A stretch of 63,324 bases of DNA, counting the filler. It is 6 parts of 6 records of this genome, joined end to end, with 100 filler letters (N's around TTAATTAATTAA, not from the genome) between each part and the next. Parts side by side here need not be neighbours in the genome. Positions count along the whole stretch, not along the records: positions 49,198 to 56,452 come from SRR31156797_54303; 5 more parts are not named here. The stretch is one strand, 5' to 3'. Made by a program: the position numbers and the translations under genes. Below, one piece after another: positions 1 through 63,324 of the stretch. The notes beneath the pieces are model-generated. The model was not told the DNA's origin. It saw only the letters and a program-made list of their open reading frames with translations, and did no database searches. Numbering within the stretch: the first letter of the stretch is position 1; each line of letters opens with the position of its first letter.

Positions 1-501
1 AATATCTCCATCCTCTACGAGGTGCCGAAGATCACGGGGCTCCTGCTGCTGGACAGCCTGATCACCGGAAACATGGTGATCTTCAGGGACGCCCTGATGC
101 ATATCATACTGCCCGGCATCACGGTGGCCCTCTATCCCATCGGACTGGTGGCCCGGATGACCCGCTCGGCCCTGCTGGAGATACTGGGGGAGGAGTACAT
201 CCTCTCCGCCCGCTCCTACGGCCTGTCGGAGGGGCAGGTGCTCTGGCGCTACGCTCTGAAGAACTCCCTGGGCCCCACCGCCACGGTGGTCACCCTGTCC
301 ATCGGTTTCACCCTGATGAACACCTTCCTGGTGGAATCCATCTTCAGCTGGCCGGGGATAGGCCGCTACATCTCCGATGCGGTTCTGGGGCTGGACTATC
401 CGGCCATCATGGGAGTCACCATCTTCTCGGCTATCTGCTACCTGGTTCTGAACCTGATCGCCGATATCATCATCGCCCTGGATCCCAGGGTGCGGGTCTA
501 G
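1..501 (+). CDS. Dpp/Opp-family ABC transporter permease (DppB-like), 5'-truncated by window start
   Basis: Frame open from base 1; EAA-loop region (ARMTRSALLEILGEEYILSARSYGL), VESIFSWPGIG and DYPAIMG typical of DppB/OppB C-termini. Confidence 0.9.
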   Translation, partial: NISILYEVPKITGLLLLDSLITGNMVIFRDALMHIILPGITVALYPIGLVARMTRSALLEILGEEYILSARSYGLSEGQVLWRYALKNSLGPTATVVTLSIGFTLMNTFLVESIFSWPGIGRYISDAVLGLDYPAIMGVTIFSAICYLVLNLIADIIIALDPRVRV

Positions 502-509
502 GAGGCGCC

Positions 510-1403
510 ATGTACCGCAGAATATTTTCATTCAAATCAGCCAGGGCCCGCCTGGACGAGACGAAGCTCTCCCTCCATCTGATGAACAAGAACGCCCTGA
601 CCAGGTTCTCCCTGATCATCGTCCTCCTCCTGACCCTGATCGCCATGGGGGCGCCCCTCTTCGTGCCCTATCCCGAGCATATCGAGGCGGAGGTCAATCC
701 CCGGGACAAGCTCCTCCCCCCCTCGGGGGAGTACTTTTTCGGCACCGACGAGCTGGGCCGGGACATCTTCAGCCGGGTTCTCTACGGCACCAGGATCTCC
801 CTGGCCACCGCGCTGCTCGCCGTCGCCATATCCCTGGCGGTGGGGGTGATCCTGGGGGCCGTGGCCGGTACCCTGGGGGGCTTCTTCGATGAGCTGATCA
901 TGAGGATCACCGACATCTTCCTCAGCTTCCCGCCCCTGCTCCTGGCCATCGCCATCGCCGCGGTTCTGGGGCCCAGCCTGCACAACGCCATGCTGGCCAT
1001 CGCGGTATCCTGGTGGCCCTGGTACACCCGTCTGGTAAGGGGACAGGCCATCTCCATCAAGGAGAGGCCCTTCGTCAAGGCCGCGGAAGCGATCGGAACA
1101 TCCAAAAGGACGGTCATCTTCAAGCACATCGTCCCCAACTGCATCTCCCCGGTGATCGTGCAGGCCTCCATGGACATGGGCGGGGTGATCCTGACCATCT
1201 CGTCCCTCAGCTTTCTGGGGCTGGGGGCCCAGGCGCCCACCCCCGAGTGGGGGCTGATGATCAGCACCAGCCGGAACTACTTCCTGAACGCCTGGTGGTA
1301 CTCCATCTTTCCGGGGCTGGCCATCTTTATCACCGTCCTGGTCTTCAACCTGCTGGGCGACGGCCTCCGGGAGATCCTGGATCCCAAAACGAGGAAGAAC
1401 TAG
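510..1403 (+). CDS. Dpp/Opp-family ABC transporter permease (DppC-like)
   Basis: FGTDELGRDIFSR, FVKAAEAIG EAA loop, LSFLGLG..P.PEWG, NLLGDGLR; RBS GGAGG upstream. Confidence 0.92.
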   Translation: MYRRIFSFKSARARLDETKLSLHLMNKNALTRFSLIIVLLLTLIAMGAPLFVPYPEHIEAEVNPRDKLLPPSGEYFFGTDELGRDIFSRVLYGTRISLATALLAVAISLAVGVILGAVAGTLGGFFDELIMRITDIFLSFPPLLLAIAIAAVLGPSLHNAMLAIAVSWWPWYTRLVRGQAISIKERPFVKAAEAIGTSKRTVIFKHIVPNCISPVIVQASMDMGGVILTISSLSFLGLGAQAPTPEWGLMISTSRNYFLNAWWYSIFPGLAIFITVLVFNLLGDGLREILDPKTRKN

Positions 1404-3182
1404 ATGCACCAATACTTTGAAATCAACAACCTGAAGGTCAGCTACAACACCCTGGACGAGAGCAAGACCGTCCTGGACATAGACCGCATCGCCATCCCCC
1501 GGGGCAAGAGCTACGGCCTGGTGGGCGAGAGCGGCGCGGGCAAGACCGTGATGGCCCAGACCATCCTGGGGCTCCTCTCCACGCCCCCCGGCAAGATAGA
1601 GTCGGGGGAGATCCTGCTGGAGGGGGAGGACCTTCTGAAGATGTCTGAGCGTCAGATGCGCTCGGTCAGGGGCAGGAAGATCGCCATGATCTTCCAGGAT
1701 CCCATGTCCTCGCTGAACCCGGTCTTCACCGTGGGCTATCAGATGATCCAGGTGATCCGGAAGAACCAGGGGCTCAGCAAGGCCAGGGCCCGGGAGGCCG
1801 CCCTGGACATGATCGATAAGGTGAAGCTCCCCGACGGCCCGAGCATTATGGAGAAGTATCCCCACCAGCTCTCGGGAGGCCAGAGGCAGAGGATCATCAT
1901 CGCCATGGCCCTGGTCTGCGGGGCCCAGATCATCATCGCCGACGAGCCCACCCGGAACCTGGACGTGACCATACAGGCGGGCATCCTCCGCCTTTTGAAG
2001 GATCTGCAGGAGCAGTTCCAGGTGACCGTCCTCTTCATCGCCAACAACCTGGGCCTGGTCTCGGCCGTCTGCGACGAGATCGGCATCCTCCACAAGGGGA
2101 AGCTCATCGAACAGGGGGATGTGGGGCAGATCCTGAGGAATCCCGACCAGGACTACACGAAGACCCTGATCCAGGCGGTGACCCCCGAAGGAAAGCGGCC
2201 GGACCTGCCTGCCGGCACAGGGGGGAGGGAGTCCATCCTGACCGTGGAGGCCCTGAAGAAATACTTTCCCGTCTCCCTGCCCGGACAGAGGGGCAAGGCC
2301 ACTGTCAAGGCGGTGGACGGCGTGGATTTCTCCATCGGAAAGGGGGAGATCTTCGGCATCGTCGGCGAGTCGGGCTGCGGAAAGTCCACCCTGGTGAACA
2401 CCCTGCTCATGCTCCACGAGGCCTCGGACGGGAGGGTGAGCTTCGACGGGAAGGATATCTTCTCCCTGGGTAAAAAGGATCTGAGGAACGCCCGGAAGGA
2501 CATCCAGATCGTCTTCCAGGATCCCTTCTGGTCCCTCAATCCCCGCTGGCTGGTGAAGGATATCATCGGCGAGCCCCTGAGGGTTCACAGCGACATGGAC
2601 GAGGACGCCTGGCTGGACAGGGTGGGGGAGCTGCTGGAGATGGTGGGCCTTGATGCGGAGGACGCCTACAAGTACCCCCATGAGTTCTCCGGAGGGGAGA
2701 GGCAGAGGATCGCCATCGCCCGGGCCCTCTCGGTGGAGCCCAAGCTGGTGGTGCTGGACGAGCCCACCTCGTCCATCGACGTCCTCTCCCAGGCCCAGAT
2801 CCTGAACCTGCTCTACGAGCTGAAGGAGAAGATGAACCTGACCTACATCCTGATCTCCCACGATCTGGGGGTGGTCAACCATATGTCGGACAAGATCATC
2901 GTCATGTACCTGGGGAAGATCGTGGAGTTCGGTCCCGGCGAGAGGGTGTTCTCCCAGCCGAAGCACCCCTATACCGAGGCCCTTCTGAACGCCATCCCCG
3001 GTCTGGAGACCCGGAGCGTCCGGGATCTGTCGGTGCTGGAGGGCAACGTGCCCAGCGCCATCAAGGTCCCCGGGGGCTGCCGCTTTCATCCGCGCTGCGC
3101 CAAAGCCATGGATATCTGCCGCAGCCGAGAGCCGGAAAGCCGGGAGGCCGACGGGCGCACCGTGGCCTGTCATTTGCACTAG
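1404..3182 (+). CDS. Fused double-NBD peptide ABC transporter ATPase (DppD/DppF fusion)
   Basis: Two Walker A (GESGAGKT, GESGCGKS), two signatures (LSGGQRQR, FSGGERQR), C-terminal CRFHPRC..C..C oligopeptide-ABC motif. Confidence 0.92.
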   Translation: MHQYFEINNLKVSYNTLDESKTVLDIDRIAIPRGKSYGLVGESGAGKTVMAQTILGLLSTPPGKIESGEILLEGEDLLKMSERQMRSVRGRKIAMIFQDPMSSLNPVFTVGYQMIQVIRKNQGLSKARAREAALDMIDKVKLPDGPSIMEKYPHQLSGGQRQRIIIAMALVCGAQIIIADEPTRNLDVTIQAGILRLLKDLQEQFQVTVLFIANNLGLVSAVCDEIGILHKGKLIEQGDVGQILRNPDQDYTKTLIQAVTPEGKRPDLPAGTGGRESILTVEALKKYFPVSLPGQRGKATVKAVDGVDFSIGKGEIFGIVGESGCGKSTLVNTLLMLHEASDGRVSFDGKDIFSLGKKDLRNARKDIQIVFQDPFWSLNPRWLVKDIIGEPLRVHSDMDEDAWLDRVGELLEMVGLDAEDAYKYPHEFSGGERQRIAIARALSVEPKLVVLDEPTSSIDVLSQAQILNLLYELKEKMNLTYILISHDLGVVNHMSDKIIVMYLGKIVEFGPGERVFSQPKHPYTEALLNAIPGLETRSVRDLSVLEGNVPSAIKVPGGCRFHPRCAKAMDICRSREPESREADGRTVACHLH

Positions 3183-3276
3183 ACCCGAGGGCCTGTTGCC
3201 AGGGCCCTTAAAAAACTGAACGCGAAAGCAGCCGGGGCTCCCGCGGAGCCCCGCCAGGATAAACGGAGTATAAAAA

Positions 3277-4320
3277 ATGATTGAGAAATACGAATACGAG
3301 ATAGGAAAGGCCGCCGACGCCCTTGTCAGGGAGTTCTTCGCCCTGAAGAAGGGGGAGACCTTTGTCATCACCGCCGACACCGAGTCGGACGAGTCGGTGG
3401 TCAACGCCACCGCCCGGGCCGCTTTTTCGGTCGGGGCCAAGCCCATGGTGATCTGGCTGCCCGCCGCCCTGGGGGTTGGCAAGGCCGCCGATCCCATGCT
3501 GCCCGTGGACGCCCTGACAGGGGCCCTGATGCACGCCGACGCCTGGGTGGAGTTCAACAACAAGTGGCTCCTCTATTCCACCCCCTTCGAAAGGGCCATG
3601 GCGGAGAACAAGAAGCTCCGCTACATCTGTCTGGTGGGGATGGACGCGGATATGATGGTCCGCACCATCGGCCGGGTGGACACATCCAGGCTCTCGGTCT
3701 TTATGAACCGGGTGGCGGAGATGACGGGCAAGGCCGAAACCATACGGATCACCACCCCCGCGGGAACGGATGTCTGCTTCAACACGGAGCCGAAGAACAC
3801 CCTGGCCTGCGACGACGGCAACGCCCGGGAACCGGGCATCTGGATGCTCTCGGGACAGATCAACGTCATCCCCGCCTGGGACAGCATCAACGGCACCATC
3901 GTCTTCGACGGCTCCCTCGATCCCCCCTGCGGATTGCTGGACGAGCCGGTCTCCCTCACCGTCGAGAAGGGACGGGTCGTGAGCATCAAGGGGGGCAGGC
4001 AGGCCGCCCAGTTCGAGGCATGGCTCAAGAGCCACAGGGACGAGAACATGTTCCGCATGGCCCATATGGCCTACGGCTTCAATCCCGGCGCTAAGCTGAC
4101 GGGCAATATCCTGGAGGACGAGCGGGTCTGGGGCGCCACCGAATGGGGCCTGGGCTACGTCAGCGCCCTGGAGGCTCCTCCGGGCGGCATCGACGCCGTC
4201 TCCCACAGCGACGGCATCTGCCTGAATTCCTCGGTCTGGCTGGATGACAAACCCATCATGGATAACGGAACGATCGTGGACGAAGAACTGAAGGAACTGG
4301 AGAAGCCCATCAGCGGCTGA
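3277..4320 (+). CDS. M29-like (thermophilic aminopeptidase / NicX-like) metalloenzyme
   Basis: ITTPAGTD, NGTIVFDGS, GFNPGA..TGNILEDER, SHSDG motifs of the M29-like fold; RBS GGAG. Confidence 0.7.
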   Translation: MIEKYEYEIGKAADALVREFFALKKGETFVITADTESDESVVNATARAAFSVGAKPMVIWLPAALGVGKAADPMLPVDALTGALMHADAWVEFNNKWLLYSTPFERAMAENKKLRYICLVGMDADMMVRTIGRVDTSRLSVFMNRVAEMTGKAETIRITTPAGTDVCFNTEPKNTLACDDGNAREPGIWMLSGQINVIPAWDSINGTIVFDGSLDPPCGLLDEPVSLTVEKGRVVSIKGGRQAAQFEAWLKSHRDENMFRMAHMAYGFNPGAKLTGNILEDERVWGATEWGLGYVSALEAPPGGIDAVSHSDGICLNSSVWLDDKPIMDNGTIVDEELKELEKPISG

Positions 4321-4401
4321 GCGATTCGGGACCGCATGGCGGGGCATCGGCGAGAGGCCGCAGGGCGGTACCGACCCCATTGAAGATAAAAGGAAGAGAC
4401 C

Positions 4402-5511
4402 ATGAAAACACTGACACGACAGGAACTGATAGACATACTCTACGGATGCACCGTCTTGGGGACGGGCGGCGGCGGAGGCCTGCAGGAGGGCATCGCCCTG
4501 ATCGACCAGGCCCTGGAGGCGGGCAAGGAGTTCAGGCTGGTGAGCTTTGACGAGCTGGACGACAAGGCCCTGGTGGGAACCCCCTATATGTGCGGCTCCA
4601 TCTCCCCCGAAACCGAGGAGGAAAGGCAGAAATACGCCGGTCTGCCCCGGCTGGAACACCACTCGGTGATCAACGTCGTCAAGGCCATGGAGGACTACCT
4701 GAAGCGGGACTTCGACGCCCTGGTCTCCACCGAGCTGGGGGGCGGGAACACGGCCATCGCCTTCTTCGCCGCGGCCATGACGGGCAAGTGCATCCTGGAC
4801 GCCGACCCCGCGGGACGCTCGGTCCCCGAGCTGCAGCACTCCACCTACTTCATCAACGACCTTCCCATCTACCCCCTGTCGGTGGCCAATATGTTCGGCG
4901 ACGTGGCGGTGTTCAGCGAGGTGGTGGACGACTTCCGGGCGGAGGCCCTGGTCCGGGCCCTGGCCGTGGTGAGCAAGAACGAGGTGAGCGTGCTGGACCA
5001 TCCGTGCGAGGTGGGCAGGCTGAAGAACGCCATGATCGGCGGGGCCATCAGCTACGCCCTCTCCATCGGGGAGGCCCTCAGGCAGAGCCGCGAGTTCGGA
5101 GGCGACCCCGCCGAGGACGTGGCTGCCGCGGGCAGCGGGGTGGTCCGCTTCCGGGGGACCGTCTCCGACTTCAGCTACAAGACGGAGGACGGATTCACCT
5201 TCGGCGATGTCCAGATGAAGGGTACGGGAGAGTACGAGGGCCGGAGCTACAAGTGCTGGTTCAAAAACGAGCACATCTTCTCCTGGCTGGACGGCGGGAT
5301 CGACGTCACCGTCCCCGACCTGATCTGCATCCTCAACGGCGAGACAGGCGAGCCAGTGACAAACCCGTACTTTGAAAAAAACATGCCCCTGGCGGTGCTG
5401 GCCCTGCCGGCCCCCAAGGAGTGGCAGAGCGAGAGGGGGCTGGCCTGTTTCGGACCGGCCAGCTTCGGAAAGGACTATGAGTACAGGCCCATAGCCGAGC
5501 GGATCAAGTAG
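4402..5511 (+). CDS. DUF917-family protein (S-methyl-thiohydantoin desulfurase-like)
   Basis: LGTGGGG, ELGGGN, DAD..GR..PEL, FKNE, VPDLI motifs characteristic of DUF917. Confidence 0.85.
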   Translation: MKTLTRQELIDILYGCTVLGTGGGGGLQEGIALIDQALEAGKEFRLVSFDELDDKALVGTPYMCGSISPETEEERQKYAGLPRLEHHSVINVVKAMEDYLKRDFDALVSTELGGGNTAIAFFAAAMTGKCILDADPAGRSVPELQHSTYFINDLPIYPLSVANMFGDVAVFSEVVDDFRAEALVRALAVVSKNEVSVLDHPCEVGRLKNAMIGGAISYALSIGEALRQSREFGGDPAEDVAAAGSGVVRFRGTVSDFSYKTEDGFTFGDVQMKGTGEYEGRSYKCWFKNEHIFSWLDGGIDVTVPDLICILNGETGEPVTNPYFEKNMPLAVLALPAPKEWQSERGLACFGPASFGKDYEYRPIAERIK

Positions 5512-5522
5512 GCAGAACAACC

Positions 5523-5567
5523 GGGGCCGGGAATCGTATGATATGCGTTTCCGGTCTCTTTTTTTTT
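5523..5567 (+). terminator. Intrinsic terminator after the ABC/M29/DUF917 operon
   Basis: GGGGCCGGGAATCGTAT / ATGCGTTTCCGGTCTC stem followed by 9 T. Confidence 0.75.
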
Positions 5568-5614
5568 GACATGCCCCTGGCTGCGGCCTTATACATTTAT
5601 TAAAGGAGGCACTC

Positions 5615-5950
5615 ATGGACCATCTGCATATCCTATGGACAAACGCCGATCCCCTGACATCGGAGAATATGGTGTTTATGTACGGAATCAACAGCCTGAA
5701 GAAGGGCTGGTGGGACAAGGTCACCATCATCATCTGGGGGGCTACGGCCAAGCTGGCCGCCGAGAACGACCTGATCGCCGGGAAGATCGGAGAAGCCCGG
5801 GACGCGGGGGCCCACATAACCGCCTGCAAGGCCTGCGCCGACAAACTGGGCGTGGCCGACCGGCTGTCTGAGATGGGAATCGAGGTCAAATACTGGGGCG
5901 AGGGCCTGACGGATCTTATCAAGAGCGACAGGAAGCTGCTGACCCTGTAG
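5615..5950 (+). CDS. DsrE-family protein
   Basis: LHILWT, WWDKVTIIIWGAT, ACKACAD (CxxC); RBS AAGGAGG. Confidence 0.85.
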   Translation: MDHLHILWTNADPLTSENMVFMYGINSLKKGWWDKVTIIIWGATAKLAAENDLIAGKIGEARDAGAHITACKACADKLGVADRLSEMGIEVKYWGEGLTDLIKSDRKLLTL

Positions 5951-5964
5951 GGAGCCTCGGGCGG

Positions 5965-6138
5965 TCAAAGCCCTGCTGGCCTCCGGGATGCTGTCAGCTC
6001 TGAGAGAAGCGAAATCCTATTTTCGATTTCATCGATTAGCCTATTCGCTGATACAGGAGATGAAAGTTCATCTCATATATATAAAAGAATACTCTTTAGA
6101 TCATTAACTGCTATTGGCAGATATTTGATCTGGTACAT
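5965..6138 (-). pseudogene. Truncated ParE/RelE-family toxin remnant
   Basis: ATG overlaps antitoxin stop (TGATG); reads MYQIKYLPIAVNDLKSILLYI*DELSSPVSANRLIDEIENRISLLSE with in-frame TGA at 6073-6075, and the C-terminal half is missing. Confidence 0.75.
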
Positions 6139-6416
6139 CAGTTCTTTTTCTTCCGATCTACCATCTTTCTCATTTCAGACATGACATCTTCATGATTATA
6201 TCTGTGGTAAGTAGATTCAGCTTCTGCTGCGGCTTCCTGCAGCTTGTAATTGATCTCTTTCTCCATGAGTTTCTTCTCATAGGTTTCCAGGCTCATAACA
6301 ACCATGTCCCCATGACCGTTCTTTGTGAGATACACAGGCTCATTCTCTTCATGAACTAGTCTGGATATTTCTGTGAAGTTGTTTCTAAGATCGGATATCG
6401 GTCTTATATGAATCAT
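6138..6416 (-). CDS. Phd/YefM-family antitoxin
   Basis: IRPISDLRNN..EIS..V...EPVYLTKNG..DMVVMS.E.YE pattern. Confidence 0.88.
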   Translation of the reverse strand: MIHIRPISDLRNNFTEISRLVHEENEPVYLTKNGHGDMVVMSLETYEKKLMEKEINYKLQEAAAEAESTYHRYNHEDVMSEMRKMVDRKKKN

Positions 6417-6447
6417 TATAGCAATCCGATAAAGATATGTATGTTAT

Positions 6448-6479
6448 TTTATCATAAATATGATAAATCGACTGGTCAA
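6448..6479 (-). promoter_or_regulatory. Sigma70 promoter and palindromic operator of the TA operon
   Basis: Minus strand TTGACC-17nt-TATGAT; -10 lies inside inverted repeat TTTATCATA-AA-TATGATAAA (6448-6467). Confidence 0.65.
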
Positions 6480-6666
6480 ATTAATGCCCTGCTTTTTGTG
6501 AAGCTCAATTTTGCTCAATCCACATTTTTCCTTGACCCCTCGCACATTCGGAAGATATCATTCTGATTGAGATTATCGCTGTTTTCCGGAACTTTGTCCT
6601 TTTTTACTACGAATAACGATCTTTTCAGACGAAGGATCAGGGAAACCGTCAATAGGAGGAAATGAA

Positions 6667-8004
6667 ATGAATGCTTTTTTCAAGTGGTATGTGAGCAAGT
6701 CCCTGCTGCTGCGCATCCTGAGCTGTTTTATCGTCGGCGCCGTCATCGGCGGCGTGCTCTGGGGTATCTCCAGCGCCACCGTAGGGGACGGTAACATCAA
6801 CCCCGGCGTACAGACCGCCATAGGCTACATCGCCCCCTTCGGCACGGTCTTCGTGGCCATGCTGAAGATGATCGTGATCCCCGTTATCTTCTTCTCCCTG
6901 GTCACCGGCGCGGCCAGCCTCCCCATCAGCCGCTTCGGCAAGATCGGGGTCAAGGTCATCGCCTGGTACTTCCTGACCTCTCTGGCCGCCGCCATCGTCG
7001 GCGTTATCCTGGCCCTGGCCATCAACCCCGGCGCGGGTACGGGCCTGGCGGGATGGGAATCCATGGCTACCGGCGTGGTCTCCACCGCCGAGGGCGTCGT
7101 GGGCGGAGCCAAGACCGGAGGAGCCGCCTTCAGCGCCCTGCTGATGTCCATGTTCGAGAACCCCTTCTCGGCCCTGGCCAACGGCCACTTCCTGGCCATC
7201 ATCGTCTTCGCCGTCCTCTTCGGCCTGGCCATCCGGGTGATGATCGAGGCGGGGGATGAGAAGCAGGCGGAGCGCTTCGAAAGCTTCCTGGACATGATCG
7301 ACAGCGGCAAGGACGTGATCTTCAAGCTGGTCAGCTGGGTCCTGGAGTACTCCCCCATCGGCGTGCTGGCCCTGACCATCAAGAACTTCGGCGAGTTCGG
7401 CCCCATCCTGATCGGCCCCTACGTCACCGTAACAGCCGGCGTGGTCGGCGGCATCCTGGTTATGGTCCTGGTCGTCTACCCCGCCTTCCTGGCCGTCGTA
7501 GTGCGCAAGAATCCCATCAAGGTTATGAGAAAGATGCAGGAGGCCACCCTGACCGCCTTCATCACCCGCTCCTCCGCGGCCACCCTGCCCGTGAGCCTCT
7601 CCGTCGCCGAAAGGGATCTGAAGATCAAGAACGAGCTGGCCTCCTTCTCCCTGCCCCTGGGGGCCACCATCAATATGGACGGGGTCTGCGTGCACCTGCC
7701 CATGTTCGCCGTACTGGCGGCCAACATGTTCGGCATCGACCTCTCCTTCAACAGCCTGCTTCTGATGGTCATCACCACCGTGCTGGCCTCCGTCGGAGCA
7801 GGCGGCGTCCCCGGCGGATCTCTCATGCTCCTGTTCATCATCCTGGAGCAAGTGGGCCTCGCCCCCGGACAGGTGGCCACCGTCGTCGCCCTGGCCCTGG
7901 GAATCAACCCCATCCTCGACATGTTCGAGACCGCCAACAACGTCACAGGAGACCTGGTCTGCACCTACGGCGTGGCCTCCCGTGAGAATATGATCGAAGA
8001 GTAG
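6667..8004 (+). CDS. Dicarboxylate/amino acid:cation symporter (DAACS; GltP/SstT family)
   Basis: AFITRSSAATLP, LPLGATINMDG, DMFETANNVTGD motifs; RBS AGGAGG. Confidence 0.92.
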   Translation: MNAFFKWYVSKSLLLRILSCFIVGAVIGGVLWGISSATVGDGNINPGVQTAIGYIAPFGTVFVAMLKMIVIPVIFFSLVTGAASLPISRFGKIGVKVIAWYFLTSLAAAIVGVILALAINPGAGTGLAGWESMATGVVSTAEGVVGGAKTGGAAFSALLMSMFENPFSALANGHFLAIIVFAVLFGLAIRVMIEAGDEKQAERFESFLDMIDSGKDVIFKLVSWVLEYSPIGVLALTIKNFGEFGPILIGPYVTVTAGVVGGILVMVLVVYPAFLAVVVRKNPIKVMRKMQEATLTAFITRSSAATLPVSLSVAERDLKIKNELASFSLPLGATINMDGVCVHLPMFAVLAANMFGIDLSFNSLLLMVITTVLASVGAGGVPGGSLMLLFIILEQVGLAPGQVATVVALALGINPILDMFETANNVTGDLVCTYGVASRENMIEE

Positions 8005-8028
8005 AACTCGATCCAGCTCAGATTTATC

Positions 8029-8066
8029 AGGGGAATCTTTCCGCTTAAGGGAGGGTTCCCCTTTTT
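8029..8066 (+). terminator. Intrinsic terminator after DAACS gene
   Basis: AGGGGAATCTTTCC / GGGAGGGTTCCCCT stem followed by T run. Confidence 0.75.
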
Positions 8067-8336
8067 AGTTGATTGTTCGGGCGAATACCGAAGGAGCCTG
8101 CGGCCCCTTCGGTACCGGGCTCTTTGCTGCAATGCGTGGAGGATATATAAACAGCGCCCTTCGGGCGCAGTAAGCCAATCACGGTCCGCCATTCTCCGAC
8201 TCTGTCCCGCCGTCGGGGCGGCCCGCAGCATTTCCGCTGCCATCCCTTTCGCAATCAGACTCTCCCTGAGTTGTGATATCCATCCCGAAAGAATACAATT
8301 AAAGAAAGGGAGTCAGCGGAATCAAAGTTTCTTCAG

Positions 8337-8996
8337 ATGAGGAGGCCGCCCATGACCGATCCCGATCTCACAACCATTGCGGATAAGATGGAGAGTACGG
8401 CCTTTAATCTCTTTCGCGACTGGACTGCGGTATGTTCCAGGCAGTTCCCCGAAAGACACATCGTCATAAGCGATGAAAGCCTGCTTGTAAGGGATCTGAA
8501 GGCTTCCATCTTATCGGCCTTGAGGGCGCTGAGAGAGAAAGAGAGTAAAGAACCCGGTTGGGAAATCGGCTTCTTCTTCGGTTTCACGGAGTCCAATCTC
8601 GCCGCTCACTGGTATCATGAATACATAAGAAAACAGAGCAATGACTACAGAATGATAGTCATGCTGCAGGCTCTCAACAGTCAGCTGTTGCAGAAGAGAG
8701 ATATTGTCAGCGATATCGAACAGGACTATATGAAGAGAGTACTCAAAGACTGTAACTTCCCTGTTCAGGAATATGAAATACTGGCTGATCTGGAAACTGC
8801 TCAAATGCATCTGGAAATGCCCATACTGGCAAAGCTCCATAACGCCCTGGATTCAGATCTGTTTACCTGTCTGGACAATTACATCACAAGAAGCATCAAT
8901 GCCCTGACCCGGGAAGAAGAGGAAAGTCAGTCTATCCATCTTCACAAATACCTGTCCGGGCAAACGGTCAGCCAATTAATTGAGCGGAACAGATAG
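8337..8996 (+). CDS. Hypothetical protein (helical, no recognisable motif)
   Basis: 219-aa ORF; GGAGG precedes the second Met (8352), which may be the true start. Confidence 0.6.
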   Translation: MRRPPMTDPDLTTIADKMESTAFNLFRDWTAVCSRQFPERHIVISDESLLVRDLKASILSALRALREKESKEPGWEIGFFFGFTESNLAAHWYHEYIRKQSNDYRMIVMLQALNSQLLQKRDIVSDIEQDYMKRVLKDCNFPVQEYEILADLETAQMHLEMPILAKLHNALDSDLFTCLDNYITRSINALTREEEESQSIHLHKYLSGQTVSQLIERNR

Positions 8997-9136
8997 AGAA
9001 CAATTCCCGGGAGACCGTGGGCAAAGCCTCGGGGTATGTATCCCTATTTGTCAGTCGTCCGACTTTACTGATTCACCCCTGTTTTATGATGACAAAAGCT
9101 GAATCCCGTTATATCTTTTAAGAACATTACGAATAG

Positions 9137-9210
9137 CTTAACCGCGTATAATCCCGATAATTCGGTTCGGGAGTTTCTACCAGGAACCTAAATCCTGATT
9201 ACGAGGTAAG
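9137..9210 (+). ncRNA. Purine riboswitch aptamer, adenine-sensing type (cis-regulatory)
   Basis: CGTATAAT-P2(TCCCGA/TCGGGA)-GTTTCTACC-P3(CAGGA/TCCTG)-GATTACG; U at the discriminator position (GATT, not GACT); upstream of adenosine deaminase. Confidence 0.9.
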
Positions 9211-9268
9211 TCTGTACCGCAGGGAAGCTGCGTCCGTACAGGTTTACCTTGTGGTCAGGATTTTTTTT
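9191..9268 (+). terminator. Riboswitch-controlled intrinsic terminator overlapping the aptamer 3' half
   Basis: AATCCTGATTACGAGGTAAGTCTGTAC pairs over 27 nt (Watson-Crick plus G-U only) with GTACAGGTTTACCTTGTGGTCAGGATT, ending in a T8 run. Confidence 0.85.
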
Positions 9269-9296
9269 ATCCTAAAATTATAAGTGAGGTATTGCC

Positions 9297-10295
9297 ATGA
9301 CGGATCATCTTCAAACCCTTCCCAAGATCGAACTTCACTGTCATCTGGACGGATGCGTCCGTCCCGAGACGGTGATAGATATAGCCCGGAAAGAGGGCAT
9401 CAGACTCCCTGGCGAAAACATCGATGCGATCCGCGACCTTATGTCGGTGGACGAGGACTGCCCCACCCTGGAAGAGTACCTGAAGCGCTTCGACCTGCCC
9501 GGCCTTGTGATGCAGAGTGAAGCCGCCCTGGAAAGGATAGCCTATGAGCTGATGGAGGACGCGGCCGCCGAGAGCGTGAAGTACCTTGAAGTCCGCTTCG
9601 GGCCCCAGCTTCACAGGCAGAAGGGTCTGAGCCTTTCGCAGATCATAGGGAGCGTTATCCGGGGCATGAAGAGGGGAGAGGAGGACTTCGACATCCGTGG
9701 CAATCTCATCCTCTCCGCCCTGATCGGCTTCCCCATGGAATCCCTGTACGAGATCATCGAAGAGGGAAGAGAGTTCCTGGGCCGCGGCGTTGCGGCCATG
9801 GACCTGGCGGGCTCTGAGGTCGAGGGCTTCGACCCCGGTTATGTGGAACCCTTCGCCCTGGCGAAGGAGTACGGCTACAGGATCACCATCCACGCCGGCG
9901 AGGCGGCCTCGGGAAACAACGTCCTGGAGGCCGTCAGGCTGCTGGGGGCCGAGAGGATAGGCCACGGGGTACACCTCAAGACCAGCGCCGAGGCCTATGA
10001 TCTTGTTAAAGAGAAGGGCATCCATCTGGAGATCTGCCCCACCAGCAATATCCAGACGAAGTCTATCGCAAGCTACAAAGAGCACCCTGTTATGGACTTT
10101 ATGAGGGAGGGCATCTCCGTCTCCATCAACACGGACAACAGGACCGTATCGGCCACCGATATGCCCCGTGAGATCGGCCTGGTCTCCCGGTGGAACGGTC
10201 TGACTGAGGATGAGTACAGACAGATCTATCTGAACAGCGTGGAGGCCTCCTTCGCCGATAAGGATATCAAGGCCCGGCTGCGGGAGTATATCTGA
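9297..10295 (+). CDS. add: Adenosine deaminase
   Basis: LPKIELHCHLDG, IHAGE, RIGHG, CPTSN, INTDN motifs; adenine riboswitch upstream. Confidence 0.93.
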   Translation: MTDHLQTLPKIELHCHLDGCVRPETVIDIARKEGIRLPGENIDAIRDLMSVDEDCPTLEEYLKRFDLPGLVMQSEAALERIAYELMEDAAAESVKYLEVRFGPQLHRQKGLSLSQIIGSVIRGMKRGEEDFDIRGNLILSALIGFPMESLYEIIEEGREFLGRGVAAMDLAGSEVEGFDPGYVEPFALAKEYGYRITIHAGEAASGNNVLEAVRLLGAERIGHGVHLKTSAEAYDLVKEKGIHLEICPTSNIQTKSIASYKEHPVMDFMREGISVSINTDNRTVSATDMPREIGLVSRWNGLTEDEYRQIYLNSVEASFADKDIKARLREYI

Positions 10296-10311
10296 TCATA
10301 TTCTGCATGCA

Positions 10312-10394
10312 ATACGATGGAAGCGTATAAAAAATGTTGAATCTATACGATACTATCGTATAGTTGTGTTGTTTTCCATACGATGACATCGTAT
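10312..10394 (+). promoter_or_regulatory. Three phased palindromic operator-like sites overlapping a sigma70-like promoter
   Basis: ATACGAT-N3-ATCGTAT at 10312 (1 mismatch), 10345 and 10378; TTGAAT(10337)-16nt-TATAGT(10359). Confidence 0.65.
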
Positions 10395-10403
10395 GATATA
10401 TGT

Positions 10404-11582
10404 ATGGAAGAGCTTTTATATCAGTATAACCCCTGGTGGGAAGAGGATTATAAACCCAAAGGCCTGGTCGAAAGAACAAACTACTTTAAGCGCCTTGTTT
10501 CTAACCTTGAGAACAGGTCTATTATTTTTCTGACAGGCCTCCGCAGAGTCGGTAAGACCTCCCTTATGAAACTCCTTATTTATTACCTGATTCAGAACAG
10601 TGTTGATCCAAAAAAGATCCTGTATATCAGTCTGGATGATTACTCTTTACGAAATAATCTATTGGATGAGATCCTGACAGAATACAGGAATCTCCATAAG
10701 CTGAAGCTGGATGAGAGAGTTTACGTTTTTTTTGATGAGGTAACGTATAAAGAGAACTATCATCAGCAGCTTAAGAATATCTATGACAGGCAGAATGTAA
10801 AAGTATTCGCTACCTCTTCTTCCAGTTCTCTGCTCAAAGATAAGAAGGCTTTTCTTACGGGACGGTCCATAACATTCGAAGTGAAACCTCTAGATTTTGA
10901 TGAATATCTGATCTTCAGGAATATCAAAATAAGGAAACGTGAAGAATACCTGCTGGACTCCTACTTCAAAGACTATATCAGGGATGGAGGCATGCCGGAA
11001 AATGTAATCAATCCGAGCCGGGAATATCTGGTAAATCTTGTTGATGATATTATACAAAAAGACATTACAGCCTTCCATGGACTGAAAAATCATCAGGTGG
11101 TCAGAGACTTCTATCTACTGTTGATGGAGCGGTCAGGGAAACAACTCAGCATAAACAAGATGGGTAAAATCCTGAGTATCTCAGCCGATACGGCAAGACG
11201 GTATCTTGCCTATTTTGAAGAAACCTATCTGATTCATTTGCTTTCAAGATATGGTAAGACGAATGAAAAGCTGCTGTCTGCCAAAAAAATCTATGCCTGT
11301 GATTTGGGTATAAAGCATCTGTTTATCGGAGAAAGGGATTTCGGAAGTTACTTCGAGAACTATATCTATCTTAAATTGAGAAATAACAAAGATCTGTATT
11401 ATCTCTATGAAAACGGCAATGAGATAGATTTTATAACCAGTGACGGCATCCTTATTGAGTCAAAATACAATGCGGAACTCAATGAGAAACAAAAAAAGCT
11501 GTTCGATGAGTACGGCGCCAAAGAAAAGTATGTCATTGATTCTGTGAAGATGTTACAGGATCTTAATCAATGGGATACTTGA
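10404..11582 (+). CDS. AAA+ ATPase with C-terminal DUF4143 (PD-(D/E)XK-like) domain
   Basis: NPWW, GLRRVGKT Walker A, FFDEV Walker B, LTGR, GGMPE, K.YACD.G, EIDFI..IESKY; AT-rich relative to neighbours; start placed at MEELLY. Confidence 0.85.
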   Translation: MEELLYQYNPWWEEDYKPKGLVERTNYFKRLVSNLENRSIIFLTGLRRVGKTSLMKLLIYYLIQNSVDPKKILYISLDDYSLRNNLLDEILTEYRNLHKLKLDERVYVFFDEVTYKENYHQQLKNIYDRQNVKVFATSSSSSLLKDKKAFLTGRSITFEVKPLDFDEYLIFRNIKIRKREEYLLDSYFKDYIRDGGMPENVINPSREYLVNLVDDIIQKDITAFHGLKNHQVVRDFYLLLMERSGKQLSINKMGKILSISADTARRYLAYFEETYLIHLLSRYGKTNEKLLSAKKIYACDLGIKHLFIGERDFGSYFENYIYLKLRNNKDLYYLYENGNEIDFITSDGILIESKYNAELNEKQKKLFDEYGAKEKYVIDSVKMLQDLNQWDT

Positions 11583-11591
11583 TCGAAGAGC

Positions 11592-12062
11592 TTATTTCTC
11601 CGCCCTCTCCAGCCCCTTCTCAACGGCATCCACTATCTTGCTGTAGCCCGTGCAGCGGCACAGGTGCCCCGACAGTTCCCGCTTGATCTCCTCCCGGTTG
11701 AGGTCCTTCTTCTGCTCCATAAGCCCGGTGGCGGTCATCAGGAGCCCGGGGGTGCAGAAGCCGCACTGGACCGCCCCTGCTTCGACAAAGCTGCGCTGCA
11801 TCACGGACAGGTCCTCCCCGTCCGCCAGGCCTTCGGTGGTCCGGATCTCCCTGCCGTGGGCCCTGGGGGCGGGGTAGATGCAGGAGTTGACGCTGACCCC
11901 GTCGATCAGGACGGCGCAGGCGCCGCACTCTCCCACGCCGCAGCCCTGCTTGACGCTGGTCATATGAAGGCGGTCTCTCAGGACCTCCAGCAGGGTCTCT
12001 CTCACATCGATATCGACGACCATCTCCCGGCCGTTCAGGGTAAACTCAATTCTCATGGTCAT
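11592..12062 (-). CDS. xdhC: Xanthine dehydrogenase-family 2Fe-2S subunit
   Basis: GCGVGECGAC, QCGFCTPG, LCRCTGY. Confidence 0.9.
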   Translation of the reverse strand: MTMRIEFTLNGREMVVDIDVRETLLEVLRDRLHMTSVKQGCGVGECGACAVLIDGVSVNSCIYPAPRAHGREIRTTEGLADGEDLSVMQRSFVEAGAVQCGFCTPGLLMTATGLMEQKKDLNREEIKRELSGHLCRCTGYSKIVDAVEKGLERAEK

Positions 12063-12942
12063 GATCGCAATCTCCCTTGGTCAGTTTTTCCAGGCCTCTG
12101 CGGGCCAGTACTCCCGCCAGATGGTCCCGGAAGGCCTTGGAGCCCCTCCAGGAGTCCCGGGTGAGGAGTTCCTTCTTCACCAGCTCGGCGAACATATCGA
12201 GTTTGTCATCGTCAATGTTCAAACCCCTCATCATCTCTTCCGCGTCGGGGCAGCGCCGGGGGGTGGGGCCCGCCACGCCGTAGGCGATCCGCAGGTCCTT
12301 TAACACACCTTCTTTCTGTTTGACGCTTAGGGCGCATCCCAGGGTGGCGATGTCCATGGCCTCCCTCTGGCTGAACTTCATGTAATGGGCCTTGTAATCC
12401 TGGTAATCCTCCCGCCTGATGATGATATCCGTAAGGATCTCCCCCTGCCTCAGGTCGACCTTGCCGGCTCCCTTGTAGAACTCGGCGATCTCGACCTTCC
12501 TCTCTCCGGAAGGGGATGTGAGGACGAGGAGGGCGTTGCAGCAGAAGAGGATCGGGGCGCTGTCGGCCGAGGGGACGCCGTTGCAGAGGTTGCCCCCCAG
12601 GGTGGCGACGGCCCTGATCTGGGGGCCTCCCACTGTGGAGGCCGCGGCGCTGAGGCCGGACATCAGGTCCCTCACCAGCTCGTTGTTCTCCAGGCTCCGG
12701 AAGCTCTGAAGGGGGCCTATGTGGAGGTCATTCTTCCCGTCCAGATAGACATGGTTCAGATCGTCCAGACCCGTGATGTCCAGAACATCAACACCATCGT
12801 CCGCGTCCGGGTACTTGCCCTCCCTCAGGCGGATCAGGAGGTCCGTCCCTCCGGCCAGAACCTTCGCCTCGGGATGGACCTTCAGGTAGTCCAGGGCCTC
12901 CTCCAGATGCGCTACGCTGGTATAGCTTTTAATATCAAACAT
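12046..12942 (-). CDS. xdhB: Xanthine dehydrogenase-family FAD-binding subunit
   Basis: LAGGTDL, QIRAVATLGGNLCNG..SAD; start placed at MFDIK overlapping the xdhA end. Confidence 0.88.
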   Translation of the reverse strand: MFDIKSYTSVAHLEEALDYLKVHPEAKVLAGGTDLLIRLREGKYPDADDGVDVLDITGLDDLNHVYLDGKNDLHIGPLQSFRSLENNELVRDLMSGLSAAASTVGGPQIRAVATLGGNLCNGVPSADSAPILFCCNALLVLTSPSGERKVEIAEFYKGAGKVDLRQGEILTDIIIRREDYQDYKAHYMKFSQREAMDIATLGCALSVKQKEGVLKDLRIAYGVAGPTPRRCPDAEEMMRGLNIDDDKLDMFAELVKKELLTRDSWRGSKAFRDHLAGVLARRGLEKLTKGDCDHDHEN

Positions 12943-15274
12943 TGACAGTCTTCCTCTTGGTCTCTTTGGAATGCTCTTTATCCAGTAAACCGGCTTTCTC
13001 AAAGGATTCAAACAGGTTCTGGGGATTCATGGGCAGCGCGTCCACGGCCACCCCGGTGGCATGGAGGATGGCGTTCCGGACGGCGCTTGCTGGGGAGATG
13101 GCGGGGGGCTCTCCCAGGGACTTGTTGCCGAAGGGGCCCGTTGCCTCGTGGCACTCCACAAAGCCCACGTTCAGCTCGGGGGTGTCCATCACCGTGGGGA
13201 GCTTGTAGTCCAGGAGGTTGTTGTTCAGGGGCCTTCCCGTGGCGGGATCGTAGAGCAGGATCTCAGACAGTCCGAAGCCCAGGCTCATGCTCATGCCCCC
13301 CTGCACCTGGCCCTCCGCCAGAACGGGGTTCAGAACCCGGCCGCAGTCGTGGATGTTGCAGATATCCAGGATATTGATCTTCCCGGTCTGTATATCCACC
13401 TCCAGCTCCGTCACGGTGACGCCGAAGGAGAGGGGATTCTCCTTGACCTGGCCGCTGTAGTCGCTGCTGATCACGGCGCTGTCGCTCTTGTCGTAATAGG
13501 ACTCCAGGGCGATCTGCTCCAGGGCCGCCAGAGGCTCTCCGCTTTGTTTCTCCACGATCTGTTCATCCACAAGATCAAGCTCCTCCGCGGGGCGGTCCAG
13601 CTTCCTCGAGGCCCGCTCCAGAACCTTGGCCTTCACCTCCTCCGCCGCCCTCTTCACGGCGTGGCCGGTGACGAAGGACTGGCGGGAGGCATAGGCTCCC
13701 GTATCGAAGGGGTCTGTATCCGTGTCGGTCGTCAGGTTGAGCGTGACCTTTTCATAGGGGATGCCCAGCGCCTCGGCGGCCATCTGGCAGAAGAGGGTGG
13801 TGGAGCCCTGACCGATCTCGGTGGCCCCTACCTGGAGCTGCACCGAGCCGTCCTGGTTCATCACGATCCGGGCTCCGGCGATCTCCTGGGCGATGGGCCA
13901 GACCCCCGTGGCGTAGCTGAAGCAGGCGAATCCCACTCCCCGCCGGAAGTCTCCCGTCTGATTCCGGTATAAATCCCGTTTCGTGTCCCATCCTATATAG
14001 TCCATACCCTTCTGGATGCACTCGGTCAGGCCGTAGCTGTCCAGGCTGCAGGTCCCCATGGGATCGGGGCTCCCCTGGGGGAGGAGGTTGATCCTGCGGA
14101 AGGCGATGGGGTCCATGTCCAGGGCCCGGGCGATATCGTCCATATGGGCTTCCACGGCGAAGTTGATCTGGGGAATCCCGTAGGCCCTCATGGCCCCGGC
14201 GGTGGCCGTATTGGTATACACCGTATAGCCCTGGAAGCGGGAGGAGCGCAGGGCGGGGTAGTTCCTCATAAAGTCTCCCCCCTGCTTGGCCACCACCGCG
14301 TGACAGTGGGAGGCGTAGGCGCCGTTGGTGCCGACAGAGCGGAGGGTCTTGGCCAGGATCCGTCCCGACTTGTCCACCCCCGTCTTCATATAGTGGCGCA
14401 TGCCGTGGCGGCTGCGGGTATAGGCCATGCACTCCTCCCGGCTCATATCTATCATCACAGGGCGGCCCCCGCATTTCATGGTCAAAAAGGCGACCAGGGG
14501 CTCCAGGACCACATCCTGCTTGTTGCCGAAGCCTCCCCCCACATGGGGCTTGATCACCCTGAACTGATTGACGGGCATACCGAAGGCATGGGCCATGATG
14601 CGCCGGGCGATATGGGGAATCTGGGTGGATGAGACGACGGTGATCCTCTCCTGGTCGTCCCTGTAGGCGTAGCTGATATGGTTCTCCAGATGGCAGTGCT
14701 GCACCTGGGGAGACTCGTAGACCTTCTCGAAAACATAGTCGGCCTCGGCAAACACTTCATCTGGTTCTTCGGCGCCCAGAGCGAATCTGTTCTGCCCCAG
14801 GATATTGTTCGGAGCATCGTCGTGGATCAGGCAGGCCTCGTCGGCCATGGCCTCTTCCGGATCCAGGTAGAAGGGGTACTCCTCGTACTCTACCTGTATC
14901 CTGGCGGCGGCCTTCTCGGCGCTCAGGGCGTCCTCGGCGATCACGACGGCGATCTCATCCCCGTAGAGTCTGATCCTATCGGTCAGAAGGCTCCGGTCCG
15001 CCTTGTCCTGACGGGCCGGGTCCATGGCATAGGGGTGTCCGGCCGTGGGGAAGATGATCCCCTCACAGTCTTTGTATGTCAGGACTTTGACAACCCCTTC
15101 CACGGCAAGGGCTTCGGAGGTATCGATGGAGTTCACCCGCCCGTGGGCGATGGTGCTTCTGAAAATACTGGCATGGAGCATGCCCCGCCTGTCCATATCC
15201 GCCGTGTACCTGGCTCTGCCTGTTACCTTGGCCAGAGCGTCCTTTCGTAAGGGGCTGGTTCCTATCTGTTTCAA
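12935..15274 (-). CDS. xdhA: Xanthine dehydrogenase-family molybdopterin-binding subunit
   Basis: KVTGRARYTAD, TAGHP, VGGGFGNKQ, AMRAYG, IGQG, ASRQ, LGEPP; A-B-C order; TTG start; substrate not provable from sequence. Confidence 0.88.
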   Translation of the reverse strand: MKQIGTSPLRKDALAKVTGRARYTADMDRRGMLHASIFRSTIAHGRVNSIDTSEALAVEGVVKVLTYKDCEGIIFPTAGHPYAMDPARQDKADRSLLTDRIRLYGDEIAVVIAEDALSAEKAAARIQVEYEEYPFYLDPEEAMADEACLIHDDAPNNILGQNRFALGAEEPDEVFAEADYVFEKVYESPQVQHCHLENHISYAYRDDQERITVVSSTQIPHIARRIMAHAFGMPVNQFRVIKPHVGGGFGNKQDVVLEPLVAFLTMKCGGRPVMIDMSREECMAYTRSRHGMRHYMKTGVDKSGRILAKTLRSVGTNGAYASHCHAVVAKQGGDFMRNYPALRSSRFQGYTVYTNTATAGAMRAYGIPQINFAVEAHMDDIARALDMDPIAFRRINLLPQGSPDPMGTCSLDSYGLTECIQKGMDYIGWDTKRDLYRNQTGDFRRGVGFACFSYATGVWPIAQEIAGARIVMNQDGSVQLQVGATEIGQGSTTLFCQMAAEALGIPYEKVTLNLTTDTDTDPFDTGAYASRQSFVTGHAVKRAAEEVKAKVLERASRKLDRPAEELDLVDEQIVEKQSGEPLAALEQIALESYYDKSDSAVISSDYSGQVKENPLSFGVTVTELEVDIQTGKINILDICNIHDCGRVLNPVLAEGQVQGGMSMSLGFGLSEILLYDPATGRPLNNNLLDYKLPTVMDTPELNVGFVECHEATGPFGNKSLGEPPAISPASAVRNAILHATGVAVDALPMNPQNLFESFEKAGLLDKEHSKETKRKTVNV

Positions 15275-15391
15275 AGTCTTATCCCGTGTATCCTTCCAGG
15301 TTTTCTTAAAGGACCCAATGTAACGTGTTCCTAATCACTTGATCAAGAGGTCAGACAAGTTGTTTTAGTATTTGTATTGATTATTTATTGG

Positions 15392-15490
15392 GGGCCGCCT
15401 GCCGCCTGCGGCGTCAGATCCGGCTTTACGCGGGTTCCGTGTTTGACTTAAGTCAAACACCGCTTCGCGCCGCTCCAATCCGTCGGCCGG
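15392..15490. repeat. GC-rich REP-like intergenic element containing a perfect 22-bp palindrome
   Basis: GTGTTTGACTTAAGTCAAACAC (15439-15460) embedded in GGCTTTACGC...CCGCTCCAATCC; related CCGCTGCCATCCC motif at about 8235-8247. Confidence 0.4.
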
Positions 15491-15727
15491 TAGGCAGTTT
15501 ACTGGAGGTTTACGGTCAGCCAATCGGCTGTTGGCAGAAAATTGAATCTCCTTGAAGCAACAGATCTATTTCTTCAGTAGAGATGACTGCACGGGCGGGG
15601 GAGAACCCATTTGACCGGCCCGCCAGGCCTTAGAGCATTGTGAGATTCAATCTGGCCCTTAGGCCCTATCCTATTTTATCACCAAGGCTCCGTTGGAGCC
15701 TTGGTAGAACATAAGGATTATATTAAA

Positions 15728-16609
15728 ATGAAAGAGATGGCAAGCTGGATAAAAGCAACATCGGATATCATGGTACGCGTTCTGCTGGGGCAGACACAAA
15801 ACATTGATCTGCTCAAGGACTTTATCAACGCTGTGCTGAAGGACCAGGGAATAACTCCTGTAAAGTCACTGACTATTGAAAATCCCGTCAACCTGAGAGA
15901 GGTTTTCAATGAGAAAGAGTCTATCCTTGATGTCAAAGCCGTTGATGAATCGGGCCGTATTCTGGATGTGGAGATTCAAAGCAGGTACGAAGCTCAGTTT
16001 ACTAACAGGAGTCTTCATTACTGGGCAAAATTGTACTCCTCCCAGTTAATAACAGGCGATCCATACGAGACCTTGAATCCCGTCATCTGCATCAATCTCC
16101 TGGATTTTTCCTTGAAGGATATTCCGGGCAGCGAGTATCACAGTAGCTATATGATCACCAAGACAAACAATCCCGATGTCCTGTTAAGCGATCATCTGCG
16201 CATTCACTTTATCGAACTGCCGAAAATAAAGGTCGATCCGTCTGTAGTTCCAACGGACAGACTTGTGAAATGGATGTATTATTTTAAAGAAGAGGGTATC
16301 CTGGAGGATGAAGAAATGAAAAAGATTATAATCAAAGACGATCCTCTGTTGGAACAGGCTCACGAGACCTTCAAAGAGTTTACCGCCGATAAAGAAATGC
16401 GGGCAAAGTACGAAGCCCGAGAAAAATGGGAGCATGATCAGGCCTCTCTCAGATACAATGCCAAGCAGCAGGGACGGAATGAACGATCCTTCGAAGTAGC
16501 CGAAGCCCTGCTGGATAACGGAGTCAGCCCTGACATTATATGCAAGACCACCGGTCTGAGCCCCGAAGAGCTTGAGGCACTGAAAAAGAAAAAAGGACGT
16601 TCTGAATAG
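15728..16609 (+). CDS. Rpn-family recombination-promoting nuclease / putative transposase (PD-(D/E)XK)
   Basis: ILDVKAVDESGRILDVEIQ, RSLHYWAKLY, HFIELPK, C-terminal II.KTTGLS.EEL. Confidence 0.88.
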   Translation: MKEMASWIKATSDIMVRVLLGQTQNIDLLKDFINAVLKDQGITPVKSLTIENPVNLREVFNEKESILDVKAVDESGRILDVEIQSRYEAQFTNRSLHYWAKLYSSQLITGDPYETLNPVICINLLDFSLKDIPGSEYHSSYMITKTNNPDVLLSDHLRIHFIELPKIKVDPSVVPTDRLVKWMYYFKEEGILEDEEMKKIIIKDDPLLEQAHETFKEFTADKEMRAKYEAREKWEHDQASLRYNAKQQGRNERSFEVAEALLDNGVSPDIICKTTGLSPEELEALKKKKGRSE

Positions 16610-16888
16610 CATCAAAACTCATAAATGATATTGATTCATCCCCTCTCGCCGAACATTTGGATACCCCGATCACTGATGACAGGGATGCTATACACCAGGG
16701 TTCAATCCACAGTCTTACACTATGCTTACCAGCACTTCATAAAAGACATATATGATAATTATTGACTGTTGAGTCGCTTCCGTATTTTAATAGACGTCTG
16801 ATCGCATATAAGGGTGTTGCGATCAGCTAAATTATATAAAGTAAAAATACATGAAAAGGATCTGCTTCCCCTTAGGCAGGACAAAATA

Positions 16889-17625
16889 ATGCCAAAGCAC
16901 AGGAAAACCCCCGTCAGCGTCGGGCGCAAGGCAGTGAACGCTTCTTCATCCGTACTGAAGGAGACCAATACGATTCACTTCGTTTCGGAGGTGGATGTCC
17001 ATGAACCGCGAAGGCTCCTCAAAGAGCTCTCGGTTAAGAAGGGAGAGTCCCTCTCCTTTACCGCTTATATCGTAGCCTGTCTGGCCCGAACCATGAAGGA
17101 TTATCCCGAGTTCAATGCCTATATCCGGGGAGGGAAGATGGTGGAACTCGACGAGCTGACCATCAGCGTCCTTATGGAGCAGGACCATGAGGGGCAGGAC
17201 CTCCCCGAACCCTATGGGATAAGGGATGCGAGCACCAAAGGATTCTATGATATTCACAAGGAGATCCGCAGTGTGAAACAGGGCAGGCAGACGGAGCTGC
17301 AGCGCTTCTCCCGCTTCAAATGGTTTCGCCTCATTCCCTCATCCCTTCTCCGTTTTGCTATCAAAATAGCCCTGAGAAGCCCAAAACGCCGCGCCCAGTT
17401 CGGCAGCGTCGCCGTATCCGCTATAGGTATGTACTGTAAGGAATCGCTGTGGCTCCTCCCCAGCGGCTGCCTCTCAGTCCTGGTAGCCGTAGGAAGCATC
17501 GTCGATAAGGTGGTGGAACACGAGGGGCAGATCTGTTCCCGGGAACACCTCTGTCTCACCCTCTCCTTCGATCATGATATTGCGGACGGAGCGCCGGCGG
17601 CCCGGTTTATCAGTGACTTCACCAG
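16889..17625 (+). CDS. 2-oxo-acid dehydrogenase E2-like acyltransferase, catalytic domain only; 3'-truncated at contig end
   Basis: LSFTAYI, PEFNA, LTLSFDHDIADGAPAARF (HxxxDG); no lipoyl domain. Confidence 0.8.
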
Positions 17626-17725
17626 NNNNNNNNNNNNNNNNNNNNNNNNNNNNNNNNNNNNNNNNNNNNTTAATTAATTAANNNNNNNNNNNNNNNNNNN
17701 NNNNNNNNNNNNNNNNNNNNNNNNN
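17626..17725. other. Artificial contig linker 1
   Basis: N44-TTAATTAATTAA-N44 (stops in six frames); base composition changes across it. Confidence 0.99.
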
Positions 17726-17726
17726 G

Positions 17727-18179
17727 GTTGCAGTAACCAATAATCATCAGCAAGCTGATACCGGAACCAAAATGATACACATTGGTAACAATACCAAGAG
17801 TACCATTATTTCGAAAGGTATTTCGGCAGGTAAGAGTAATAACTCGTATCGAGGATTGGTGAAAGTAGCTAAGAATTGTGAAGGGGCTCGAAATTTCTCA
17901 CAATGTGACTCTTTATTACTAGGTGATAAGTGTGGAGCTCATACTTTCCCTTATTTGGAGATTGGCAATCAAACTGCCAAGGTAGAGCATGAAGCAACTA
18001 CCTCTAAGATTGGTGAAGATCAAATTTTCTATTGTAACCAGCGTGGTATTAATACCGAGGATGCAATTGGATTGATCGTGAATGGTTATGCCAAAGAAGT
18101 AATTAATAAAATGCCTATGGAATTCGCTGTTGAAGCTCAAAAATTGCTTCAAATCAGTTTGGAAGGATCTGTAGGATAA
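17727..18179 (+). CDS. sufB: Fe-S cluster assembly protein SufB, 5'-truncated
   Basis: [44 protein letters not shown]. Confidence 0.95.
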
Positions 18180-18237
18180 ATCAATATATAATTCAATAAG
18201 TACCTTTACGCATTTATGCGTCTAAATACAAAGTGAA

Positions 18238-18990
18238 ATGTTAAGCATTAAAAATTTACACGTTTCCATTGAAGGAAAAGATATCTTAAAGGGAATCAAC
18301 CTGGAGATTAAGCCAGGTGAAGTTCACGCTATCATGGGACCAAATGGTGCCGGGAAAAGTACACTTGCCTCAGTTTTAGCAGGTAGAGATTTGTATAATG
18401 TAACCGAAGGGGAAGTTTCTTTTCAGGGAAAAGACCTTTTGGATATGGAACCTGAAGACCGCGCTAAAGAAGGTGTGTTCTTAGGATTTCAGTATCCTAT
18501 CGAGATTCCTGGAGTTTCAACTGTGAACTTCATGAAAACTGCGGTTAACGAGCATCGTAAGTATAAAGGATTAGAGCCATTATCGGCTTCTGATTTTTTG
18601 AAATTGATGCGTGAGAAAAAATCATTGGTTGAGATTGACTCAAAATTGACAAACCGATCGGTAAACGAAGGTTTCTCAGGTGGAGAGAAGAAGAAAAATG
18701 AGATTTTCCAAATGGCAATGTTAGAGCCAAAATTGGCTGTATTGGATGAAACCGATTCAGGTTTGGATATCGATGCTTTACGTATTGTAGCTAACGGAGT
18801 AAATAAATTGAAAACCCGCGATAACGCTACTATCGTAATTACTCACTATCAGCGTTTGTTAGATTATATTGTTCCTGATGTTGTTCATGTATTGTACAAC
18901 GGACGTATTGTTAAAACTGCAGGAAAAGAGTTAGCTCTTGAATTGGAGGAAAAAGGATACGATTGGATCAAAGAAGAGAACGGAAAATAG
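18238..18990 (+). CDS. sufC: Fe-S cluster assembly ATPase SufC
   Basis: GPNGAGKS, FQYPIEIPGV, NEGFSGGEKK, LDETDSGLDID, ITHYQR. Confidence 0.96.
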   Translation: MLSIKNLHVSIEGKDILKGINLEIKPGEVHAIMGPNGAGKSTLASVLAGRDLYNVTEGEVSFQGKDLLDMEPEDRAKEGVFLGFQYPIEIPGVSTVNFMKTAVNEHRKYKGLEPLSASDFLKLMREKKSLVEIDSKLTNRSVNEGFSGGEKKKNEIFQMAMLEPKLAVLDETDSGLDIDALRIVANGVNKLKTRDNATIVITHYQRLLDYIVPDVVHVLYNGRIVKTAGKELALELEEKGYDWIKEENGK

Positions 18991-19036
18991 TTGATAGTAA
19001 AGAGTGTTCATCCACTCATTAAATAATTTGTCAGAT

Positions 19037-20398
19037 ATGGCCGATATTAATACAATAAATAAGGATTTCGCTGACTTGTTTAATCAAGGAAATGAATTGT
19101 TGTTGGAAGGTTCGTCAGATGTAATGAACGAAACTCGCAAGAATGCTTTCCAGGATTTTGCAAAATTAGGCGTACCTACTCGTGCCAACGAGAATTACAA
19201 GTACACCAACTTGATTCCGGCTTTTGATCATCCATACAATGTAAATCTTAAATATCAGAAAGTTGATGTTGATTTGAATGAGATTTTCCAGTGTGATGTG
19301 CCTGAGTTGGATACCAATATGGTATTGTTGACAAATGGTTGGTATTACGGAAACAATAAAGAGTTGACTGAATTGCCTAAAGGGGTTATTGTTTGTGGTG
19401 TTCAGGAAGCAGCAGAAAAATATCCTGAAATTTTTAATGCACACTATGGCAAATATGCCAAAACCGACGATGACGGTATTGTGGCATTAAATACTTCATT
19501 GGCAAAAGATGGATTTTTCATTTATGTGCCAAAAGGAGTTGTTATAGAGAAGCCAATTCAGGTTGTGAACCTATTGCGTTCCGATCGTGATTTAATGGCA
19601 ACTCAAAGAAATTTAATTGTAGTTGAGGAAAATGCTCAGGCAAAAATTATTGTTTGCGATCATACCTTAACACACCATAGATATCTTTCGAATTCGGTTA
19701 CTGAAGTAAATGTGGCAAGGAATGCAGTGTTCGATTTGTACACTTTGCAAAATCAGCATTTGAATTCGGTAATTTTGAATTCTACATTTATCCGTCAGGA
19801 AGCACATTCAAATGTTCTTACAAATACAATTTCATTGTACGGAGGAACAATTCGTAACAATCATCATGTGATTATGGATGAGGAACATTGCGAGAACAAT
19901 ACGTTCGGAATGTACTTGATGGATAGAGAACAACATGTAGATAACTTCACATCGATTGATCACGCCAAACCAAATTGCTTGAGTAACGAGCATTTTAAAG
20001 GTGTGATGGATGATAAAGCTTCAGCGGCATTTGCTGGTCGTATTTTTGTACGTCGCGATGCTCAGCAAACCCAAGCTTATCAGTCTAATAACAATTTGTT
20101 GCTTTCAAACGATGCAGTTATCAACACAAAACCTCAGTTGGTAATAGATGCCGACGATGTGAAGTGTAGTCACGGTGCAACTGTTGGACAAATGGATGAG
20201 GATGCATTGTTCTACTTGCGTGCAAGAGGAATTGATGAAAAAGAAGCTCGCCAGATGTTGATGTTTGCATTTGCTCACGAAATTATCGAGAAAATCAGAG
20301 TTGAGCCTTTAAAAGAAAGAATCGACGAATTGGTTGATATGAGATTGCGTGGAGAAATTTCAAAATGTAACACTTGTGCAATTGCATGTAATCATTAA
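19037..20398 (+). CDS. sufD: Fe-S cluster assembly protein SufD
   Basis: ENYKYT, KPQL.I.ADDVKCSHGATVG, FYLRARGI; between sufC and sufS. Confidence 0.93.
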   Translation: MADINTINKDFADLFNQGNELLLEGSSDVMNETRKNAFQDFAKLGVPTRANENYKYTNLIPAFDHPYNVNLKYQKVDVDLNEIFQCDVPELDTNMVLLTNGWYYGNNKELTELPKGVIVCGVQEAAEKYPEIFNAHYGKYAKTDDDGIVALNTSLAKDGFFIYVPKGVVIEKPIQVVNLLRSDRDLMATQRNLIVVEENAQAKIIVCDHTLTHHRYLSNSVTEVNVARNAVFDLYTLQNQHLNSVILNSTFIRQEAHSNVLTNTISLYGGTIRNNHHVIMDEEHCENNTFGMYLMDREQHVDNFTSIDHAKPNCLSNEHFKGVMDDKASAAFAGRIFVRRDAQQTQAYQSNNNLLLSNDAVINTKPQLVIDADDVKCSHGATVGQMDEDALFYLRARGIDEKEARQMLMFAFAHEIIEKIRVEPLKERIDELVDMRLRGEISKCNTCAIACNH

Positions 20399-20413
20399 AA
20401 TTGAAATGATATT

Positions 20414-20441
20414 GTAAGGACGTAGCATTGCTGCGTCTCTA
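20414..20441. repeat. REP-like palindrome
   Basis: GTAAGGACGTAGCATTGCTGCGTCTCTA hairpin; similar element at 22523-22542. Confidence 0.5.
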
Positions 20442-20458
20442 GCATATAATAATATACA

Positions 20459-21682
20459 ATGACGCTGGACATAAATAAATTACGTAAAGATTTTCCAATT
20501 CTTGGAGAGAAGGTACATGGTAAGCCATTGGTTTACTTCGATAATGCTGCAACGACTCAAAAGCCTCGCCAGGTAATTGATGAAATGGTGAAGTATTATT
20601 ACAAGTACAATTCTAATATTCATCGTGGGGTTCATTATTTAAGTAATAAATCTACAGATGGGAACGAGAATGCAAGAAAAATTGTACAGCAATTTATTAA
20701 TGCTGAACATCTGCATGAAATCATTTTTACGGGTGGAACAACAGAATCAGTAAATCTTGTCGCAAATTCTTTTGCTGACAGATATATTGGCGAAGGCGAT
20801 GAGGTGATTGTTTCTGAATTGGAGCATCACTCTAATATTGTTCCCTGGCAATTGGTTTGTGAACGGAAAAAGGCAACTCTAAAAGTGATTCCTTTTAATG
20901 ATAAGGGAGAATTGCTTGTTGAAAAGTTAGATGAGTTGATTACTGATCGAACTAAAATTGTTGCTGTTAATCATATCTCCAACTCATTAGGTACTATTAA
21001 TCCAATTCGTAAGATTATTGATATCGCACATGCTAAAAATGTACGTGTTTTAATTGATGCAGCTCAATCTGTTCAACACAAGAAAATTGATGTTCAGGAT
21101 TTGGATGTGGATTTTCTTGTATTCTCAGGTCACAAACTTTACGGACCTACTGGAATTGGTGTATTGTATGGGAAAGAGGAATTGTTGAATGAGATGCCAC
21201 CTTGGCAAGGTGGTGGTGAAATGATTAAGGAAGTTCGTTTTGACGGAACAACTTTTAATGAATTGCCATTTAAGTTTGAAGCTGGAACTCCTAATTATAT
21301 AGATGCAATTGGTTTAGGTGCCGCAATCGAATATGTTGAAAATATTGGATTGGAAGCTATTGATGCTCATGAGCAAGAATTGTTGGAATATGCAACGGAA
21401 AAATTGTTGAATATCGATGGTTTGAGAATTTTCGGAACAGCTGATAATAAAACATCAGTAATTTCATTCCTGGTAGAGGGAATTCACTTTTATGATATGG
21501 GAATGTTGTTGGATCAGATGGGAATTGCTGTTAGAACAGGAACTCATTGTACCGAACCAGTGATGCAACATTTTGGAATTGATGGAACAGTTCGAGCTTC
21601 GTTTTCGTTCTACAACACAAAGGAGGAAATTGATGCCTTGTATAACGGAATCTTGAAAGTTTGTAAAATGTTTGTACATTGA
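20459..21682 (+). CDS. sufS: Cysteine desulfurase SufS
   Basis: YFDNAATTQKP, EHHSN, FSGHKLYGPTG (PLP Lys), RTGTHC. Confidence 0.95.
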   Translation: MTLDINKLRKDFPILGEKVHGKPLVYFDNAATTQKPRQVIDEMVKYYYKYNSNIHRGVHYLSNKSTDGNENARKIVQQFINAEHLHEIIFTGGTTESVNLVANSFADRYIGEGDEVIVSELEHHSNIVPWQLVCERKKATLKVIPFNDKGELLVEKLDELITDRTKIVAVNHISNSLGTINPIRKIIDIAHAKNVRVLIDAAQSVQHKKIDVQDLDVDFLVFSGHKLYGPTGIGVLYGKEELLNEMPPWQGGGEMIKEVRFDGTTFNELPFKFEAGTPNYIDAIGLGAAIEYVENIGLEAIDAHEQELLEYATEKLLNIDGLRIFGTADNKTSVISFLVEGIHFYDMGMLLDQMGIAVRTGTHCTEPVMQHFGIDGTVRASFSFYNTKEEIDALYNGILKVCKMFVH

Positions 21683-21717
21683 ACCGATTTTTAAGAATAC
21701 AATAAGGATAGAGAAAC

Positions 21718-22140
21718 ATGACTATAAACGAGATTCAGGAAGAAATTGTTGAAGAATTTGCAGGATTCGAAGATTGGATGGATAAATATGCATATCTAAT
21801 CGAATTGGGAACTGATCTTTCCGGCTTGGATGAAAAATATCAAACTGATAATAATTTAATTAAAGGCTGTCAGTCGAAAGTGTGGTTCAATGCAAGTTTA
21901 GAAAATGGAATAGTGAAGTTGGAAGCAGATAGCGATGCTATAATTGTTAAAGGTATTGCAGCTTTGTTGATTCGTGTTTTCAATAATCAATCGCCTGAAG
22001 ATATCATGAATGCTGATCTTAATTTTATTGATGAAATTGGGTTGAAGCAGCATTTATCACCAACCAGATCAAACGGTTTGGTTTCTATGGTAAAGCAAAT
22101 TAAGATGTACGGAATTGCGTTTAATCACGTAAATAAATAA
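21718..22140 (+). CDS. sufE: Sulfur-acceptor protein SufE
   Basis: IKGCQSKVW, ADSDAIIVKG, HLSPTRSNGL. Confidence 0.93.
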   Translation: MTINEIQEEIVEEFAGFEDWMDKYAYLIELGTDLSGLDEKYQTDNNLIKGCQSKVWFNASLENGIVKLEADSDAIIVKGIAALLIRVFNNQSPEDIMNADLNFIDEIGLKQHLSPTRSNGLVSMVKQIKMYGIAFNHVNK

Positions 22141-22144
22141 GAAG

Positions 22145-22456
22145 ATGGGAAAAAAGGAAACAGAATCAATAATCGTTGAAGTTTTAAAGACGATTTACGA
22201 TCCGGAAATTCCAGTGAATATTTACGATCTGGGATTGATTTACGAAATCGATATGTATGAAGAGGATGAGGCGAAAATTACCATGACTCTTACAGCTCCT
22301 AATTGTCCAATGGCTGATCAGATTTTGGAAGAGGTAAATGAAAAAACAAAAGCATTGCCTATGATAGAAGATGTAACTGTTGTATTGACTTTTGATCCAC
22401 CTTGGGATAAGGATATGATGACCGAAGAAGCAAAACTCGAATTGGGTTTTCTTTAA
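22145..22456 (+). CDS. sufT: DUF59 Fe-S assembly protein SufT
   Basis: DPEIPVNIYDLGLIY, MTLTAPNCP, FDPPW. Confidence 0.88.
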   Translation: MGKKETESIIVEVLKTIYDPEIPVNIYDLGLIYEIDMYEEDEAKITMTLTAPNCPMADQILEEVNEKTKALPMIEDVTVVLTFDPPWDKDMMTEEAKLELGFL

Positions 22457-22465
22457 AATATTATC

Positions 22466-22498
22466 AAAAGGGCTGTTTTTATAACAGTCCTTTTTTTT
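22466..22498 (+). terminator. Intrinsic terminator of suf operon
   Basis: AAAAGGGCTGTT / AACAGTCCTTTT stem with T8 tail. Confidence 0.8.
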
Positions 22499-22522
22499 GA
22501 TCTCAATTTATTTATTTGGTGC

Positions 22523-22542
22523 AGACGCACAGCTGTGCGTCT
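22523..22542. repeat. REP-like perfect palindrome
   Basis: AGACGCACAGCTGTGCGTCT, 20-bp perfect palindrome. Confidence 0.5.
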
Positions 22543-22598
22543 TTTCTGATGAATAATGGAATGAAAACTGCATGTTTTAAAATAATTATATTCACATT

Positions 22599-23531
22599 AT
22601 GGATCTCACATTAACAGCAAAATCAAACCTCATAAAAGCCAAAGCTATTGAGCTTGGATTAGATTTGTGTGGAATTGTAAAAGCTGAATATTTAGAGGAG
22701 GAAAAAGAAAAGTTTCTCACGTGGTTAGATAAAGGTTATCATGGTGAGATGGGCTATATGGCGAATAATATTGAAAAACGCCTTAATCCCCGATTGTTGG
22801 TTGAAAATACCAAATCCATAATTGTTGTAGGTTTAAATTACTTCCCAAAAGAACAACAGAAAGATCCCGAAGCACCAGTAATTGCAAAATATGCCTACGG
22901 AAAAGATTATCATTTTGTCTTAAAAGAAAAGCTAAATAAACTTCTTGAATTTATTAAAGTAGAAATAGGAGAAGTTTCCGGTCGTGCTTTTGTAGATTCT
23001 GCTCCTGTGTTAGAGCATGCCTGGGCAAAAAAGGCCGGATTGGGTTGGATTGGCAAAAACTCTCTTCTAATAAATCGAAAAATTGGTTCATTCTTATTTC
23101 TAGGTGAACTTTTTGTTGATATTGATTTGGAATATGAAAACCCTGTTGATCAGGATTTTTGTGGAGGTTGTAGTAAGTGTATTCGCTCTTGTCCAACTGG
23201 TGCAATTACAGAACCTTATGTTGTAAATGGAAGCAAGTGTATATCTTATTATACCATAGAACTAAAAGGCGATATTCCTGAAGAGGCAAATGGGAAATTT
23301 CAAAATTGGGTTTTTGGTTGTGATATTTGCCAGGATGTATGTCCGTGGAACCGAATGGCAAAACCACATCAGGTTGCCGAGTTTGAACCAAATTCAGATT
23401 TGTTATCTCTTTCGAAAGACGATTGGGTAAATATGGATGCCCATAAATTTGGTGAGATATTCAGAAATTCGGCTGTAAAACGCACAAAATTTAAAGGCAT
23501 CAAGCGAAATCTTGATTTTTTAGATTTATAA
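22599..23531 (+). CDS. queG: tRNA epoxyqueuosine(34) reductase
   Basis: YAYGKDYH, VDSAPVLE, GLGWIGKN, CGGCSKCIRSCPT, CISYYTIE, GCDICQDVCPWN. Confidence 0.95.
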   Translation: MDLTLTAKSNLIKAKAIELGLDLCGIVKAEYLEEEKEKFLTWLDKGYHGEMGYMANNIEKRLNPRLLVENTKSIIVVGLNYFPKEQQKDPEAPVIAKYAYGKDYHFVLKEKLNKLLEFIKVEIGEVSGRAFVDSAPVLEHAWAKKAGLGWIGKNSLLINRKIGSFLFLGELFVDIDLEYENPVDQDFCGGCSKCIRSCPTGAITEPYVVNGSKCISYYTIELKGDIPEEANGKFQNWVFGCDICQDVCPWNRMAKPHQVAEFEPNSDLLSLSKDDWVNMDAHKFGEIFRNSAVKRTKFKGIKRNLDFLDL

Positions 23532-23595
23532 ATGACTCATTTCTTTTTACATTTATAGTTTAGTTTTTATCACTTATTATTTAACTATTCTATTA

Positions 23596-24435
23596 ATGAT
23601 TCATAATATATCTCATATCAATTCATTTGATAATACAAACTTGTTTGTTCAATCGTGGAGACCTGAAGGTGAGGTGAAAGCTGTAATTGTATTGGTTCAT
23701 GGTATTGGTGAACACAGTTCTCGATATTACGATTGGGCTTCTCGATTTACAAGTCTGGGTTTTGCCGTTGTTGCTTTCGATCAAAGAGGTCATGGTTTAT
23801 CATCAGGAAAACGTGGAGTGATTTCATCTTACGATGATTTTATGAATGATATTGATTTGATATTGAAGAAATCAGAAAATAAATTCTCAAATAAGCCGGT
23901 GTTTTTATATGGTCATAGTATGGGAGGAGGTGAAGTATTAAATCATTTACTCAGAAAAAAAGCAAATTATATTGGTGTGATATCTACTTCTCCTTGGATT
24001 ATTACACAGGCTGCACCACCCAAATTTGTCATTCCTTTGGTACGATTTTTAAGCAAGTTTCTACCTAAAACATGTATTAAAACCAAATTTGACACCTCAA
24101 TGTTATCGCATGATAATGAAGTTGTACGCAGGTATGATGAAGATGATTTGATACATCATAAAGTGTCGTTTCGATTATTTGAGAGGGCCTATGATGCAGG
24201 TTATCACGTACTAAATTCAAGTAAAAAAATAGATAAGCCTTTATTGTTATTACATGGAGGTGAGGATAAAATCACCAATTGTGTGGCAAGTAAGCATTTC
24301 GCCATGAAAAATAAAGAAAACTGTACCTTTAAATCGTGGGAGGAAGGATATCATGAATTGCACAACGAAAACTTTAAAGAGGAAGTTTTTAATTTTATCA
24401 GTAATTGGATGAATGATATTTTAAATGAAAATTAA
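23596..24435 (+). CDS. Alpha/beta hydrolase, lysophospholipase/monoacylglycerol-lipase family
   Basis: VHGIGEHS.RY, DQRGHG.S, GHSMGG nucleophile elbow, HG..D, YHELHNE. Confidence 0.9.
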   Translation: MIHNISHINSFDNTNLFVQSWRPEGEVKAVIVLVHGIGEHSSRYYDWASRFTSLGFAVVAFDQRGHGLSSGKRGVISSYDDFMNDIDLILKKSENKFSNKPVFLYGHSMGGGEVLNHLLRKKANYIGVISTSPWIITQAAPPKFVIPLVRFLSKFLPKTCIKTKFDTSMLSHDNEVVRRYDEDDLIHHKVSFRLFERAYDAGYHVLNSSKKIDKPLLLLHGGEDKITNCVASKHFAMKNKENCTFKSWEEGYHELHNENFKEEVFNFISNWMNDILNEN

Positions 24436-25438
24436 TAATTATCGAAAAATGGATCGATTTAGAACTGTTGTTGATATACCAAAATCCGAGAACCAAATTA
24501 ATTATCAATCTAAAATATTGATGTTGGGTTCCTGTTTTGTTGAGAATATTGGAAATATAATGACCCAAAATAAATTCAATACAACAGTTAATCCTTTTGG
24601 TGTTATTTACAATCCGATAAGTGTTGCCAATAGTTTGAATATCTTAATAAAGAACAAAACTTTTGACGAAAATGATCTCAATTTTGCAAATGGATTGTAT
24701 TTCAGTTATTATCATCACGGTAGTTTTTCCAATATCAATGCAGAAGAGTGCTTAAAGGATATGAATGCTAAAATGCAATCAGCCTCCCTCGATTTAGCTG
24801 GTGCTGATTTATTATTTATAACCTTTGGTACTTCAAGGGTTTATGAACTGATTGATTCTGGTAAAGTTGTTTCGAATTGTCACAAACAGCCAGCAGGTAA
24901 TTTTAATAGATACCGCCTGAATGTAGATGAGATTGTAAAATTGTATAAGGAATTGATTTTGTCTCTTTCCCTTTATAACCCTCAATTAAAAATCATATTC
25001 ACTCTTAGCCCAATAAGGCATTGGAAAGATGGAGCACACGGAAATCAATTAAGTAAATCTACTTTACTTTTAGCGATAGATCAGCTGGTTCAGCTTTTTG
25101 ATCAGGTCTCTTACTTTCCATCTTACGAGATAGTTATGGACGAATTACGTGACTATAGGTTCTATCATGAAGATATGATTCATATGAATGGCTCTACGGT
25201 GAACTATATTTGGTCTAGATTTGAAGATGCTTTTATGAATAAGCTAACACTCGATCAGATGAAGAAAGTAAAAAAACTTATTCTTGCAGCTAGGCATAGA
25301 CCTTTCAACCCTAACTCAGAATCGCATCAAAAATTTGTTTCCTCGACACTCGTTAAGATGGAGGAGCTTGAAAATCAATTCTTAAATCTTTCTTTTGATG
25401 AAGAGCGAACTTTGATGAGGAAAAATCTTTTAGATTAG
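24425..25438 (+). CDS. GSCFA-domain protein
   Basis: LGSCFVENI, NPFG..YNP, NCHK.P, SPIRH, YFPSYEI..DELRDYRFY; start may be 24449. Confidence 0.9.
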   Translation: MKINNYRKMDRFRTVVDIPKSENQINYQSKILMLGSCFVENIGNIMTQNKFNTTVNPFGVIYNPISVANSLNILIKNKTFDENDLNFANGLYFSYYHHGSFSNINAEECLKDMNAKMQSASLDLAGADLLFITFGTSRVYELIDSGKVVSNCHKQPAGNFNRYRLNVDEIVKLYKELILSLSLYNPQLKIIFTLSPIRHWKDGAHGNQLSKSTLLLAIDQLVQLFDQVSYFPSYEIVMDELRDYRFYHEDMIHMNGSTVNYIWSRFEDAFMNKLTLDQMKKVKKLILAARHRPFNPNSESHQKFVSSTLVKMEELENQFLNLSFDEERTLMRKNLLD

Positions 25439-25492
25439 TATGGACTTTTATCTTGAAATTTCGTAATTTGTTTTTCCCTTTCCACATGAAAA

Positions 25493-25528
25493 AAATAGCT
25501 ACTGATTTTCAGGCAGCTATTTCTTTTT
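25493..25528. terminator. Probable intrinsic terminator after GSCFA gene
   Basis: AAATAGCT..CTGA / TCAG..AGCTATTT stem flanked by A and T runs. Confidence 0.55.
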
Positions 25529-25550
25529 GTAAAAAAACTTTGCTTTTTGA

Positions 25551-25590
25551 TTTGGAATAGTGGATTTACTTGCGTTATCTTTGCACCCGC
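25551..25590 (+). promoter_or_regulatory. Bacteroidota sigmaA promoter firing off the contig end
   Basis: -33 TTTG (25551) - 21 nt - -7 TATCTTTG (25576-25583) followed by CACCCGC. Confidence 0.6.
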
Positions 25591-25604
25591 TTTACAACGG
25601 TAGA

Positions 25605-25704
25605 NNNNNNNNNNNNNNNNNNNNNNNNNNNNNNNNNNNNNNNNNNNNTTAATTAATTAANNNNNNNNNNNNNNNNNNNNNNNNNNNNNNNNNNNNNNNN
25701 NNNN
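25605..25704. other. Artificial contig linker 2
   Basis: N44-TTAATTAATTAA-N44. Confidence 0.99.
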
Positions 25705-25733
25705 AGATTTTATGAACTTGACGGAGAGATACA

Positions 25734-26981
25734 ATGAAAAGAGATCAACTTGTTAACACAATCCTTGAAGAAACAAACCTGAAGAACCGTTTTCTTGAAT
25801 ATGTTAAGGAAGACACTCAGGCTATTAACGGTAGCGAGACCTTCCCATCATCAGAAAAAGAGAAGAATCTTGGAAGAAAGCTCGTTGAAGAACTTAAAGG
25901 TCTTGGACTTGATAATGCAGAAATGGATGAGAACGGGTATGTTTATGCAAAAATGGCTTCAAACTGTGGAAAAACCACAAAAGTTGCTTTTATTGCTCAT
26001 ATGGATGTTGCAACTGACTGTGCAGGCGAAGGTGTTAAACCGCAGCTTCATGAAAATTATGATGGATCTGTTATCAACCTTAAAGACGGCATTTCAATTG
26101 ATCCGGAAGACTCAACACACCTTAAAAAATGTATCGGTGACACAATCATCACATCAGACGGAACTACACTTCTTGGTGCTGATGACAAAGCAGGTATCGC
26201 TGCAATAATGTCAATGGTCGAATACATCAAAAAGCATCCTGAAGTAAAATATCCTGAGATCAGAATATGCTTCACACCGGATGAAGAGATCGGTCGCGGA
26301 GTTGACTTTATTAACCTTGAAAAAGTTGATGCTGACTTTGCTTACACACTTGATGGTGGATTTCCATACGAAGTTAACTATGAAAATTTCAATGCCCATA
26401 GTGCAAAAGTTACTTTTAAGGGCGTTTCAATTCATCCAGGATATGCAAAAGACAAGATGGTCAATGCTATTCGCTACGTTTCAAAGTTCGTTGATATGCT
26501 TCCAAAAACTATGTCACCTGAGCGCACAGAAAACAGAGAAGCGTTTATCCATCCGCTTGATATTCGCGGTGGAGCAGAAGAAGTCAGCGTTGTTATGATC
26601 CTTAGAAGCTTTGCTCCTGAAGATATTGACACAGAAAAAGACATCATCAACAAGATCGTTGACGTTCTTAAAGCAGAAGAGCCAAAACTTCAGGTTGAGG
26701 TTAATTTCACTGAAAGCTACCTTAACATGTATGAGATCATGAAAGATAAAATGTTCGTTTTTGATTATGCTAAAAAAGCTATCGAAGATCTAGGCGCTTC
26801 AGTTGATGTTGAACCTATCCGTGGCGGAACTGACGGTTCGAGACTTTCATTCATGGGTCTTCCTTGTCCAAATATTTTTGCCGGCGGTGTTAACTTTCAT
26901 TCACAGAAAGAATGGGTTGCACTTGAAAATATCGGTCTTGCCAGTGCTGTTGCACTTAAGATAGTTGAAAATATCGACTAA
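25734..26981 (+). CDS. pepT: Peptidase T (M20B tripeptidase)
   Basis: FIAHMD, TTLLGADDKAG, FTPDEEIGRG, AYTLDGG, HPGYAK.KMVNA, IRGGTDG, FHS..EW. Confidence 0.95.
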   Translation: MKRDQLVNTILEETNLKNRFLEYVKEDTQAINGSETFPSSEKEKNLGRKLVEELKGLGLDNAEMDENGYVYAKMASNCGKTTKVAFIAHMDVATDCAGEGVKPQLHENYDGSVINLKDGISIDPEDSTHLKKCIGDTIITSDGTTLLGADDKAGIAAIMSMVEYIKKHPEVKYPEIRICFTPDEEIGRGVDFINLEKVDADFAYTLDGGFPYEVNYENFNAHSAKVTFKGVSIHPGYAKDKMVNAIRYVSKFVDMLPKTMSPERTENREAFIHPLDIRGGAEEVSVVMILRSFAPEDIDTEKDIINKIVDVLKAEEPKLQVEVNFTESYLNMYEIMKDKMFVFDYAKKAIEDLGASVDVEPIRGGTDGSRLSFMGLPCPNIFAGGVNFHSQKEWVALENIGLASAVALKIVENID

Positions 26982-26989
26982 CTCTTTTC

Positions 26990-27715
26990 TCAATCAATTC
27001 TATTCTTAAATATTCTTACACTGAAAAGCAGAATCAAAACATGAATTGCTACGGCCATAAAAAAGATAAAACCGCTAAATAAGTTCAGATGTTTTCCTAT
27101 CGCGACCTCAACTAGCCATGTCTGAGGAATTGCAAGAAGAAGTAACGTCCATTTTGAGCTTAGAATATAATAAGCGATCGGCGGCATGATAACCATTCCA
27201 AGCAGTTTTCCAACAGCAAGGCCTTCAACTTTATTTGATGCGACTGAGGCCATTAAAAGTGAAAAGACCGGAGCCTGGATTGAAAGAAGTGTTGCCGCCA
27301 TCAAAATAACAGCAAAGCCAAAAGGGCAGATATCCAGGAAAGATAGAAAGAAAAACACTGAAAACACAAAGGAGAAAATAACAGGAATAATAACTCTAAA
27401 AAACAGATATCCTGATTTTGAAAGAGGTGTAACGGCGAAATAGGTTATCATTGATTCATCACGCTCATCAAGGATCACAAATCCGATCACCATTCCCACC
27501 ATCATCGGGATAAGCATTGAGAAAAAGACAACTATCATCGCATAATCTCTCAAGATGTCATAGCTAAAGAATTGAAAGATCTTTTCTCTAACAATGGGAA
27601 GAGCTATCCTTAAAATAACTATAATGATCAAAGGAGCAATTGCTGTGAGCGTCTGCATTGGGTCTCTGACAATATTCTTAATGTCTGCAAGTATGAATTT
27701 TGTTAATCTTTTCAT
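26990..27715 (-). CDS. ABC-2 type exporter permease (fluoroquinolone-export permease-like)
   Basis: Multi-TM; ILDERDE...AVTPLS, A.NKVEGLA. Confidence 0.8.
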   Translation of the reverse strand: MKRLTKFILADIKNIVRDPMQTLTAIAPLIIIVILRIALPIVREKIFQFFSYDILRDYAMIVVFFSMLIPMMVGMVIGFVILDERDESMITYFAVTPLSKSGYLFFRVIIPVIFSFVFSVFFFLSFLDICPFGFAVILMAATLLSIQAPVFSLLMASVASNKVEGLAVGKLLGMVIMPPIAYYILSSKWTLLLLAIPQTWLVEVAIGKHLNLFSGFIFFMAVAIHVLILLFSVRIFKNRID

Positions 27716-28416
27716 CAGTTTTTTGTGTTTTTTAATATTTCATATTTTATAAACCACCTGTAAGCCATTGTTGCTATCAGGATGTTCCAGATCGTTAGCG
27801 AAACTGTTGAACTGACCATCTCAAACAACGATACATCTTCAAAAAGTGTCTTAAAAAGTATGATCGATCCATGAGTTGGAAATATCACAAAGATCCTGGA
27901 CTTTAATACTCCGAAAAAATCCAGTAGCGGCAAAAAGAACAAAATAGTAAATACAATTGCGTTAAAAAAGTAACTGTTAACCGTTTTTGATCTCACTGCG
28001 ATCGTGATCCCTGTGAAAATGAAGAAAGTTGAACTTAAGATCACGCCTACCGTAAAAAAGAATATGTTTTGCGGGATCCCGAAAGCGCTAATAGCAACTA
28101 GAAAGCTTGCTACTGTTGCAAGTATTGTCAGAGAAAGAACTTTTGAGAGCAAATATTCATGCAGTTTGATCGGTGTGACAAAGAGTGATTGAAGAATGTT
28201 CTGATCTCTTTCTAAAAGTAAAAGGCCTCCGACAAAAAAGAATCCTAGAACTGTAGTGTCGGAAAAAAGAATAAAAACTGTGAGGAACTCTTTAACAACT
28301 CCTTCAACATTCATGAGAATAGAAAAATAAACGGCAATTATAAACAAATATGCATAGTAAAAACGATGTCTGAACTGAAAGAGGATATCCTGTTTAAGCA
28401 AAGATAGAATTCTCAC
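27715..28416 (-). CDS. ABC-2 type exporter permease (fluoroquinolone-export permease-like)
   Basis: DILFQFR..FY, LGFFFVGG..LLERDQ....LFVTP, YLLSK. Confidence 0.8.
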   Translation of the reverse strand: MRILSLLKQDILFQFRHRFYYAYLFIIAVYFSILMNVEGVVKEFLTVFILFSDTTVLGFFFVGGLLLLERDQNILQSLFVTPIKLHEYLLSKVLSLTILATVASFLVAISAFGIPQNIFFFTVGVILSSTFFIFTGITIAVRSKTVNSYFFNAIVFTILFFLPLLDFFGVLKSRIFVIFPTHGSIILFKTLFEDVSLFEMVSSTVSLTIWNILIATMAYRWFIKYEILKNTKN

Positions 28417-29273
28417 ACCAGTCTCCTGCCGGTGGCTTCGATAAACACATCTTCAAGGGTCGATTCCAGAGTGTGGATTGTCTCAATTGATGAAGAGTTG
28501 AGCAACTCTTTAAATTTCTCGTCTTTTCCCAGTTGATCAATTGCGATATTAACACTTTCCAGTTTGTCATTTGATCTGTACTCGACCTTTGCAAACCGTT
28601 CCCCGCTTTTCATTTTAAGCTTTGATGGCGAATCTGTCACAACGATCTGTCCATCTACAATGAAGGCAACTCTGTCACAAAGTTCATCGGCTGTGTGCAT
28701 ATCATGGGTTGTCAGGAAAATGGTCTTGCCTTCCTTCTTTTTCTGCAAAATAACATCTTTCATTCTTCTTGAGTTCAGAGGATCAAGACCGGATGTCGGT
28801 TCATCTAAAAACAGGATCCGGGGATCGTGCATTATTGATCTTAGAAAATTAAGCCTCATTTTCATTCCTTTTGAAAACGATGAAACCAAGGTGTCCGCAT
28901 CTTTTTCAAGTCCGAGAACTTCAAGCAGCTTATAAGGATCAGCGCATTTTGCTGAATATAGACCCGCAAAGAAATTAAGATTTTCAAGAGCTGTGAACTT
29001 ATTGAAAAGATTAGGGAACTCAAACGCTACGCCGATTTTTTCATAGTAGTTATTTTTCCATGAGCTCAGTTCTTTTTCATTTACTGTTATATGACCTGAA
29101 TATCCAGCCAGGATCTTGATCAGTATTTTCTGGACTGTGCTTTTTCCAGCACCACTTGGCCCGAGAAAACCAAAGATCTCTCCTTTAGAAATGTTAAAGC
29201 TAATATCTTTTATAGTATTGCCTTGTGCACCCGGATAGGAATATTTCAGATCCTGAACTTTTATCATTTTCAC
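28413..29273 (-). CDS. ABC exporter ATP-binding subunit
   Basis: GPSGAGKS, FSKGMKMR, FLDEPTSGLDP, TTHDM. Confidence 0.92.
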   Translation of the reverse strand: MKMIKVQDLKYSYPGAQGNTIKDISFNISKGEIFGFLGPSGAGKSTVQKILIKILAGYSGHITVNEKELSSWKNNYYEKIGVAFEFPNLFNKFTALENLNFFAGLYSAKCADPYKLLEVLGLEKDADTLVSSFSKGMKMRLNFLRSIMHDPRILFLDEPTSGLDPLNSRRMKDVILQKKKEGKTIFLTTHDMHTADELCDRVAFIVDGQIVVTDSPSKLKMKSGERFAKVEYRSNDKLESVNIAIDQLGKDEKFKELLNSSSIETIHTLESTLEDVFIEATGRRLV

Positions 29274-29402
29274 CTCAAAAACACTAATGACTTTCGTATT
29301 AAGTATGACCTTTTACAGATCGAAGTCAAAGATAGTGAAACAAATTGACAGCAAACGGTGTCAGTGTATCATTTGTCGTTGCAACAGAAGGAGAGGTGAA
29401 CA

Positions 29403-30029
29403 ATGAATAAAGAGCTTAAAGCCATTTACAACAGATTCGCAGAAAAATATCAGGATAACCGTGAAACATTTGACATGTCAGATATTTTCAATGATTTCTT
29501 CAGCAAACTCAATGCTGAAAATGGAGAACTTCTCGATCTTGGCTGCGGCACAGGTGACGCTTTTCCCAAACTCTTTCTTGCCAGGGGTTGGAGAGTGACC
29601 GGCGTGGATTTTTGCGAAAAGATGCTTGATCTTGCAAAGATCTATCAACCGCAGATGAAAACCGTTCTCAGCGATGTTACAGAGTTTGATATAGAGCATG
29701 ACAAGTTTGACGCGATCACTGGAATTTATTCGCTTTTTCATATTGAACAAAGCAAACACAAAAAACTTTTCACAAAAATATTTAAAGGACTTAGATCAGG
29801 CGGCAAAGCACTTTTCACATATGCGGGAAAAGAATATACAGGCTCAGAAACATTTGACGGGAACATTGAATTTATGGGTGAAAGATTGTTTTACAGTCAT
29901 ACAACTCCTGAAAAACTCACAAACTTGTTAACAGAGATCGGATTTCGTGATGTTACTATTGATCGTCATGAAATTGGTGGCGAAACATTTCTCTGGATAA
30001 CCGTCAGCAAACATGAGGAACTAACATGA
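29403..30029 (+). CDS. Class I SAM-dependent methyltransferase
   Basis: LLDLGCGTG, VTGVDF, FDAI; RBS GGAGAGG; TTGACA-16-TATCAT upstream at 29345-29372. Confidence 0.88.
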   Translation: MNKELKAIYNRFAEKYQDNRETFDMSDIFNDFFSKLNAENGELLDLGCGTGDAFPKLFLARGWRVTGVDFCEKMLDLAKIYQPQMKTVLSDVTEFDIEHDKFDAITGIYSLFHIEQSKHKKLFTKIFKGLRSGGKALFTYAGKEYTGSETFDGNIEFMGERLFYSHTTPEKLTNLLTEIGFRDVTIDRHEIGGETFLWITVSKHEELT

Positions 30030-30610
30030 AACCACTTATAATTTATGCACATCCATTAGATGGAAGTTTCTGCCACGCAGTTAAAGAAAAAGTTATCGAA
30101 ACACTTAAAGAAAAAGGTGAAGAATTCAACATCATTGATCTATACGCCGACAAGTTTGATCCAGTCATGAGCGGAGAAGACCTGAGCCTTTACAGCAAAG
30201 GTGAATCAACTGACCCAAATGTTGATAAATATTTGAATTTATTGTCAGAAACAAACAGGATCTATCTCATTTTTCCAGTCTGGTGGGGAGTTATGCCTGC
30301 GATATTAAAAGGATTTTTTGATAAAGTCTTTCTCCCGAAAAGAGCATATAAATATCAAAAATCCGGAATGCTTGAAGCGAAATTTCCGCAAATAAAGAAA
30401 GCAGTCATTTTCAACACCCTAGGTGGACCAAAGCTTTATCATAACCTTCTGCTCAGATTTCCTGTGAAAAGAGTTGTAGGAAACACCACACTGAAAATGA
30501 TCGGTGTAAAAAAAGTCGAATATGTTCAGTTTGATTCTATTAAGAAAAGTTCAGATAAACTTCGCGAGAAATGGCTTGAACAGGTGGCTGGAGTTGTCAG
30601 GAAGGGTTAG
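30026..30610 (+). CDS. NAD(P)H-dependent oxidoreductase, flavodoxin-like fold
   Basis: IYAHP..GSF, DLY...FDP, FPVWW..MPAILKGFFDKVF. Confidence 0.9.
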   Translation: MKPLIIYAHPLDGSFCHAVKEKVIETLKEKGEEFNIIDLYADKFDPVMSGEDLSLYSKGESTDPNVDKYLNLLSETNRIYLIFPVWWGVMPAILKGFFDKVFLPKRAYKYQKSGMLEAKFPQIKKAVIFNTLGGPKLYHNLLLRFPVKRVVGNTTLKMIGVKKVEYVQFDSIKKSSDKLREKWLEQVAGVVRKG

Positions 30611-30614
30611 ATAT

Positions 30615-31154
30615 TTATTTTTGATCTGCTGGCTTCGCCTTGTCTTTAAACTTAACATCAAAATGCCGTAACAAACACAAACTTTTGGTCAAAATGTTTA
30701 AGCTCTTTTCAGGAAAAGAGATTTCTACAAATTCATCGATCTTTACTGCACAAACCTCATCATTATTTATTGTTGAGCAACAGATAAATTCTCCATCGTG
30801 TGATTTTAGTTCTTTAGCAAATCCGAACAAAGTTTCATATGAGTTCATGCCTTCGGGAAAACATTCCCGTTTTTCAAATTTCTTTTCATATTTTTCAGCA
30901 ACTTTCTTATATCTCTTAAACCATCTAGAATAAAGTGATTCATCAAAAGGTTTTTCATGAAATCTGACAAACCCATACCCGTCTTCTCTCTTGTAAGAGA
31001 AAATAATAAATGAGTTTTTCTTAGGAGCTTCAAAAGCCCCGCCTATAAGAAAAGCACTGTATTTATCTCCATCATTATCTCTGAAATTTAAAATATTTAC
31101 CATGTCACCATAAGGAAGATAGTTTATTTCAGTTTCTCCAACTTCATAGCTCTC
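30615..31154 (-). CDS. Hypothetical protein, 5'-truncated at contig end
   Basis: Frame of ORF 30615..31103 stays open to the contig end (ESYEVGETEINYLPYGD-M...). Confidence 0.55.
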   Translation of the reverse strand, partial: ESYEVGETEINYLPYGDMVNILNFRDNDGDKYSAFLIGGAFEAPKKNSFIIFSYKREDGYGFVRFHEKPFDESLYSRWFKRYKKVAEKYEKKFEKRECFPEGMNSYETLFGFAKELKSHDGEFICCSTINNDEVCAVKIDEFVEISFPEKSLNILTKSLCLLRHFDVKFKDKAKPADQK

Positions 31155-31254
31155 NNNNNNNNNNNNNNNNNNNNNNNNNNNNNNNNNNNNNNNNNNNNTT
31201 AATTAATTAANNNNNNNNNNNNNNNNNNNNNNNNNNNNNNNNNNNNNNNNNNNN
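31155..31254. other. Artificial contig linker 3
   Basis: N44-TTAATTAATTAA-N44. Confidence 0.99.
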
Positions 31255-31432
31255 GTTTCAAACTGCATATGCTGCTGGGTAAAAAGCAGCTTAACCAACA
31301 TAGAGTCGAGATGCTTGAACGACTCCAGCATCTTTCTGCAGGACAGACAGGTTCGTTTTTTTCGTAACGAGTGACTGGCCGTACACCTGATTTGCAATAA
31401 CCATAATCATTATTTTTTTCGGTGCTTGGCAG

Positions 31433-31502
31433 CAGGCACCTTTATCTACAGTCGTCCCTTTGGTACATGTTTGCACAAAGGAGCTGTAAACAAAGGTGCC
31501 TG
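31433..31502. repeat. 70-nt imperfect inverted repeat just downstream of the 31507..32082 gene (terminator or small repeat element)
   Basis: CAGGCACCTTT..TACAG / CTGTA..AAAGGTGCCTG with inner CCTTTG/CAAAGG. Confidence 0.45.
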
Positions 31503-31506
31503 AATT

Positions 31507-32082
31507 CTAGTGGTGGCCCGAAAACTGTTTTACAGCGACTACGAGCAAACCACCGCAAAGAATATACAACAAGCCCATCCCGACCAAGGTAAATTTAACA
31601 GTCGCACAAGTCCAAGCCGCCAAAGGCAACAGTTCTTGAGTCGAACCGATAAGCAGTCGAAAAAGAGCCAGGTTTTCTACAGCATCACACAATGCGGCAA
31701 AAAGTTGTACCCAGGCTAACACCAAACCTATCATTCCCATTGTCGGCCATCTGTCACTCAAGCTTCGGCCAATTTGCACACAAGCCAGTCCGATAAAAAA
31801 AGCATAGACAAACATAAAGAGATAATCGATACCCAAACTAAAAGCTGCGTGGATTTTGGCTTCCTGACTCCAAGAGGCGAGTATCAGCTGGGCTGCGATA
31901 GGCGTTTGAGCCATTTCGTAGGAGATGATGCCACGAGGTGCCGCCTGGGTTTTCAATGGATCATCCAAGACCTGCATGACCAGCAGCACCACCAGGCAGA
32001 CAGTCAAAGATAATGCAAGTGCCCCTTTACGTTGATCGTAGCGCAGCCACCTTAGCGGGTCTGGGAGTTTCAAGTTTCGCAT
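31507..32082 (-). CDS. Hypothetical membrane protein (about 4 TM)
   Basis: Hydrophobic segments; GIISYE.A, DYLF, D.VEN, KF motifs; RBS GAGGGGG. Confidence 0.75.
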   Translation of the reverse strand: MRNLKLPDPLRWLRYDQRKGALALSLTVCLVVLLVMQVLDDPLKTQAAPRGIISYEMAQTPIAAQLILASWSQEAKIHAAFSLGIDYLFMFVYAFFIGLACVQIGRSLSDRWPTMGMIGLVLAWVQLFAALCDAVENLALFRLLIGSTQELLPLAAWTCATVKFTLVGMGLLYILCGGLLVVAVKQFSGHH

Positions 32083-32137
32083 GGATTGAATAACGCCGCC
32101 CCCTCAACAATTGACGATATTTACAAAAATAGGCCTA

Positions 32138-32362
32138 TTAACGATAGTACCCTCTCCCCCTCATGCAGGTCTCGTAGATCGTATCGATGTCATGCGATGC
32201 ACCAGCTATGGTGGATTCTTTAGCACTGTTGGCCATAGACATACACTCAGCCTGATCTGTTTGGTATTGTTGCTGGCTTGCGGAATCATGGAACCATGAT
32301 TTAGGCATGCCTGCGCATGCTGTTAAAAAAGATACCACCAAAATTTGAAGAATTTTCGCCAT
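32138..32362 (-). CDS. Small lipoprotein
   Basis: Lipobox FLTA-C; D.AEC ... CM..RGY pattern; RBS GGAGG. Confidence 0.65.
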   Translation of the reverse strand: MAKILQILVVSFLTACAGMPKSWFHDSASQQQYQTDQAECMSMANSAKESTIAGASHDIDTIYETCMRGRGYYR

Positions 32363-32498
32363 ACTCACCTCCACCTACCAGAAAAACTACCCTACTATTT
32401 TTATTAGTACTTCCCAGATAAGTTCAAAAAACAATTCTGTCCCCTACTTTTAATTATATTATGCTGAGTTTTGGTGCTAATCAAATAAAAATATAAAA

Positions 32499-33110
32499 AA
32501 TGAATCTTTCGAAAGACTGGAGGGCCACCCAAAGCCGTCCTCCCTCAATACCAAGCCTGTATTTAAAAACGACTTCCGTTATAGAGGCGTCCATCCCGAT
32601 GATTTTCCTCTCAATATTTGGCATCGTTTCTCTGCCGAAGTCGTCCACCGGAGAGATTATGCCATCAAGAGTCGAATACGACTACTGGGATGAACCGCCA
32701 ACCGTAATACCATCATCATTGAAGATGATTATGACCGTGAATTCAGGTATACCTGAAAACCGATTCCCGCAATTCAGGGGATTGACAATTGAGGTCATGT
32801 CATCTACACACAATCTTTTTCCTAATCCTTGCCTCCGGCGCTGCGGATCTGCTATATGGCGATCCCCTTGTCCCTGATGAAAACATATCGTGCACTTTTC
32901 AAACGTTAACGCACCTTTGTGCCCTGGATGGAGCGGGTATTGATGGAAACCTTTATTAAGAAAGGATACGGGGACAGACATTTGAGAAAGATCCGGTCTG
33001 CTGATGAGAAACGATACACTGAGACAACTATACTGGTAGGGTATAGCAGAATACATCCATACGACATAGAGGATGGAATTCAATTTGTGCGGGAGGCATG
33101 GAATGAATAG
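32499..33110 (+). pseudogene. MocR/GabR-family (PLP-dependent) transcriptional regulator remnant
   Basis: One frame reads DFRY..VHPDDFPLNIW...RIRLLG*...[46 protein letters not shown]; later FIKKGYGDRHLRKIR...ILVGY...IEDGIQFVREAW; several stops, internal deletions, no HTH. Confidence 0.8.
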
Positions 33111-34539
33111 CAGCAAAATGAAAGGTAAAGACAGTGCCCACCCCTTTACTGAAGCTCCTCACCGAACCCTTTTATTCATGTCCCTGCCCCTGCTGCTTTC
33201 CCTTATTGCGGAGCCCCTCACAGGTCTGGTAGACACGGCCTTCATTGCCAGGCTCGGGGCGGCCCCCCTGGCATCAGTGGGGATAGGTGCCACAGCCCTC
33301 ACCAGTATATTCTGGATATTCAACTTTTTGAGTGTCGGTACTCAAACGGAAATCGCACAAGCATTCGGCTATGGAGACAAAAAAAGGATAAATCAGATCA
33401 CGACCATGGCTCTGTTGATGAGCCTGTTTTTGGGCGTAACCGTTACATGTATTACCTTCCCCCTAACCTCCACAATTGTTACACTGATGGGAGCAGATCA
33501 GGCCTTTCACGATTCTGCCGTGTCCTATCTAAAAATCCGGTTAGGCGGTGCCCCTGCGATCCTCATCACCTTTGCCGCCTTTGGCATTATCCGGGGCCTA
33601 CAAGATATGAAGACCCAGTTCAGAATCGCCGTCAGCATTAATCTGATCAATATACTTCTCGACCCGCTGCTCATTTTCGGCCCTGGTCCTTTTCCCCAGC
33701 TCGGGGTTGCCGGGGCAGCCATAGCCAGTACTGCCGCCCACTGGGCAGGAGCGATCTGGGCCCTTTTGTCCATCAAATCAAGTACAAGATTTACAACAAC
33801 AATCAGCCTCCGTGACAGCATTCGGCTAGTAAAAATTGGTAGGGATATGTTCATCCGTACTGGTATGTTGACCCTGTTCTTGATGCTTACCACCAGAAAC
33901 GCCACTCTAATCGGACCTGAAGCCGGCGCTGCTCACCAGGCTCTGAGGCAGTTTTGGATATTTACCGCTCTTTTTCTGGATGCCTATGCCGTGGCAGGAC
34001 AAAGCATCATTGCCTATTTTACAGGAAAGCAGCAGCATGTTCAGGTTCAACGGGCAGCAAGGATTGTCTGTATCTGGAGTATGGCCATCGGAACTCTTCT
34101 TATGTTGGCGATGATGATGGGCCAGAGTTTCGTCGAATACCTCATTGTACCGCAAGCCGCTTTAGGACTTTTCGGTCCAGCATGGATCGTGATAGCTGTG
34201 TTCCAACCCTTGAATGCCCTGGCATTTGGAACGGATGGTATCCACTGGGGAACCGGGGATTTTCGTTATCTAAAAAATGGAATGATCCTTGCCAGCATGG
34301 CTGGCATCATAGGTCTTTATATTATTAATCTGGATTCCGATCAGGCCCTCACTTTCATCTGGGGCATTACCGGGGGTTGGATCGGCCTGCGGAGCTTTTT
34401 TGGTGTGGTGCGAATCTGGCCGGGCATTGGCCACAGCCCTTTTTCACGCAATTATTCCATCCTCCCTGCCACTTCAATGGAGTCAAAAGGTAATCCTCTA
34501 AATTTGAAGAAGTCTGCCCACAGGGACAATATCACCTAG
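33103..34539 (+). CDS. MATE-family efflux transporter (DinF-like)
   Basis: AEPLTGLVDTAF, RGLQDMKT, NILLDPLLIFG, GVAGAAIA, AAHQ; about 12 TM. Confidence 0.92.
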   Translation: MNSSKMKGKDSAHPFTEAPHRTLLFMSLPLLLSLIAEPLTGLVDTAFIARLGAAPLASVGIGATALTSIFWIFNFLSVGTQTEIAQAFGYGDKKRINQITTMALLMSLFLGVTVTCITFPLTSTIVTLMGADQAFHDSAVSYLKIRLGGAPAILITFAAFGIIRGLQDMKTQFRIAVSINLINILLDPLLIFGPGPFPQLGVAGAAIASTAAHWAGAIWALLSIKSSTRFTTTISLRDSIRLVKIGRDMFIRTGMLTLFLMLTTRNATLIGPEAGAAHQALRQFWIFTALFLDAYAVAGQSIIAYFTGKQQHVQVQRAARIVCIWSMAIGTLLMLAMMMGQSFVEYLIVPQAALGLFGPAWIVIAVFQPLNALAFGTDGIHWGTGDFRYLKNGMILASMAGIIGLYIINLDSDQALTFIWGITGGWIGLRSFFGVVRIWPGIGHSPFSRNYSILPATSMESKGNPLNLKKSAHRDNIT

Positions 34540-34594
34540 TCAGGTGCATCCCTCTCCCTCAGGAACGAAGATCACATTAGAGGTTACAACAGAT

Positions 34595-34836
34595 ATAATT
34601 CGTCAAGTGCAACTAATCGATATTAAGAAGGTCATAGATATCTGGCATAACGCCTCAATAAAAGCCCATGATTTTGTTAGCAGTGAATTTTGGAAATTAA
34701 AAGTTAAAGAACGTCATAATAATTGGTTTTTTACTGTTTATAAGGAAAAAACAAGCAACATTGAGTTCTATAAGCAATCTGGATCAAGGTTAAATTAGAG
34801 CAAACTGACAAACCCACCGGCTACCTTGAGCGATGA
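34595..34836 (+). pseudogene. GNAT acetyltransferase (YjaB/YiaC-like) remnant
   Basis: IRQ...DIW..ASIKAHDFV..EFW joined directly to TVYKE....IEFY; frameshifted tail KVKLEQTDKPTG; central acetyl-CoA-binding region deleted. Confidence 0.65.
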
Positions 34837-35133
34837 CCTATACTTCATAGGTTCAGGGCTGTTAATACCATCCAGAAGGTCCACATATTTCATTAAGCCC
34901 AAAAGCAGAGCCTGCTGCGGAGGTATGCTCTGAAAGATGACAGCTTCAGTTCAGCTTATCTTCTGATTATACGAGCCTCTTGCAAAATGCAAAAAAATGG
35001 TGGTAACGAGGCACGGATGATGTTGCTGCCCCCTCCTTGTTCATTCCACTGAAAATCGAACTAAAAATTGAGACGATAATAGGCTCAATTCCTAGTTCAA
35101 TGTAATACAAATTTCCTTTTTGTTTGATCGGTA

Positions 35134-36381
35134 TTAAAATTTCACTTCTAGCATTGCATACGTGCCGAAATAGCCGTCTTCTTCAACACCAGCAGAATTC
35201 AAACGTCCGTCAAAGCTAGGAGCAAGGTAGCCAGCATACCAGGAGAAGGTACAATCTTTAGATACGTTGTATTCCATTACCCCGGAAACTTCGATAAAGT
35301 CGTACAGACGACTTTCATCACTAACTGTACCATCGTTGCCATCTGCATCAAGGTATACCAGGTTCCCAGTTAAGGTAAGGGCTTCAGTTACAGCATAACC
35401 GGCTCTGAGGCCAGCCCAGTAGTTGTCAAATCCACCTTCTCCAAATAAGACCTTGGTAATTGGTTCGCCAGCACCGATCATAACAAATCCCTGGTCATCA
35501 TCAGCTACAAAACCGTCTTTGGTAAAACCAAGATCCAAGGCCAAGGTTAAAGCGTCCATCGTATAGCTGCCACGGATGTAGCCACCCCATGCGTCGTCAT
35601 CTCCTACCCCCTGAACTTCGTCAAGGACCACGCCGTTTTCCGCAAAGGCAAACTCGCCTTCCAGGCCGAAACCAGCCATCATACCATTAAAAAATACAGA
35701 CCCCCAGAGACCATCGCTGTTGCCGTTACCGGTTTCAACCGTTGTACCGTCCGCGTCTACGTAGCTATTAACACGATCATCGGTGTCGAAAGCAGCGACA
35801 GCACCAAAGGTCCAATTTTCAATACTGGAAACAGTTATTGCAGCACCCATACGGTATGCATCGTTATCTTCAGAAACGTCTTGAGTTATATCAGACACCT
35901 GCCCCTCAGACTGTACCTCAAAAAACGGGAAGACTTCGATGCCGTTTGCAGCATAGATACCTTTAAAACCAGCAAGTCCCATATCATCGTATACAAAACC
36001 GTTTCCGTATGTGGAACGATATTTTCCTGCTTCGAGGGTGAACGATTCATTGAACGGAATACCGATATATGCTTTGTCAACATAGACGTTGTTATCTGCA
36101 GAAATATCAGTTTCGCCATTGAATTTTTCTTCTGCCAGGCGGATACGACCGTGTACGTATGCCCCACCCGCTGAGGTACCACGAACTTCAAAACGTACAC
36201 GGGAATCCATAGTTGTGTTGGCATCGTCGTCGCTGTTGCCGAAATCTTCTTTATCTTTATAGATGACACGGGCACGGGCGTTACCTGTGATTTTAATGCC
36301 GGAGTTGTTGTCCATTTCAGCGGCATTAGCCATGCTACCTGCCATCAGCAAAGCAACCCCTGTAGCGAGCACTTTCTTCAT
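35134..36381 (-). CDS. Outer-membrane porin-like beta-barrel protein
   Basis: Signal peptide MKKVLATGVALLMAGSMANA, alternating aromatic beta-strands, acidic loops, C-terminal Phe (LEVKF). Confidence 0.8.
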   Translation of the reverse strand: MKKVLATGVALLMAGSMANAAEMDNNSGIKITGNARARVIYKDKEDFGNSDDDANTTMDSRVRFEVRGTSAGGAYVHGRIRLAEEKFNGETDISADNNVYVDKAYIGIPFNESFTLEAGKYRSTYGNGFVYDDMGLAGFKGIYAANGIEVFPFFEVQSEGQVSDITQDVSEDNDAYRMGAAITVSSIENWTFGAVAAFDTDDRVNSYVDADGTTVETGNGNSDGLWGSVFFNGMMAGFGLEGEFAFAENGVVLDEVQGVGDDDAWGGYIRGSYTMDALTLALDLGFTKDGFVADDDQGFVMIGAGEPITKVLFGEGGFDNYWAGLRAGYAVTEALTLTGNLVYLDADGNDGTVSDESRLYDFIEVSGVMEYNVSKDCTFSWYAGYLAPSFDGRLNSAGVEEDGYFGTYAMLEVKF

Positions 36382-36479
36382 TTTGTTCTCCATTTTTTAT
36401 AAAGAGTTAATTCAAGTTCGTTTCATTTTCGGTTGAGATTAAGAAAAAGCAGGGAGGGAATATAGCTCCCCTAATCATA

Positions 36480-36833
36480 TCAAGATGGTTTTTCCCCACA
36501 GCGACAGTTTTTACATTTTCCACAACCGTTATGGCCATGCTTTCTCTTCTGCCGCTCAATCACCTTTCCACCATTGTGGCAAATAGCTTTTCCCTTTTCC
36601 CCCATCAGGTATATATTATTTCCAGGCAAGTCTGAGGTGTTGACAAGATCATTAAAAATACATTTAGAATTAGGAGCAATTGCTGATATTTCATCAGTGT
36701 GTATAAAGATGTTGCCCTTCCCTTCATATTTTTTGGTCATTAACAGAGTTAGCTTGGCTGCTCATTCCTGTGTAAAGGCCCCCTTTACAATGATGTGCAG
36801 ATTACCGTTTCTTCGGTTAGCCTGGAGTGTCAT
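36480..36833 (-). CDS. Small Cys-tailed protein downstream of DUF2325, interrupted by an in-frame TGA (pseudogene, sequencing error or recoding)
   Basis: RBS GAGGGGG + ATG 36833; MTLQANRRNGNLHIIVKGAFTQE*AAKLTLLMTKKYEGKGNIFIHTD...CGKCKNCRC; TGA at 36762-36764. Confidence 0.6.
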
Positions 36834-36857
36834 CTTATCCCCCTCAACAATATTTTA

Positions 36858-38144
36858 TTATTGAACAATTTTTGTGAGTCCCTTCGCTAAAGAGGAAAGT
36901 CCAGAACTCCTCATCATGACAAATGGTTTTTGATTTCGTTTACAGATCTGCTTGACACGGCTTGTTGCATCGTGACTAATACAATCTATAGGGCAAAACA
37001 CGGCATCAGCACTTTGCAGCATTTTAGGCAGTTGGTTGGGTGATATTTCTTTGCCTCCATCATGATGAATAAAGCGTCCTCCCATTTTTTCTACGAGTTG
37101 GCGATAACGAGGCACCATATTCCTTAACCCGCCCACATAAAGAATAGTTCTCCCGCAGAGGTCAGGTCCTGGGCATCTTTCAGTGTTCTGATCGTCACAA
37201 TGGTCACAGTTTGCGCTAGTTTGTAATAATTCCTGATTAATAGTTGTTTCTACTGATTCAATTTCTCCATATATTTCTTCCTTTTCACGTTGTAGTAAGA
37301 AGCACCTTTCCTCGAGTTTTTCATTACGACCTCTTGTGATTATCAGCTCCTCCTTTATCTTTGTAAGTTCTTGTTCAAGACTGTCGACGGATCCCAGTAG
37401 TCCTGAGTTGACCTGGCGAGCCGCTACCAGCTCTTCTTTTAATTCTTCAGTAGTTTTAATATATTTTCTTAGCTCCACTCCAGACCGCAACCCCTCTACT
37501 TGAGTTTCCAACTTGCTCTTCTCTATTTGCAGCTCTTTTCTTTCCAGGTAAAGTTTTGCTAGCATTTCGCGACTTTGAGAATATTTTCGTTCAGCCTCAC
37601 GATGCAACTGTCTTTCAGAACTTAATACTTCTTCCAGTATGGCTGTTTTATTTCGCAGATCAACAAGCCCTTGCTTTTCCACTCTATTCAGAACAAAAAA
37701 ATCATGAGAGAGCATGTGTACTTGTCCATAGATTTTAGAGCGTAACTCCCTGCTAATAGTGGGATGAGTCATCACGGCCCAATAGGCCCCTGCAATTGCA
37801 CCACTATTGTTATCTTGGCACCAGAGTCTTTCTATTGCATCATCTTGAGTTGCTTCATTGTAACGACGGATTGATCCTCTGTATTTTGCATCAAGTATTT
37901 TGTGCAGCATTTTTGCCTGGGGGCAAAGGTAACTTGACAGGCTTACAAGATGGGTGTGGATTTGGAAATCATCCAGGCCTCTGTTTAAACCAAACACCTT
38001 TTTTTGAGCCAATTTACGTATATCATTCCTCCTGAGGCAGGTACCAATAATTGAACAGTGGTAGCCCTCAGATCCTTCCCAAAGCTTTCTTCTCTTGAGT
38101 TTAAACGCGCCTTTTTCATTTTTTTTGATATTTGCTGGAATCAT
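36858..38144 (-). CDS. DUF2325-domain protein
   Basis: HCSIIGTCL, YWAVMTHP, G.VHMLSH, coiled coil, ILYVGG, HHDGG, CPIDCISH, RSSGLSS. Confidence 0.88.
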   Translation of the reverse strand: MIPANIKKNEKGAFKLKRRKLWEGSEGYHCSIIGTCLRRNDIRKLAQKKVFGLNRGLDDFQIHTHLVSLSSYLCPQAKMLHKILDAKYRGSIRRYNEATQDDAIERLWCQDNNSGAIAGAYWAVMTHPTISRELRSKIYGQVHMLSHDFFVLNRVEKQGLVDLRNKTAILEEVLSSERQLHREAERKYSQSREMLAKLYLERKELQIEKSKLETQVEGLRSGVELRKYIKTTEELKEELVAARQVNSGLLGSVDSLEQELTKIKEELIITRGRNEKLEERCFLLQREKEEIYGEIESVETTINQELLQTSANCDHCDDQNTERCPGPDLCGRTILYVGGLRNMVPRYRQLVEKMGGRFIHHDGGKEISPNQLPKMLQSADAVFCPIDCISHDATSRVKQICKRNQKPFVMMRSSGLSSLAKGLTKIVQ

Positions 38145-38287
38145 AATATTCTCTCACTATTGCGTGTTTATAATTGTCCTGCCATTTTTGAAGCCAGGGA
38201 AAGTGCACCAATAGCTAGTCAACTTTTCCGTAACAGTACCGGTAAAGGGTCGACAACACTTCACAACTTACGCCACTTGGCTAAAAA

Positions 38288-38301
38288 TTAGGAGCGCCTA
38301 A
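38288..38301. promoter_or_regulatory. DtxR/MntR-like box upstream of DUF2325 gene
   Basis: TTAGG-AGCG-CCTAA. Confidence 0.5.
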
Positions 38302-38311
38302 CATCAAGGGC

Positions 38312-38356
38312 AAAAAAATACAAACTTCCATTCAGGTGTAGATGAAAGTTTGTATT
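38312..38356 (-). terminator. Intrinsic terminator after feoB
   Basis: AATACAAACTT / AAGTTTGTATT stem; T run on minus strand. Confidence 0.65.
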
Positions 38357-38404
38357 CTGGCTAACTATTTAGGAGAGTGGCAGAATTAAAATGATAGTTG
38401 ACGA

Positions 38405-40546
38405 TTAAGAGCAATTTTTAATTATAGGTAATGGGGCTATTGTTTGCGTCTCAGCCTGTTCTTTTTTACCAAGGAGGTATAACCAACCGTAAATAAAGGC
38501 CAACATCAGCAAAGAGATCAGGATATAGAGCAAATCATGCCCTTCTGTAATTTGATAAAAGAGAGTGGCCACAGCCCAGGCGAGAAGTGTAGCATATATC
38601 GCCATTACTGCTGCATAGTAGCCTCCCATTTCCTGGCGTGCCGCGCCAATGACTGCAAGGCAAGGAAAATACATGAGGACAAAGAGCAGGTAGGCAAAGG
38701 CAGAGAATATAGTGAAGTTGGCCGCTATATGTTTATACACTGAAGAGCTAGCACCGATTTCTTCAGAAATTATTTCTTGATCTTCGGTGATCAGTCCAAT
38801 ACCTAGCAAGTCAAAACTACTGATAACTCCAACTAATCCTTCACCGACAGTAGTAAATGCTTCAATTATTGTTCCACCTATATCAAGGCTGCTTTGCTCC
38901 TCAGTGGTTTCAATTACAGTTGACTCGCTCATGTCCATTGATGAATACAGCGCGTTAACTGTGCCGACGATGGCTTCTTTGGCAAAAAGTCCGGTAAAAA
39001 GAGCAACCGATGCAGGCCAGTTTTCTTTTGAAATCCCCATTGGTTCAAAGACAGGTGATATTGCTTTACCTGCATGAGCTAATATAGAGGATTGTGAGTC
39101 TTCATTGCCAAAGCTCATTTCTCCATTTTCATAACCAATGGAATTAACAAGGCTAAGCACAAAAACCGCTGCTACAACGATAACCCCGGCTCTTTGAATA
39201 AAGGACTTGAGGCGCAGCCAAGCATTTTTAAGAACTGCACTAACACGTGGAGCGTGATAGAGCGGCAGGTCCATTACAAAATGGGAAGGTGTGCCTTTAA
39301 AGAGGGTATTTTTAAGAAAAAATCCCGTGAGTATTGCCATAAAAAGCCCACTGAGATAGATCAGAAAAACTGCTAAACCAGAATACGCACCAAAGAGAGC
39401 TGCACAAAAAAGAGCATAGACTGGCAGTCGCGCACCACAGGACATGAATGGTGCCATAAATATGGTCATGAAACGATCTCTTTTGCTGCTGAGGGTCCGT
39501 GCCGCCATCACCGCAGGAACGGTGCAGCCAAATCCAACAATCATGGGAATAAAGGCTGACCCCGGCAGGCCTATTTTCCTCATAAACCTGTCGGCAACAA
39601 CACCGACCCGAGCCATGTAGCCCAAATCCTCAAGAATTGCTAGAGCGAGGAACATAAAAAACACCACAGGAATGAAAGTGGCCACGGTTTGGCATCCGGC
39701 ACCGATACCTCCGGCAATTGCAACAGTAAGCCATTCTGGGCTACCGATAGAAGAGAGGAAGGCTTCAGGTACATCGACAAAAACAAGGCCGCCGAGAATG
39801 TCAAAGAAATCAATAAATACTGAGCCGAGCCCAATCGCAAACCAGAATGTGACAAACATTGAGGCAAGAAAAATCGGAACAGCAGCGAAACGATTCATGA
39901 CGACATTGTCAATCCTGGTGGTAAGGTTTTCGCTTCGGTCCTTTTTCTCGAGGGCAACCCGCCCGCAAATTGTATCTATGTGCGCATATTTTTTGACCGT
40001 ATCCATGATTTCTCTAGTTGAAGCATGAGACTCATGGGCTGGTAGATTGGTAACATGCTGCTCAATTTGGTTTACCGCTTTTTTTACCGATGCTTTATCA
40101 ATTGCTACTACAGGAATAACTGGTAACCCGAGGTCTTCACTCAGACGGTTAATATCAATTTCGATACCTTCATTCTCCGCGACATCAACCATGTTAAGCA
40201 AGACAATGATTTGGTTGGTCCGCTCTTTCAAATCCATCGTTAGATACAAGTTACGAGACAAGTTTGTAGCATCCACTACATTGATGATTAGATCATACTC
40301 ACCATCTCGAATAACTCGTTCTGCAACTTTCTGGTCTTCAGTATCAGGGCTAAGATTGTAGGTTCCGGGTAAATCAACCAGTTCAACCCTACTCTCCCGC
40401 AGCGAAAAAGTTCCTTCTATCTTTTCAACTGTTACACCTGGCCAGTTGCCGACCTTTTGCCTCGCACCTGTCAAGCTATTGAAGAGCGTTGTTTTGCCTG
40501 AATTAGGCACACCAGCGATAGCTATTCTTTCAATTTTATGCTGCAT
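38405..40546 (-). CDS. feoB: Ferrous iron transporter FeoB
   Basis: GVPNSGKTT (G1), VGNWPGVTVEK, DLPG, NMVD, GFGCTVPA, PFMSCGARLP, YFPC. Confidence 0.96.
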   Translation of the reverse strand: MQHKIERIAIAGVPNSGKTTLFNSLTGARQKVGNWPGVTVEKIEGTFSLRESRVELVDLPGTYNLSPDTEDQKVAERVIRDGEYDLIINVVDATNLSRNLYLTMDLKERTNQIIVLLNMVDVAENEGIEIDINRLSEDLGLPVIPVVAIDKASVKKAVNQIEQHVTNLPAHESHASTREIMDTVKKYAHIDTICGRVALEKKDRSENLTTRIDNVVMNRFAAVPIFLASMFVTFWFAIGLGSVFIDFFDILGGLVFVDVPEAFLSSIGSPEWLTVAIAGGIGAGCQTVATFIPVVFFMFLALAILEDLGYMARVGVVADRFMRKIGLPGSAFIPMIVGFGCTVPAVMAARTLSSKRDRFMTIFMAPFMSCGARLPVYALFCAALFGAYSGLAVFLIYLSGLFMAILTGFFLKNTLFKGTPSHFVMDLPLYHAPRVSAVLKNAWLRLKSFIQRAGVIVVAAVFVLSLVNSIGYENGEMSFGNEDSQSSILAHAGKAISPVFEPMGISKENWPASVALFTGLFAKEAIVGTVNALYSSMDMSESTVIETTEEQSSLDIGGTIIEAFTTVGEGLVGVISSFDLLGIGLITEDQEIISEEIGASSSVYKHIAANFTIFSAFAYLLFVLMYFPCLAVIGAARQEMGGYYAAVMAIYATLLAWAVATLFYQITEGHDLLYILISLLMLAFIYGWLYLLGKKEQAETQTIAPLPIIKNCS

Positions 40547-40784
40547 CGTGACACTCCTTAACGAGGACCTGCTGTGCTTCATTCTTTCTTAAGGCGATTC
40601 TGCTGCCCCTTATCTGTACCACGATAGGGTCTGACATTTTTACAGAGGCAAGTTCCACTGGGGTCCCTTCAACAAAACCCATTTTGTACAGCTTGTTGGC
40701 ATACTCTTGTGACTGGATATCAAACCCAGCAACCTGATAAATAATCCCAGCCTGCATCCCAACAAGGTCAATTCTCGAGCTCAT
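40536..40784 (-). CDS. feoA: Ferrous iron transport protein FeoA
   Basis: KLYKMGFVEGT.V, DPIVVQIRGSRIALR; overlaps feoB start. Confidence 0.92.
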   Translation of the reverse strand: MSSRIDLVGMQAGIIYQVAGFDIQSQEYANKLYKMGFVEGTPVELASVKMSDPIVVQIRGSRIALRKNEAQQVLVKECHDAA

Positions 40785-40804
40785 CTTAACTCCCGCTATT
40801 ATTT

Positions 40805-40884
40805 TTAGTTATCCCTAACACCGAACGGAGTAACAATTAATTTATTTAAAAAGTAAAGTCAATATTTTCCTTAGGCATACCTAA
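40805..40884 (-). promoter_or_regulatory. feoAB promoter region flanked by two DtxR/MntR-like boxes
   Basis: TTAGT-TATC-CCTAA (40805-40818) and TTAGG-CATA-CCTAA (40871-40884); -35 TTGACT on minus strand at 40857-40862. Confidence 0.5.
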
Positions 40885-41569
40885 ACGGCAGTATTTTTAC
40901 CTCCTCCAAATAATTCCCTTTGTGATGTCATCACTAGTGATGTTTCCTAAATAAGGACAATGAGTTCTTAAAAATTATCCAGGAAAAAAATTTCTTTTGG
41001 TTTGATGGAATCGCCCTGTCGACTTTTTTTACTTTTACAATTAAGGTTCCGCTCTTCCTTCGAAAAAGGTTTTCTGCACAGAAGGCGTAATAAAATCTTT
41101 CCAGCCAAAGTAAAAAAAACCGCTAAACAGTGTCATTTACCAGAGGTAAAAAACTATTACCCCCGGAGTAGCAGCGCGGCGTGTCGTCGCGGGAAAGACA
41201 AAAAAACACCTGCCACACCGTTACTGGCCACAATTCTTACACTGAAAGCTCAACAGGTTACCAGGCACACCGGTCGCCTGCTCAACCCAAATATATTTAA
41301 AATAATGGTAGGTTGAATATTTTCCACTTGGGTGACGGTTTTGCTCGGCAGAGCCAAAGAAGAAAGGAAGCAGTCAATATGCTGAACCGAGAGGGTACAT
41401 TTTACTCTTATCCCTCTGCACAACCTATTGAAATTGTTTACAACATATGGTCATCTAGCAACTTTGGTTTCCCAAAAAAAAGTATTACCCTATAAATCCA
41501 TTCAGATTTGATTCTTTCTCCAATGGGCACTCTAATACAATTTTACTTTTAAAAATCTAACAGCAAAAG

Positions 41570-42151
41570 ATGCATATGAATCATGTACGTACTTTCTTTG
41601 TTAAATGTTATCTGCACTTTTTAACATTCATAATGGTTCTTCTGGTCGCAGGCTGTGATCGCCAACCGTCAACACCTCAACCCGTCGCCGAACCTGGAGT
41701 GGTAAAGAAATTTACTGGCACGTGGTCAGCAACTGGAACCAGACAAATAATGCAACTAGAGCCGGGAAATGAAGCCATCATTTTCAAAGTGAGCGGTTCC
41801 ATGCTCTTGTTAGGCAAAGAACGACTCAATAAAGGGTTTAAAGCAGAAGCGATAGGCTTTTATGATGCCAAAAGCGGCCTCCATGGTCGAAGTGTTTGGA
41901 CCGACGAGCGCGGCGACAAAGTGTTCTCCGAATTGCAGGCTGACTCGGGAGATGCCGGCAATGTGATTGAAGGAAAATTCTTTGGAGGGACAGGACGTTA
42001 CGCTACCGTCAATGGTGGTTTTACTTTCAAGTGGAAACGCTTGATACATAATAATAGCGGAAAAATGAGTGGTCGGGCCGTTGACCTCAAGGGATGGGTT
42101 CATTTTGGAGAATCTGACATTACTCCAACAACCACAGGGGGGCAGCAATGA
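41570..42151 (+). CDS. Hypothetical lipoprotein (beta-rich)
   Basis: Lipobox LVAG-C; WTDERGD, GGTGRY; stop overlaps DASS start (ATGA). Confidence 0.75.
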   Translation: MHMNHVRTFFVKCYLHFLTFIMVLLVAGCDRQPSTPQPVAEPGVVKKFTGTWSATGTRQIMQLEPGNEAIIFKVSGSMLLLGKERLNKGFKAEAIGFYDAKSGLHGRSVWTDERGDKVFSELQADSGDAGNVIEGKFFGGTGRYATVNGGFTFKWKRLIHNNSGKMSGRAVDLKGWVHFGESDITPTTTGGQQ

Positions 42152-43563
42152 AAACGCGAACACTGCTTGGGCGGATAAACTTAAAAATAGTCGCTGCCTT
42201 TACATTGGCGGTTGTAATATGGTTCACACCAGTTCCGGAAGGGCTGACTCGTGAGGCGTGGCATCTTTTTGCAATTTTTGCCGCAGCTATATTTGCCGTT
42301 ATTATCAATGCCCTGCCACTGTTAACTTCCGCACTGCTGGCTGGCTCTGTTGCGATTCTTACAGACACACTCGACCCGGTTAAAGCATTTGGCGGCTTTG
42401 CCAATAGCAGTGTACTCCTGGTCATCGTTGCTTTTTTGGTTGCACAAGCCGTTGTCAAATGTGGATTGGGCAAAAGAATCAGCCTGTATGTGGTAAGTGC
42501 ATTTGGTAAGTCAACGCTTGGCCTGGCATACAGTATTTTTATTACCGATGCTCTCATTGCCCCTGGTTTCCCCAGCAATACTGCACGTGGAGGTGTACTC
42601 TACCCCATTGTACTGTCGATTGCCCAGGGAAGCGGCTCATTACCAGGTGATGACAAGCAGCGTCGCCTTGGCGGGTACCTCATGTTTTGCGGTATGGCTA
42701 GCCTGAGTGTTTCATCTGCCCTTTGGCTGACTGCCACCTCTGCTAATCCGATCGGAGTTTTGATAGCAGCGGAGCATGGTCTTAACATTACCTTTGGCTC
42801 TTGGCTGCTTGTTGCCTCTGTACCTGCACTAATTGCAATCGTCTTGTTACCGCTCATGCTCTACAAGGCCTTTCCGCCAGGGATAACAGACACCCCTGAT
42901 GCACCACAAGCCGCCAGAGAATCACTCCAAGAGATGGGTCATTTTTCTCGTGACGAGTGGATTACAGCAGTAGTTTTCGTTTGTATGATTTTGGCCTGGG
43001 TTTTTGCTGGTATATTTAAGCTGAATCTTGCTGCAGTTGCCATTGCAGGCCTCGGCATCATACTGGCAACCGGGGTCCTGAACCTTGAAGATATTGACCT
43101 CCAGGGAGGTACGCTGGCGACGTTTTTCTGGTTAGCACTGTTGTTTGCACTGAGTGGCCAACTCAACGAGATGGGATTTATGGGATATGTTGGGGAAGGA
43201 ATGGCCTCAATGCTTGGCGATGTTTCGTGGCCGATAGCCTATGTGGTTTTGTTATTTCTTTACGTTATCATGCACTATATGTTTGTCAGCCAATCCGCAC
43301 AGGTTCTTGCCCTACTGGGTGTTTTTCTTAATGTGGGTATCCAGGCAGGGGTTCCTGCACATTTGATGGGTTTTGCCCTCTTGTTTGCCAGTAGTTATTT
43401 TTCAACCCTTACCCCCCAGGGTGGAAGCCAAAACGTGATCTTTGTTGCCAGCAATTATTTAAAGCAGAGTGAATTCTATCGATTAGGGCTGATCACGACC
43501 ATCTTCTGCATGGTGCTCTTTTTACTTATCGGGACTCCGTGGATTTTATGGATGGGTGCATAA
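42148..43563 (+). CDS. DASS-family anion symporter (2-oxoglutarate/malate translocator-like)
   Basis: PVPEGL..AWHLFAIF, GLGKRI, PSNTARGG, HYMFVS. Confidence 0.9.
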   Translation: MKTRTLLGRINLKIVAAFTLAVVIWFTPVPEGLTREAWHLFAIFAAAIFAVIINALPLLTSALLAGSVAILTDTLDPVKAFGGFANSSVLLVIVAFLVAQAVVKCGLGKRISLYVVSAFGKSTLGLAYSIFITDALIAPGFPSNTARGGVLYPIVLSIAQGSGSLPGDDKQRRLGGYLMFCGMASLSVSSALWLTATSANPIGVLIAAEHGLNITFGSWLLVASVPALIAIVLLPLMLYKAFPPGITDTPDAPQAARESLQEMGHFSRDEWITAVVFVCMILAWVFAGIFKLNLAAVAIAGLGIILATGVLNLEDIDLQGGTLATFFWLALLFALSGQLNEMGFMGYVGEGMASMLGDVSWPIAYVVLLFLYVIMHYMFVSQSAQVLALLGVFLNVGIQAGVPAHLMGFALLFASSYFSTLTPQGGSQNVIFVASNYLKQSEFYRLGLITTIFCMVLFLLIGTPWILWMGA

Positions 43564-43590
43564 AAGCAAAGGCAATTCTTTTTCTCCAAT

Positions 43591-44907
43591 TTAAAAAAAA
43601 TAGCGCAAACGTAGTTCCAGCTTATTGCTGTTTTGCTTTTCACCGTACTCGGTGAAACTGCCTCCATTGAGCCAAGAAAATCGAACACGAATTTCCCAAT
43701 TGGTAAAGCCTGTATATAACAACTCTGGGGTCAGGGAAAAGCTGCTGTCCTCAAGGTTAATGATCGTGGTTAGAGCCGGGGTGAAATAGAGGATATCAAA
43801 AGGCTCTTTCTGGTTAAAACGGGCATAAATGTAGTTGCGACCAGGCTGCGGCCTGCCATAGCCTTTCAGACTGGCATTTCTCGCCTGCTCAAGCAGCTTA
43901 CTACTGACCGCCAATTGAGCATCGTCGCCCGCATCAAGGGCCAATTGGTAAAAATTTTCCATCTCCTGCGGGGAATATCCGCTACCATTATGGTAATACT
44001 CAATTATGGACGTAATATTCTGTGAAGACAGGTAGCGCATCCCGATCAGGAAGGCCAGTGCATCACCTTCTGTTGTCTGAAAATTCCCGTCTTGCTCTAG
44101 AGTCAATCGACTCTGGTTTTCGGCCCATGCCAGTTCACCGTGGATTTCAAAATTTGGCAGCACGTTCCTGGAAAAATCAAGTCCATAAGCAGTCGCCCTA
44201 CTCCCCCCGGTACGAAGCAGCAGGTCTATATCGGTATCATAGAGCAGAAGGTAAAGTTTTGCCGCCAGGTTCATTTTATCCACTGCCCCAAAATCATCAT
44301 TTATATGATCATAAACAGGGAGGAGGACTGTAGTCAGCGCAGTTGTTTGAAAAACACCGACATTGCTTTTAATAAAATCCGCTTCAGCAGTTATATAACC
44401 TTCAAGAGCTTCATCGGGGTTATTGGGATCTTTGCGCCGGTTGATAAAACCTACCGGGTTCCAGGCATACCCTTTACCCCACTTGTATGATTTTTTACCA
44501 AGGCTCAGGCTAGTGGACGCCTTGGGCTTAAAGGTTGCGTAGGCATTATAAACGTCAGCAGTATCACTCCAGCCTAAGGTATCCTGTTGCCCTGCTGCTT
44601 TGAGCAGCCAGTGCAAGCTGTATAACTCCTGGTTGTAACGGCCGCCAAGTTGCAATGCCCCGAGCAGCTTATCAAAAACGGATTGCGGCTCGTCAGCCAG
44701 GTTAAGCAAACTGAACGCCGATCCCTGGTTAATGTCCATATGCTCCCATCGGAGCTCTGTGTACCCTTCCCACTCCAGCGATTTTTTCTCGATTTCCTCC
44801 AGCTCAAAAGTAAACTCTTCATCCCCTGCATATCCAGAATCAAAGACAGCCAACACAAAAACTAACAGGGATAGAACCGTAACGCTGACCGGCCTAACGC
44901 AGTGCAT
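43591..44907 (-). CDS. Hypothetical outer-membrane beta-barrel protein
   Basis: Signal-like N-terminus, GKK..KWG.GYAWNP, amphipathic strands, C-terminal LRLRYFF; start uncertain. Confidence 0.72.
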   Translation of the reverse strand: MHCVRPVSVTVLSLLVFVLAVFDSGYAGDEEFTFELEEIEKKSLEWEGYTELRWEHMDINQGSAFSLLNLADEPQSVFDKLLGALQLGGRYNQELYSLHWLLKAAGQQDTLGWSDTADVYNAYATFKPKASTSLSLGKKSYKWGKGYAWNPVGFINRRKDPNNPDEALEGYITAEADFIKSNVGVFQTTALTTVLLPVYDHINDDFGAVDKMNLAAKLYLLLYDTDIDLLLRTGGSRATAYGLDFSRNVLPNFEIHGELAWAENQSRLTLEQDGNFQTTEGDALAFLIGMRYLSSQNITSIIEYYHNGSGYSPQEMENFYQLALDAGDDAQLAVSSKLLEQARNASLKGYGRPQPGRNYIYARFNQKEPFDILYFTPALTTIINLEDSSFSLTPELLYTGFTNWEIRVRFSWLNGGSFTEYGEKQNSNKLELRLRYFF

Positions 44908-45643
44908 CAATTTTTGACATATAATTAAGAGTAAAGACCTCGTCAGCAAACTCCCGTTGTTTCATCTTGGCAAACAACATGACCGATTTGTACCCCTTGT
45001 GCAGGGGACTGTATGTTTCCAGGGTCGAAGGCCTGACCATGCCGTCTCCGAAATCTTTAATCTTGGAGTAATGCAGCGTTTTAATCAACATCCCGCTGAC
45101 AGCGTAACATTCTATGATCGTGGGGAGAGTTGTCTTTTTATCCACTACCATCATCAATCGATCATAGGCTACGGTTCCAGATTTTGCCTTTAACTCGAGC
45201 AAGTAACTGTCCCCTTTATCCTCAACTTTCTCTGCAGTATATTCAACGCTATAGTCAAGCCGTAAGATATCAGAGTTATTAAACACACCACCAACCACCG
45301 ACTGCAGACTGGTGATCCGCAAAGGTTTGCCCACATTTGGTATATACAGCCACATGTTATCAACAAGGCGTAGAGTGGCACGGCCTTTTTCAGAGGCAGG
45401 CGACACAAACAGAGCCACCATCTTATCCTGACCTTTCTTTACAGTATACAGCACAAACTCTTTCTTACTGCCATCGGGTTCAATATTGATCAGCTTACGG
45501 TACATTTCGTAGGAATTGGGCTGCATCTTGGCATCAACCTGGCGCAGCAGTTCGTTACCGTCAATTCCCCACACAGGAACAACAAGGGCAAGCAGCAGGG
45601 TAATAGTAAGCAGGGGACTGGAAAACAGGTATTGTCGTTTCAT
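44894..45643 (-). CDS. Outer-membrane lipoprotein-sorting (LolA-like) protein
   Basis: Signal peptide; F.SPA.EKG...L...NMWLY.P, FNNSD, FT..Y. Confidence 0.82.
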   Translation of the reverse strand: MKRQYLFSSPLLTITLLLALVVPVWGIDGNELLRQVDAKMQPNSYEMYRKLINIEPDGSKKEFVLYTVKKGQDKMVALFVSPASEKGRATLRLVDNMWLYIPNVGKPLRITSLQSVVGGVFNNSDILRLDYSVEYTAEKVEDKGDSYLLELKAKSGTVAYDRLMMVVDKKTTLPTIIECYAVSGMLIKTLHYSKIKDFGDGMVRPSTLETYSPLHKGYKSVMLFAKMKQREFADEVFTLNYMSKIDALR

Positions 45644-45653
45644 CTTTACGCTC

Positions 45654-46898
45654 CTAGACGTGTCGCAACGCGGTAATAGGATTCATTCGGGATGCCTTCC
45701 AAGCCGGTTGGAGACTGCCAACAACGGCAACAACAATAACAATACCGACCACTAGCAGAACATCGGTAGTGCTGATAACCGGTGCCAGCAGCAGGTCTTT
45801 TTGACGACCAAAGTCAAAACTGATGCTGGAGACATTCATGCTGGCAATGGCAACCAGACTGATAACAAGACCAATAAGGGTTCCCAAAATTCCGAGGAGT
45901 AACCCTTCGGTTAAGAATAAGGCCAAAATCTTACCCGGCCCGGTTCCAATGGCTGCAATTGTGCCGATCTCATGAATGCGCTCATACACAGACATGATCA
46001 TCACGTTCATGATGCTGACCAAGACAATGGCAACCAACATGATCTTGATAAACAGCGTCATCAAATCTATCATGGCTGCGATTTTGGAGAATGGGGACAG
46101 TTTTTCCCAGGAATGGACTTCAAAGACAGGCTTCCCCTGCTTGTTGAGGATTCCCCCCAGGGACTCTTTAAGATTGGCCAACACACCCGGCAGAGTATCC
46201 ATGTCTTTAAGACGGATAGCGATTTCACTTACCTCAGGTTTATCGATCCGGAGCAGGGTCGTGGCATCACTTAAATGAATATATCCATCACGCCCGCCAG
46301 GTCCGGAGATACTTTCCAAAATCCCCCTAACCACAAACGGTTGGCCATTAACCAGGCCATCTTTATTAGTTGCAACCAGGACGATGGTATCCCCTACTTT
46401 TACCTTCATGCCCTTGGCAATGAGTTCGGGCACCAGTATTTCCCCCTTAGCCAGTAAACCCTCTTTTTTCCCTTGTATTATCCGGTCAGAAAGCATTGGG
46501 GATGCCTGCTGTTCCTGTTTCGGGTTAACGGCGTTGATGCGAATATTGGTGGTTTCATTATAATTGCTGAACATAGCCCCCAGCTTAATGCGCATGGAGT
46601 ATGCCTCAACCTCAGGGCTGTCGTCTAAAAAAGCTTTTACCCTGGCGACTTGTTTCCCTTTGAGATTACGGTTTAAGGGGAGACTGTCGATGGAGGCAAT
46701 ATAGCCCTTCCGGTGCACCTGCAGGTGGCCCAGCATGGAGTCAGTTATCTGCCCTACCATCATCGACTTGAAAGATCCCGATACCGATACAAACAACAAC
46801 ACCGCCACTACGCCAAGGGTTATGAGAATCGAGGTGAGCAGGGTTCTTCTTTTGTAGCGTAATAAATTGCGTGCCGCTATTTTCAATACGTTATACAT
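45654..46898 (-). CDS. ABC transporter permease, LolC/E-FtsX/MacB type
   Basis: ARNLLR.KRRT, SVYERIHEIGT..AIG, PAWKASRMNPI.ALR. Confidence 0.9.
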   Translation of the reverse strand: MYNVLKIAARNLLRYKRRTLLTSILITLGVVAVLLFVSVSGSFKSMMVGQITDSMLGHLQVHRKGYIASIDSLPLNRNLKGKQVARVKAFLDDSPEVEAYSMRIKLGAMFSNYNETTNIRINAVNPKQEQQASPMLSDRIIQGKKEGLLAKGEILVPELIAKGMKVKVGDTIVLVATNKDGLVNGQPFVVRGILESISGPGGRDGYIHLSDATTLLRIDKPEVSEIAIRLKDMDTLPGVLANLKESLGGILNKQGKPVFEVHSWEKLSPFSKIAAMIDLMTLFIKIMLVAIVLVSIMNVMIMSVYERIHEIGTIAAIGTGPGKILALFLTEGLLLGILGTLIGLVISLVAIASMNVSSISFDFGRQKDLLLAPVISTTDVLLVVGIVIVVAVVGSLQPAWKASRMNPITALRHV

Positions 46899-47595
46899 GA
46901 CTCCCTCCCTGGTCGCTGCCGCTGGATAAAAGCAAACCATCTTCAAGGGTGAAAACTATCTCCGCATTCTTAACCACCTTGGGGTCATGGGTGGAAAAAA
47001 TAAAGGTCGTGGAAAATTCATCCCGCATGTTTTTCATCAAAGTAATGATCCGATTGGCAGTATCGCGGTCCAGGTTGGCGGTTGGCTCATCTGCCAAAAC
47101 TAGCTTGGCATTGGTCACCAGGGCACGAGCTACAGCCACACGCTGCTTCTGGCCACCTGATATCTGGCCAGGATATTTTTTTGCCTGATCCTGCATTCCG
47201 ACAGCTTCGAGCAGTTTTTCTACCTGCTGACGCCGTTTCTTTACTGGCCAATTTTGGACCATAATCAAGGGATATTCAATATTTTCAAATACGGTGAGGA
47301 CCGGAATCAGATTGAAATCCTGAAATATGAACCCGATATGTTCACCTCTAAAGCGGGCCGAATCACTGGATCGCAGTCCGGCCACGTCCTCGCCCGCAAC
47401 TTCCAAGCTGCCACTGGTAGGAGGATCTAAACAGCCCATCATGTTCAGCAAGGTCGACTTTCCGCTTCCAGACGGGCCGACAAAAGAGACAAACGAGCCA
47501 GCCTCAATGGAAAAATCCACGCCACGAATCGCCGGTATAGTGATGTCGCCGGCCACATAATCTTTTGTAAGCCGTCTGGCAGCAACAATGGTCAT
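46891..47595 (-). CDS. ABC transporter ATP-binding protein, LolD/MacB type
   Basis: GPSGSGKS, IGFIFQDFNL, ISGGQKQR, LADEPTANLD, STHD. Confidence 0.93.
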   Translation of the reverse strand: MTIVAARRLTKDYVAGDITIPAIRGVDFSIEAGSFVSFVGPSGSGKSTLLNMMGCLDPPTSGSLEVAGEDVAGLRSSDSARFRGEHIGFIFQDFNLIPVLTVFENIEYPLIMVQNWPVKKRRQQVEKLLEAVGMQDQAKKYPGQISGGQKQRVAVARALVTNAKLVLADEPTANLDRDTANRIITLMKNMRDEFSTTFIFSTHDPKVVKNAEIVFTLEDGLLLSSGSDQGGSHV

Positions 47596-47633
47596 TAAAC
47601 AATCCTCCTCAAAATTGATATTCTCTCATCTCT

Positions 47634-47757
47634 TACAATCCGCATACCAGAATACAAATCTTTATTTCAACATAAAAACAATTACTTGCACCACACGTAC
47701 TCGCTATTAGCGATGCTCAGCTCGACAAACCATGTATTTTATCGACAAATTTGTCGA
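47634..47757 (-). promoter_or_regulatory. Putative sigma54 promoter with upstream palindromic activator site for the Lol-like operon
   Basis: TGGTATG-CGGA-TTGTA on minus strand (47634-47649); perfect palindrome TCGACAAATTTGTCGA (47742-47757) and half-site at 47722. Confidence 0.45.
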
Positions 47758-47945
47758 ACAGGTAGGTATCTTTTTTTTTGCTAGAGCAACGTTACACTAT
47801 AAAATTATGGGTATATGCACAGCTTATTCTATGGGGTTGCATTTTATGGTGCGAGGAGTATCTTTTTATTTTTGAAGGTGCCCTGAAAAATCCAGGCAAC
47901 TGAAACGCCCCCAGTGAATACATAAACTCAGAGGGTAACAACGCT

Positions 47946-48137
47946 ATGCAATGGAAGATTGAGGTCGATAAAGAAAAATGCTCCGGATGTGGTGAGTGTG
48001 TTGAAAATTGCCCTGGAGAAGTTTTTGAGTTGAAAGACAAGAAAGCATACCCTGTACATATGGAAGAATGTCATGGTTGTCATACCTGTGAATCAGTCTG
48101 TGAAGAAAAGGCTGTGCAGGTCAACGAGGCAAAGTAA
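47946..48137 (+). CDS. 2[4Fe-4S] ferredoxin
   Basis: CSGCGECVENCP and CHGCHTCESVC; 63 aa; RBS GAGGG. Confidence 0.9.
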   Translation: MQWKIEVDKEKCSGCGECVENCPGEVFELKDKKAYPVHMEECHGCHTCESVCEEKAVQVNEAK

Positions 48138-48215
48138 AGCATTCTGATAGAAAAGAAGAGGGGCTATGTATGACCCCATCATGTTTGTAAAAAAATCAAA
48201 GGACTAGCTCAGACC

Positions 48216-48842
48216 ATGCACGTAGAAACATTTATCCCCTTTGTTTTGGCAACAGCACTGATCCTTATCATTCCTGGACCAACCATCATCCTGGTGGTAA
48301 GCCAGGCAGTGACTCACGGACGCAGGTCGGTGGTTCCGCTTGTTGCAGGGGTACTTATGGGTGATTTTACAGCCATGACCCTTTCCCTGTTAGGCCTTGG
48401 AGCGTTACTCTCTACTTCAGCAGCCCTCTTTTCCTTTTTCAAGTGGATCGGGGCCTTGTACCTGTTGTACCTGGGAATTAAACTGTGGCGACTCAAGCTC
48501 CAGGACAGCCAGGAACAACCAAAAACAGCGCACACCTCAGCAAGATCTCTTTTTAAAAGTTCTTTTATTGTGACCGCGCTCAATCCGAAATCCATTGCTT
48601 TTTTTGTTGCTTTTCTGCCCCAGTTCATTGACCCAGTCAAACCTGCACTGACTCAACTCCCTCTGTTGGGAGGTACCTTTCTCATACTGGCGACCCTCAA
48701 CGCAGCCCTCTACGCTTTGTTTGCAGGCCAGCTCAGAGAGCACATGCAAAAAAATAAAACCCGCAAATGGTTTAACCGATGCGGTGGTACAGCACTCATT
48801 GGTGCTGGTATTTTTACTGCAGGGATGCAGCGGTCAGCCTGA
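48216..48842 (+). CDS. LysE/RhtB-family translocator
   Basis: IIPGP, KWIGALYLLYLG, LNPK..AFF.AFLPQF. Confidence 0.92.
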   Translation: MHVETFIPFVLATALILIIPGPTIILVVSQAVTHGRRSVVPLVAGVLMGDFTAMTLSLLGLGALLSTSAALFSFFKWIGALYLLYLGIKLWRLKLQDSQEQPKTAHTSARSLFKSSFIVTALNPKSIAFFVAFLPQFIDPVKPALTQLPLLGGTFLILATLNAALYALFAGQLREHMQKNKTRKWFNRCGGTALIGAGIFTAGMQRSA

Positions 48843-49097
48843 AGGTGTAACATTTTTGTCCTACAGCTGTTGCACTGCTACCATTTTGTAGTTTTCTCTA
48901 CAGACTTTACCACATCTTTCCCTCTATCTGGTACCGGCCTGCATTTTGTACAAGTGTTAGACTGTTAAAATGCTTAACACCGATTACAGGAAGACTTAAA
49001 AACGCTCGACAATGCATAATCCAACCTGCCAAGCCATCCCTTTTCCTCAGACATACAGACAGATGCACGTAAATAGGCGACCACCCCCCCCCACCCC

Positions 49098-49197
49098 NNN
49101 NNNNNNNNNNNNNNNNNNNNNNNNNNNNNNNNNNNNNNNNNTTAATTAATTAANNNNNNNNNNNNNNNNNNNNNNNNNNNNNNNNNNNNNNNNNNNN
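49098..49197. other. Artificial contig linker 4
   Basis: N44-TTAATTAATTAA-N44. Confidence 0.99.
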
Positions 49198-49212
49198 TTA
49201 CGGAGGTGCCCA

Positions 49213-49767
49213 GTGATGGCGACCTGGAAGACCCTTAAACCGGCGCAGAAAAAGGCGGCAGGGCAGGTCTTCGATGCACTGTCGACGCTGGATGCGCTGA
49301 TGGAAACCGATCATGAGGCGTCCGCCGGCGGCCGTATCGGTTTTTCCGACATCTATGCCTTCGCCACCAATCCGGCCCGGGGCATGGACAATCAGATGCG
49401 CGAGGCGCTGTTGCAAAATCCGCGGCTGCGCCGGGATCTCGACAAGATGATCGCCAACGCGCCGGTCTATCATTTCCGGCGGGTGGCTGCCGCCAGTTCG
49501 GGCGAAATCGATACCCGCGAAGGCGACGGATTCAAAATCCGCCTGAAACAGTCCCGCGCCGAGGAAACCCAGACCTATGTGATCGTCGAATTGGCCGAGG
49601 GCGCGCCGAAGGCGCCGACCATGCTGTTCGTACGCAACGCCGGCGAGGACTATATCAAGCAGGCTTTGCCGGCGCCCCAGGACGGCGTCATCCAGCTGCT
49701 GGTTGAATCCGATTCCGATTTGGTGAAAGCTCTTCGCGATATTCAAACGGAGGTTTTCATTCGGTGA
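49213..49767 (+). CDS. Hypothetical two-domain cytoplasmic protein, putative anti-sigma-like protease substrate
   Basis: RBS GGAGG; helical N-half, RRVAAAS linker, beta-rich C-half; stop overlaps next start (GTGA). Function is inference. Confidence 0.7.
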
Positions 49768-51254
49768 GCGCGGTTCGGGTCTTCGTTGCCACGACCGAGG
49801 GGCCGTCCGAGGTCCAGCGAATAACGCAAGAGGACCCGGATGTCCGTTCCGTCGTCTGTTTGAACGGGACGTCCCAATCCCTTCAGATCAGTGCCGCTTA
49901 TGACGCCTTCGTGCGCAAGCCGACCGGCATCGTCGAACGCCTGTTCGGCCATCCGGTTTATCGCATGGACGTCGCCGAACCGATTGCCAACGGCATCAGC
50001 TGGCAATTGCCGCTGCTGGTCGCCCATGCCCTGCACGCCGCCGGGCGGCTGGCCGGCAAGGATACGGAAGCGACCTCGGCGATCTGGCTGACCGGTACGG
50101 TCGACAGCGATTTTAGGGTCGGCGCCGTCGACCATATCCCCGAAAAAATTCAAAAATCGGCAGCCCTGTTCGCCTATCTGCGCGAGCAGGGAATTCCGGT
50201 TACCGTCTTCCTGCCGCAGGCGAACTTGCGCGAAACCATGGGCCCCGAAGGCCGCGAAGCCGGCACCGCGTTGCAGGGAATTCGCGTTGTTGCGGCGGAC
50301 TCGGCGGAAACGGTGATCCGCAAGATCGGCCTGACCTGGGCTGGCCCGGCCGTCGTCGGCAAGGCCCGTAAACGCAAATGGCCGTTGATCGCGGCCCTGG
50401 TGCTGATCGCAGGCTCCGGGCTGGCCGCCTATCGCAACCATGAACCGATCGCGGACTGGTGGCAGCAGACGTTTGGTCAACCGACACCGCCGCAGGTCGT
50501 CGAGGCGCCAAGCCAACCGAATCTCGAGCCAACGCCTGAACCGGAACCCGAACCTGTAACCGAACCGGCGGCACCGGAACCCGAACCGTCGGCACCCAAA
50601 CCCGAACCAGTTCCCGAGCCGGTGCCCGAACCGGTCCCAGAACCCGAACCTGATCCCGAACCAGTACCGGAACCTGAACCAGCGCCTGAACCAGTACCTG
50701 AACCCGAGCCCGAGCCCGAACCGGCCGCAACGCTATCGGCCGCCGATCTCCGGCTCGAAGCGACCGAAAGGCGGGCACCGGGCGCGCGCAGTTGCGCCGT
50801 TACCAGTTTCGGCACCACCGCCAGTTATGTCGACCGGCCGATCGGCCTGACCGAACCGAACCGCTTTACAATCAGCGGCGCCAAGGGCCTGTGCGCGGTC
50901 GAATACCGGGTTTCGAACGGATTCGAAGAACCACTCAACGTCTGGGTCTACGCCGCGCCGGTCGGCAGTCGGACGAAATCGGGCGCCACCCTGTCGGCGC
51001 TGTTGCGTAAGAAAATAGCGCCCGGCGAAACGGCGTCGGTAAGCCTGAACCTGCCGCGCTGGGTCCGTGCCGCCTTCCGCCATCGCCTGATCGTCGTCGC
51101 CACCGCGGCCGAGGACGGCGATTTCGGCTGGATCGATTCCGGCATGAGCGCGATCGAATCCTCGTTCGATTTCGCCCGCTGGGCCGAACTGAGCCAGCGT
51201 ATCCGCGATTCCGGCCTGACCCTGGTCTCGGCCTTTCACGAAATCACACCCTGA
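49764..51254 (+). CDS. Membrane-anchored protein with N-terminal Lon-like (S16) protease domain, Pro-Glu stalk and C-terminal extracytoplasmic domain
   Basis: NGISWQLP (Ser79), [18 protein letters not shown] (Lys128), VFLPQAN; RKRK + TM helix; PE repeats; two Cys in C-terminal domain. Confidence 0.72.
50520..50725 (+). repeat. Coding low-complexity tandem repeat (PE/PEPV units)
   Basis: Repeated CCCGAA/CCGGAA/CCTGAA hexamers encoding about 65 aa of Pro-Glu-rich linker. Confidence 0.9.
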
Positions 51255-51281
51255 TTCTTTAAATTCCGCATGATCGATCGG

Positions 51282-51312
51282 GGCGGGGCGAAAAAAACCG
51301 GCCCCGCCTTTT
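51282..51312 (+). terminator. Putative intrinsic terminator between the regulatory pair and the envelope operon
   Basis: GGCGGGGC / GCCCCGCC stem followed by TTTT. Confidence 0.55.
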
Positions 51313-51350
51313 CATAGCCTCCGGTGAAAACCACCTGACGGGGGTATGTC

Positions 51351-51926
51351 ATGAAGATCATGCATCCACGAACTGTTACACGCATCGCTCCGCGTGGGGT
51401 TGCCGTCGCGGCGATCCTGCTTGCGGTGTCGGCGTGCACCATGAACGGGCAGACCAATCCCATGGAAGGGATCGGATTCCGCGAGGCCCGTTTCGAAGAA
51501 ATATCCGCCATGCAGCAATACCGCCAGTGTCGCGACGACGCCCTGGCATTGGACGAACAGGCCCGCACCAGCGGCAACGCCGGCCGGTATCTGGCCAGCG
51601 CGCGTCTGCTGGAGAAATGCGAATCCGGGCTTGGACCCGAGGTTTCAGGCATCGCCGAGGAAGAACGCATGCGGGCCTATGCCTTGGGCGTTCAGAACTA
51701 TCTGAAGGGCGGCGACATCGAACAGGCCAGCGCCAACTTCGACACCTTCAAAAAGGCCTATGACGGCAAGGACCTCTATTTCCATGACGGTTCTTCCTTC
51801 ATCGAAACCATGTCGGCGCTTCTCGGTCAGAAGCAGGATTCCGATTTCGGCCGTTTCGCCATGCTCAACGTCAACGAGACGCTGAAGGGCGAAATGCGGC
51901 GCGTCCGCTATTGGAAGCGCAACTGA
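51351..51926 (+). CDS. Hypothetical lipoprotein (helical, TPR-like)
   Basis: Lipobox LAVSA-C; helical body with two further Cys. Confidence 0.75.
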   Translation: MKIMHPRTVTRIAPRGVAVAAILLAVSACTMNGQTNPMEGIGFREARFEEISAMQQYRQCRDDALALDEQARTSGNAGRYLASARLLEKCESGLGPEVSGIAEEERMRAYALGVQNYLKGGDIEQASANFDTFKKAYDGKDLYFHDGSSFIETMSALLGQKQDSDFGRFAMLNVNETLKGEMRRVRYWKRN

Positions 51927-51952
51927 CAGCCGCGAACAGAAGGAGACGGCTC

Positions 51953-52861
51953 ATGCAACCCATCTCACGCGCCAATCGCGTGGTCCCTTCCGGCATCGTC
52001 GCCGGGATCGCGTTCGGCATCGGCTTTTTCGCCGTGCTTTTCCTGGCCACTTCGGTGCTGGCGGCAACCCCGTCTTGGCAACCAAGCGCCAGCGAACGCC
52101 TGGTCAAACTGCCAAGCAGCTATCTGAAGAAGGCGGTCGATCGCGATTTCGCCGATTCGGAATTGGCCAACGTGCTTGGCGACGTCAATTCCCAGGTCAG
52201 CCTCAAGGGGCAGACCCTGGGCGATCTGCAATCCGCCATCGACAAGGCGGAAGGCGAAGTCCGGGTTGAACTGCGCCATCAGTTCCTGGCCGAAAAGCAG
52301 GAATTCATCAAGCTGATGGGCGAACAGCAGGATCTGCGGCGCAAACAGGTCAAGACCAAGATCAAGCTCTACGAACGGCTTCTGGCCAAGCTGGAACGCC
52401 GCGAAGCGGGCATGAGCCCGGCCAAGGCCGACCTGATGCAAAACCAACAGGCGGCGCGCCAGCGTTTCGAAAACTCGGTCTCCGGCGTCGACATGGCCAT
52501 CTTCGGCAATCCCGATATGGCGGAAAGCCGCTATTCCCAGGAATTCTCCAAGAACATGGCGGCGATCGAAGCCCTGGTTCAGGCGGTCAAGGAACATCCG
52601 ATGACGGCGCAGCCGGAAATCGACGGCCAGCCGGTCAGCAAGCAGGACTATCTGCGCCAGCTGATTGCCGACAACCAGGCCGAGGTATCCATCCTCGATC
52701 AGGAAGAAACCATCATCGGCTACATGGCCAAGCTGGTTGCACTGGATGCCATGTCCCTTTCCGAAGAAGTCGCCGCTGGCGATTTCGCCGATGACGGTGT
52801 CACCGACGAAGACGGCGAGGTCAGCGTTTCCTCGTCGATCGATTTCTTCATCACCCAATAA
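51953..52861 (+). CDS. Hypothetical exported coiled-coil protein
   Basis: RBS AGGAG; signal peptide ending SVLA; long heptad-like helices; acidic tail. Confidence 0.78.
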   Translation: MQPISRANRVVPSGIVAGIAFGIGFFAVLFLATSVLAATPSWQPSASERLVKLPSSYLKKAVDRDFADSELANVLGDVNSQVSLKGQTLGDLQSAIDKAEGEVRVELRHQFLAEKQEFIKLMGEQQDLRRKQVKTKIKLYERLLAKLERREAGMSPAKADLMQNQQAARQRFENSVSGVDMAIFGNPDMAESRYSQEFSKNMAAIEALVQAVKEHPMTAQPEIDGQPVSKQDYLRQLIADNQAEVSILDQEETIIGYMAKLVALDAMSLSEEVAAGDFADDGVTDEDGEVSVSSSIDFFITQ

Positions 52862-52878
52862 AGACGGAGAACCAAGTC

Positions 52879-53271
52879 ATGAAAACCCTTGGTAAAACCC
52901 TTCTGGTAAGCGTCGCCCTGACCGGCGTCGTCGCAGCCGGCGCGGTCCAGGCCGGCACCCTGGAAAACCTGGAGCGCGAGCGCGCCCTCCTGGTCGAAAA
53001 CCTGTTGTCGCCGGAACTGACCAGCGAAGACCGGATGAAAAAGGTCGCCGTGTCCCAGCACCGCCTGGTCGACCTTGAGCGCATGGTGCTGCGCGATCAG
53101 TCCCTGGTCGGCAAGAACCGGCCCGTCGTGCGCAAGGCCTTCGAAAACTACGACCTGACCTTCCTGGTCCATTCGTCGATCGAGAAGAACCTCGGCCTGA
53201 CCGATCATTGGCTGGACCAGATCGGCATCTCGACGCATTCGCTGATGAACGCCCGCATGGGGAGACGGTGA
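52879..53271 (+). CDS. Hypothetical small exported protein
   Basis: RBS GGAG; signal peptide ending AVQA, mature GTLENLERER. Confidence 0.78.
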   Translation: MKTLGKTLLVSVALTGVVAAGAVQAGTLENLERERALLVENLLSPELTSEDRMKKVAVSQHRLVDLERMVLRDQSLVGKNRPVVRKAFENYDLTFLVHSSIEKNLGLTDHWLDQIGISTHSLMNARMGRR

Positions 53272-53272
53272 C

Positions 53273-53791
53273 ATGCGGGCGGTCCTCCTTGCCCTTGACA
53301 CGGGATCCCGGGCCGCCGCCCTGATGCTTGGCGCGGTCGTCATCGGGCTGGCGGCGGTCGTCATGTCGACGACCTGGTCCGTCGCCGATGTCGGTGCCTG
53401 GGCCGAGCGTGTCTTCGGCGCCACCTTCATCGCCCTGATGGCGGGCCTGATTTTCACCACCGTGTTCTGTTGGGTGAAACTGGTCAAAAGCCGGGGCGAA
53501 GCGGTGTGGATGGAGGCCGGTCTTCAGGCCGCCAGCGGCATCACGACGCTGGCCCTGACCTATACGTTGCTCGGCATCAGCTTGGGCGTCGGCGGCTTGG
53601 CGGCACAGGAACTGACGCCGGAAACCGTCCGCGTCGTGATCCGGGGCCTGACCCAGAACTTCAGTCTGGCCTTCCTGACGACCGTCGTCGGATTGCCGCT
53701 GTCGGCGGCACTTCGGACCGTCCTGGTCGTCACCAATGCCCGGCTGAAAACGCAAACGCCGGGACTTCCGGCCCATAGGATTGGGGAATGA
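53273..53791 (+). CDS. MotA/TolQ/ExbB proton-channel-like membrane protein
   Basis: TLALTYTLLGISLG and FSLAFLTTVVGL align by eye to ExbB/TolQ TM2 (LGLLGTVxG) and TM3 (ALxTTAxGL); two additional N-terminal TMs. Confidence 0.68.
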   Translation: MRAVLLALDTGSRAAALMLGAVVIGLAAVVMSTTWSVADVGAWAERVFGATFIALMAGLIFTTVFCWVKLVKSRGEAVWMEAGLQAASGITTLALTYTLLGISLGVGGLAAQELTPETVRVVIRGLTQNFSLAFLTTVVGLPLSAALRTVLVVTNARLKTQTPGLPAHRIGE

Positions 53792-54456
53792 TCATGCGCT
53801 TTCTTATCTTCAACGCGGTCGTCGTGGCGGCGCTGTTCTATCTTTTCAACGCCGATCGGGACGACATCGCGTCCGCTGCCGATACCGCCCACGCGGTCAT
53901 CGCCCGTGCCCAGGACGCCGCTTCGTCGGCCGTCGACAGGGCCCGCGACCTGTCCGAATCCGGGCGCCTTCAGGAACGCCTTCAGGAATTCACCAAACGG
54001 GTCGACGATGCCGCCCCGGCGAAAGAAACGCCGGCGATGCGGCAAATTCCGACAATGAAAGACGTTTCCGAAACCATCGAACCGCCGCGTCCGCCGTTGC
54101 CGCCGGAACCCGAGGAATCGGGCACCAAGGTGCCGGAAACCGGCACCCGTGTGGCGCAGATCGATGCCGCCCAGGAAACCATTCCGGAACGTTGGATCCC
54201 GGAACGCCCGAAACACACGGTCGATCATTCGGCGGCCGAGTCGGTGATCCCCGAAGTGCCGACCGACGATCCGGCGGTTGCCAAACGCCGCGCCGAGGTC
54301 TTGGGCGGTGCCGAACAAACGCGTCCCGCAAAAGGCGGTTCGGAAATCGCCATTGCCGAGGGCGAATCCCTGATGACGCCCCGCGAACGCCGCAAGGAAC
54401 TTCACAACCTGGCCGAAGACATGGAACTGGTCTTCATCAAGAAGCTCGGCAGGTAG
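53788..54456 (+). CDS. Hypothetical single-pass membrane protein with Pro/Glu-rich linker
   Basis: N-terminal TM (FLIFNAVVVAALFYLF), low-complexity middle, C-terminal helix MTPRERRKEL..LAEDME; start overlaps previous stop. Confidence 0.72.
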   Translation: MIMRFLIFNAVVVAALFYLFNADRDDIASAADTAHAVIARAQDAASSAVDRARDLSESGRLQERLQEFTKRVDDAAPAKETPAMRQIPTMKDVSETIEPPRPPLPPEPEESGTKVPETGTRVAQIDAAQETIPERWIPERPKHTVDHSAAESVIPEVPTDDPAVAKRRAEVLGGAEQTRPAKGGSEIAIAEGESLMTPRERRKELHNLAEDMELVFIKKLGR

Positions 54457-54460
54457 GTCC

Positions 54461-55660
54461 ATGTCCTGGTCTCGCAAACCGGGAAGGATATCGGCGCTTC
54501 TGTCTCTGGGGGCGGGCGCCGTCCTGCTGTTCTTTGTGTTTTCCAGGGTGACGCCGGCAACGGTGCCCGAGCCGGAATTGCAGACCTCCCCAGACGAGAT
54601 GAGCGAGCAGGCAAACCCGGAGGAACCGTCGTCCGAACCGATGGCGGTTGCGAAAATTTCCCTGCCGCCGCCACCGGCTCCGGAAACGCCGAAAGCGCCA
54701 AAACCGGCACCCGTGGCGGAACCGACACTGGAACCGGCAGTGAAGATCGAACCGCTGCGGCCAACGGAAGTCGCGGCGAAACCGGAACCGGCTGCTGAGT
54801 TTGAGCCCCTGCGTCCGGCCGAACCCGAGGTCCAGGCAAAACCGGAGTTGGAGGTGTCGCCGCTCAAACCGGCAAAAACCGAAGCCAAACCGGTCGAACC
54901 GGTCGCCGAGATCCACCCCTTGAAAAAATTGGTCCGGAAAAAACCGTCCGTTCAACCGCGCAAGCCGGAACCCAAACCGGAAAAACGCGCCGAACCGGCG
55001 CCCGAATTTACCGTGAAACCGATGGAACCTCGGCATACGGAATCGGCCCCGGAACCGGAAATGCCGCCTGTCGCCAAACCTGAACCGATGGCGCAACCGG
55101 AAACGGTCCAGGTTTCGGTTCAGACCCGGGGTGCCGTCGTGAAAGAGGGTAGAGCCCTGCTGCGGCTGCTTGAACACGGATCGGGACCGACCATCGAAAT
55201 CGCCTGGCCGTCGGGCAACGGGGCACGGCGACAGCTTTATCGTTCCCTGACCCGGTGTTACGGCATGCAGGCGATCCTCATCGACGGCCACGGCAACCTG
55301 TTCAGGCAAAGCGGCGAACGCGGCCGCAAATGGGAAATCAATCTGGATCGTTTCAGCGGCTTCGTCCGCCAGCCGGCCGGTTTCATCGCCGGCGAGGAAC
55401 AGCGTCTGGGCGAGGATATCCGCCGTTATCACGGACTGGGATACGGCTCCAGCCTGGTCCGGGTCTTTCCCCGGCAGGTCGATGCCGTGCTTCTCGGCGG
55501 GCTGCAAAAACTGTTGGGCGGCAAATACAAGACTTCCGGACTGATCCGGGCGACCTATCGGATGTCAGGAGAAAAGCTCTTTATCGATGGAATCGAAACG
55601 GACGGCGTACCCGTTGACGGCCGGATTGTCTTTTCCGGCCGGCGGGGATGCAAAACCTAA
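54461..55660 (+). CDS. TonB/TolA-like architecture protein (TM, long Pro/Glu/Lys stalk, C-terminal globular domain)
   Basis: TM at about residues 10-27, roughly 185-aa EP/KP-rich region, C-terminal domain of about 180 aa; not recognisably TonB_C. Confidence 0.68.
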   Translation: MSWSRKPGRISALLSLGAGAVLLFFVFSRVTPATVPEPELQTSPDEMSEQANPEEPSSEPMAVAKISLPPPPAPETPKAPKPAPVAEPTLEPAVKIEPLRPTEVAAKPEPAAEFEPLRPAEPEVQAKPELEVSPLKPAKTEAKPVEPVAEIHPLKKLVRKKPSVQPRKPEPKPEKRAEPAPEFTVKPMEPRHTESAPEPEMPPVAKPEPMAQPETVQVSVQTRGAVVKEGRALLRLLEHGSGPTIEIAWPSGNGARRQLYRSLTRCYGMQAILIDGHGNLFRQSGERGRKWEINLDRFSGFVRQPAGFIAGEEQRLGEDIRRYHGLGYGSSLVRVFPRQVDAVLLGGLQKLLGGKYKTSGLIRATYRMSGEKLFIDGIETDGVPVDGRIVFSGRRGCKT

Positions 55661-55679
55661 CAATAAAGGGCGGTGAAAC

Positions 55680-56384
55680 ATGAATGCGGATGGGATCAAA
55701 AGGCTGACCGCACTTTCCCTGGTTTTGGCACTGGCGGCCTGCGCGCAGACCAGCTACGGCCCTTATCGGGCGGGCGGGGCGGACGAATCGGTCATTCCGC
55801 TCGAACGCCGTGTCGAGTTCGAGGTTACCGGCGATTTTTATCGGGATCCGCCGACCTGCGCGATCATCCTGCCGTTCAATTCGAAGACCCAGGCGACGGT
55901 GCAGGCCCAAATGGCCGAAGAAAGCGTCGCCCGCCAGTTGTCGGCGAAGCTCGACCGGGTGATCTGGCCGCGCACCCGGGACAAGCTGCTGCGCCGTTGG
56001 GCCATGGACCTGTCGCATCCGCGGGACCGCAAGGCGTTCGCTTCGCAGGCGCGTTGCAACCATGTCGTCGAAATATCGCCCTTCGGCGGTGAATCCATGT
56101 TCGCGCTGGTCTGGACACAGGAGCGATTGGGCCTGGAGATTCAAATGCGCCGGGCATCGGACGATGCACTTGTCTGGCAGGCCCGCCACAGCGCCACCCG
56201 ATCCGAAGGCGGCGTCCCGTTCTCGCCTTTCTCCGCCGCTTTCAACGCGTTTTCGGTCGGCCGTTTCAAATCTGATTCGGACGTTCCGCATTCGCTTCTC
56301 GACGACGCGGCCAGACGAATCGTCAAGACCCTGCCCGATACGCGGGTCTACGGCTTGGCCGAAACACGCCCGCCCGATTGGTGA
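55680..56384 (+). CDS. Hypothetical lipoprotein (alpha/beta, DUF799/CsgG-like)
   Basis: Lipobox LALAA-C; AIILPF, LVWQA, C-terminal RRIVKTLP pattern. Confidence 0.7.
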   Translation: MNADGIKRLTALSLVLALAACAQTSYGPYRAGGADESVIPLERRVEFEVTGDFYRDPPTCAIILPFNSKTQATVQAQMAEESVARQLSAKLDRVIWPRTRDKLLRRWAMDLSHPRDRKAFASQARCNHVVEISPFGGESMFALVWTQERLGLEIQMRRASDDALVWQARHSATRSEGGVPFSPFSAAFNAFSVGRFKSDSDVPHSLLDDAARRIVKTLPDTRVYGLAETRPPDW

Positions 56385-56452
56385 AAGGGGTTATCGAATC
56401 CGTCCCGTCCGCTAGAATAGACATCGCAACCGCACGCGAGCCCACGCTGGAA

Positions 56453-56552
56453 NNNNNNNNNNNNNNNNNNNNNNNNNNNNNNNNNNNNNNNNNNNNTTAA
56501 TTAATTAANNNNNNNNNNNNNNNNNNNNNNNNNNNNNNNNNNNNNNNNNNNN
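56453..56552. other. Artificial contig linker 5
   Basis: N44-TTAATTAATTAA-N44. Confidence 0.99.
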
Positions 56553-57550
56553 GGATCGATCGCCTGGAGACGCCTGAAGGTCTCGGGACCGTCCATGCCG
56601 GGCATGATCATGTCCAGGACCACCAGGTCAAACGCTTCCCCGGACTGAAACATTTCAAGGGCCGCATCGCCGCTTTGGGCCGTTGCCACCCGGTAGCCGA
56701 GCTCCTCTAACACCTCCCGCCCCATCTCCAGGATGATCTCCTCGTCATCCACAAGCAGAATGGTTTCAAAGCCCATGAGCATCTCCTCCTGGTGGATGCC
56801 GGCGTCCAGGCGATCCGACTCGTCCACCTGGGAGAGAATAATGGAAAAGGTGGTGCCGACGTTCACGGTGCTCCACACCTCGATCACCCCGCCGTGGTTG
56901 CGGATGATACCGTGGGAGGCGGCAAGCCCGAGCCCCTTGCCGTGGCCGTCGCTCATGCACCGGGTGGTGTAGAACGGATCAAAGACCCGTTCCAGGGTCT
57001 CCTTGTCCATGCCGACCCCGGTGTCGCTCACCGTAATCTTGGCAAATTTTCCAGGCTTGAGCCCACGGGATTCGGCCGAACTGTTGACGATCCGGGACGA
57101 TTCGGTGACAATGGTGAGTTCCCCGCCGTTGGGCATGGCGACAACGGCATTCTCAAGGACATTCATCAGCACCAGCCGGATCTGGTGCTGGTCCACCTCA
57201 CAGATAAGGGACTCTTCGCTAAGGTCGGTTTCAAGCTTGATTCCCTTGTCGGACAAAGAAAGTTTTCGCAGGGAGGAGATGACAAGCCTGTTGAGTTCAA
57301 TGGGCTCCACATGGTACTTTCCGGCCCTGGCAAACCCGAGGAGCTGGCCGGTTATCTCTGCCCCCTTGTTTACACTTCGTATGATCTCCGACACATGGCG
57401 GTAAAACGGATGGGATGGTTTCAGGTCCTTGAGCATGAGGCAGGCCCGGCCCTGTATGGCCATAAGAAGGTTATTGAAATCGTGGGCAATCCCCCCGGCC
57501 AGGGTTTCCACTGCGCCCTTTTCGCCTTTATTCAGATGTTTCAGCGTCAT
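56553..57550 (-). CDS. Hybrid histidine kinase-receiver protein, 3'-truncated at contig end
   Basis: LAGGIAHDFNN H-box, N-box, DTGVGM, FDPFYTT, GKGLGL, ILLVDDE...LDMIMPGMDG; RBS GAGGA. Confidence 0.9.
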
Positions 57551-57675
57551 GCAACGTTCCTCACTGTAAAGAAATTGGTTGACCACTTCAACATATACAT
57601 GACGGTGATAGGAAAAAAAAGACCAGGCTGCAATCAGGAAAAACCTGAATTCAGGTCTCGAAAAACCCTATTTCG

Positions 57676-58323
57676 TCACTCCAGGGAGATGATTCCCTCT
57701 TTGATGGCAAACCGGGTCAGGCCCGCCACCGTATGGATGTTGAGCTTCTTCATGATGTTTCTGCGATGGGTCTCCACGGTCTTGACGCTGACGAACATCT
57801 TCTCCGCAATCTCCCGGGTCTTGCCGCCTTCGGCAATGAGCTGAAGCACCTCACGCTCTTTTTTGGTGAATTTGCTATAGGGAAGTTTCCGATTCCCGTC
57901 AAAGGCCTTGGTATAGTTTTCCACAAAGGTTCTGGCGATGGCGGGGCTGATGTAGAAGTTCCCCTTGTGGACCTGGCAGATGGCGTCGTACAGCTCCTGA
58001 AAGGCACAATTCTTCAACACATACCCGGAAGCGCCGGAGACGAACATCCTGTCCACATATCGCCGGGAGGAATGCATGGAGAGGGCCAGCACCCGGGTTT
58101 CGGGCACCTCTTTCAGTATCCGCTCCGTTGCCTCGGCGCCGTTCATGTCGGGCATGCTCACATCCATCATCACAACATCGGGCCGGAACTTCACGGCAAA
58201 TTCCACCGCTTCCCGGCCGTTTTCGGCAACCCCGGGCACCTGGACCCCCTTTTTTTCCAGGAGTACCTTGAGCCCTTCCCGCATGATCGCATGGTCGTCC
58301 GCTATGATGATTCGTATGGTCAT
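57676..58323 (-). CDS. NarL/LuxR-family response regulator
   Basis: IADDH, MDVSMPDMNG, GYVLK, T.KEREVL..IAEG...EIA......KTVETHR. Confidence 0.95.
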   Translation of the reverse strand: MTIRIIIADDHAIMREGLKVLLEKKGVQVPGVAENGREAVEFAVKFRPDVVMMDVSMPDMNGAEATERILKEVPETRVLALSMHSSRRYVDRMFVSGASGYVLKNCAFQELYDAICQVHKGNFYISPAIARTFVENYTKAFDGNRKLPYSKFTKKEREVLQLIAEGGKTREIAEKMFVSVKTVETHRRNIMKKLNIHTVAGLTRFAIKEGIISLE

Positions 58324-58419
58324 ACCTCCCCTTGGGTTCAGATCATAACAAAGGAAACACGCCCAACAATTTCAGACAGGGGCGATCCTGTCAAGGATAA
58401 CCCCTGTTCATTTTATAAA

Positions 58420-61400
58420 TCAGATCCGATGCAGCGCAAGGGAACGCTGTCCTTTGGCAAGCTCCTGGTTGGCTGCCTCCAGCTGATCCTGTCCCGAAAT
58501 CACGGCCGTGCCCTTTTCCGACGCATCCACCCTGAAATAACGCTCGGCACACCCCTGTATCATCCCCTTGTCAAGCTTGAGCAGGGCTGCCTTGAACTGC
58601 TTTCGCTTATCATCGGAGAGCATGAGGATATCCCGGTAAAAGGCCTTGATGGATGCGGGCCCCGGGGTCTCCGGCTTATCAATTTCGGCACACACCTGGA
58701 GGATCGCCTCCTTGACGTCCTCTTCCGAGTAGTCGCCGTCGATGATAAAATCGCAGGAATCCCTGTAGACATCCAGGGTCCGCCGGATATAGGGATCCCG
58801 GTAGGAACCGAAGGAGAAGATCCCCTCTTCAGGCGAGTACATGGCAAACCCGCCATAGGCCCCGCCCTTCTCCCGGATCTCCCGATGGAGATAGAGGGAG
58901 CGCAGCATCTTGGCGATCACGGCAAGGGCCGGCGCATCGTCATGGCCCATGCGGACGGTCTTGAAAGCCTGGGCCACGAAAGAGACCTGGGTGCTCGTGC
59001 TCCACCCCTCAAAGGGAAGGGTGGTGTCACAGGCAAGGTCGGGGGGCGCCAGCCGGTCCCCGTTGTTTTCGGGAAGGGCCTCGACCATGGCCCGGATGGA
59101 TGCATCCGCAATCGTAAGGGACGCTTTTTCCCCCACAATGGCGGGCCTCAGGTTCTCCTTTTTGAACAGAAGCGCCGCGATGCGGCCCAGATCCCGCTCA
59201 AGCCCTTCCAGGGTCTCCTGCTCGGTCTCCGGGTTCTCCAGCTTGTCCGCCAGCTCCTTGATATACCGGAACTGAAAGATACCGTGCCAGATCTCCCCGA
59301 GATAGCTTGCCTGGGTCAGGTTTCGCGAGGCAAGGGAGATGGCGTACCGGTGGCCGCTTGAAACGATGGAGCCCTCCAGGGCCGCCTTATACTGGAGCAG
59401 AAGGTTCTTCAGCCGGGTGTGGTCCCTGAAGCTGAACTGTGAGACAAGCTCGCTGATGATATCGAAGAGCTTGGCGACATTGCGATCCAGGGCCTTTCCC
59501 TGGAGGGCGACAAAAGGCAGACAGGCCTCCCGGTCGGAAAACCCCGTGCCGGTCACAGGCGAAAGGGACACCCCACCGGTATAGAGGTTCATGCGCTCGG
59601 CCATGTCGGCATAGTTTCTCACGGCCGTTCCCGCCCCCGTAAAGGCGCGGCAGAAGAACGGCACCAGGGGAAACAGCGCTTCGGGCATGGCCCCCAGTCC
59701 CGTGGGGCAGGAGAAATAAAGGATGCCCGATGTGGATTTGTCGTAACAGGTGGCCGTGGTCACCCCATCCACGGTATCGGGGTGGATGATCTCTATCTCG
59801 GGCGGCACATCGTCAAGCGCCAGGGTGGGAAGGGAAGAGAGATCCTCCTTTGCATCCTGGAGGGCCGCCAGGGTGGCCGCATCCGCTTCGATTTGGGAAA
59901 GCCCCTCGGCGGAGATCTTCTTCATTTTGGCCGCGAGCGCTTCCGCGGTCTTTTCGGTCTCCTTTTTCTCCATCTCCTGGTCCGGGGCAAGGGTAAAGAG
60001 CACCCGGTGGGGATTGTCGAGAAAATAGGTCCTGATCCGCGCCTCCAGGAACCCGCCCTTTTCCAGCTCCCGGTTCAGCCGCTCGAGGTCTGCGTCAAAC
60101 TTGAAGCAGACCACAGGATCCCCTTCGTGGATCCAGGGCCCGGCAAAGGAGAGAAGCAGCTTGATGCCAAAGGGATGGGGGGTGTTGGTGATTTCCTTCC
60201 GATGGAACTCGATCTGATGGATAGCCGACGCCACCATGGTTTTGTCCACCCCTTTGGCCACGAGCCCTTCCAGGGTCTCAAAAATCACGGCCTCCACCTT
60301 TGCCACCGATTCTTTGGCGACATCCTTGAGACCGCAGGCAAACATGGTGTCCCTCATGTCCGGGTCAAACCCGGCACCGTCGCACAGGGCAGCGCCCAGG
60401 CCGGAATCGATGAGGGCCTTTCGCAAGGGGGAGGCGGCATTGCCCAGAAGCACCTGCTCGAGCACCCCCAGCACCAGCATCTCAAAGGAATCCTTGACAT
60501 CGGCCGTGAGCCAGGCCACACAGGCCTGGTACTTGTTTGACGGATCCTCGTCACGGGCCAGGGGATAGCGGGCCGTGGCGGTTCGCGGCGCGTCCCACCG
60601 GGGCTGGGGCGGGACAACCGAGTTCGGATCGATCTTTGTGAACCGCTTCAGCACCTTCTCCTCGATAAACAGGAGATGATCTTCCAGGGGCAGTGCCCCA
60701 TAGCTGTAAAAAAAGGAGTTGGAAGGATGATAAAACCGTGCATGGAACGCCTTGAGTCCTTCATGGGTCAAGGCCGGTATATCCGACGGCTCCCCACCTG
60801 AATTATAGCTGTAGGTGGTGTCCGGATAGAGGGCCCCGAGAAGGGAGCGCCCCATGATCTGGCTCGGGGACGACATGGCGCCCTTCATCTCGTTGTAGAC
60901 CACTCCCTTGTAGACCAGCTCGGAGGGCGCCCCTTCCGGTTCCGGGGCGACAACCTCCAGGCGGTGTCCCTCCTGCTTGAAACTCAAGGGATCGAGCCGG
61001 GGAAAAAACGCCGCATCCAGATACACATCCATGAGGTTGTAAAAATCCTTGCGATTCTGGGTGGAAAACGGATACATGGTCCAGTCGGATGCGGTAAAGG
61101 CGTTCATGAACGTGGACAGGCCCCGTTTCAGCATGGAAAAGAACGGATCCCTGACCTCAAACTTTTCAGAACCGCAGAGCACCGTATGCTCCAGAATATG
61201 GGCGACACCGGTGGAGTCTTCGGGAACCGTCCTGAAGGCCACGCCAAAGGTGTTTTCCTTATCGCGATTGCTGATATGAACATGCCTTGCCCCGGTGGCC
61301 CGGTGCTCGAGCTGGTAAAGGATGCTGTCGATCTCTTCCAGGGCCTCCATACGAAGGATGGTGTACCCGCCAATGGCGTCCCCCGGCTTCAGCCCCGGAT

Positions 61401-61428
61401 TGTTGGCGTCGGCCAGGCGTATTTCCAT
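58420..61428 (-). CDS. M16C insulinase-family peptidase (presequence protease PreP/Cym1-like)
   Basis: GVAHILEH (HxxEH), DPFF, FMNAFT..DWT.YP, GVVYNEMKG, IREKGGAYG, SYRDP; start placed at MEIRL. Confidence 0.93.
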   Translation of the reverse strand: MEIRLADANNPGLKPGDAIGGYTILRMEALEEIDSILYQLEHRATGARHVHISNRDKENTFGVAFRTVPEDSTGVAHILEHTVLCGSEKFEVRDPFFSMLKRGLSTFMNAFTASDWTMYPFSTQNRKDFYNLMDVYLDAAFFPRLDPLSFKQEGHRLEVVAPEPEGAPSELVYKGVVYNEMKGAMSSPSQIMGRSLLGALYPDTTYSYNSGGEPSDIPALTHEGLKAFHARFYHPSNSFFYSYGALPLEDHLLFIEEKVLKRFTKIDPNSVVPPQPRWDAPRTATARYPLARDEDPSNKYQACVAWLTADVKDSFEMLVLGVLEQVLLGNAASPLRKALIDSGLGAALCDGAGFDPDMRDTMFACGLKDVAKESVAKVEAVIFETLEGLVAKGVDKTMVASAIHQIEFHRKEITNTPHPFGIKLLLSFAGPWIHEGDPVVCFKFDADLERLNRELEKGGFLEARIRTYFLDNPHRVLFTLAPDQEMEKKETEKTAEALAAKMKKISAEGLSQIEADAATLAALQDAKEDLSSLPTLALDDVPPEIEIIHPDTVDGVTTATCYDKSTSGILYFSCPTGLGAMPEALFPLVPFFCRAFTGAGTAVRNYADMAERMNLYTGGVSLSPVTGTGFSDREACLPFVALQGKALDRNVAKLFDIISELVSQFSFRDHTRLKNLLLQYKAALEGSIVSSGHRYAISLASRNLTQASYLGEIWHGIFQFRYIKELADKLENPETEQETLEGLERDLGRIAALLFKKENLRPAIVGEKASLTIADASIRAMVEALPENNGDRLAPPDLACDTTLPFEGWSTSTQVSFVAQAFKTVRMGHDDAPALAVIAKMLRSLYLHREIREKGGAYGGFAMYSPEEGIFSFGSYRDPYIRRTLDVYRDSCDFIIDGDYSEEDVKEAILQVCAEIDKPETPGPASIKAFYRDILMLSDDKRKQFKAALLKLDKGMIQGCAERYFRVDASEKGTAVISGQDQLEAANQELAKGQRSLALHRI

Positions 61429-61447
61429 GGCCCCCTTGCCGTTGTTA

Positions 61448-61855
61448 TCATGCTTTTTTATAAATCCCACGTTTTACCCTTTTAATTTTTCCTATTTTAT
61501 CGAGGCGGAAAATAATATTTCGCAACTTTTTATCGTTATAGTCGGTTGCCGCCTTGATGGTTTTAAAATCTGCGCCCTTGGCCTGCTCCGCAATCACGTT
61601 GAGCACGACGTCCGATGCAATAACGCTCTTTTTTTCTCCAATTCTGCCCGTCATTTTCACGGCCTCCGTCGGCGCCTGCAGCGCCTCCGGCGGCTGGGGA
61701 AAGGCCTCCGGCTGATTCTGATAGATCAGATTTTCGACCCTGTCAAGCCTTCGGTGGATCTGTGCAATATCCGCCCTGGAGGGAATCTCAAACTTTTCAA
61801 GAAACAAATGGACAAGCCCTTCCCAAGTAACGCCTGGTGTCGTCTTCTGTGTCAT
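61448..61855 (-). CDS. Hypothetical protein with N-terminal coiled-coil and C-terminal winged-helix-like domain
   Basis: IPSRADI..I..RLDRVE; ASDVVL.VI....G....IK..T....KKLRNII.RL...GKIKRV.RGIY; RBS AGGAGG. Confidence 0.72.
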   Translation of the reverse strand: MTQKTTPGVTWEGLVHLFLEKFEIPSRADIAQIHRRLDRVENLIYQNQPEAFPQPPEALQAPTEAVKMTGRIGEKKSVIASDVVLNVIAEQAKGADFKTIKAATDYNDKKLRNIIFRLDKIGKIKRVKRGIYKKA

Positions 61856-62095
61856 GCTACGCCTCCTGTTTTTTTAATCGGTTGACATAAACGGACATAT
61901 ATCGATAACATTGGATTTTTGGATATATGTTCTCAATGAGACATGGGTGTTCATCAAGAATAAAAAATTTCGTATTTGCAATATTTACGGATATGCATTA
62001 AAAATAAAAACCTGTTTTTGTGAGTATTATAACCATACCTACTTGCAGCAAATATGAAAGTCAAGTAGTAATTTTGTTAAAAGCAGAAAAGGGAA

Positions 62096-62620
62096 GTGAA
62101 AAAGACAACTAAGACAGAGTTAAAAGGAAAATTATCCAGGTTAACGGACCGGATAAAGAAGCTCCAGGGCGATCCCCATTACATCGCCCTTGGTATGGCG
62201 ATAGGGGTGTTTGTGGCCATAACGCCCACCATTCCCTTTCATACGGTCCTGGCCGTTGCCATGGCCTACCTGTTCAGGGCGAGCCGGCCTGCGGCCATCA
62301 TCGGCGTGTGGGTAAGCAATCCCTTTACCGTGGTTTTTCTCTACATTGCCTGCTACAAGGTCGGCATAATGCTCTTCGGGCACACCCTGGGAGATGCGAA
62401 CACGGTGATGGAGCTAGTGCACGCAATGGAGAACGACATTCCAATAAAGGAGCAGCTCCATCTTTTTGTTGAGTTCTTTCACACACAATTAAAGCTATTT
62501 TTTGCCATGAACGTCGGAGGGGTCGTCCTCGGCATTCCCGGCGGTATCGTCGCCTATGTCGTGACAAAAAACTTTATGAAGCAACTAAAGACCCAGAAAA
62601 CCAAAAGACAGAAGAAGTAA
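62096..62620 (+). CDS. DUF2062-domain membrane protein
   Basis: DPHYIALGMAIGVF...TP..PFHT, WVSNPFT. Confidence 0.88.
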   Translation: MKKTTKTELKGKLSRLTDRIKKLQGDPHYIALGMAIGVFVAITPTIPFHTVLAVAMAYLFRASRPAAIIGVWVSNPFTVVFLYIACYKVGIMLFGHTLGDANTVMELVHAMENDIPIKEQLHLFVEFFHTQLKLFFAMNVGGVVLGIPGGIVAYVVTKNFMKQLKTQKTKRQKK

Positions 62621-62628
62621 GAGGACCT

Positions 62629-63324
62629 ATGACCTACCCCGGAACATTGTTAAAAAGACAGCAGCTCATGGCAAAGAAAGAACTGGGACAGAACTTTCTG
62701 TCCGATCCCAAGGCTGCGGAAAAGATCGTAAACAAGGCTGGCATCTCCGACACGGACCTGGTGCTGGAGATCGGTCCCGGCCTGGGCGCCCTCACCGTCC
62801 ATGCCGCCCGACAGGCAAAGCGGGTGGTGGCCGTTGAAAAAGACACGCGCCTTGCCGGGCTGTTGACCGGCGAACTTTCCCTGGCCGGCATCGACAATGT
62901 GGAGCTGATCAACAACGACATCCTCCGGCAGGACCTTGAAACCATTGCCGGTGGCGAGAAACTGGTGGTGATCGGCAACCTGCCCTACAACATCTCCTCC
63001 CAGGTGCTTTTCAAGCTGGTGGAGGCGCGCCACCTTGTCAAGCGGGCCGTTCTCATGTTCCAGAAAGAGCTGGCCGAGCGGATATCGGCCCCCCCGGGGG
63101 GCAGGGACTACGGACGGCTGTCTGCGGTGATCCAGTATTGTTCAACGGTGAGAACCGTTTCGGACGTGCCGGCCCACCTCTTTTTTCCCCGGCCGGCCGT
63201 GGACTCCAGGGTGATCGAGGTCACCTTTTTAGAAGAAACCCGGTTTTCGGGCGAAAAAGAGCGGTATCTCTTCAAGGTAATCAAGGCCGCCTTTTCAAAA
63301 CGAAGAAAGACCCTGAGGAATTCA
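62629..63324 (+). CDS. rsmA: 16S rRNA adenine dimethyltransferase RsmA/KsgA, runs off window end (absent from ORF track)
   Basis: KKELGQNFL, VLEIGPGLGALT, AVEKD, GNLPYNISS, MFQKE.AERI, YGRLS, F.P.PAVDS, AAF.KRRKTLRN; RBS GAGGA. Confidence 0.95.
   Translation, partial: MTYPGTLLKRQQLMAKKELGQNFLSDPKAAEKIVNKAGISDTDLVLEIGPGLGALTVHAARQAKRVVAVEKDTRLAGLLTGELSLAGIDNVELINNDILRQDLETIAGGEKLVVIGNLPYNISSQVLFKLVEARHLVKRAVLMFQKELAERISAPPGGRDYGRLSAVIQYCSTVRTVSDVPAHLFFPRPAVDSRVIEVTFLEETRFSGEKERYLFKVIKAAFSKRRKTLRNS

Follow-up and report, generated by a model that had tools for sequence, protein, structure and literature searches.

A candidate membrane-anchored Lon-fold protease and its putative cleavable partner in marine Rhodospirillales

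Organization of the locus

The window, i.e., the whole stretch of DNA that was analysed (63,324 nucleotides), consists of six contigs joined by spacers of the form N44-TTAATTAATTAA-N44. The contig carrying the protease gene occupies positions 49198-56452 of this stretch, and all of its genes described here lie on the plus strand. A reading frame, u585, is cut by the contig edge at 49198, leaving its 3' end (49199..49216, closing with YGGAQ*). The TGA of this cut frame overlaps the start of g184 (49216..49767), which encodes 183 aa from the ATG at 49216 and has an alternative start, GTG, at 49213. The stop codon of g184 in turn shares 4 nt (GTGA) with the start of the protease ORF (49764..51254, 496 aa), and the same overlap between the two genes is present in 30 of 67 loci. 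Seven further genes on the same strand (g191, g316, g130, g172, g222, g399, and g234) follow at 51351..56384. Scanning the contig for promoters and terminators gave no signal above the shuffled expectation. The motifs and coordinates that an earlier note on this DNA had listed for both ORFs were all found in place.

Together, u585, g184, and the protease gene form a unit of three genes that is conserved in marine Rhodospirillales. In tblastn searches, g184 lies directly upstream of the protease gene in 72 of 79 loci and u585 is detected in 76 of 79; the misses for u585 comprise two loci truncated immediately before the protease match and one without a protease hit. Full-length u585 homologues in related loci finish with ..LYGG.. 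directly before the g184 gene, and by this sequence correspondence the frame cut at the contig edge is the end of a conserved, family-less protein of about 553 aa. Pfam holds no family for this protein, a PDB sequence profile search with the 553-aa family returned no match at E<=10, and the ESM-atlas look-up led (score 0.75) to an unnamed cluster without a structure.

The protease: Lon fold, Ser/Lys dyad, and membrane anchor

A search with the 496-aa protease yielded 144 related proteins at E<=1e-3, and its predicted structure reaches a pLDDT of 85. The best VIA matches of the model include M. jannaschii Lon (1xhk_B, Z 14.7, rmsd 2.8, 157 residues aligned), with RadA (Z 14.7), E. coli Lon (1rr9_A, Z 14.4), MtaLonC (Z 13.2), ComM (Z 12.9), BrxL (Z 12.7), and CalpL (7qda_A, Z 10.0) also among the matches; the top 18 VIA rows are Lon-fold throughout. 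Foldseek returned 174 matches at E<=1e-3, the best being 7ksm_E (E 6.6e-7, probability 1.00). At the level of the predicted structure, residues 1-191 (49764..50336) are thus confirmed as a Lon protease domain fold, as the earlier note had proposed from its reading of a Lon/S16-like domain without an AAA+ module. Indeed, neither Pfam nor NCBIfam detects an AAA family in the ORF; the Lon fold begins at residue 1, and the upstream gene stops 4 nt into the protease ORF.

At the level of sequence, Lon is matched only weakly (E 0.03 for the best PDB profile, 0.012 with hhalign). The window protease has no match to Pfam Lon_C at E<=1; among its 105 relatives each Pfam family matches at most four, and Lon_C is absent among the 25 of 32 families that were listed. 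The protein shares with the S16 enzymes (LonA, LonB, and LonC/MtaLonC) the fold of the protease domain (Z 13-15) and the aligned dyad positions, but it differs from them in having neither an AAA+ nor a degenerate AAA module, in the placement of the protease domain at the very N-terminus, in the spacing of the dyad (49 rather than 43 residues), in falling outside Pfam Lon_C, and in the position of the membrane anchor, which connects the protease domain to a periplasmic one on its C-terminal side. Archaeal LonB is likewise described as membrane-bound (PMC3391209).

The putative catalytic residues are Ser79 (codon 49998..50000), the proposed nucleophile within the motif GISWQL, and Lys128 (codon 50145..50147), the proposed general base within the WLTG motif. 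Both residues, as well as Gly77, Trp80, and Gly111, are unchanged in 105 of 105 aligned relatives. In hhalign comparisons with three canonical Lon sequences, Gly77-Ile78-Ser79 falls on Gly-Pro-Ser and Lys128 on the catalytic lysine; in the HMMER alignment, Lys128 stands opposite Lys625 of MtaLonC, which the same source identifies as the catalytic lysine (PMC3391209). The earlier note had drawn this parallel with the Lon dyad, and it had likewise counted 49 residues between Ser and Lys against 43 in Lon, a difference borne out by the canonical spacing in three Lon sequences from related genomes. The VFLPQAN segment that it had compared with Lon is also present. Ser79 and Lys128 are therefore proposed as a putative Lon-type catalytic dyad, because conservation at the dyad positions in 105 of 105 relatives would otherwise be hard to explain.

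Lon-like domains also occur in RadA/Sms and ComM, where they accompany ATPase or helicase modules and are regarded as non-proteolytic. The similarity of the fold (Z 12.9-14.7), which places RadA and ComM among the best structural matches, could suggest that the domain is a non-catalytic scaffold of the same kind and that g184 is a mere binding partner. In contrast to those proteins, the present family keeps the Ser and the Lys, invariant and exactly at the dyad positions together with the glycine and tryptophan residues named above, which makes a scaffold role very improbable.

The protease is predicted to be a bitopic membrane protein. In the model, a helix of residues 206-224 (50379..50435) follows a KARKRKW stretch. 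A 17-mer with a KD of at least 1.6 is found in 101 of 105 relatives, and the N-terminal flank of the transmembrane segment is the richer in Lys and Arg in 91 of 105. By the positive-inside rule, these counts support an N-in topology with a cytoplasmic protease domain, in agreement with the earlier note, whose RKRK motif, transmembrane helix, Pro-Glu stalk, and two cysteines were all recovered. The helix leads to a disordered Pro/Glu-rich spacer (residues ~240-325, 50481..50738) with a pLDDT of about 50, whose length differs among relatives and which the alignment shows as variable or missing. Matches to Trypan_PARP, SslE, and PD-T4-6 fall on this low-complexity Pro/Glu stretch.

The C-terminal part (50739..51251) is modelled as an Ig-like beta-sandwich of about 170 aa with two helices and would be periplasmic in the supported topology. 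VIA relates residues 322-496 weakly to PapD-like and MG domains (Z 7-8). Cys377 is invariant among the relatives and Cys344 is at least 90% conserved; the two would form a disulfide pair in the periplasmic Ig-like domain. The periplasmic domain and the spacer are otherwise poorly conserved, and no ligand is suggested. Of the 32 Pfam families matched by the 105 relatives, the 25 listed do not include SAVED, and the other seven are single-member matches.

The small partner and its predicted docking

Homologues of g184 begin with MATWK, and the family counts 858 representatives (50% identity) at E<=1e-3. The model (pLDDT 78.5) places helices within residues 10-82 and strands within 86-184; the beta domain (49507..49764) is the part predicted to dock on the protease. 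The two parts are connected by a coil, the hinge RRVAAAS (49477..49497), which lies in a block of low confidence (pLDDT 62) and constitutes the proposed cleavage site. Ala93, Ala94, and Ser95 are unchanged in 32 of 32 close relatives, and in a broader alignment of 37 sequences the central Ala of the hinge is invariant (37 of 37), with both neighbours at least 90% conserved. Among 69 ORFs called in the position before the protease gene, 60 contain the motif AA[AS][ST] and seven more contain variants; this count leaves out nine of 78 loci without a usable ORF call, and also the loci L005 and L050, where the wrong ORF was called. The model and the conservation of the hinge support a two-domain protein with four helices, a conserved Ala-rich hinge, and a beta domain. 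The earlier note had described a helical and a beta half joined by RRVAAAS and had named conservation of the Ala linker as a check, and both points hold.

The fold of g184 has few relatives. A Foldseek search of the PDB with the model found nothing at E<=1e-3, and all VIA matches are weak (Z<=5.4). Within the 32 members examined, none matches DUF2080 at E<=10, the Pfam families relevant to CalpT, or the Pfam anti-sigma families. The beta domain superposes on CalpT10 (8b0u_C) with Z 4.3 and rmsd 3.0 over 67 of 76 residues, a value within the chance range for beta-sandwiches.

The complex predicted for the protease and g184 attains an ipSAE of 0.69 vs 0.49 for the best of three controls, and the margin is exactly the minimum of 0.20 because one control reached 0.49; 51 of 78 solved complexes attain the docking mark, as do two of 108 mismatched pairs. 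The docking runs share at least 95% of their contacts, and the partner has a pLDDT of at least 71. On g184, the predicted interface comprises residues 110-124 and 156-165, i.e., parts of the beta domain, with Ser114, Arg115, Ala116, Gln156, Gln161, and Leu163 as conserved members; the conserved counterparts on the protease are Glu23, Val27, Val30, Cys32, Gly35, Arg67, and Asp69. Ser79, Lys128, and the hinge residues 92-95 are absent from this interface, and the model therefore depicts docking rather than a substrate in the active site. Docking of g184 on the protease through its beta domain is thus predicted. The two proteins also occur as natural fusions in two of the best 150 representatives (P0312, 668 aa, and P0332, 656 aa), with a linker of about 13 aa.

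These features recall the CalpL-CalpT-CalpS system of type III CRISPR loci, in which a SAVED-Lon protease acts on a cleavable partner and an ECF sigma factor is the third component; the original paper on CalpL is that of Rouillon et al. in Nature in 2023. The earlier note had pointed to CalpL and CalpT, and the parallel proved stronger than it had claimed: according to a preprint, CCaCalpL cuts CCaCalpT in 202-LAAA between Ala204 and Ala205, the C-fragment remains on the protease, and the new ..LAA end is a ClpXP degron (bioRxiv 10.1101/2024.05.08.593097). The docking site of CalpL lies away from its active site, implying that cleavage takes place in trans within an oligomer. Both systems thus contain an AAA-less Lon-fold Ser-Lys protease (here putative; 7qda_A, Z 10.0) and a small dedicated partner with an inter-domain Ala-rich motif, LAAA in CCaCalpT and VAAAS in g184, and in both the C-terminal beta domain docks on the protease, which for g184 is predicted. 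They differ in the input, which is a transmembrane helix with a periplasmic Ig-like domain here and a cytoplasmic cA4-binding SAVED domain in CalpL; in the N-terminal half of the partner, modelled as four helices in g184 and MazF-like in CalpT; and in the third component, the 553-aa u585 instead of the ECF sigma factor CalpS. Two complete neighbourhoods (L079 and L011) scanned with Pfam contained no cas genes. The solved CalpL-CalpT10 complex (8B0U) is distantly similar to the predicted pair, and part of the docking pass may reflect this likeness.

In the RseA-DegS-RseP-ClpXP pathway, site-1 and site-2 proteases act on RseA, which itself spans the membrane, and a C-terminal Ala-Ala degron is exposed. 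The earlier note had read g184 as an anti-sigma factor that, once cut, releases an ECF sigma factor from the gene immediately upstream. Helices 39-84 of g184 superpose weakly on RseA (1or7_F, Z 5.0, rmsd 1.7, 41 residues aligned), as they do on RsiW (Z 4.1) and MucA (Z 4.0) over about 41-45 residues, and the nearest named ESM-atlas cluster, a weak lead with a score of 0.78, contains zf-HC2 in 15% of its members. The proposed Ala-Ala C-terminal degron is a further point of likeness to RseA. Against the reading of the earlier note stand the zero Pfam anti-sigma matches mentioned above and the identity of the upstream gene, which is u585 in the 76 loci. An HMM of sigma-70 region 2, built from 28 sigma factors of three related genomes, had matches in only two of the 80 neighbourhoods, in each case more than 5 kb away on the downstream side of the protease gene and not adjacent to the trio, and hhalign against 13 ECF sigma factors found no similarity for u585 (E 0.67) or g184 (E 0.77). 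By family identity, HMM, and hhalign, u585 is ruled out as a sigma factor, so that this part of the earlier note did not survive, and g184 as an anti-sigma factor for an adjacent ECF sigma factor is very improbable. In contrast to the RseA pathway, moreover, the membrane would here be spanned by the protease, and the proposed substrate would be soluble.

A possible proteolytic switch and its envelope context

The preferred reading, to which we assign a probability of roughly one half, is that of a receptor-like Lon-fold protease of the inner membrane that cuts the hinge of docked g184 and frees its helical half together with u585. The cytoplasmic AAA-less Lon domain would be tied by the transmembrane helix and the Pro/Glu spacer to the periplasmic Ig-like domain, and the translationally coupled g184 would dock by its beta domain, exposing the Ala-rich hinge VAAA/S. 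The protease would then cleave the hinge, probably in trans between subunits of an oligomer in the manner of CalpL. Once the four-helix half of g184 is released in this way, the ..AA at its newly formed C-terminus could make it a target of ClpXP. As the helical half probably holds u585, a cytoplasmic protein of about 553 aa, cleavage of the hinge would release or activate the latter. The proposed working logic resembles that of BlaR1/MecR1, in which an extracytoplasmic sensor acts through a cytoplasmic protease domain to cleave one dedicated soluble regulator; there is no relation in fold or sequence, BlaR1 having a zinc metalloprotease domain, a penicillin-binding sensor, and a DNA-binding repressor as its substrate.

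The trio has the appearance of a new trans-membrane proteolytic switch, and the literature search found no paper on a membrane-anchored AAA-less Lon receptor protease. If this is true, the principle of CalpL and CalpT, i.e., a single cut by an ATPase-less Lon in the Ala-rich hinge of a docked partner, extends beyond CRISPR signalling, and the trio represents a route of trans-membrane signalling distinct from two-component systems, ECF/anti-sigma cascades, and BlaR1-type metalloproteases. It also offers a first handle on widespread uncharacterised genes, the g184 family alone accounting for the 858 representatives given above. Cultivable hosts of the trio (Thalassobaculum, Nisaea, Terasakiella, and Aestuariispira) make direct testing possible.

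Downstream of the trio, transmembrane and lipobox predictions identify g191 and g234 as lipoproteins, g316 as a transmembrane coiled-coil protein, g130 as exported, g172 as a protein with four transmembrane segments, g222 as a transmembrane protein, and g399 as a Pro-rich transmembrane protein. Synteny of this block holds in 20 to 41 of the 79 loci, depending on the gene. Elsewhere the co-oriented cluster includes an SLT lytic transglycosylase, the sole cluster protein with a known family, as well as lipoproteins and Pro-rich transmembrane proteins. None of the nine contig proteins could be assigned to an informative family by Pfam, NCBIfam, or PADLOC. For g172, the only matches are faint ones to ZorA/MotA in PADLOC and NCBIfam (E 0.008-0.06), and PDB profile searches with g172 and with a 142-aa upstream transmembrane protein did not recover MotA/ExbB or ExbD; the MotA/ExbB-like label of g172 therefore stands for these faint matches and a reading of motifs. 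By record title, the 79 loci belong to many Rhodospirillales and some Gammaproteobacteria, with gene order and envelope context conserved; in the gammaproteobacterial locus L079, the cluster genes form one string in a changed order.

The trio thus usually accompanies a larger uncharacterised envelope cluster and may regulate it or report on it. A fuller version of the preferred reading, possible but held tentatively, is that the periplasmic domain controls oligomerisation of the protease and that trans-cleavage at AAA/S frees the ~553-aa protein as a cytoplasmic effector or regulator of a new class; the trio would then be a one-pass transmembrane switch of a type not recognised before, and this protein would govern an as yet undescribed machine that spans the envelope (SLT, a MotA/ExbB-like channel, TonB-like spacers, and lipoproteins) in marine Rhodospirillales and some Gammaproteobacteria.

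The arrangement, in which a protease would cut its partner and so set another protein free, follows the logic of CalpLTS and could instead point to an anti-phage or abortive-infection switch akin to CalpL or BrxL, in which envelope damage or phage entry releases a toxic 553-aa effector. BrxL (Z 12.7) and CalpL (Z 10.0) are indeed among the Lon-fold relatives, and the 553-aa protein has no known family. However, PADLOC on the nine contig proteins yielded one low-complexity Pro-rich match, the faint ZorA match of g172, and two weak single matches (E 0.009 and 0.017). Defence islands have a patchy distribution, unlike the conserved context of the trio, whose gene order and envelope surroundings are kept over 79 loci. 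A defence function appears improbable.

The location of the trio inside a long co-oriented cluster with SLT, lipoproteins, the four-TM g172, and Pro-rich transmembrane proteins, all carried as one string by L079, would also suit a protease for maturation, assembly, or quality control of the envelope machine. Such an enzyme would process g184 or another protein once, or clear misassembled parts, with no signal involved; canonical Lon is described as a quality-control enzyme (PMC3391209). This explanation is rather unlikely, since the partner with the invariant hinge is dedicated to the protease, co-translated with it, and in some cases fused to it, which argues for one specific substrate, as the preferred reading of a receptor-like protease with g184 as its target supposes. 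Besides, the trio is also found without the adjoining block: in Terasakiella the homologue of g172 is on a contig separate from the trio, and no homologue of g172 was detected in the genome of Nisaea denitrificans, so that four of five genomes have one.

Lon-like protease and its membrane topology

The 496-aa protease is encoded on the plus strand (49764-51254), and an ORF and sequence check recovered, each in its place, all the sequence features that the earlier note had listed for the locus. The GISWQL motif contains Ser79 (codon 49998, +) and the WLTG... segment Lys128 (codon 50145, +); the same ORF encodes VFLPQAN, a hydrophobic helix preceded by KARKRKW, an extended Pro/Glu stretch, and the two cysteines Cys344 and Cys377. 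Residues 1-215 served as the query of a word-seeded search, which collected 144 proteins at E ≤ 1e-3 from 2165 candidates. No precomputed Pfam domain is recorded for any of the 120 matches listed, and all named relatives among them are 'hypothetical protein' entries from Rhodospirillales-type alphaproteobacteria. The window protease does not match Pfam Lon_C; in a Pfam scan of 105 relatives, each family was matched by at most four members, and Lon_C was absent among the 25 of 32 families listed. A 34-member profile gave marginal matches to PDB sequences (best E 0.03); of the 20 sequences retrieved at E ≤ 10, 15 are Lon or Lon-like proteases, and Lys128 aligns with MtaLonC K625, described as the catalytic lysine in PMC3391209.

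The structural model, built by AlphaFold2 with a 105-sequence alignment, has a mean pLDDT of 85 (about 95 over residues 1-190). Foldseek returned 174 PDB matches at E ≤ 1e-3, those listed being all Lon, RadA or BrxL protease-type domains (best, 7ksm_E, E 6.6e-7; E. coli Lon 3wu6_F, TM 0.62 on target). In VIA, a fold search independent of Foldseek, the best 18 rows are all Lon-fold, over model residues 1-191; the rows include M. jannaschii Lon (1xhk_B, Z 14.7, rmsd 2.8 Å, 157 aligned), RadA (8rxc_D, Z 14.7), E. coli Lon (1rr9_A, Z 14.4, rmsd 3.0 Å, 161 aligned), MtaLonC (4fw9_A, Z 13.2), ComM (Z 12.9), BrxL (Z 12.7), CalpL (7qda_A, Z 10.0, 126 aligned), and birnavirus VP4 (Z 8.8). When the first 200 columns of the family were compared by hhalign with three canonical Lon domains from related genomes, Gly77-Ile78-Ser79 fell on Gly-Pro-Ser of the Lon PKDGPSAG motif and Lys128 on the catalytic Lys of GGLKEK (weak, E 0.012). 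On the basis of the Foldseek, VIA and hhalign results, the modeled N-terminal domain has the Lon fold, and Ser79 and Lys128 align with the positions of the Lon dyad. Both belong to the 15 invariant columns of the 105-sequence alignment (T10, T11, C32, Y46, P53, G55, R67, D69, G77, S79, W80, H88, G111, K128, and C377). As the Lon fold starts at residue 1 of the model, the ORF has no room for an AAA+ module.

The model places a helix at residues 206-224, and a 17-residue segment with a Kyte-Doolittle mean of at least 1.6 is present in 101 of the 105 relatives. Lys and Arg are more numerous in the 15 residues before this segment than in the 15 after it in 91 of the 105, equal in 12 and fewer in 2 (means 3.7 vs 1.3), and the N-terminus of the protease has no signal-like segment. 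The hydrophobic segment, the charge bias and the lack of an N-terminal signal-like segment support a protease domain on the cytoplasmic side and a C-terminus outside the cytoplasm. Disordered Pro/Glu repeats, very variable in length between relatives, make up residues ~240-325, and residues 326-496 are modeled as a beta-sandwich with two helices, for which Ig-like matches are weak (VIA Z 7-8). Conservation in the 105-sequence alignment, complete for Cys377 and at least 90% for Cys344, fits a periplasmic disulfide.

The partner protein g184 and its Ala-rich hinge

The g184 ORF (+), directly upstream of the protease gene, starts at GTG 49213 or, more likely, at ATG 49216, where it overlaps the TGA of a frame (...YGGAQ*) cut by the contig edge; it ends at 49767, sharing 4 nt (GTGA) with the start of the protease ORF. 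There are 32 close relatives, and a 37-sequence profile searched against a 50%-identity library found 858 representatives at E ≤ 1e-3, 580 at ≤ 1e-10, and 208 at ≤ 1e-30. In the model (pLDDT 78.5), helices 10-33, 44-52, 60-68, and 70-82 are followed by a coil and a beta domain (101-184). The Ala-rich motif (RRVAAAS, 49477-49497, +) sits in this coil. Ala93, Ala94 and Ser95 are invariant in all 32 close relatives; in the 37-sequence alignment, which takes in distant gammaproteobacterial forms, the central hinge Ala is one of only three invariant columns in the whole protein, and both its neighbors are at least 90% conserved. In 69 of 78 loci, a simple ORF caller detected an ORF that ends where the protease gene begins: 60 of these carry AA[AS][ST], seven the variants SAAAG, LAAAAG or AQAAS, and the remaining two are mis-called ORFs.

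Structural relationships of g184 are faint. Foldseek gave no match at E ≤ 1e-3, and every VIA row has Z ≤ 5.4, a weak value possible by chance according to the calibration; such rows include CalpT10 for residues 96-184 (8b0u_C of the CalpL/T10 complex, Z 4.3, rmsd 3.0, 67/76 aligned) and, for helices 39-84, the N-domains of RseA (Z 5.0, rmsd 1.7, 41 aligned), RsiW (Z 4.1), and MucA (Z 4.0). Pfam assigned DUF2080 or an anti-sigma family to none of the 32 members, and the ESM atlas lead (score 0.78) is a cluster with zf-HC2 in 15% of its members. The 'anti-sigma' label for g184 is unproven.

The genetic link between g184 and the protease is close. Among 79 homologous loci, g184 lies directly 5' of the protease gene in 72 by tblastn, and in more distant loci by ORF position; of 67 loci compared, 30 have a 4-nt overlap between the g184 stop and the protease start, and in 21 more the two lie no more than 12 nt apart. 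Natural fusions of the two constitute two of the best 150 representatives matched by the g184 profile (P0312, 668 aa; P0332, 656 aa): residues 1-181 correspond to g184 (43% identity, E 2e-43), and after about 13 residues there follow a Lon-like protease, a TM segment and the C-domain (46% identity over 147 residues, E 3e-37). P0312 also has, after its Lon domain and before its TM helix, a second Ala-rich motif, KVAAAT (residues 388-394), which may be a further cut site.

The complex prediction for g184 and protease residues 1-200, made without family alignments of the two, passed with a score of 0.69 against 0.49 for the best control, the minimum margin allowed; solved complexes attained this mark in 51 of 78 cases and mismatched pairs in 2 of 108. 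The runs share at least 95% of their contacts, with a partner pLDDT of 71 or higher. In the confident interface, residues 19-47, 67 and 69 of the protease meet residues 110-124 and 156-165 of g184, with family-conserved positions on both sides (Glu23, Val27, Val30, Cys32, Gly35, Arg67, and Asp69 of the protease; Ser114, Arg115, Ala116, Gln156, Gln161, and Leu163 of g184). As this interface includes neither dyad nor hinge residues, the prediction supports docking of g184 on the protease and does not support a substrate bound in the active site. Likeness to a solved structure may contribute to the pass, since the distantly similar CalpL-CalpT10 complex is already known.

The third gene and the CalpL precedent

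The earlier note had placed a sigma factor just upstream of g184, a proposal refuted by the identity of that gene. In L001, the closest full locus, g184 directly follows a gene whose product has 585 aa as the longest ORF and 553 aa in the NCBI annotation, with the C-terminus ..LYGGSR; its homologs end in ..LYG(G).. in most loci, in agreement with ..YGGAQ* in the window. It was found by tblastn in 76 of 79 loci, the misses being two loci cut a few hundred bases 5' of the protease (L015, L058) and one without a tblastn protease match (L069). Among 8000 candidates scored, 211 proteins belong to this family at E ≤ 1e-3; the 120 matches listed all lack precomputed Pfam domains, and every named one is called hypothetical. 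Searches with the 553-aa protein gave no PDB sequence relative, no Pfam match and no useful atlas lead. A sigma-70 region 2 HMM, built from 28 sigma genes of three module-carrying genomes, matched in only 2 of 80 neighborhoods (the 79 loci and the window contig), in each case over 5 kb 3' of the protease gene, and an hhalign comparison of the family with 13 ECF sigmas gave E 0.67. Gene identity, HMM and hhalign together rule out a sigma factor as the third component.

The other part of the earlier proposal, an AAA-less membrane-anchored Lon-type protease with a dedicated partner carrying an Ala-rich candidate cut site, is backed by fold, conservation, gene linkage, natural fusion and the docking prediction. 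By analogy, these results support a module comparable to CalpL/CalpT. As reported in bioRxiv 10.1101/2024.05.08.593097, CCaCalpL (dyad S154/K195) cuts CCaCalpT in 202-LAAA, between A204 and A205; the N-fragment, which contains a MazF domain, remains on the sigma factor CalpS, the C-fragment contains DUF2080, and the new ..LAA end acts as a ClpXP C-degron. The same report describes the cut site in the SsCalpL-CalpT10 structure as distant from the active site of the bound CalpL, and cleavage is therefore ascribed to a neighboring subunit of the cA4-induced oligomer, in trans; the same CalpL cascade is described in bioRxiv 10.1101/2024.05.08.593092. Both systems share an AAA-less Lon protease, a docked beta domain of the partner and a docking surface separate from the dyad (both predicted here), and an Ala-rich hinge between the partner domains. 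They differ in the sensor (TM segment and periplasmic domain here, SAVED in CalpL), in the N-terminal half of the partner (helical in g184, MazF-like in CalpT), and in the third component (the 553-aa protein, CalpS in the CalpL system).

The most likely mechanism, with a probability of about one half, is a transmembrane proteolytic switch: the protease would cut g184 at VAAA/S, and the cut would release or activate the 553-aa protein. Such a module would be a variant of the single-cut Lon switch typified by CalpL, with both input and output new, in an otherwise wholly uncharacterized gene cluster.

Envelope gene cluster and contig context

The main rival to the proteolytic switch, a role of the protease in assembly or maturation, draws on the surrounding envelope genes. 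Often 5' of the trio (the 553-aa gene, g184 and the protease gene) are genes for a lipoprotein-like 357-aa protein (36/79 loci), a 142-aa TM protein (39/79) and an SLT lytic transglycosylase (48/79; Pfam SLT, E 9e-24). Often 3' are the seven further genes of the window (51351-56384, +), each in 20 to 41 of 79 loci: lipoprotein, TM coiled-coil, small exported, 4-TM, TM, TM with a Pro-rich spacer, and lipoprotein. The 4-TM protein has faint ZorA/MotA/ExbB matches (E 0.008-0.06; PADLOC, NCBIfam), and its conserved LLGISLG...F..AF.TTVVGLP motifs resemble, in our reading and with only these faint matches behind it, those of MotA/ExbB/TolQ. Family scans and PDB profile searches gave no known family for the cluster except SLT. 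The co-oriented genes (window 51351-56384, +; L001 1-9453) may encode an undescribed envelope-spanning machine. Both gene blocks form one string in reverse order in a gammaproteobacterial locus (L079); the 4-TM gene, present in four of five genomes examined, lies elsewhere in the Terasakiella genome and about 15 kb off in Aestuariispira, and was not found in that of Nisaea denitrificans. Since the flanking genes vary in order, place and presence, the trio is the constant core and the envelope genes are its frequent, separable companion.

Directly 5' of the 553-aa gene in Terasakiella sp. A23 lies a gene for a PAS-GGDEF diguanylate cyclase (L011 6807-7757, +), which hints at a c-di-GMP signaling link in this lineage. 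A secreted trypsin-like serine protease gene (L001 4830-5768, +; Pfam Trypsin_2, E 5.9e-18) and four more unknown genes extend the cluster 5' only in the closest relatives (3/79 loci).

The fifth contig (49198-56452; GC about 0.62) has nine ORFs, all on the plus strand. The window (63,324 bases) is not a single molecule: its six contigs are joined by spacers (N44-TTAATTAATTAA-N44) at 17626-17725, 25605-25704, 31155-31254, 49098-49197, and 56453-56552, and adjacency across a spacer is therefore no evidence of linkage. As GC spans about 0.31 to 0.66, the contigs may derive from different organisms. A purine riboswitch (RF00167, 62.6 bits; 9124-9221, +) directly 5' of an adenosine deaminase gene (9297-10295, +; Pfam A_deaminase, E 1.7e-85) is an ordinary arrangement. 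Housekeeping genes on other contigs include SufB/D with a class-V, SufS-like aminotransferase (19004-21682, +), FeoB (38408-40582, -) and a MacB-type permease (within 45657-47595, -); the ORF adjoining the latter (46891-47595) probably encodes an ABC ATPase, judging from its Walker A and signature motifs.
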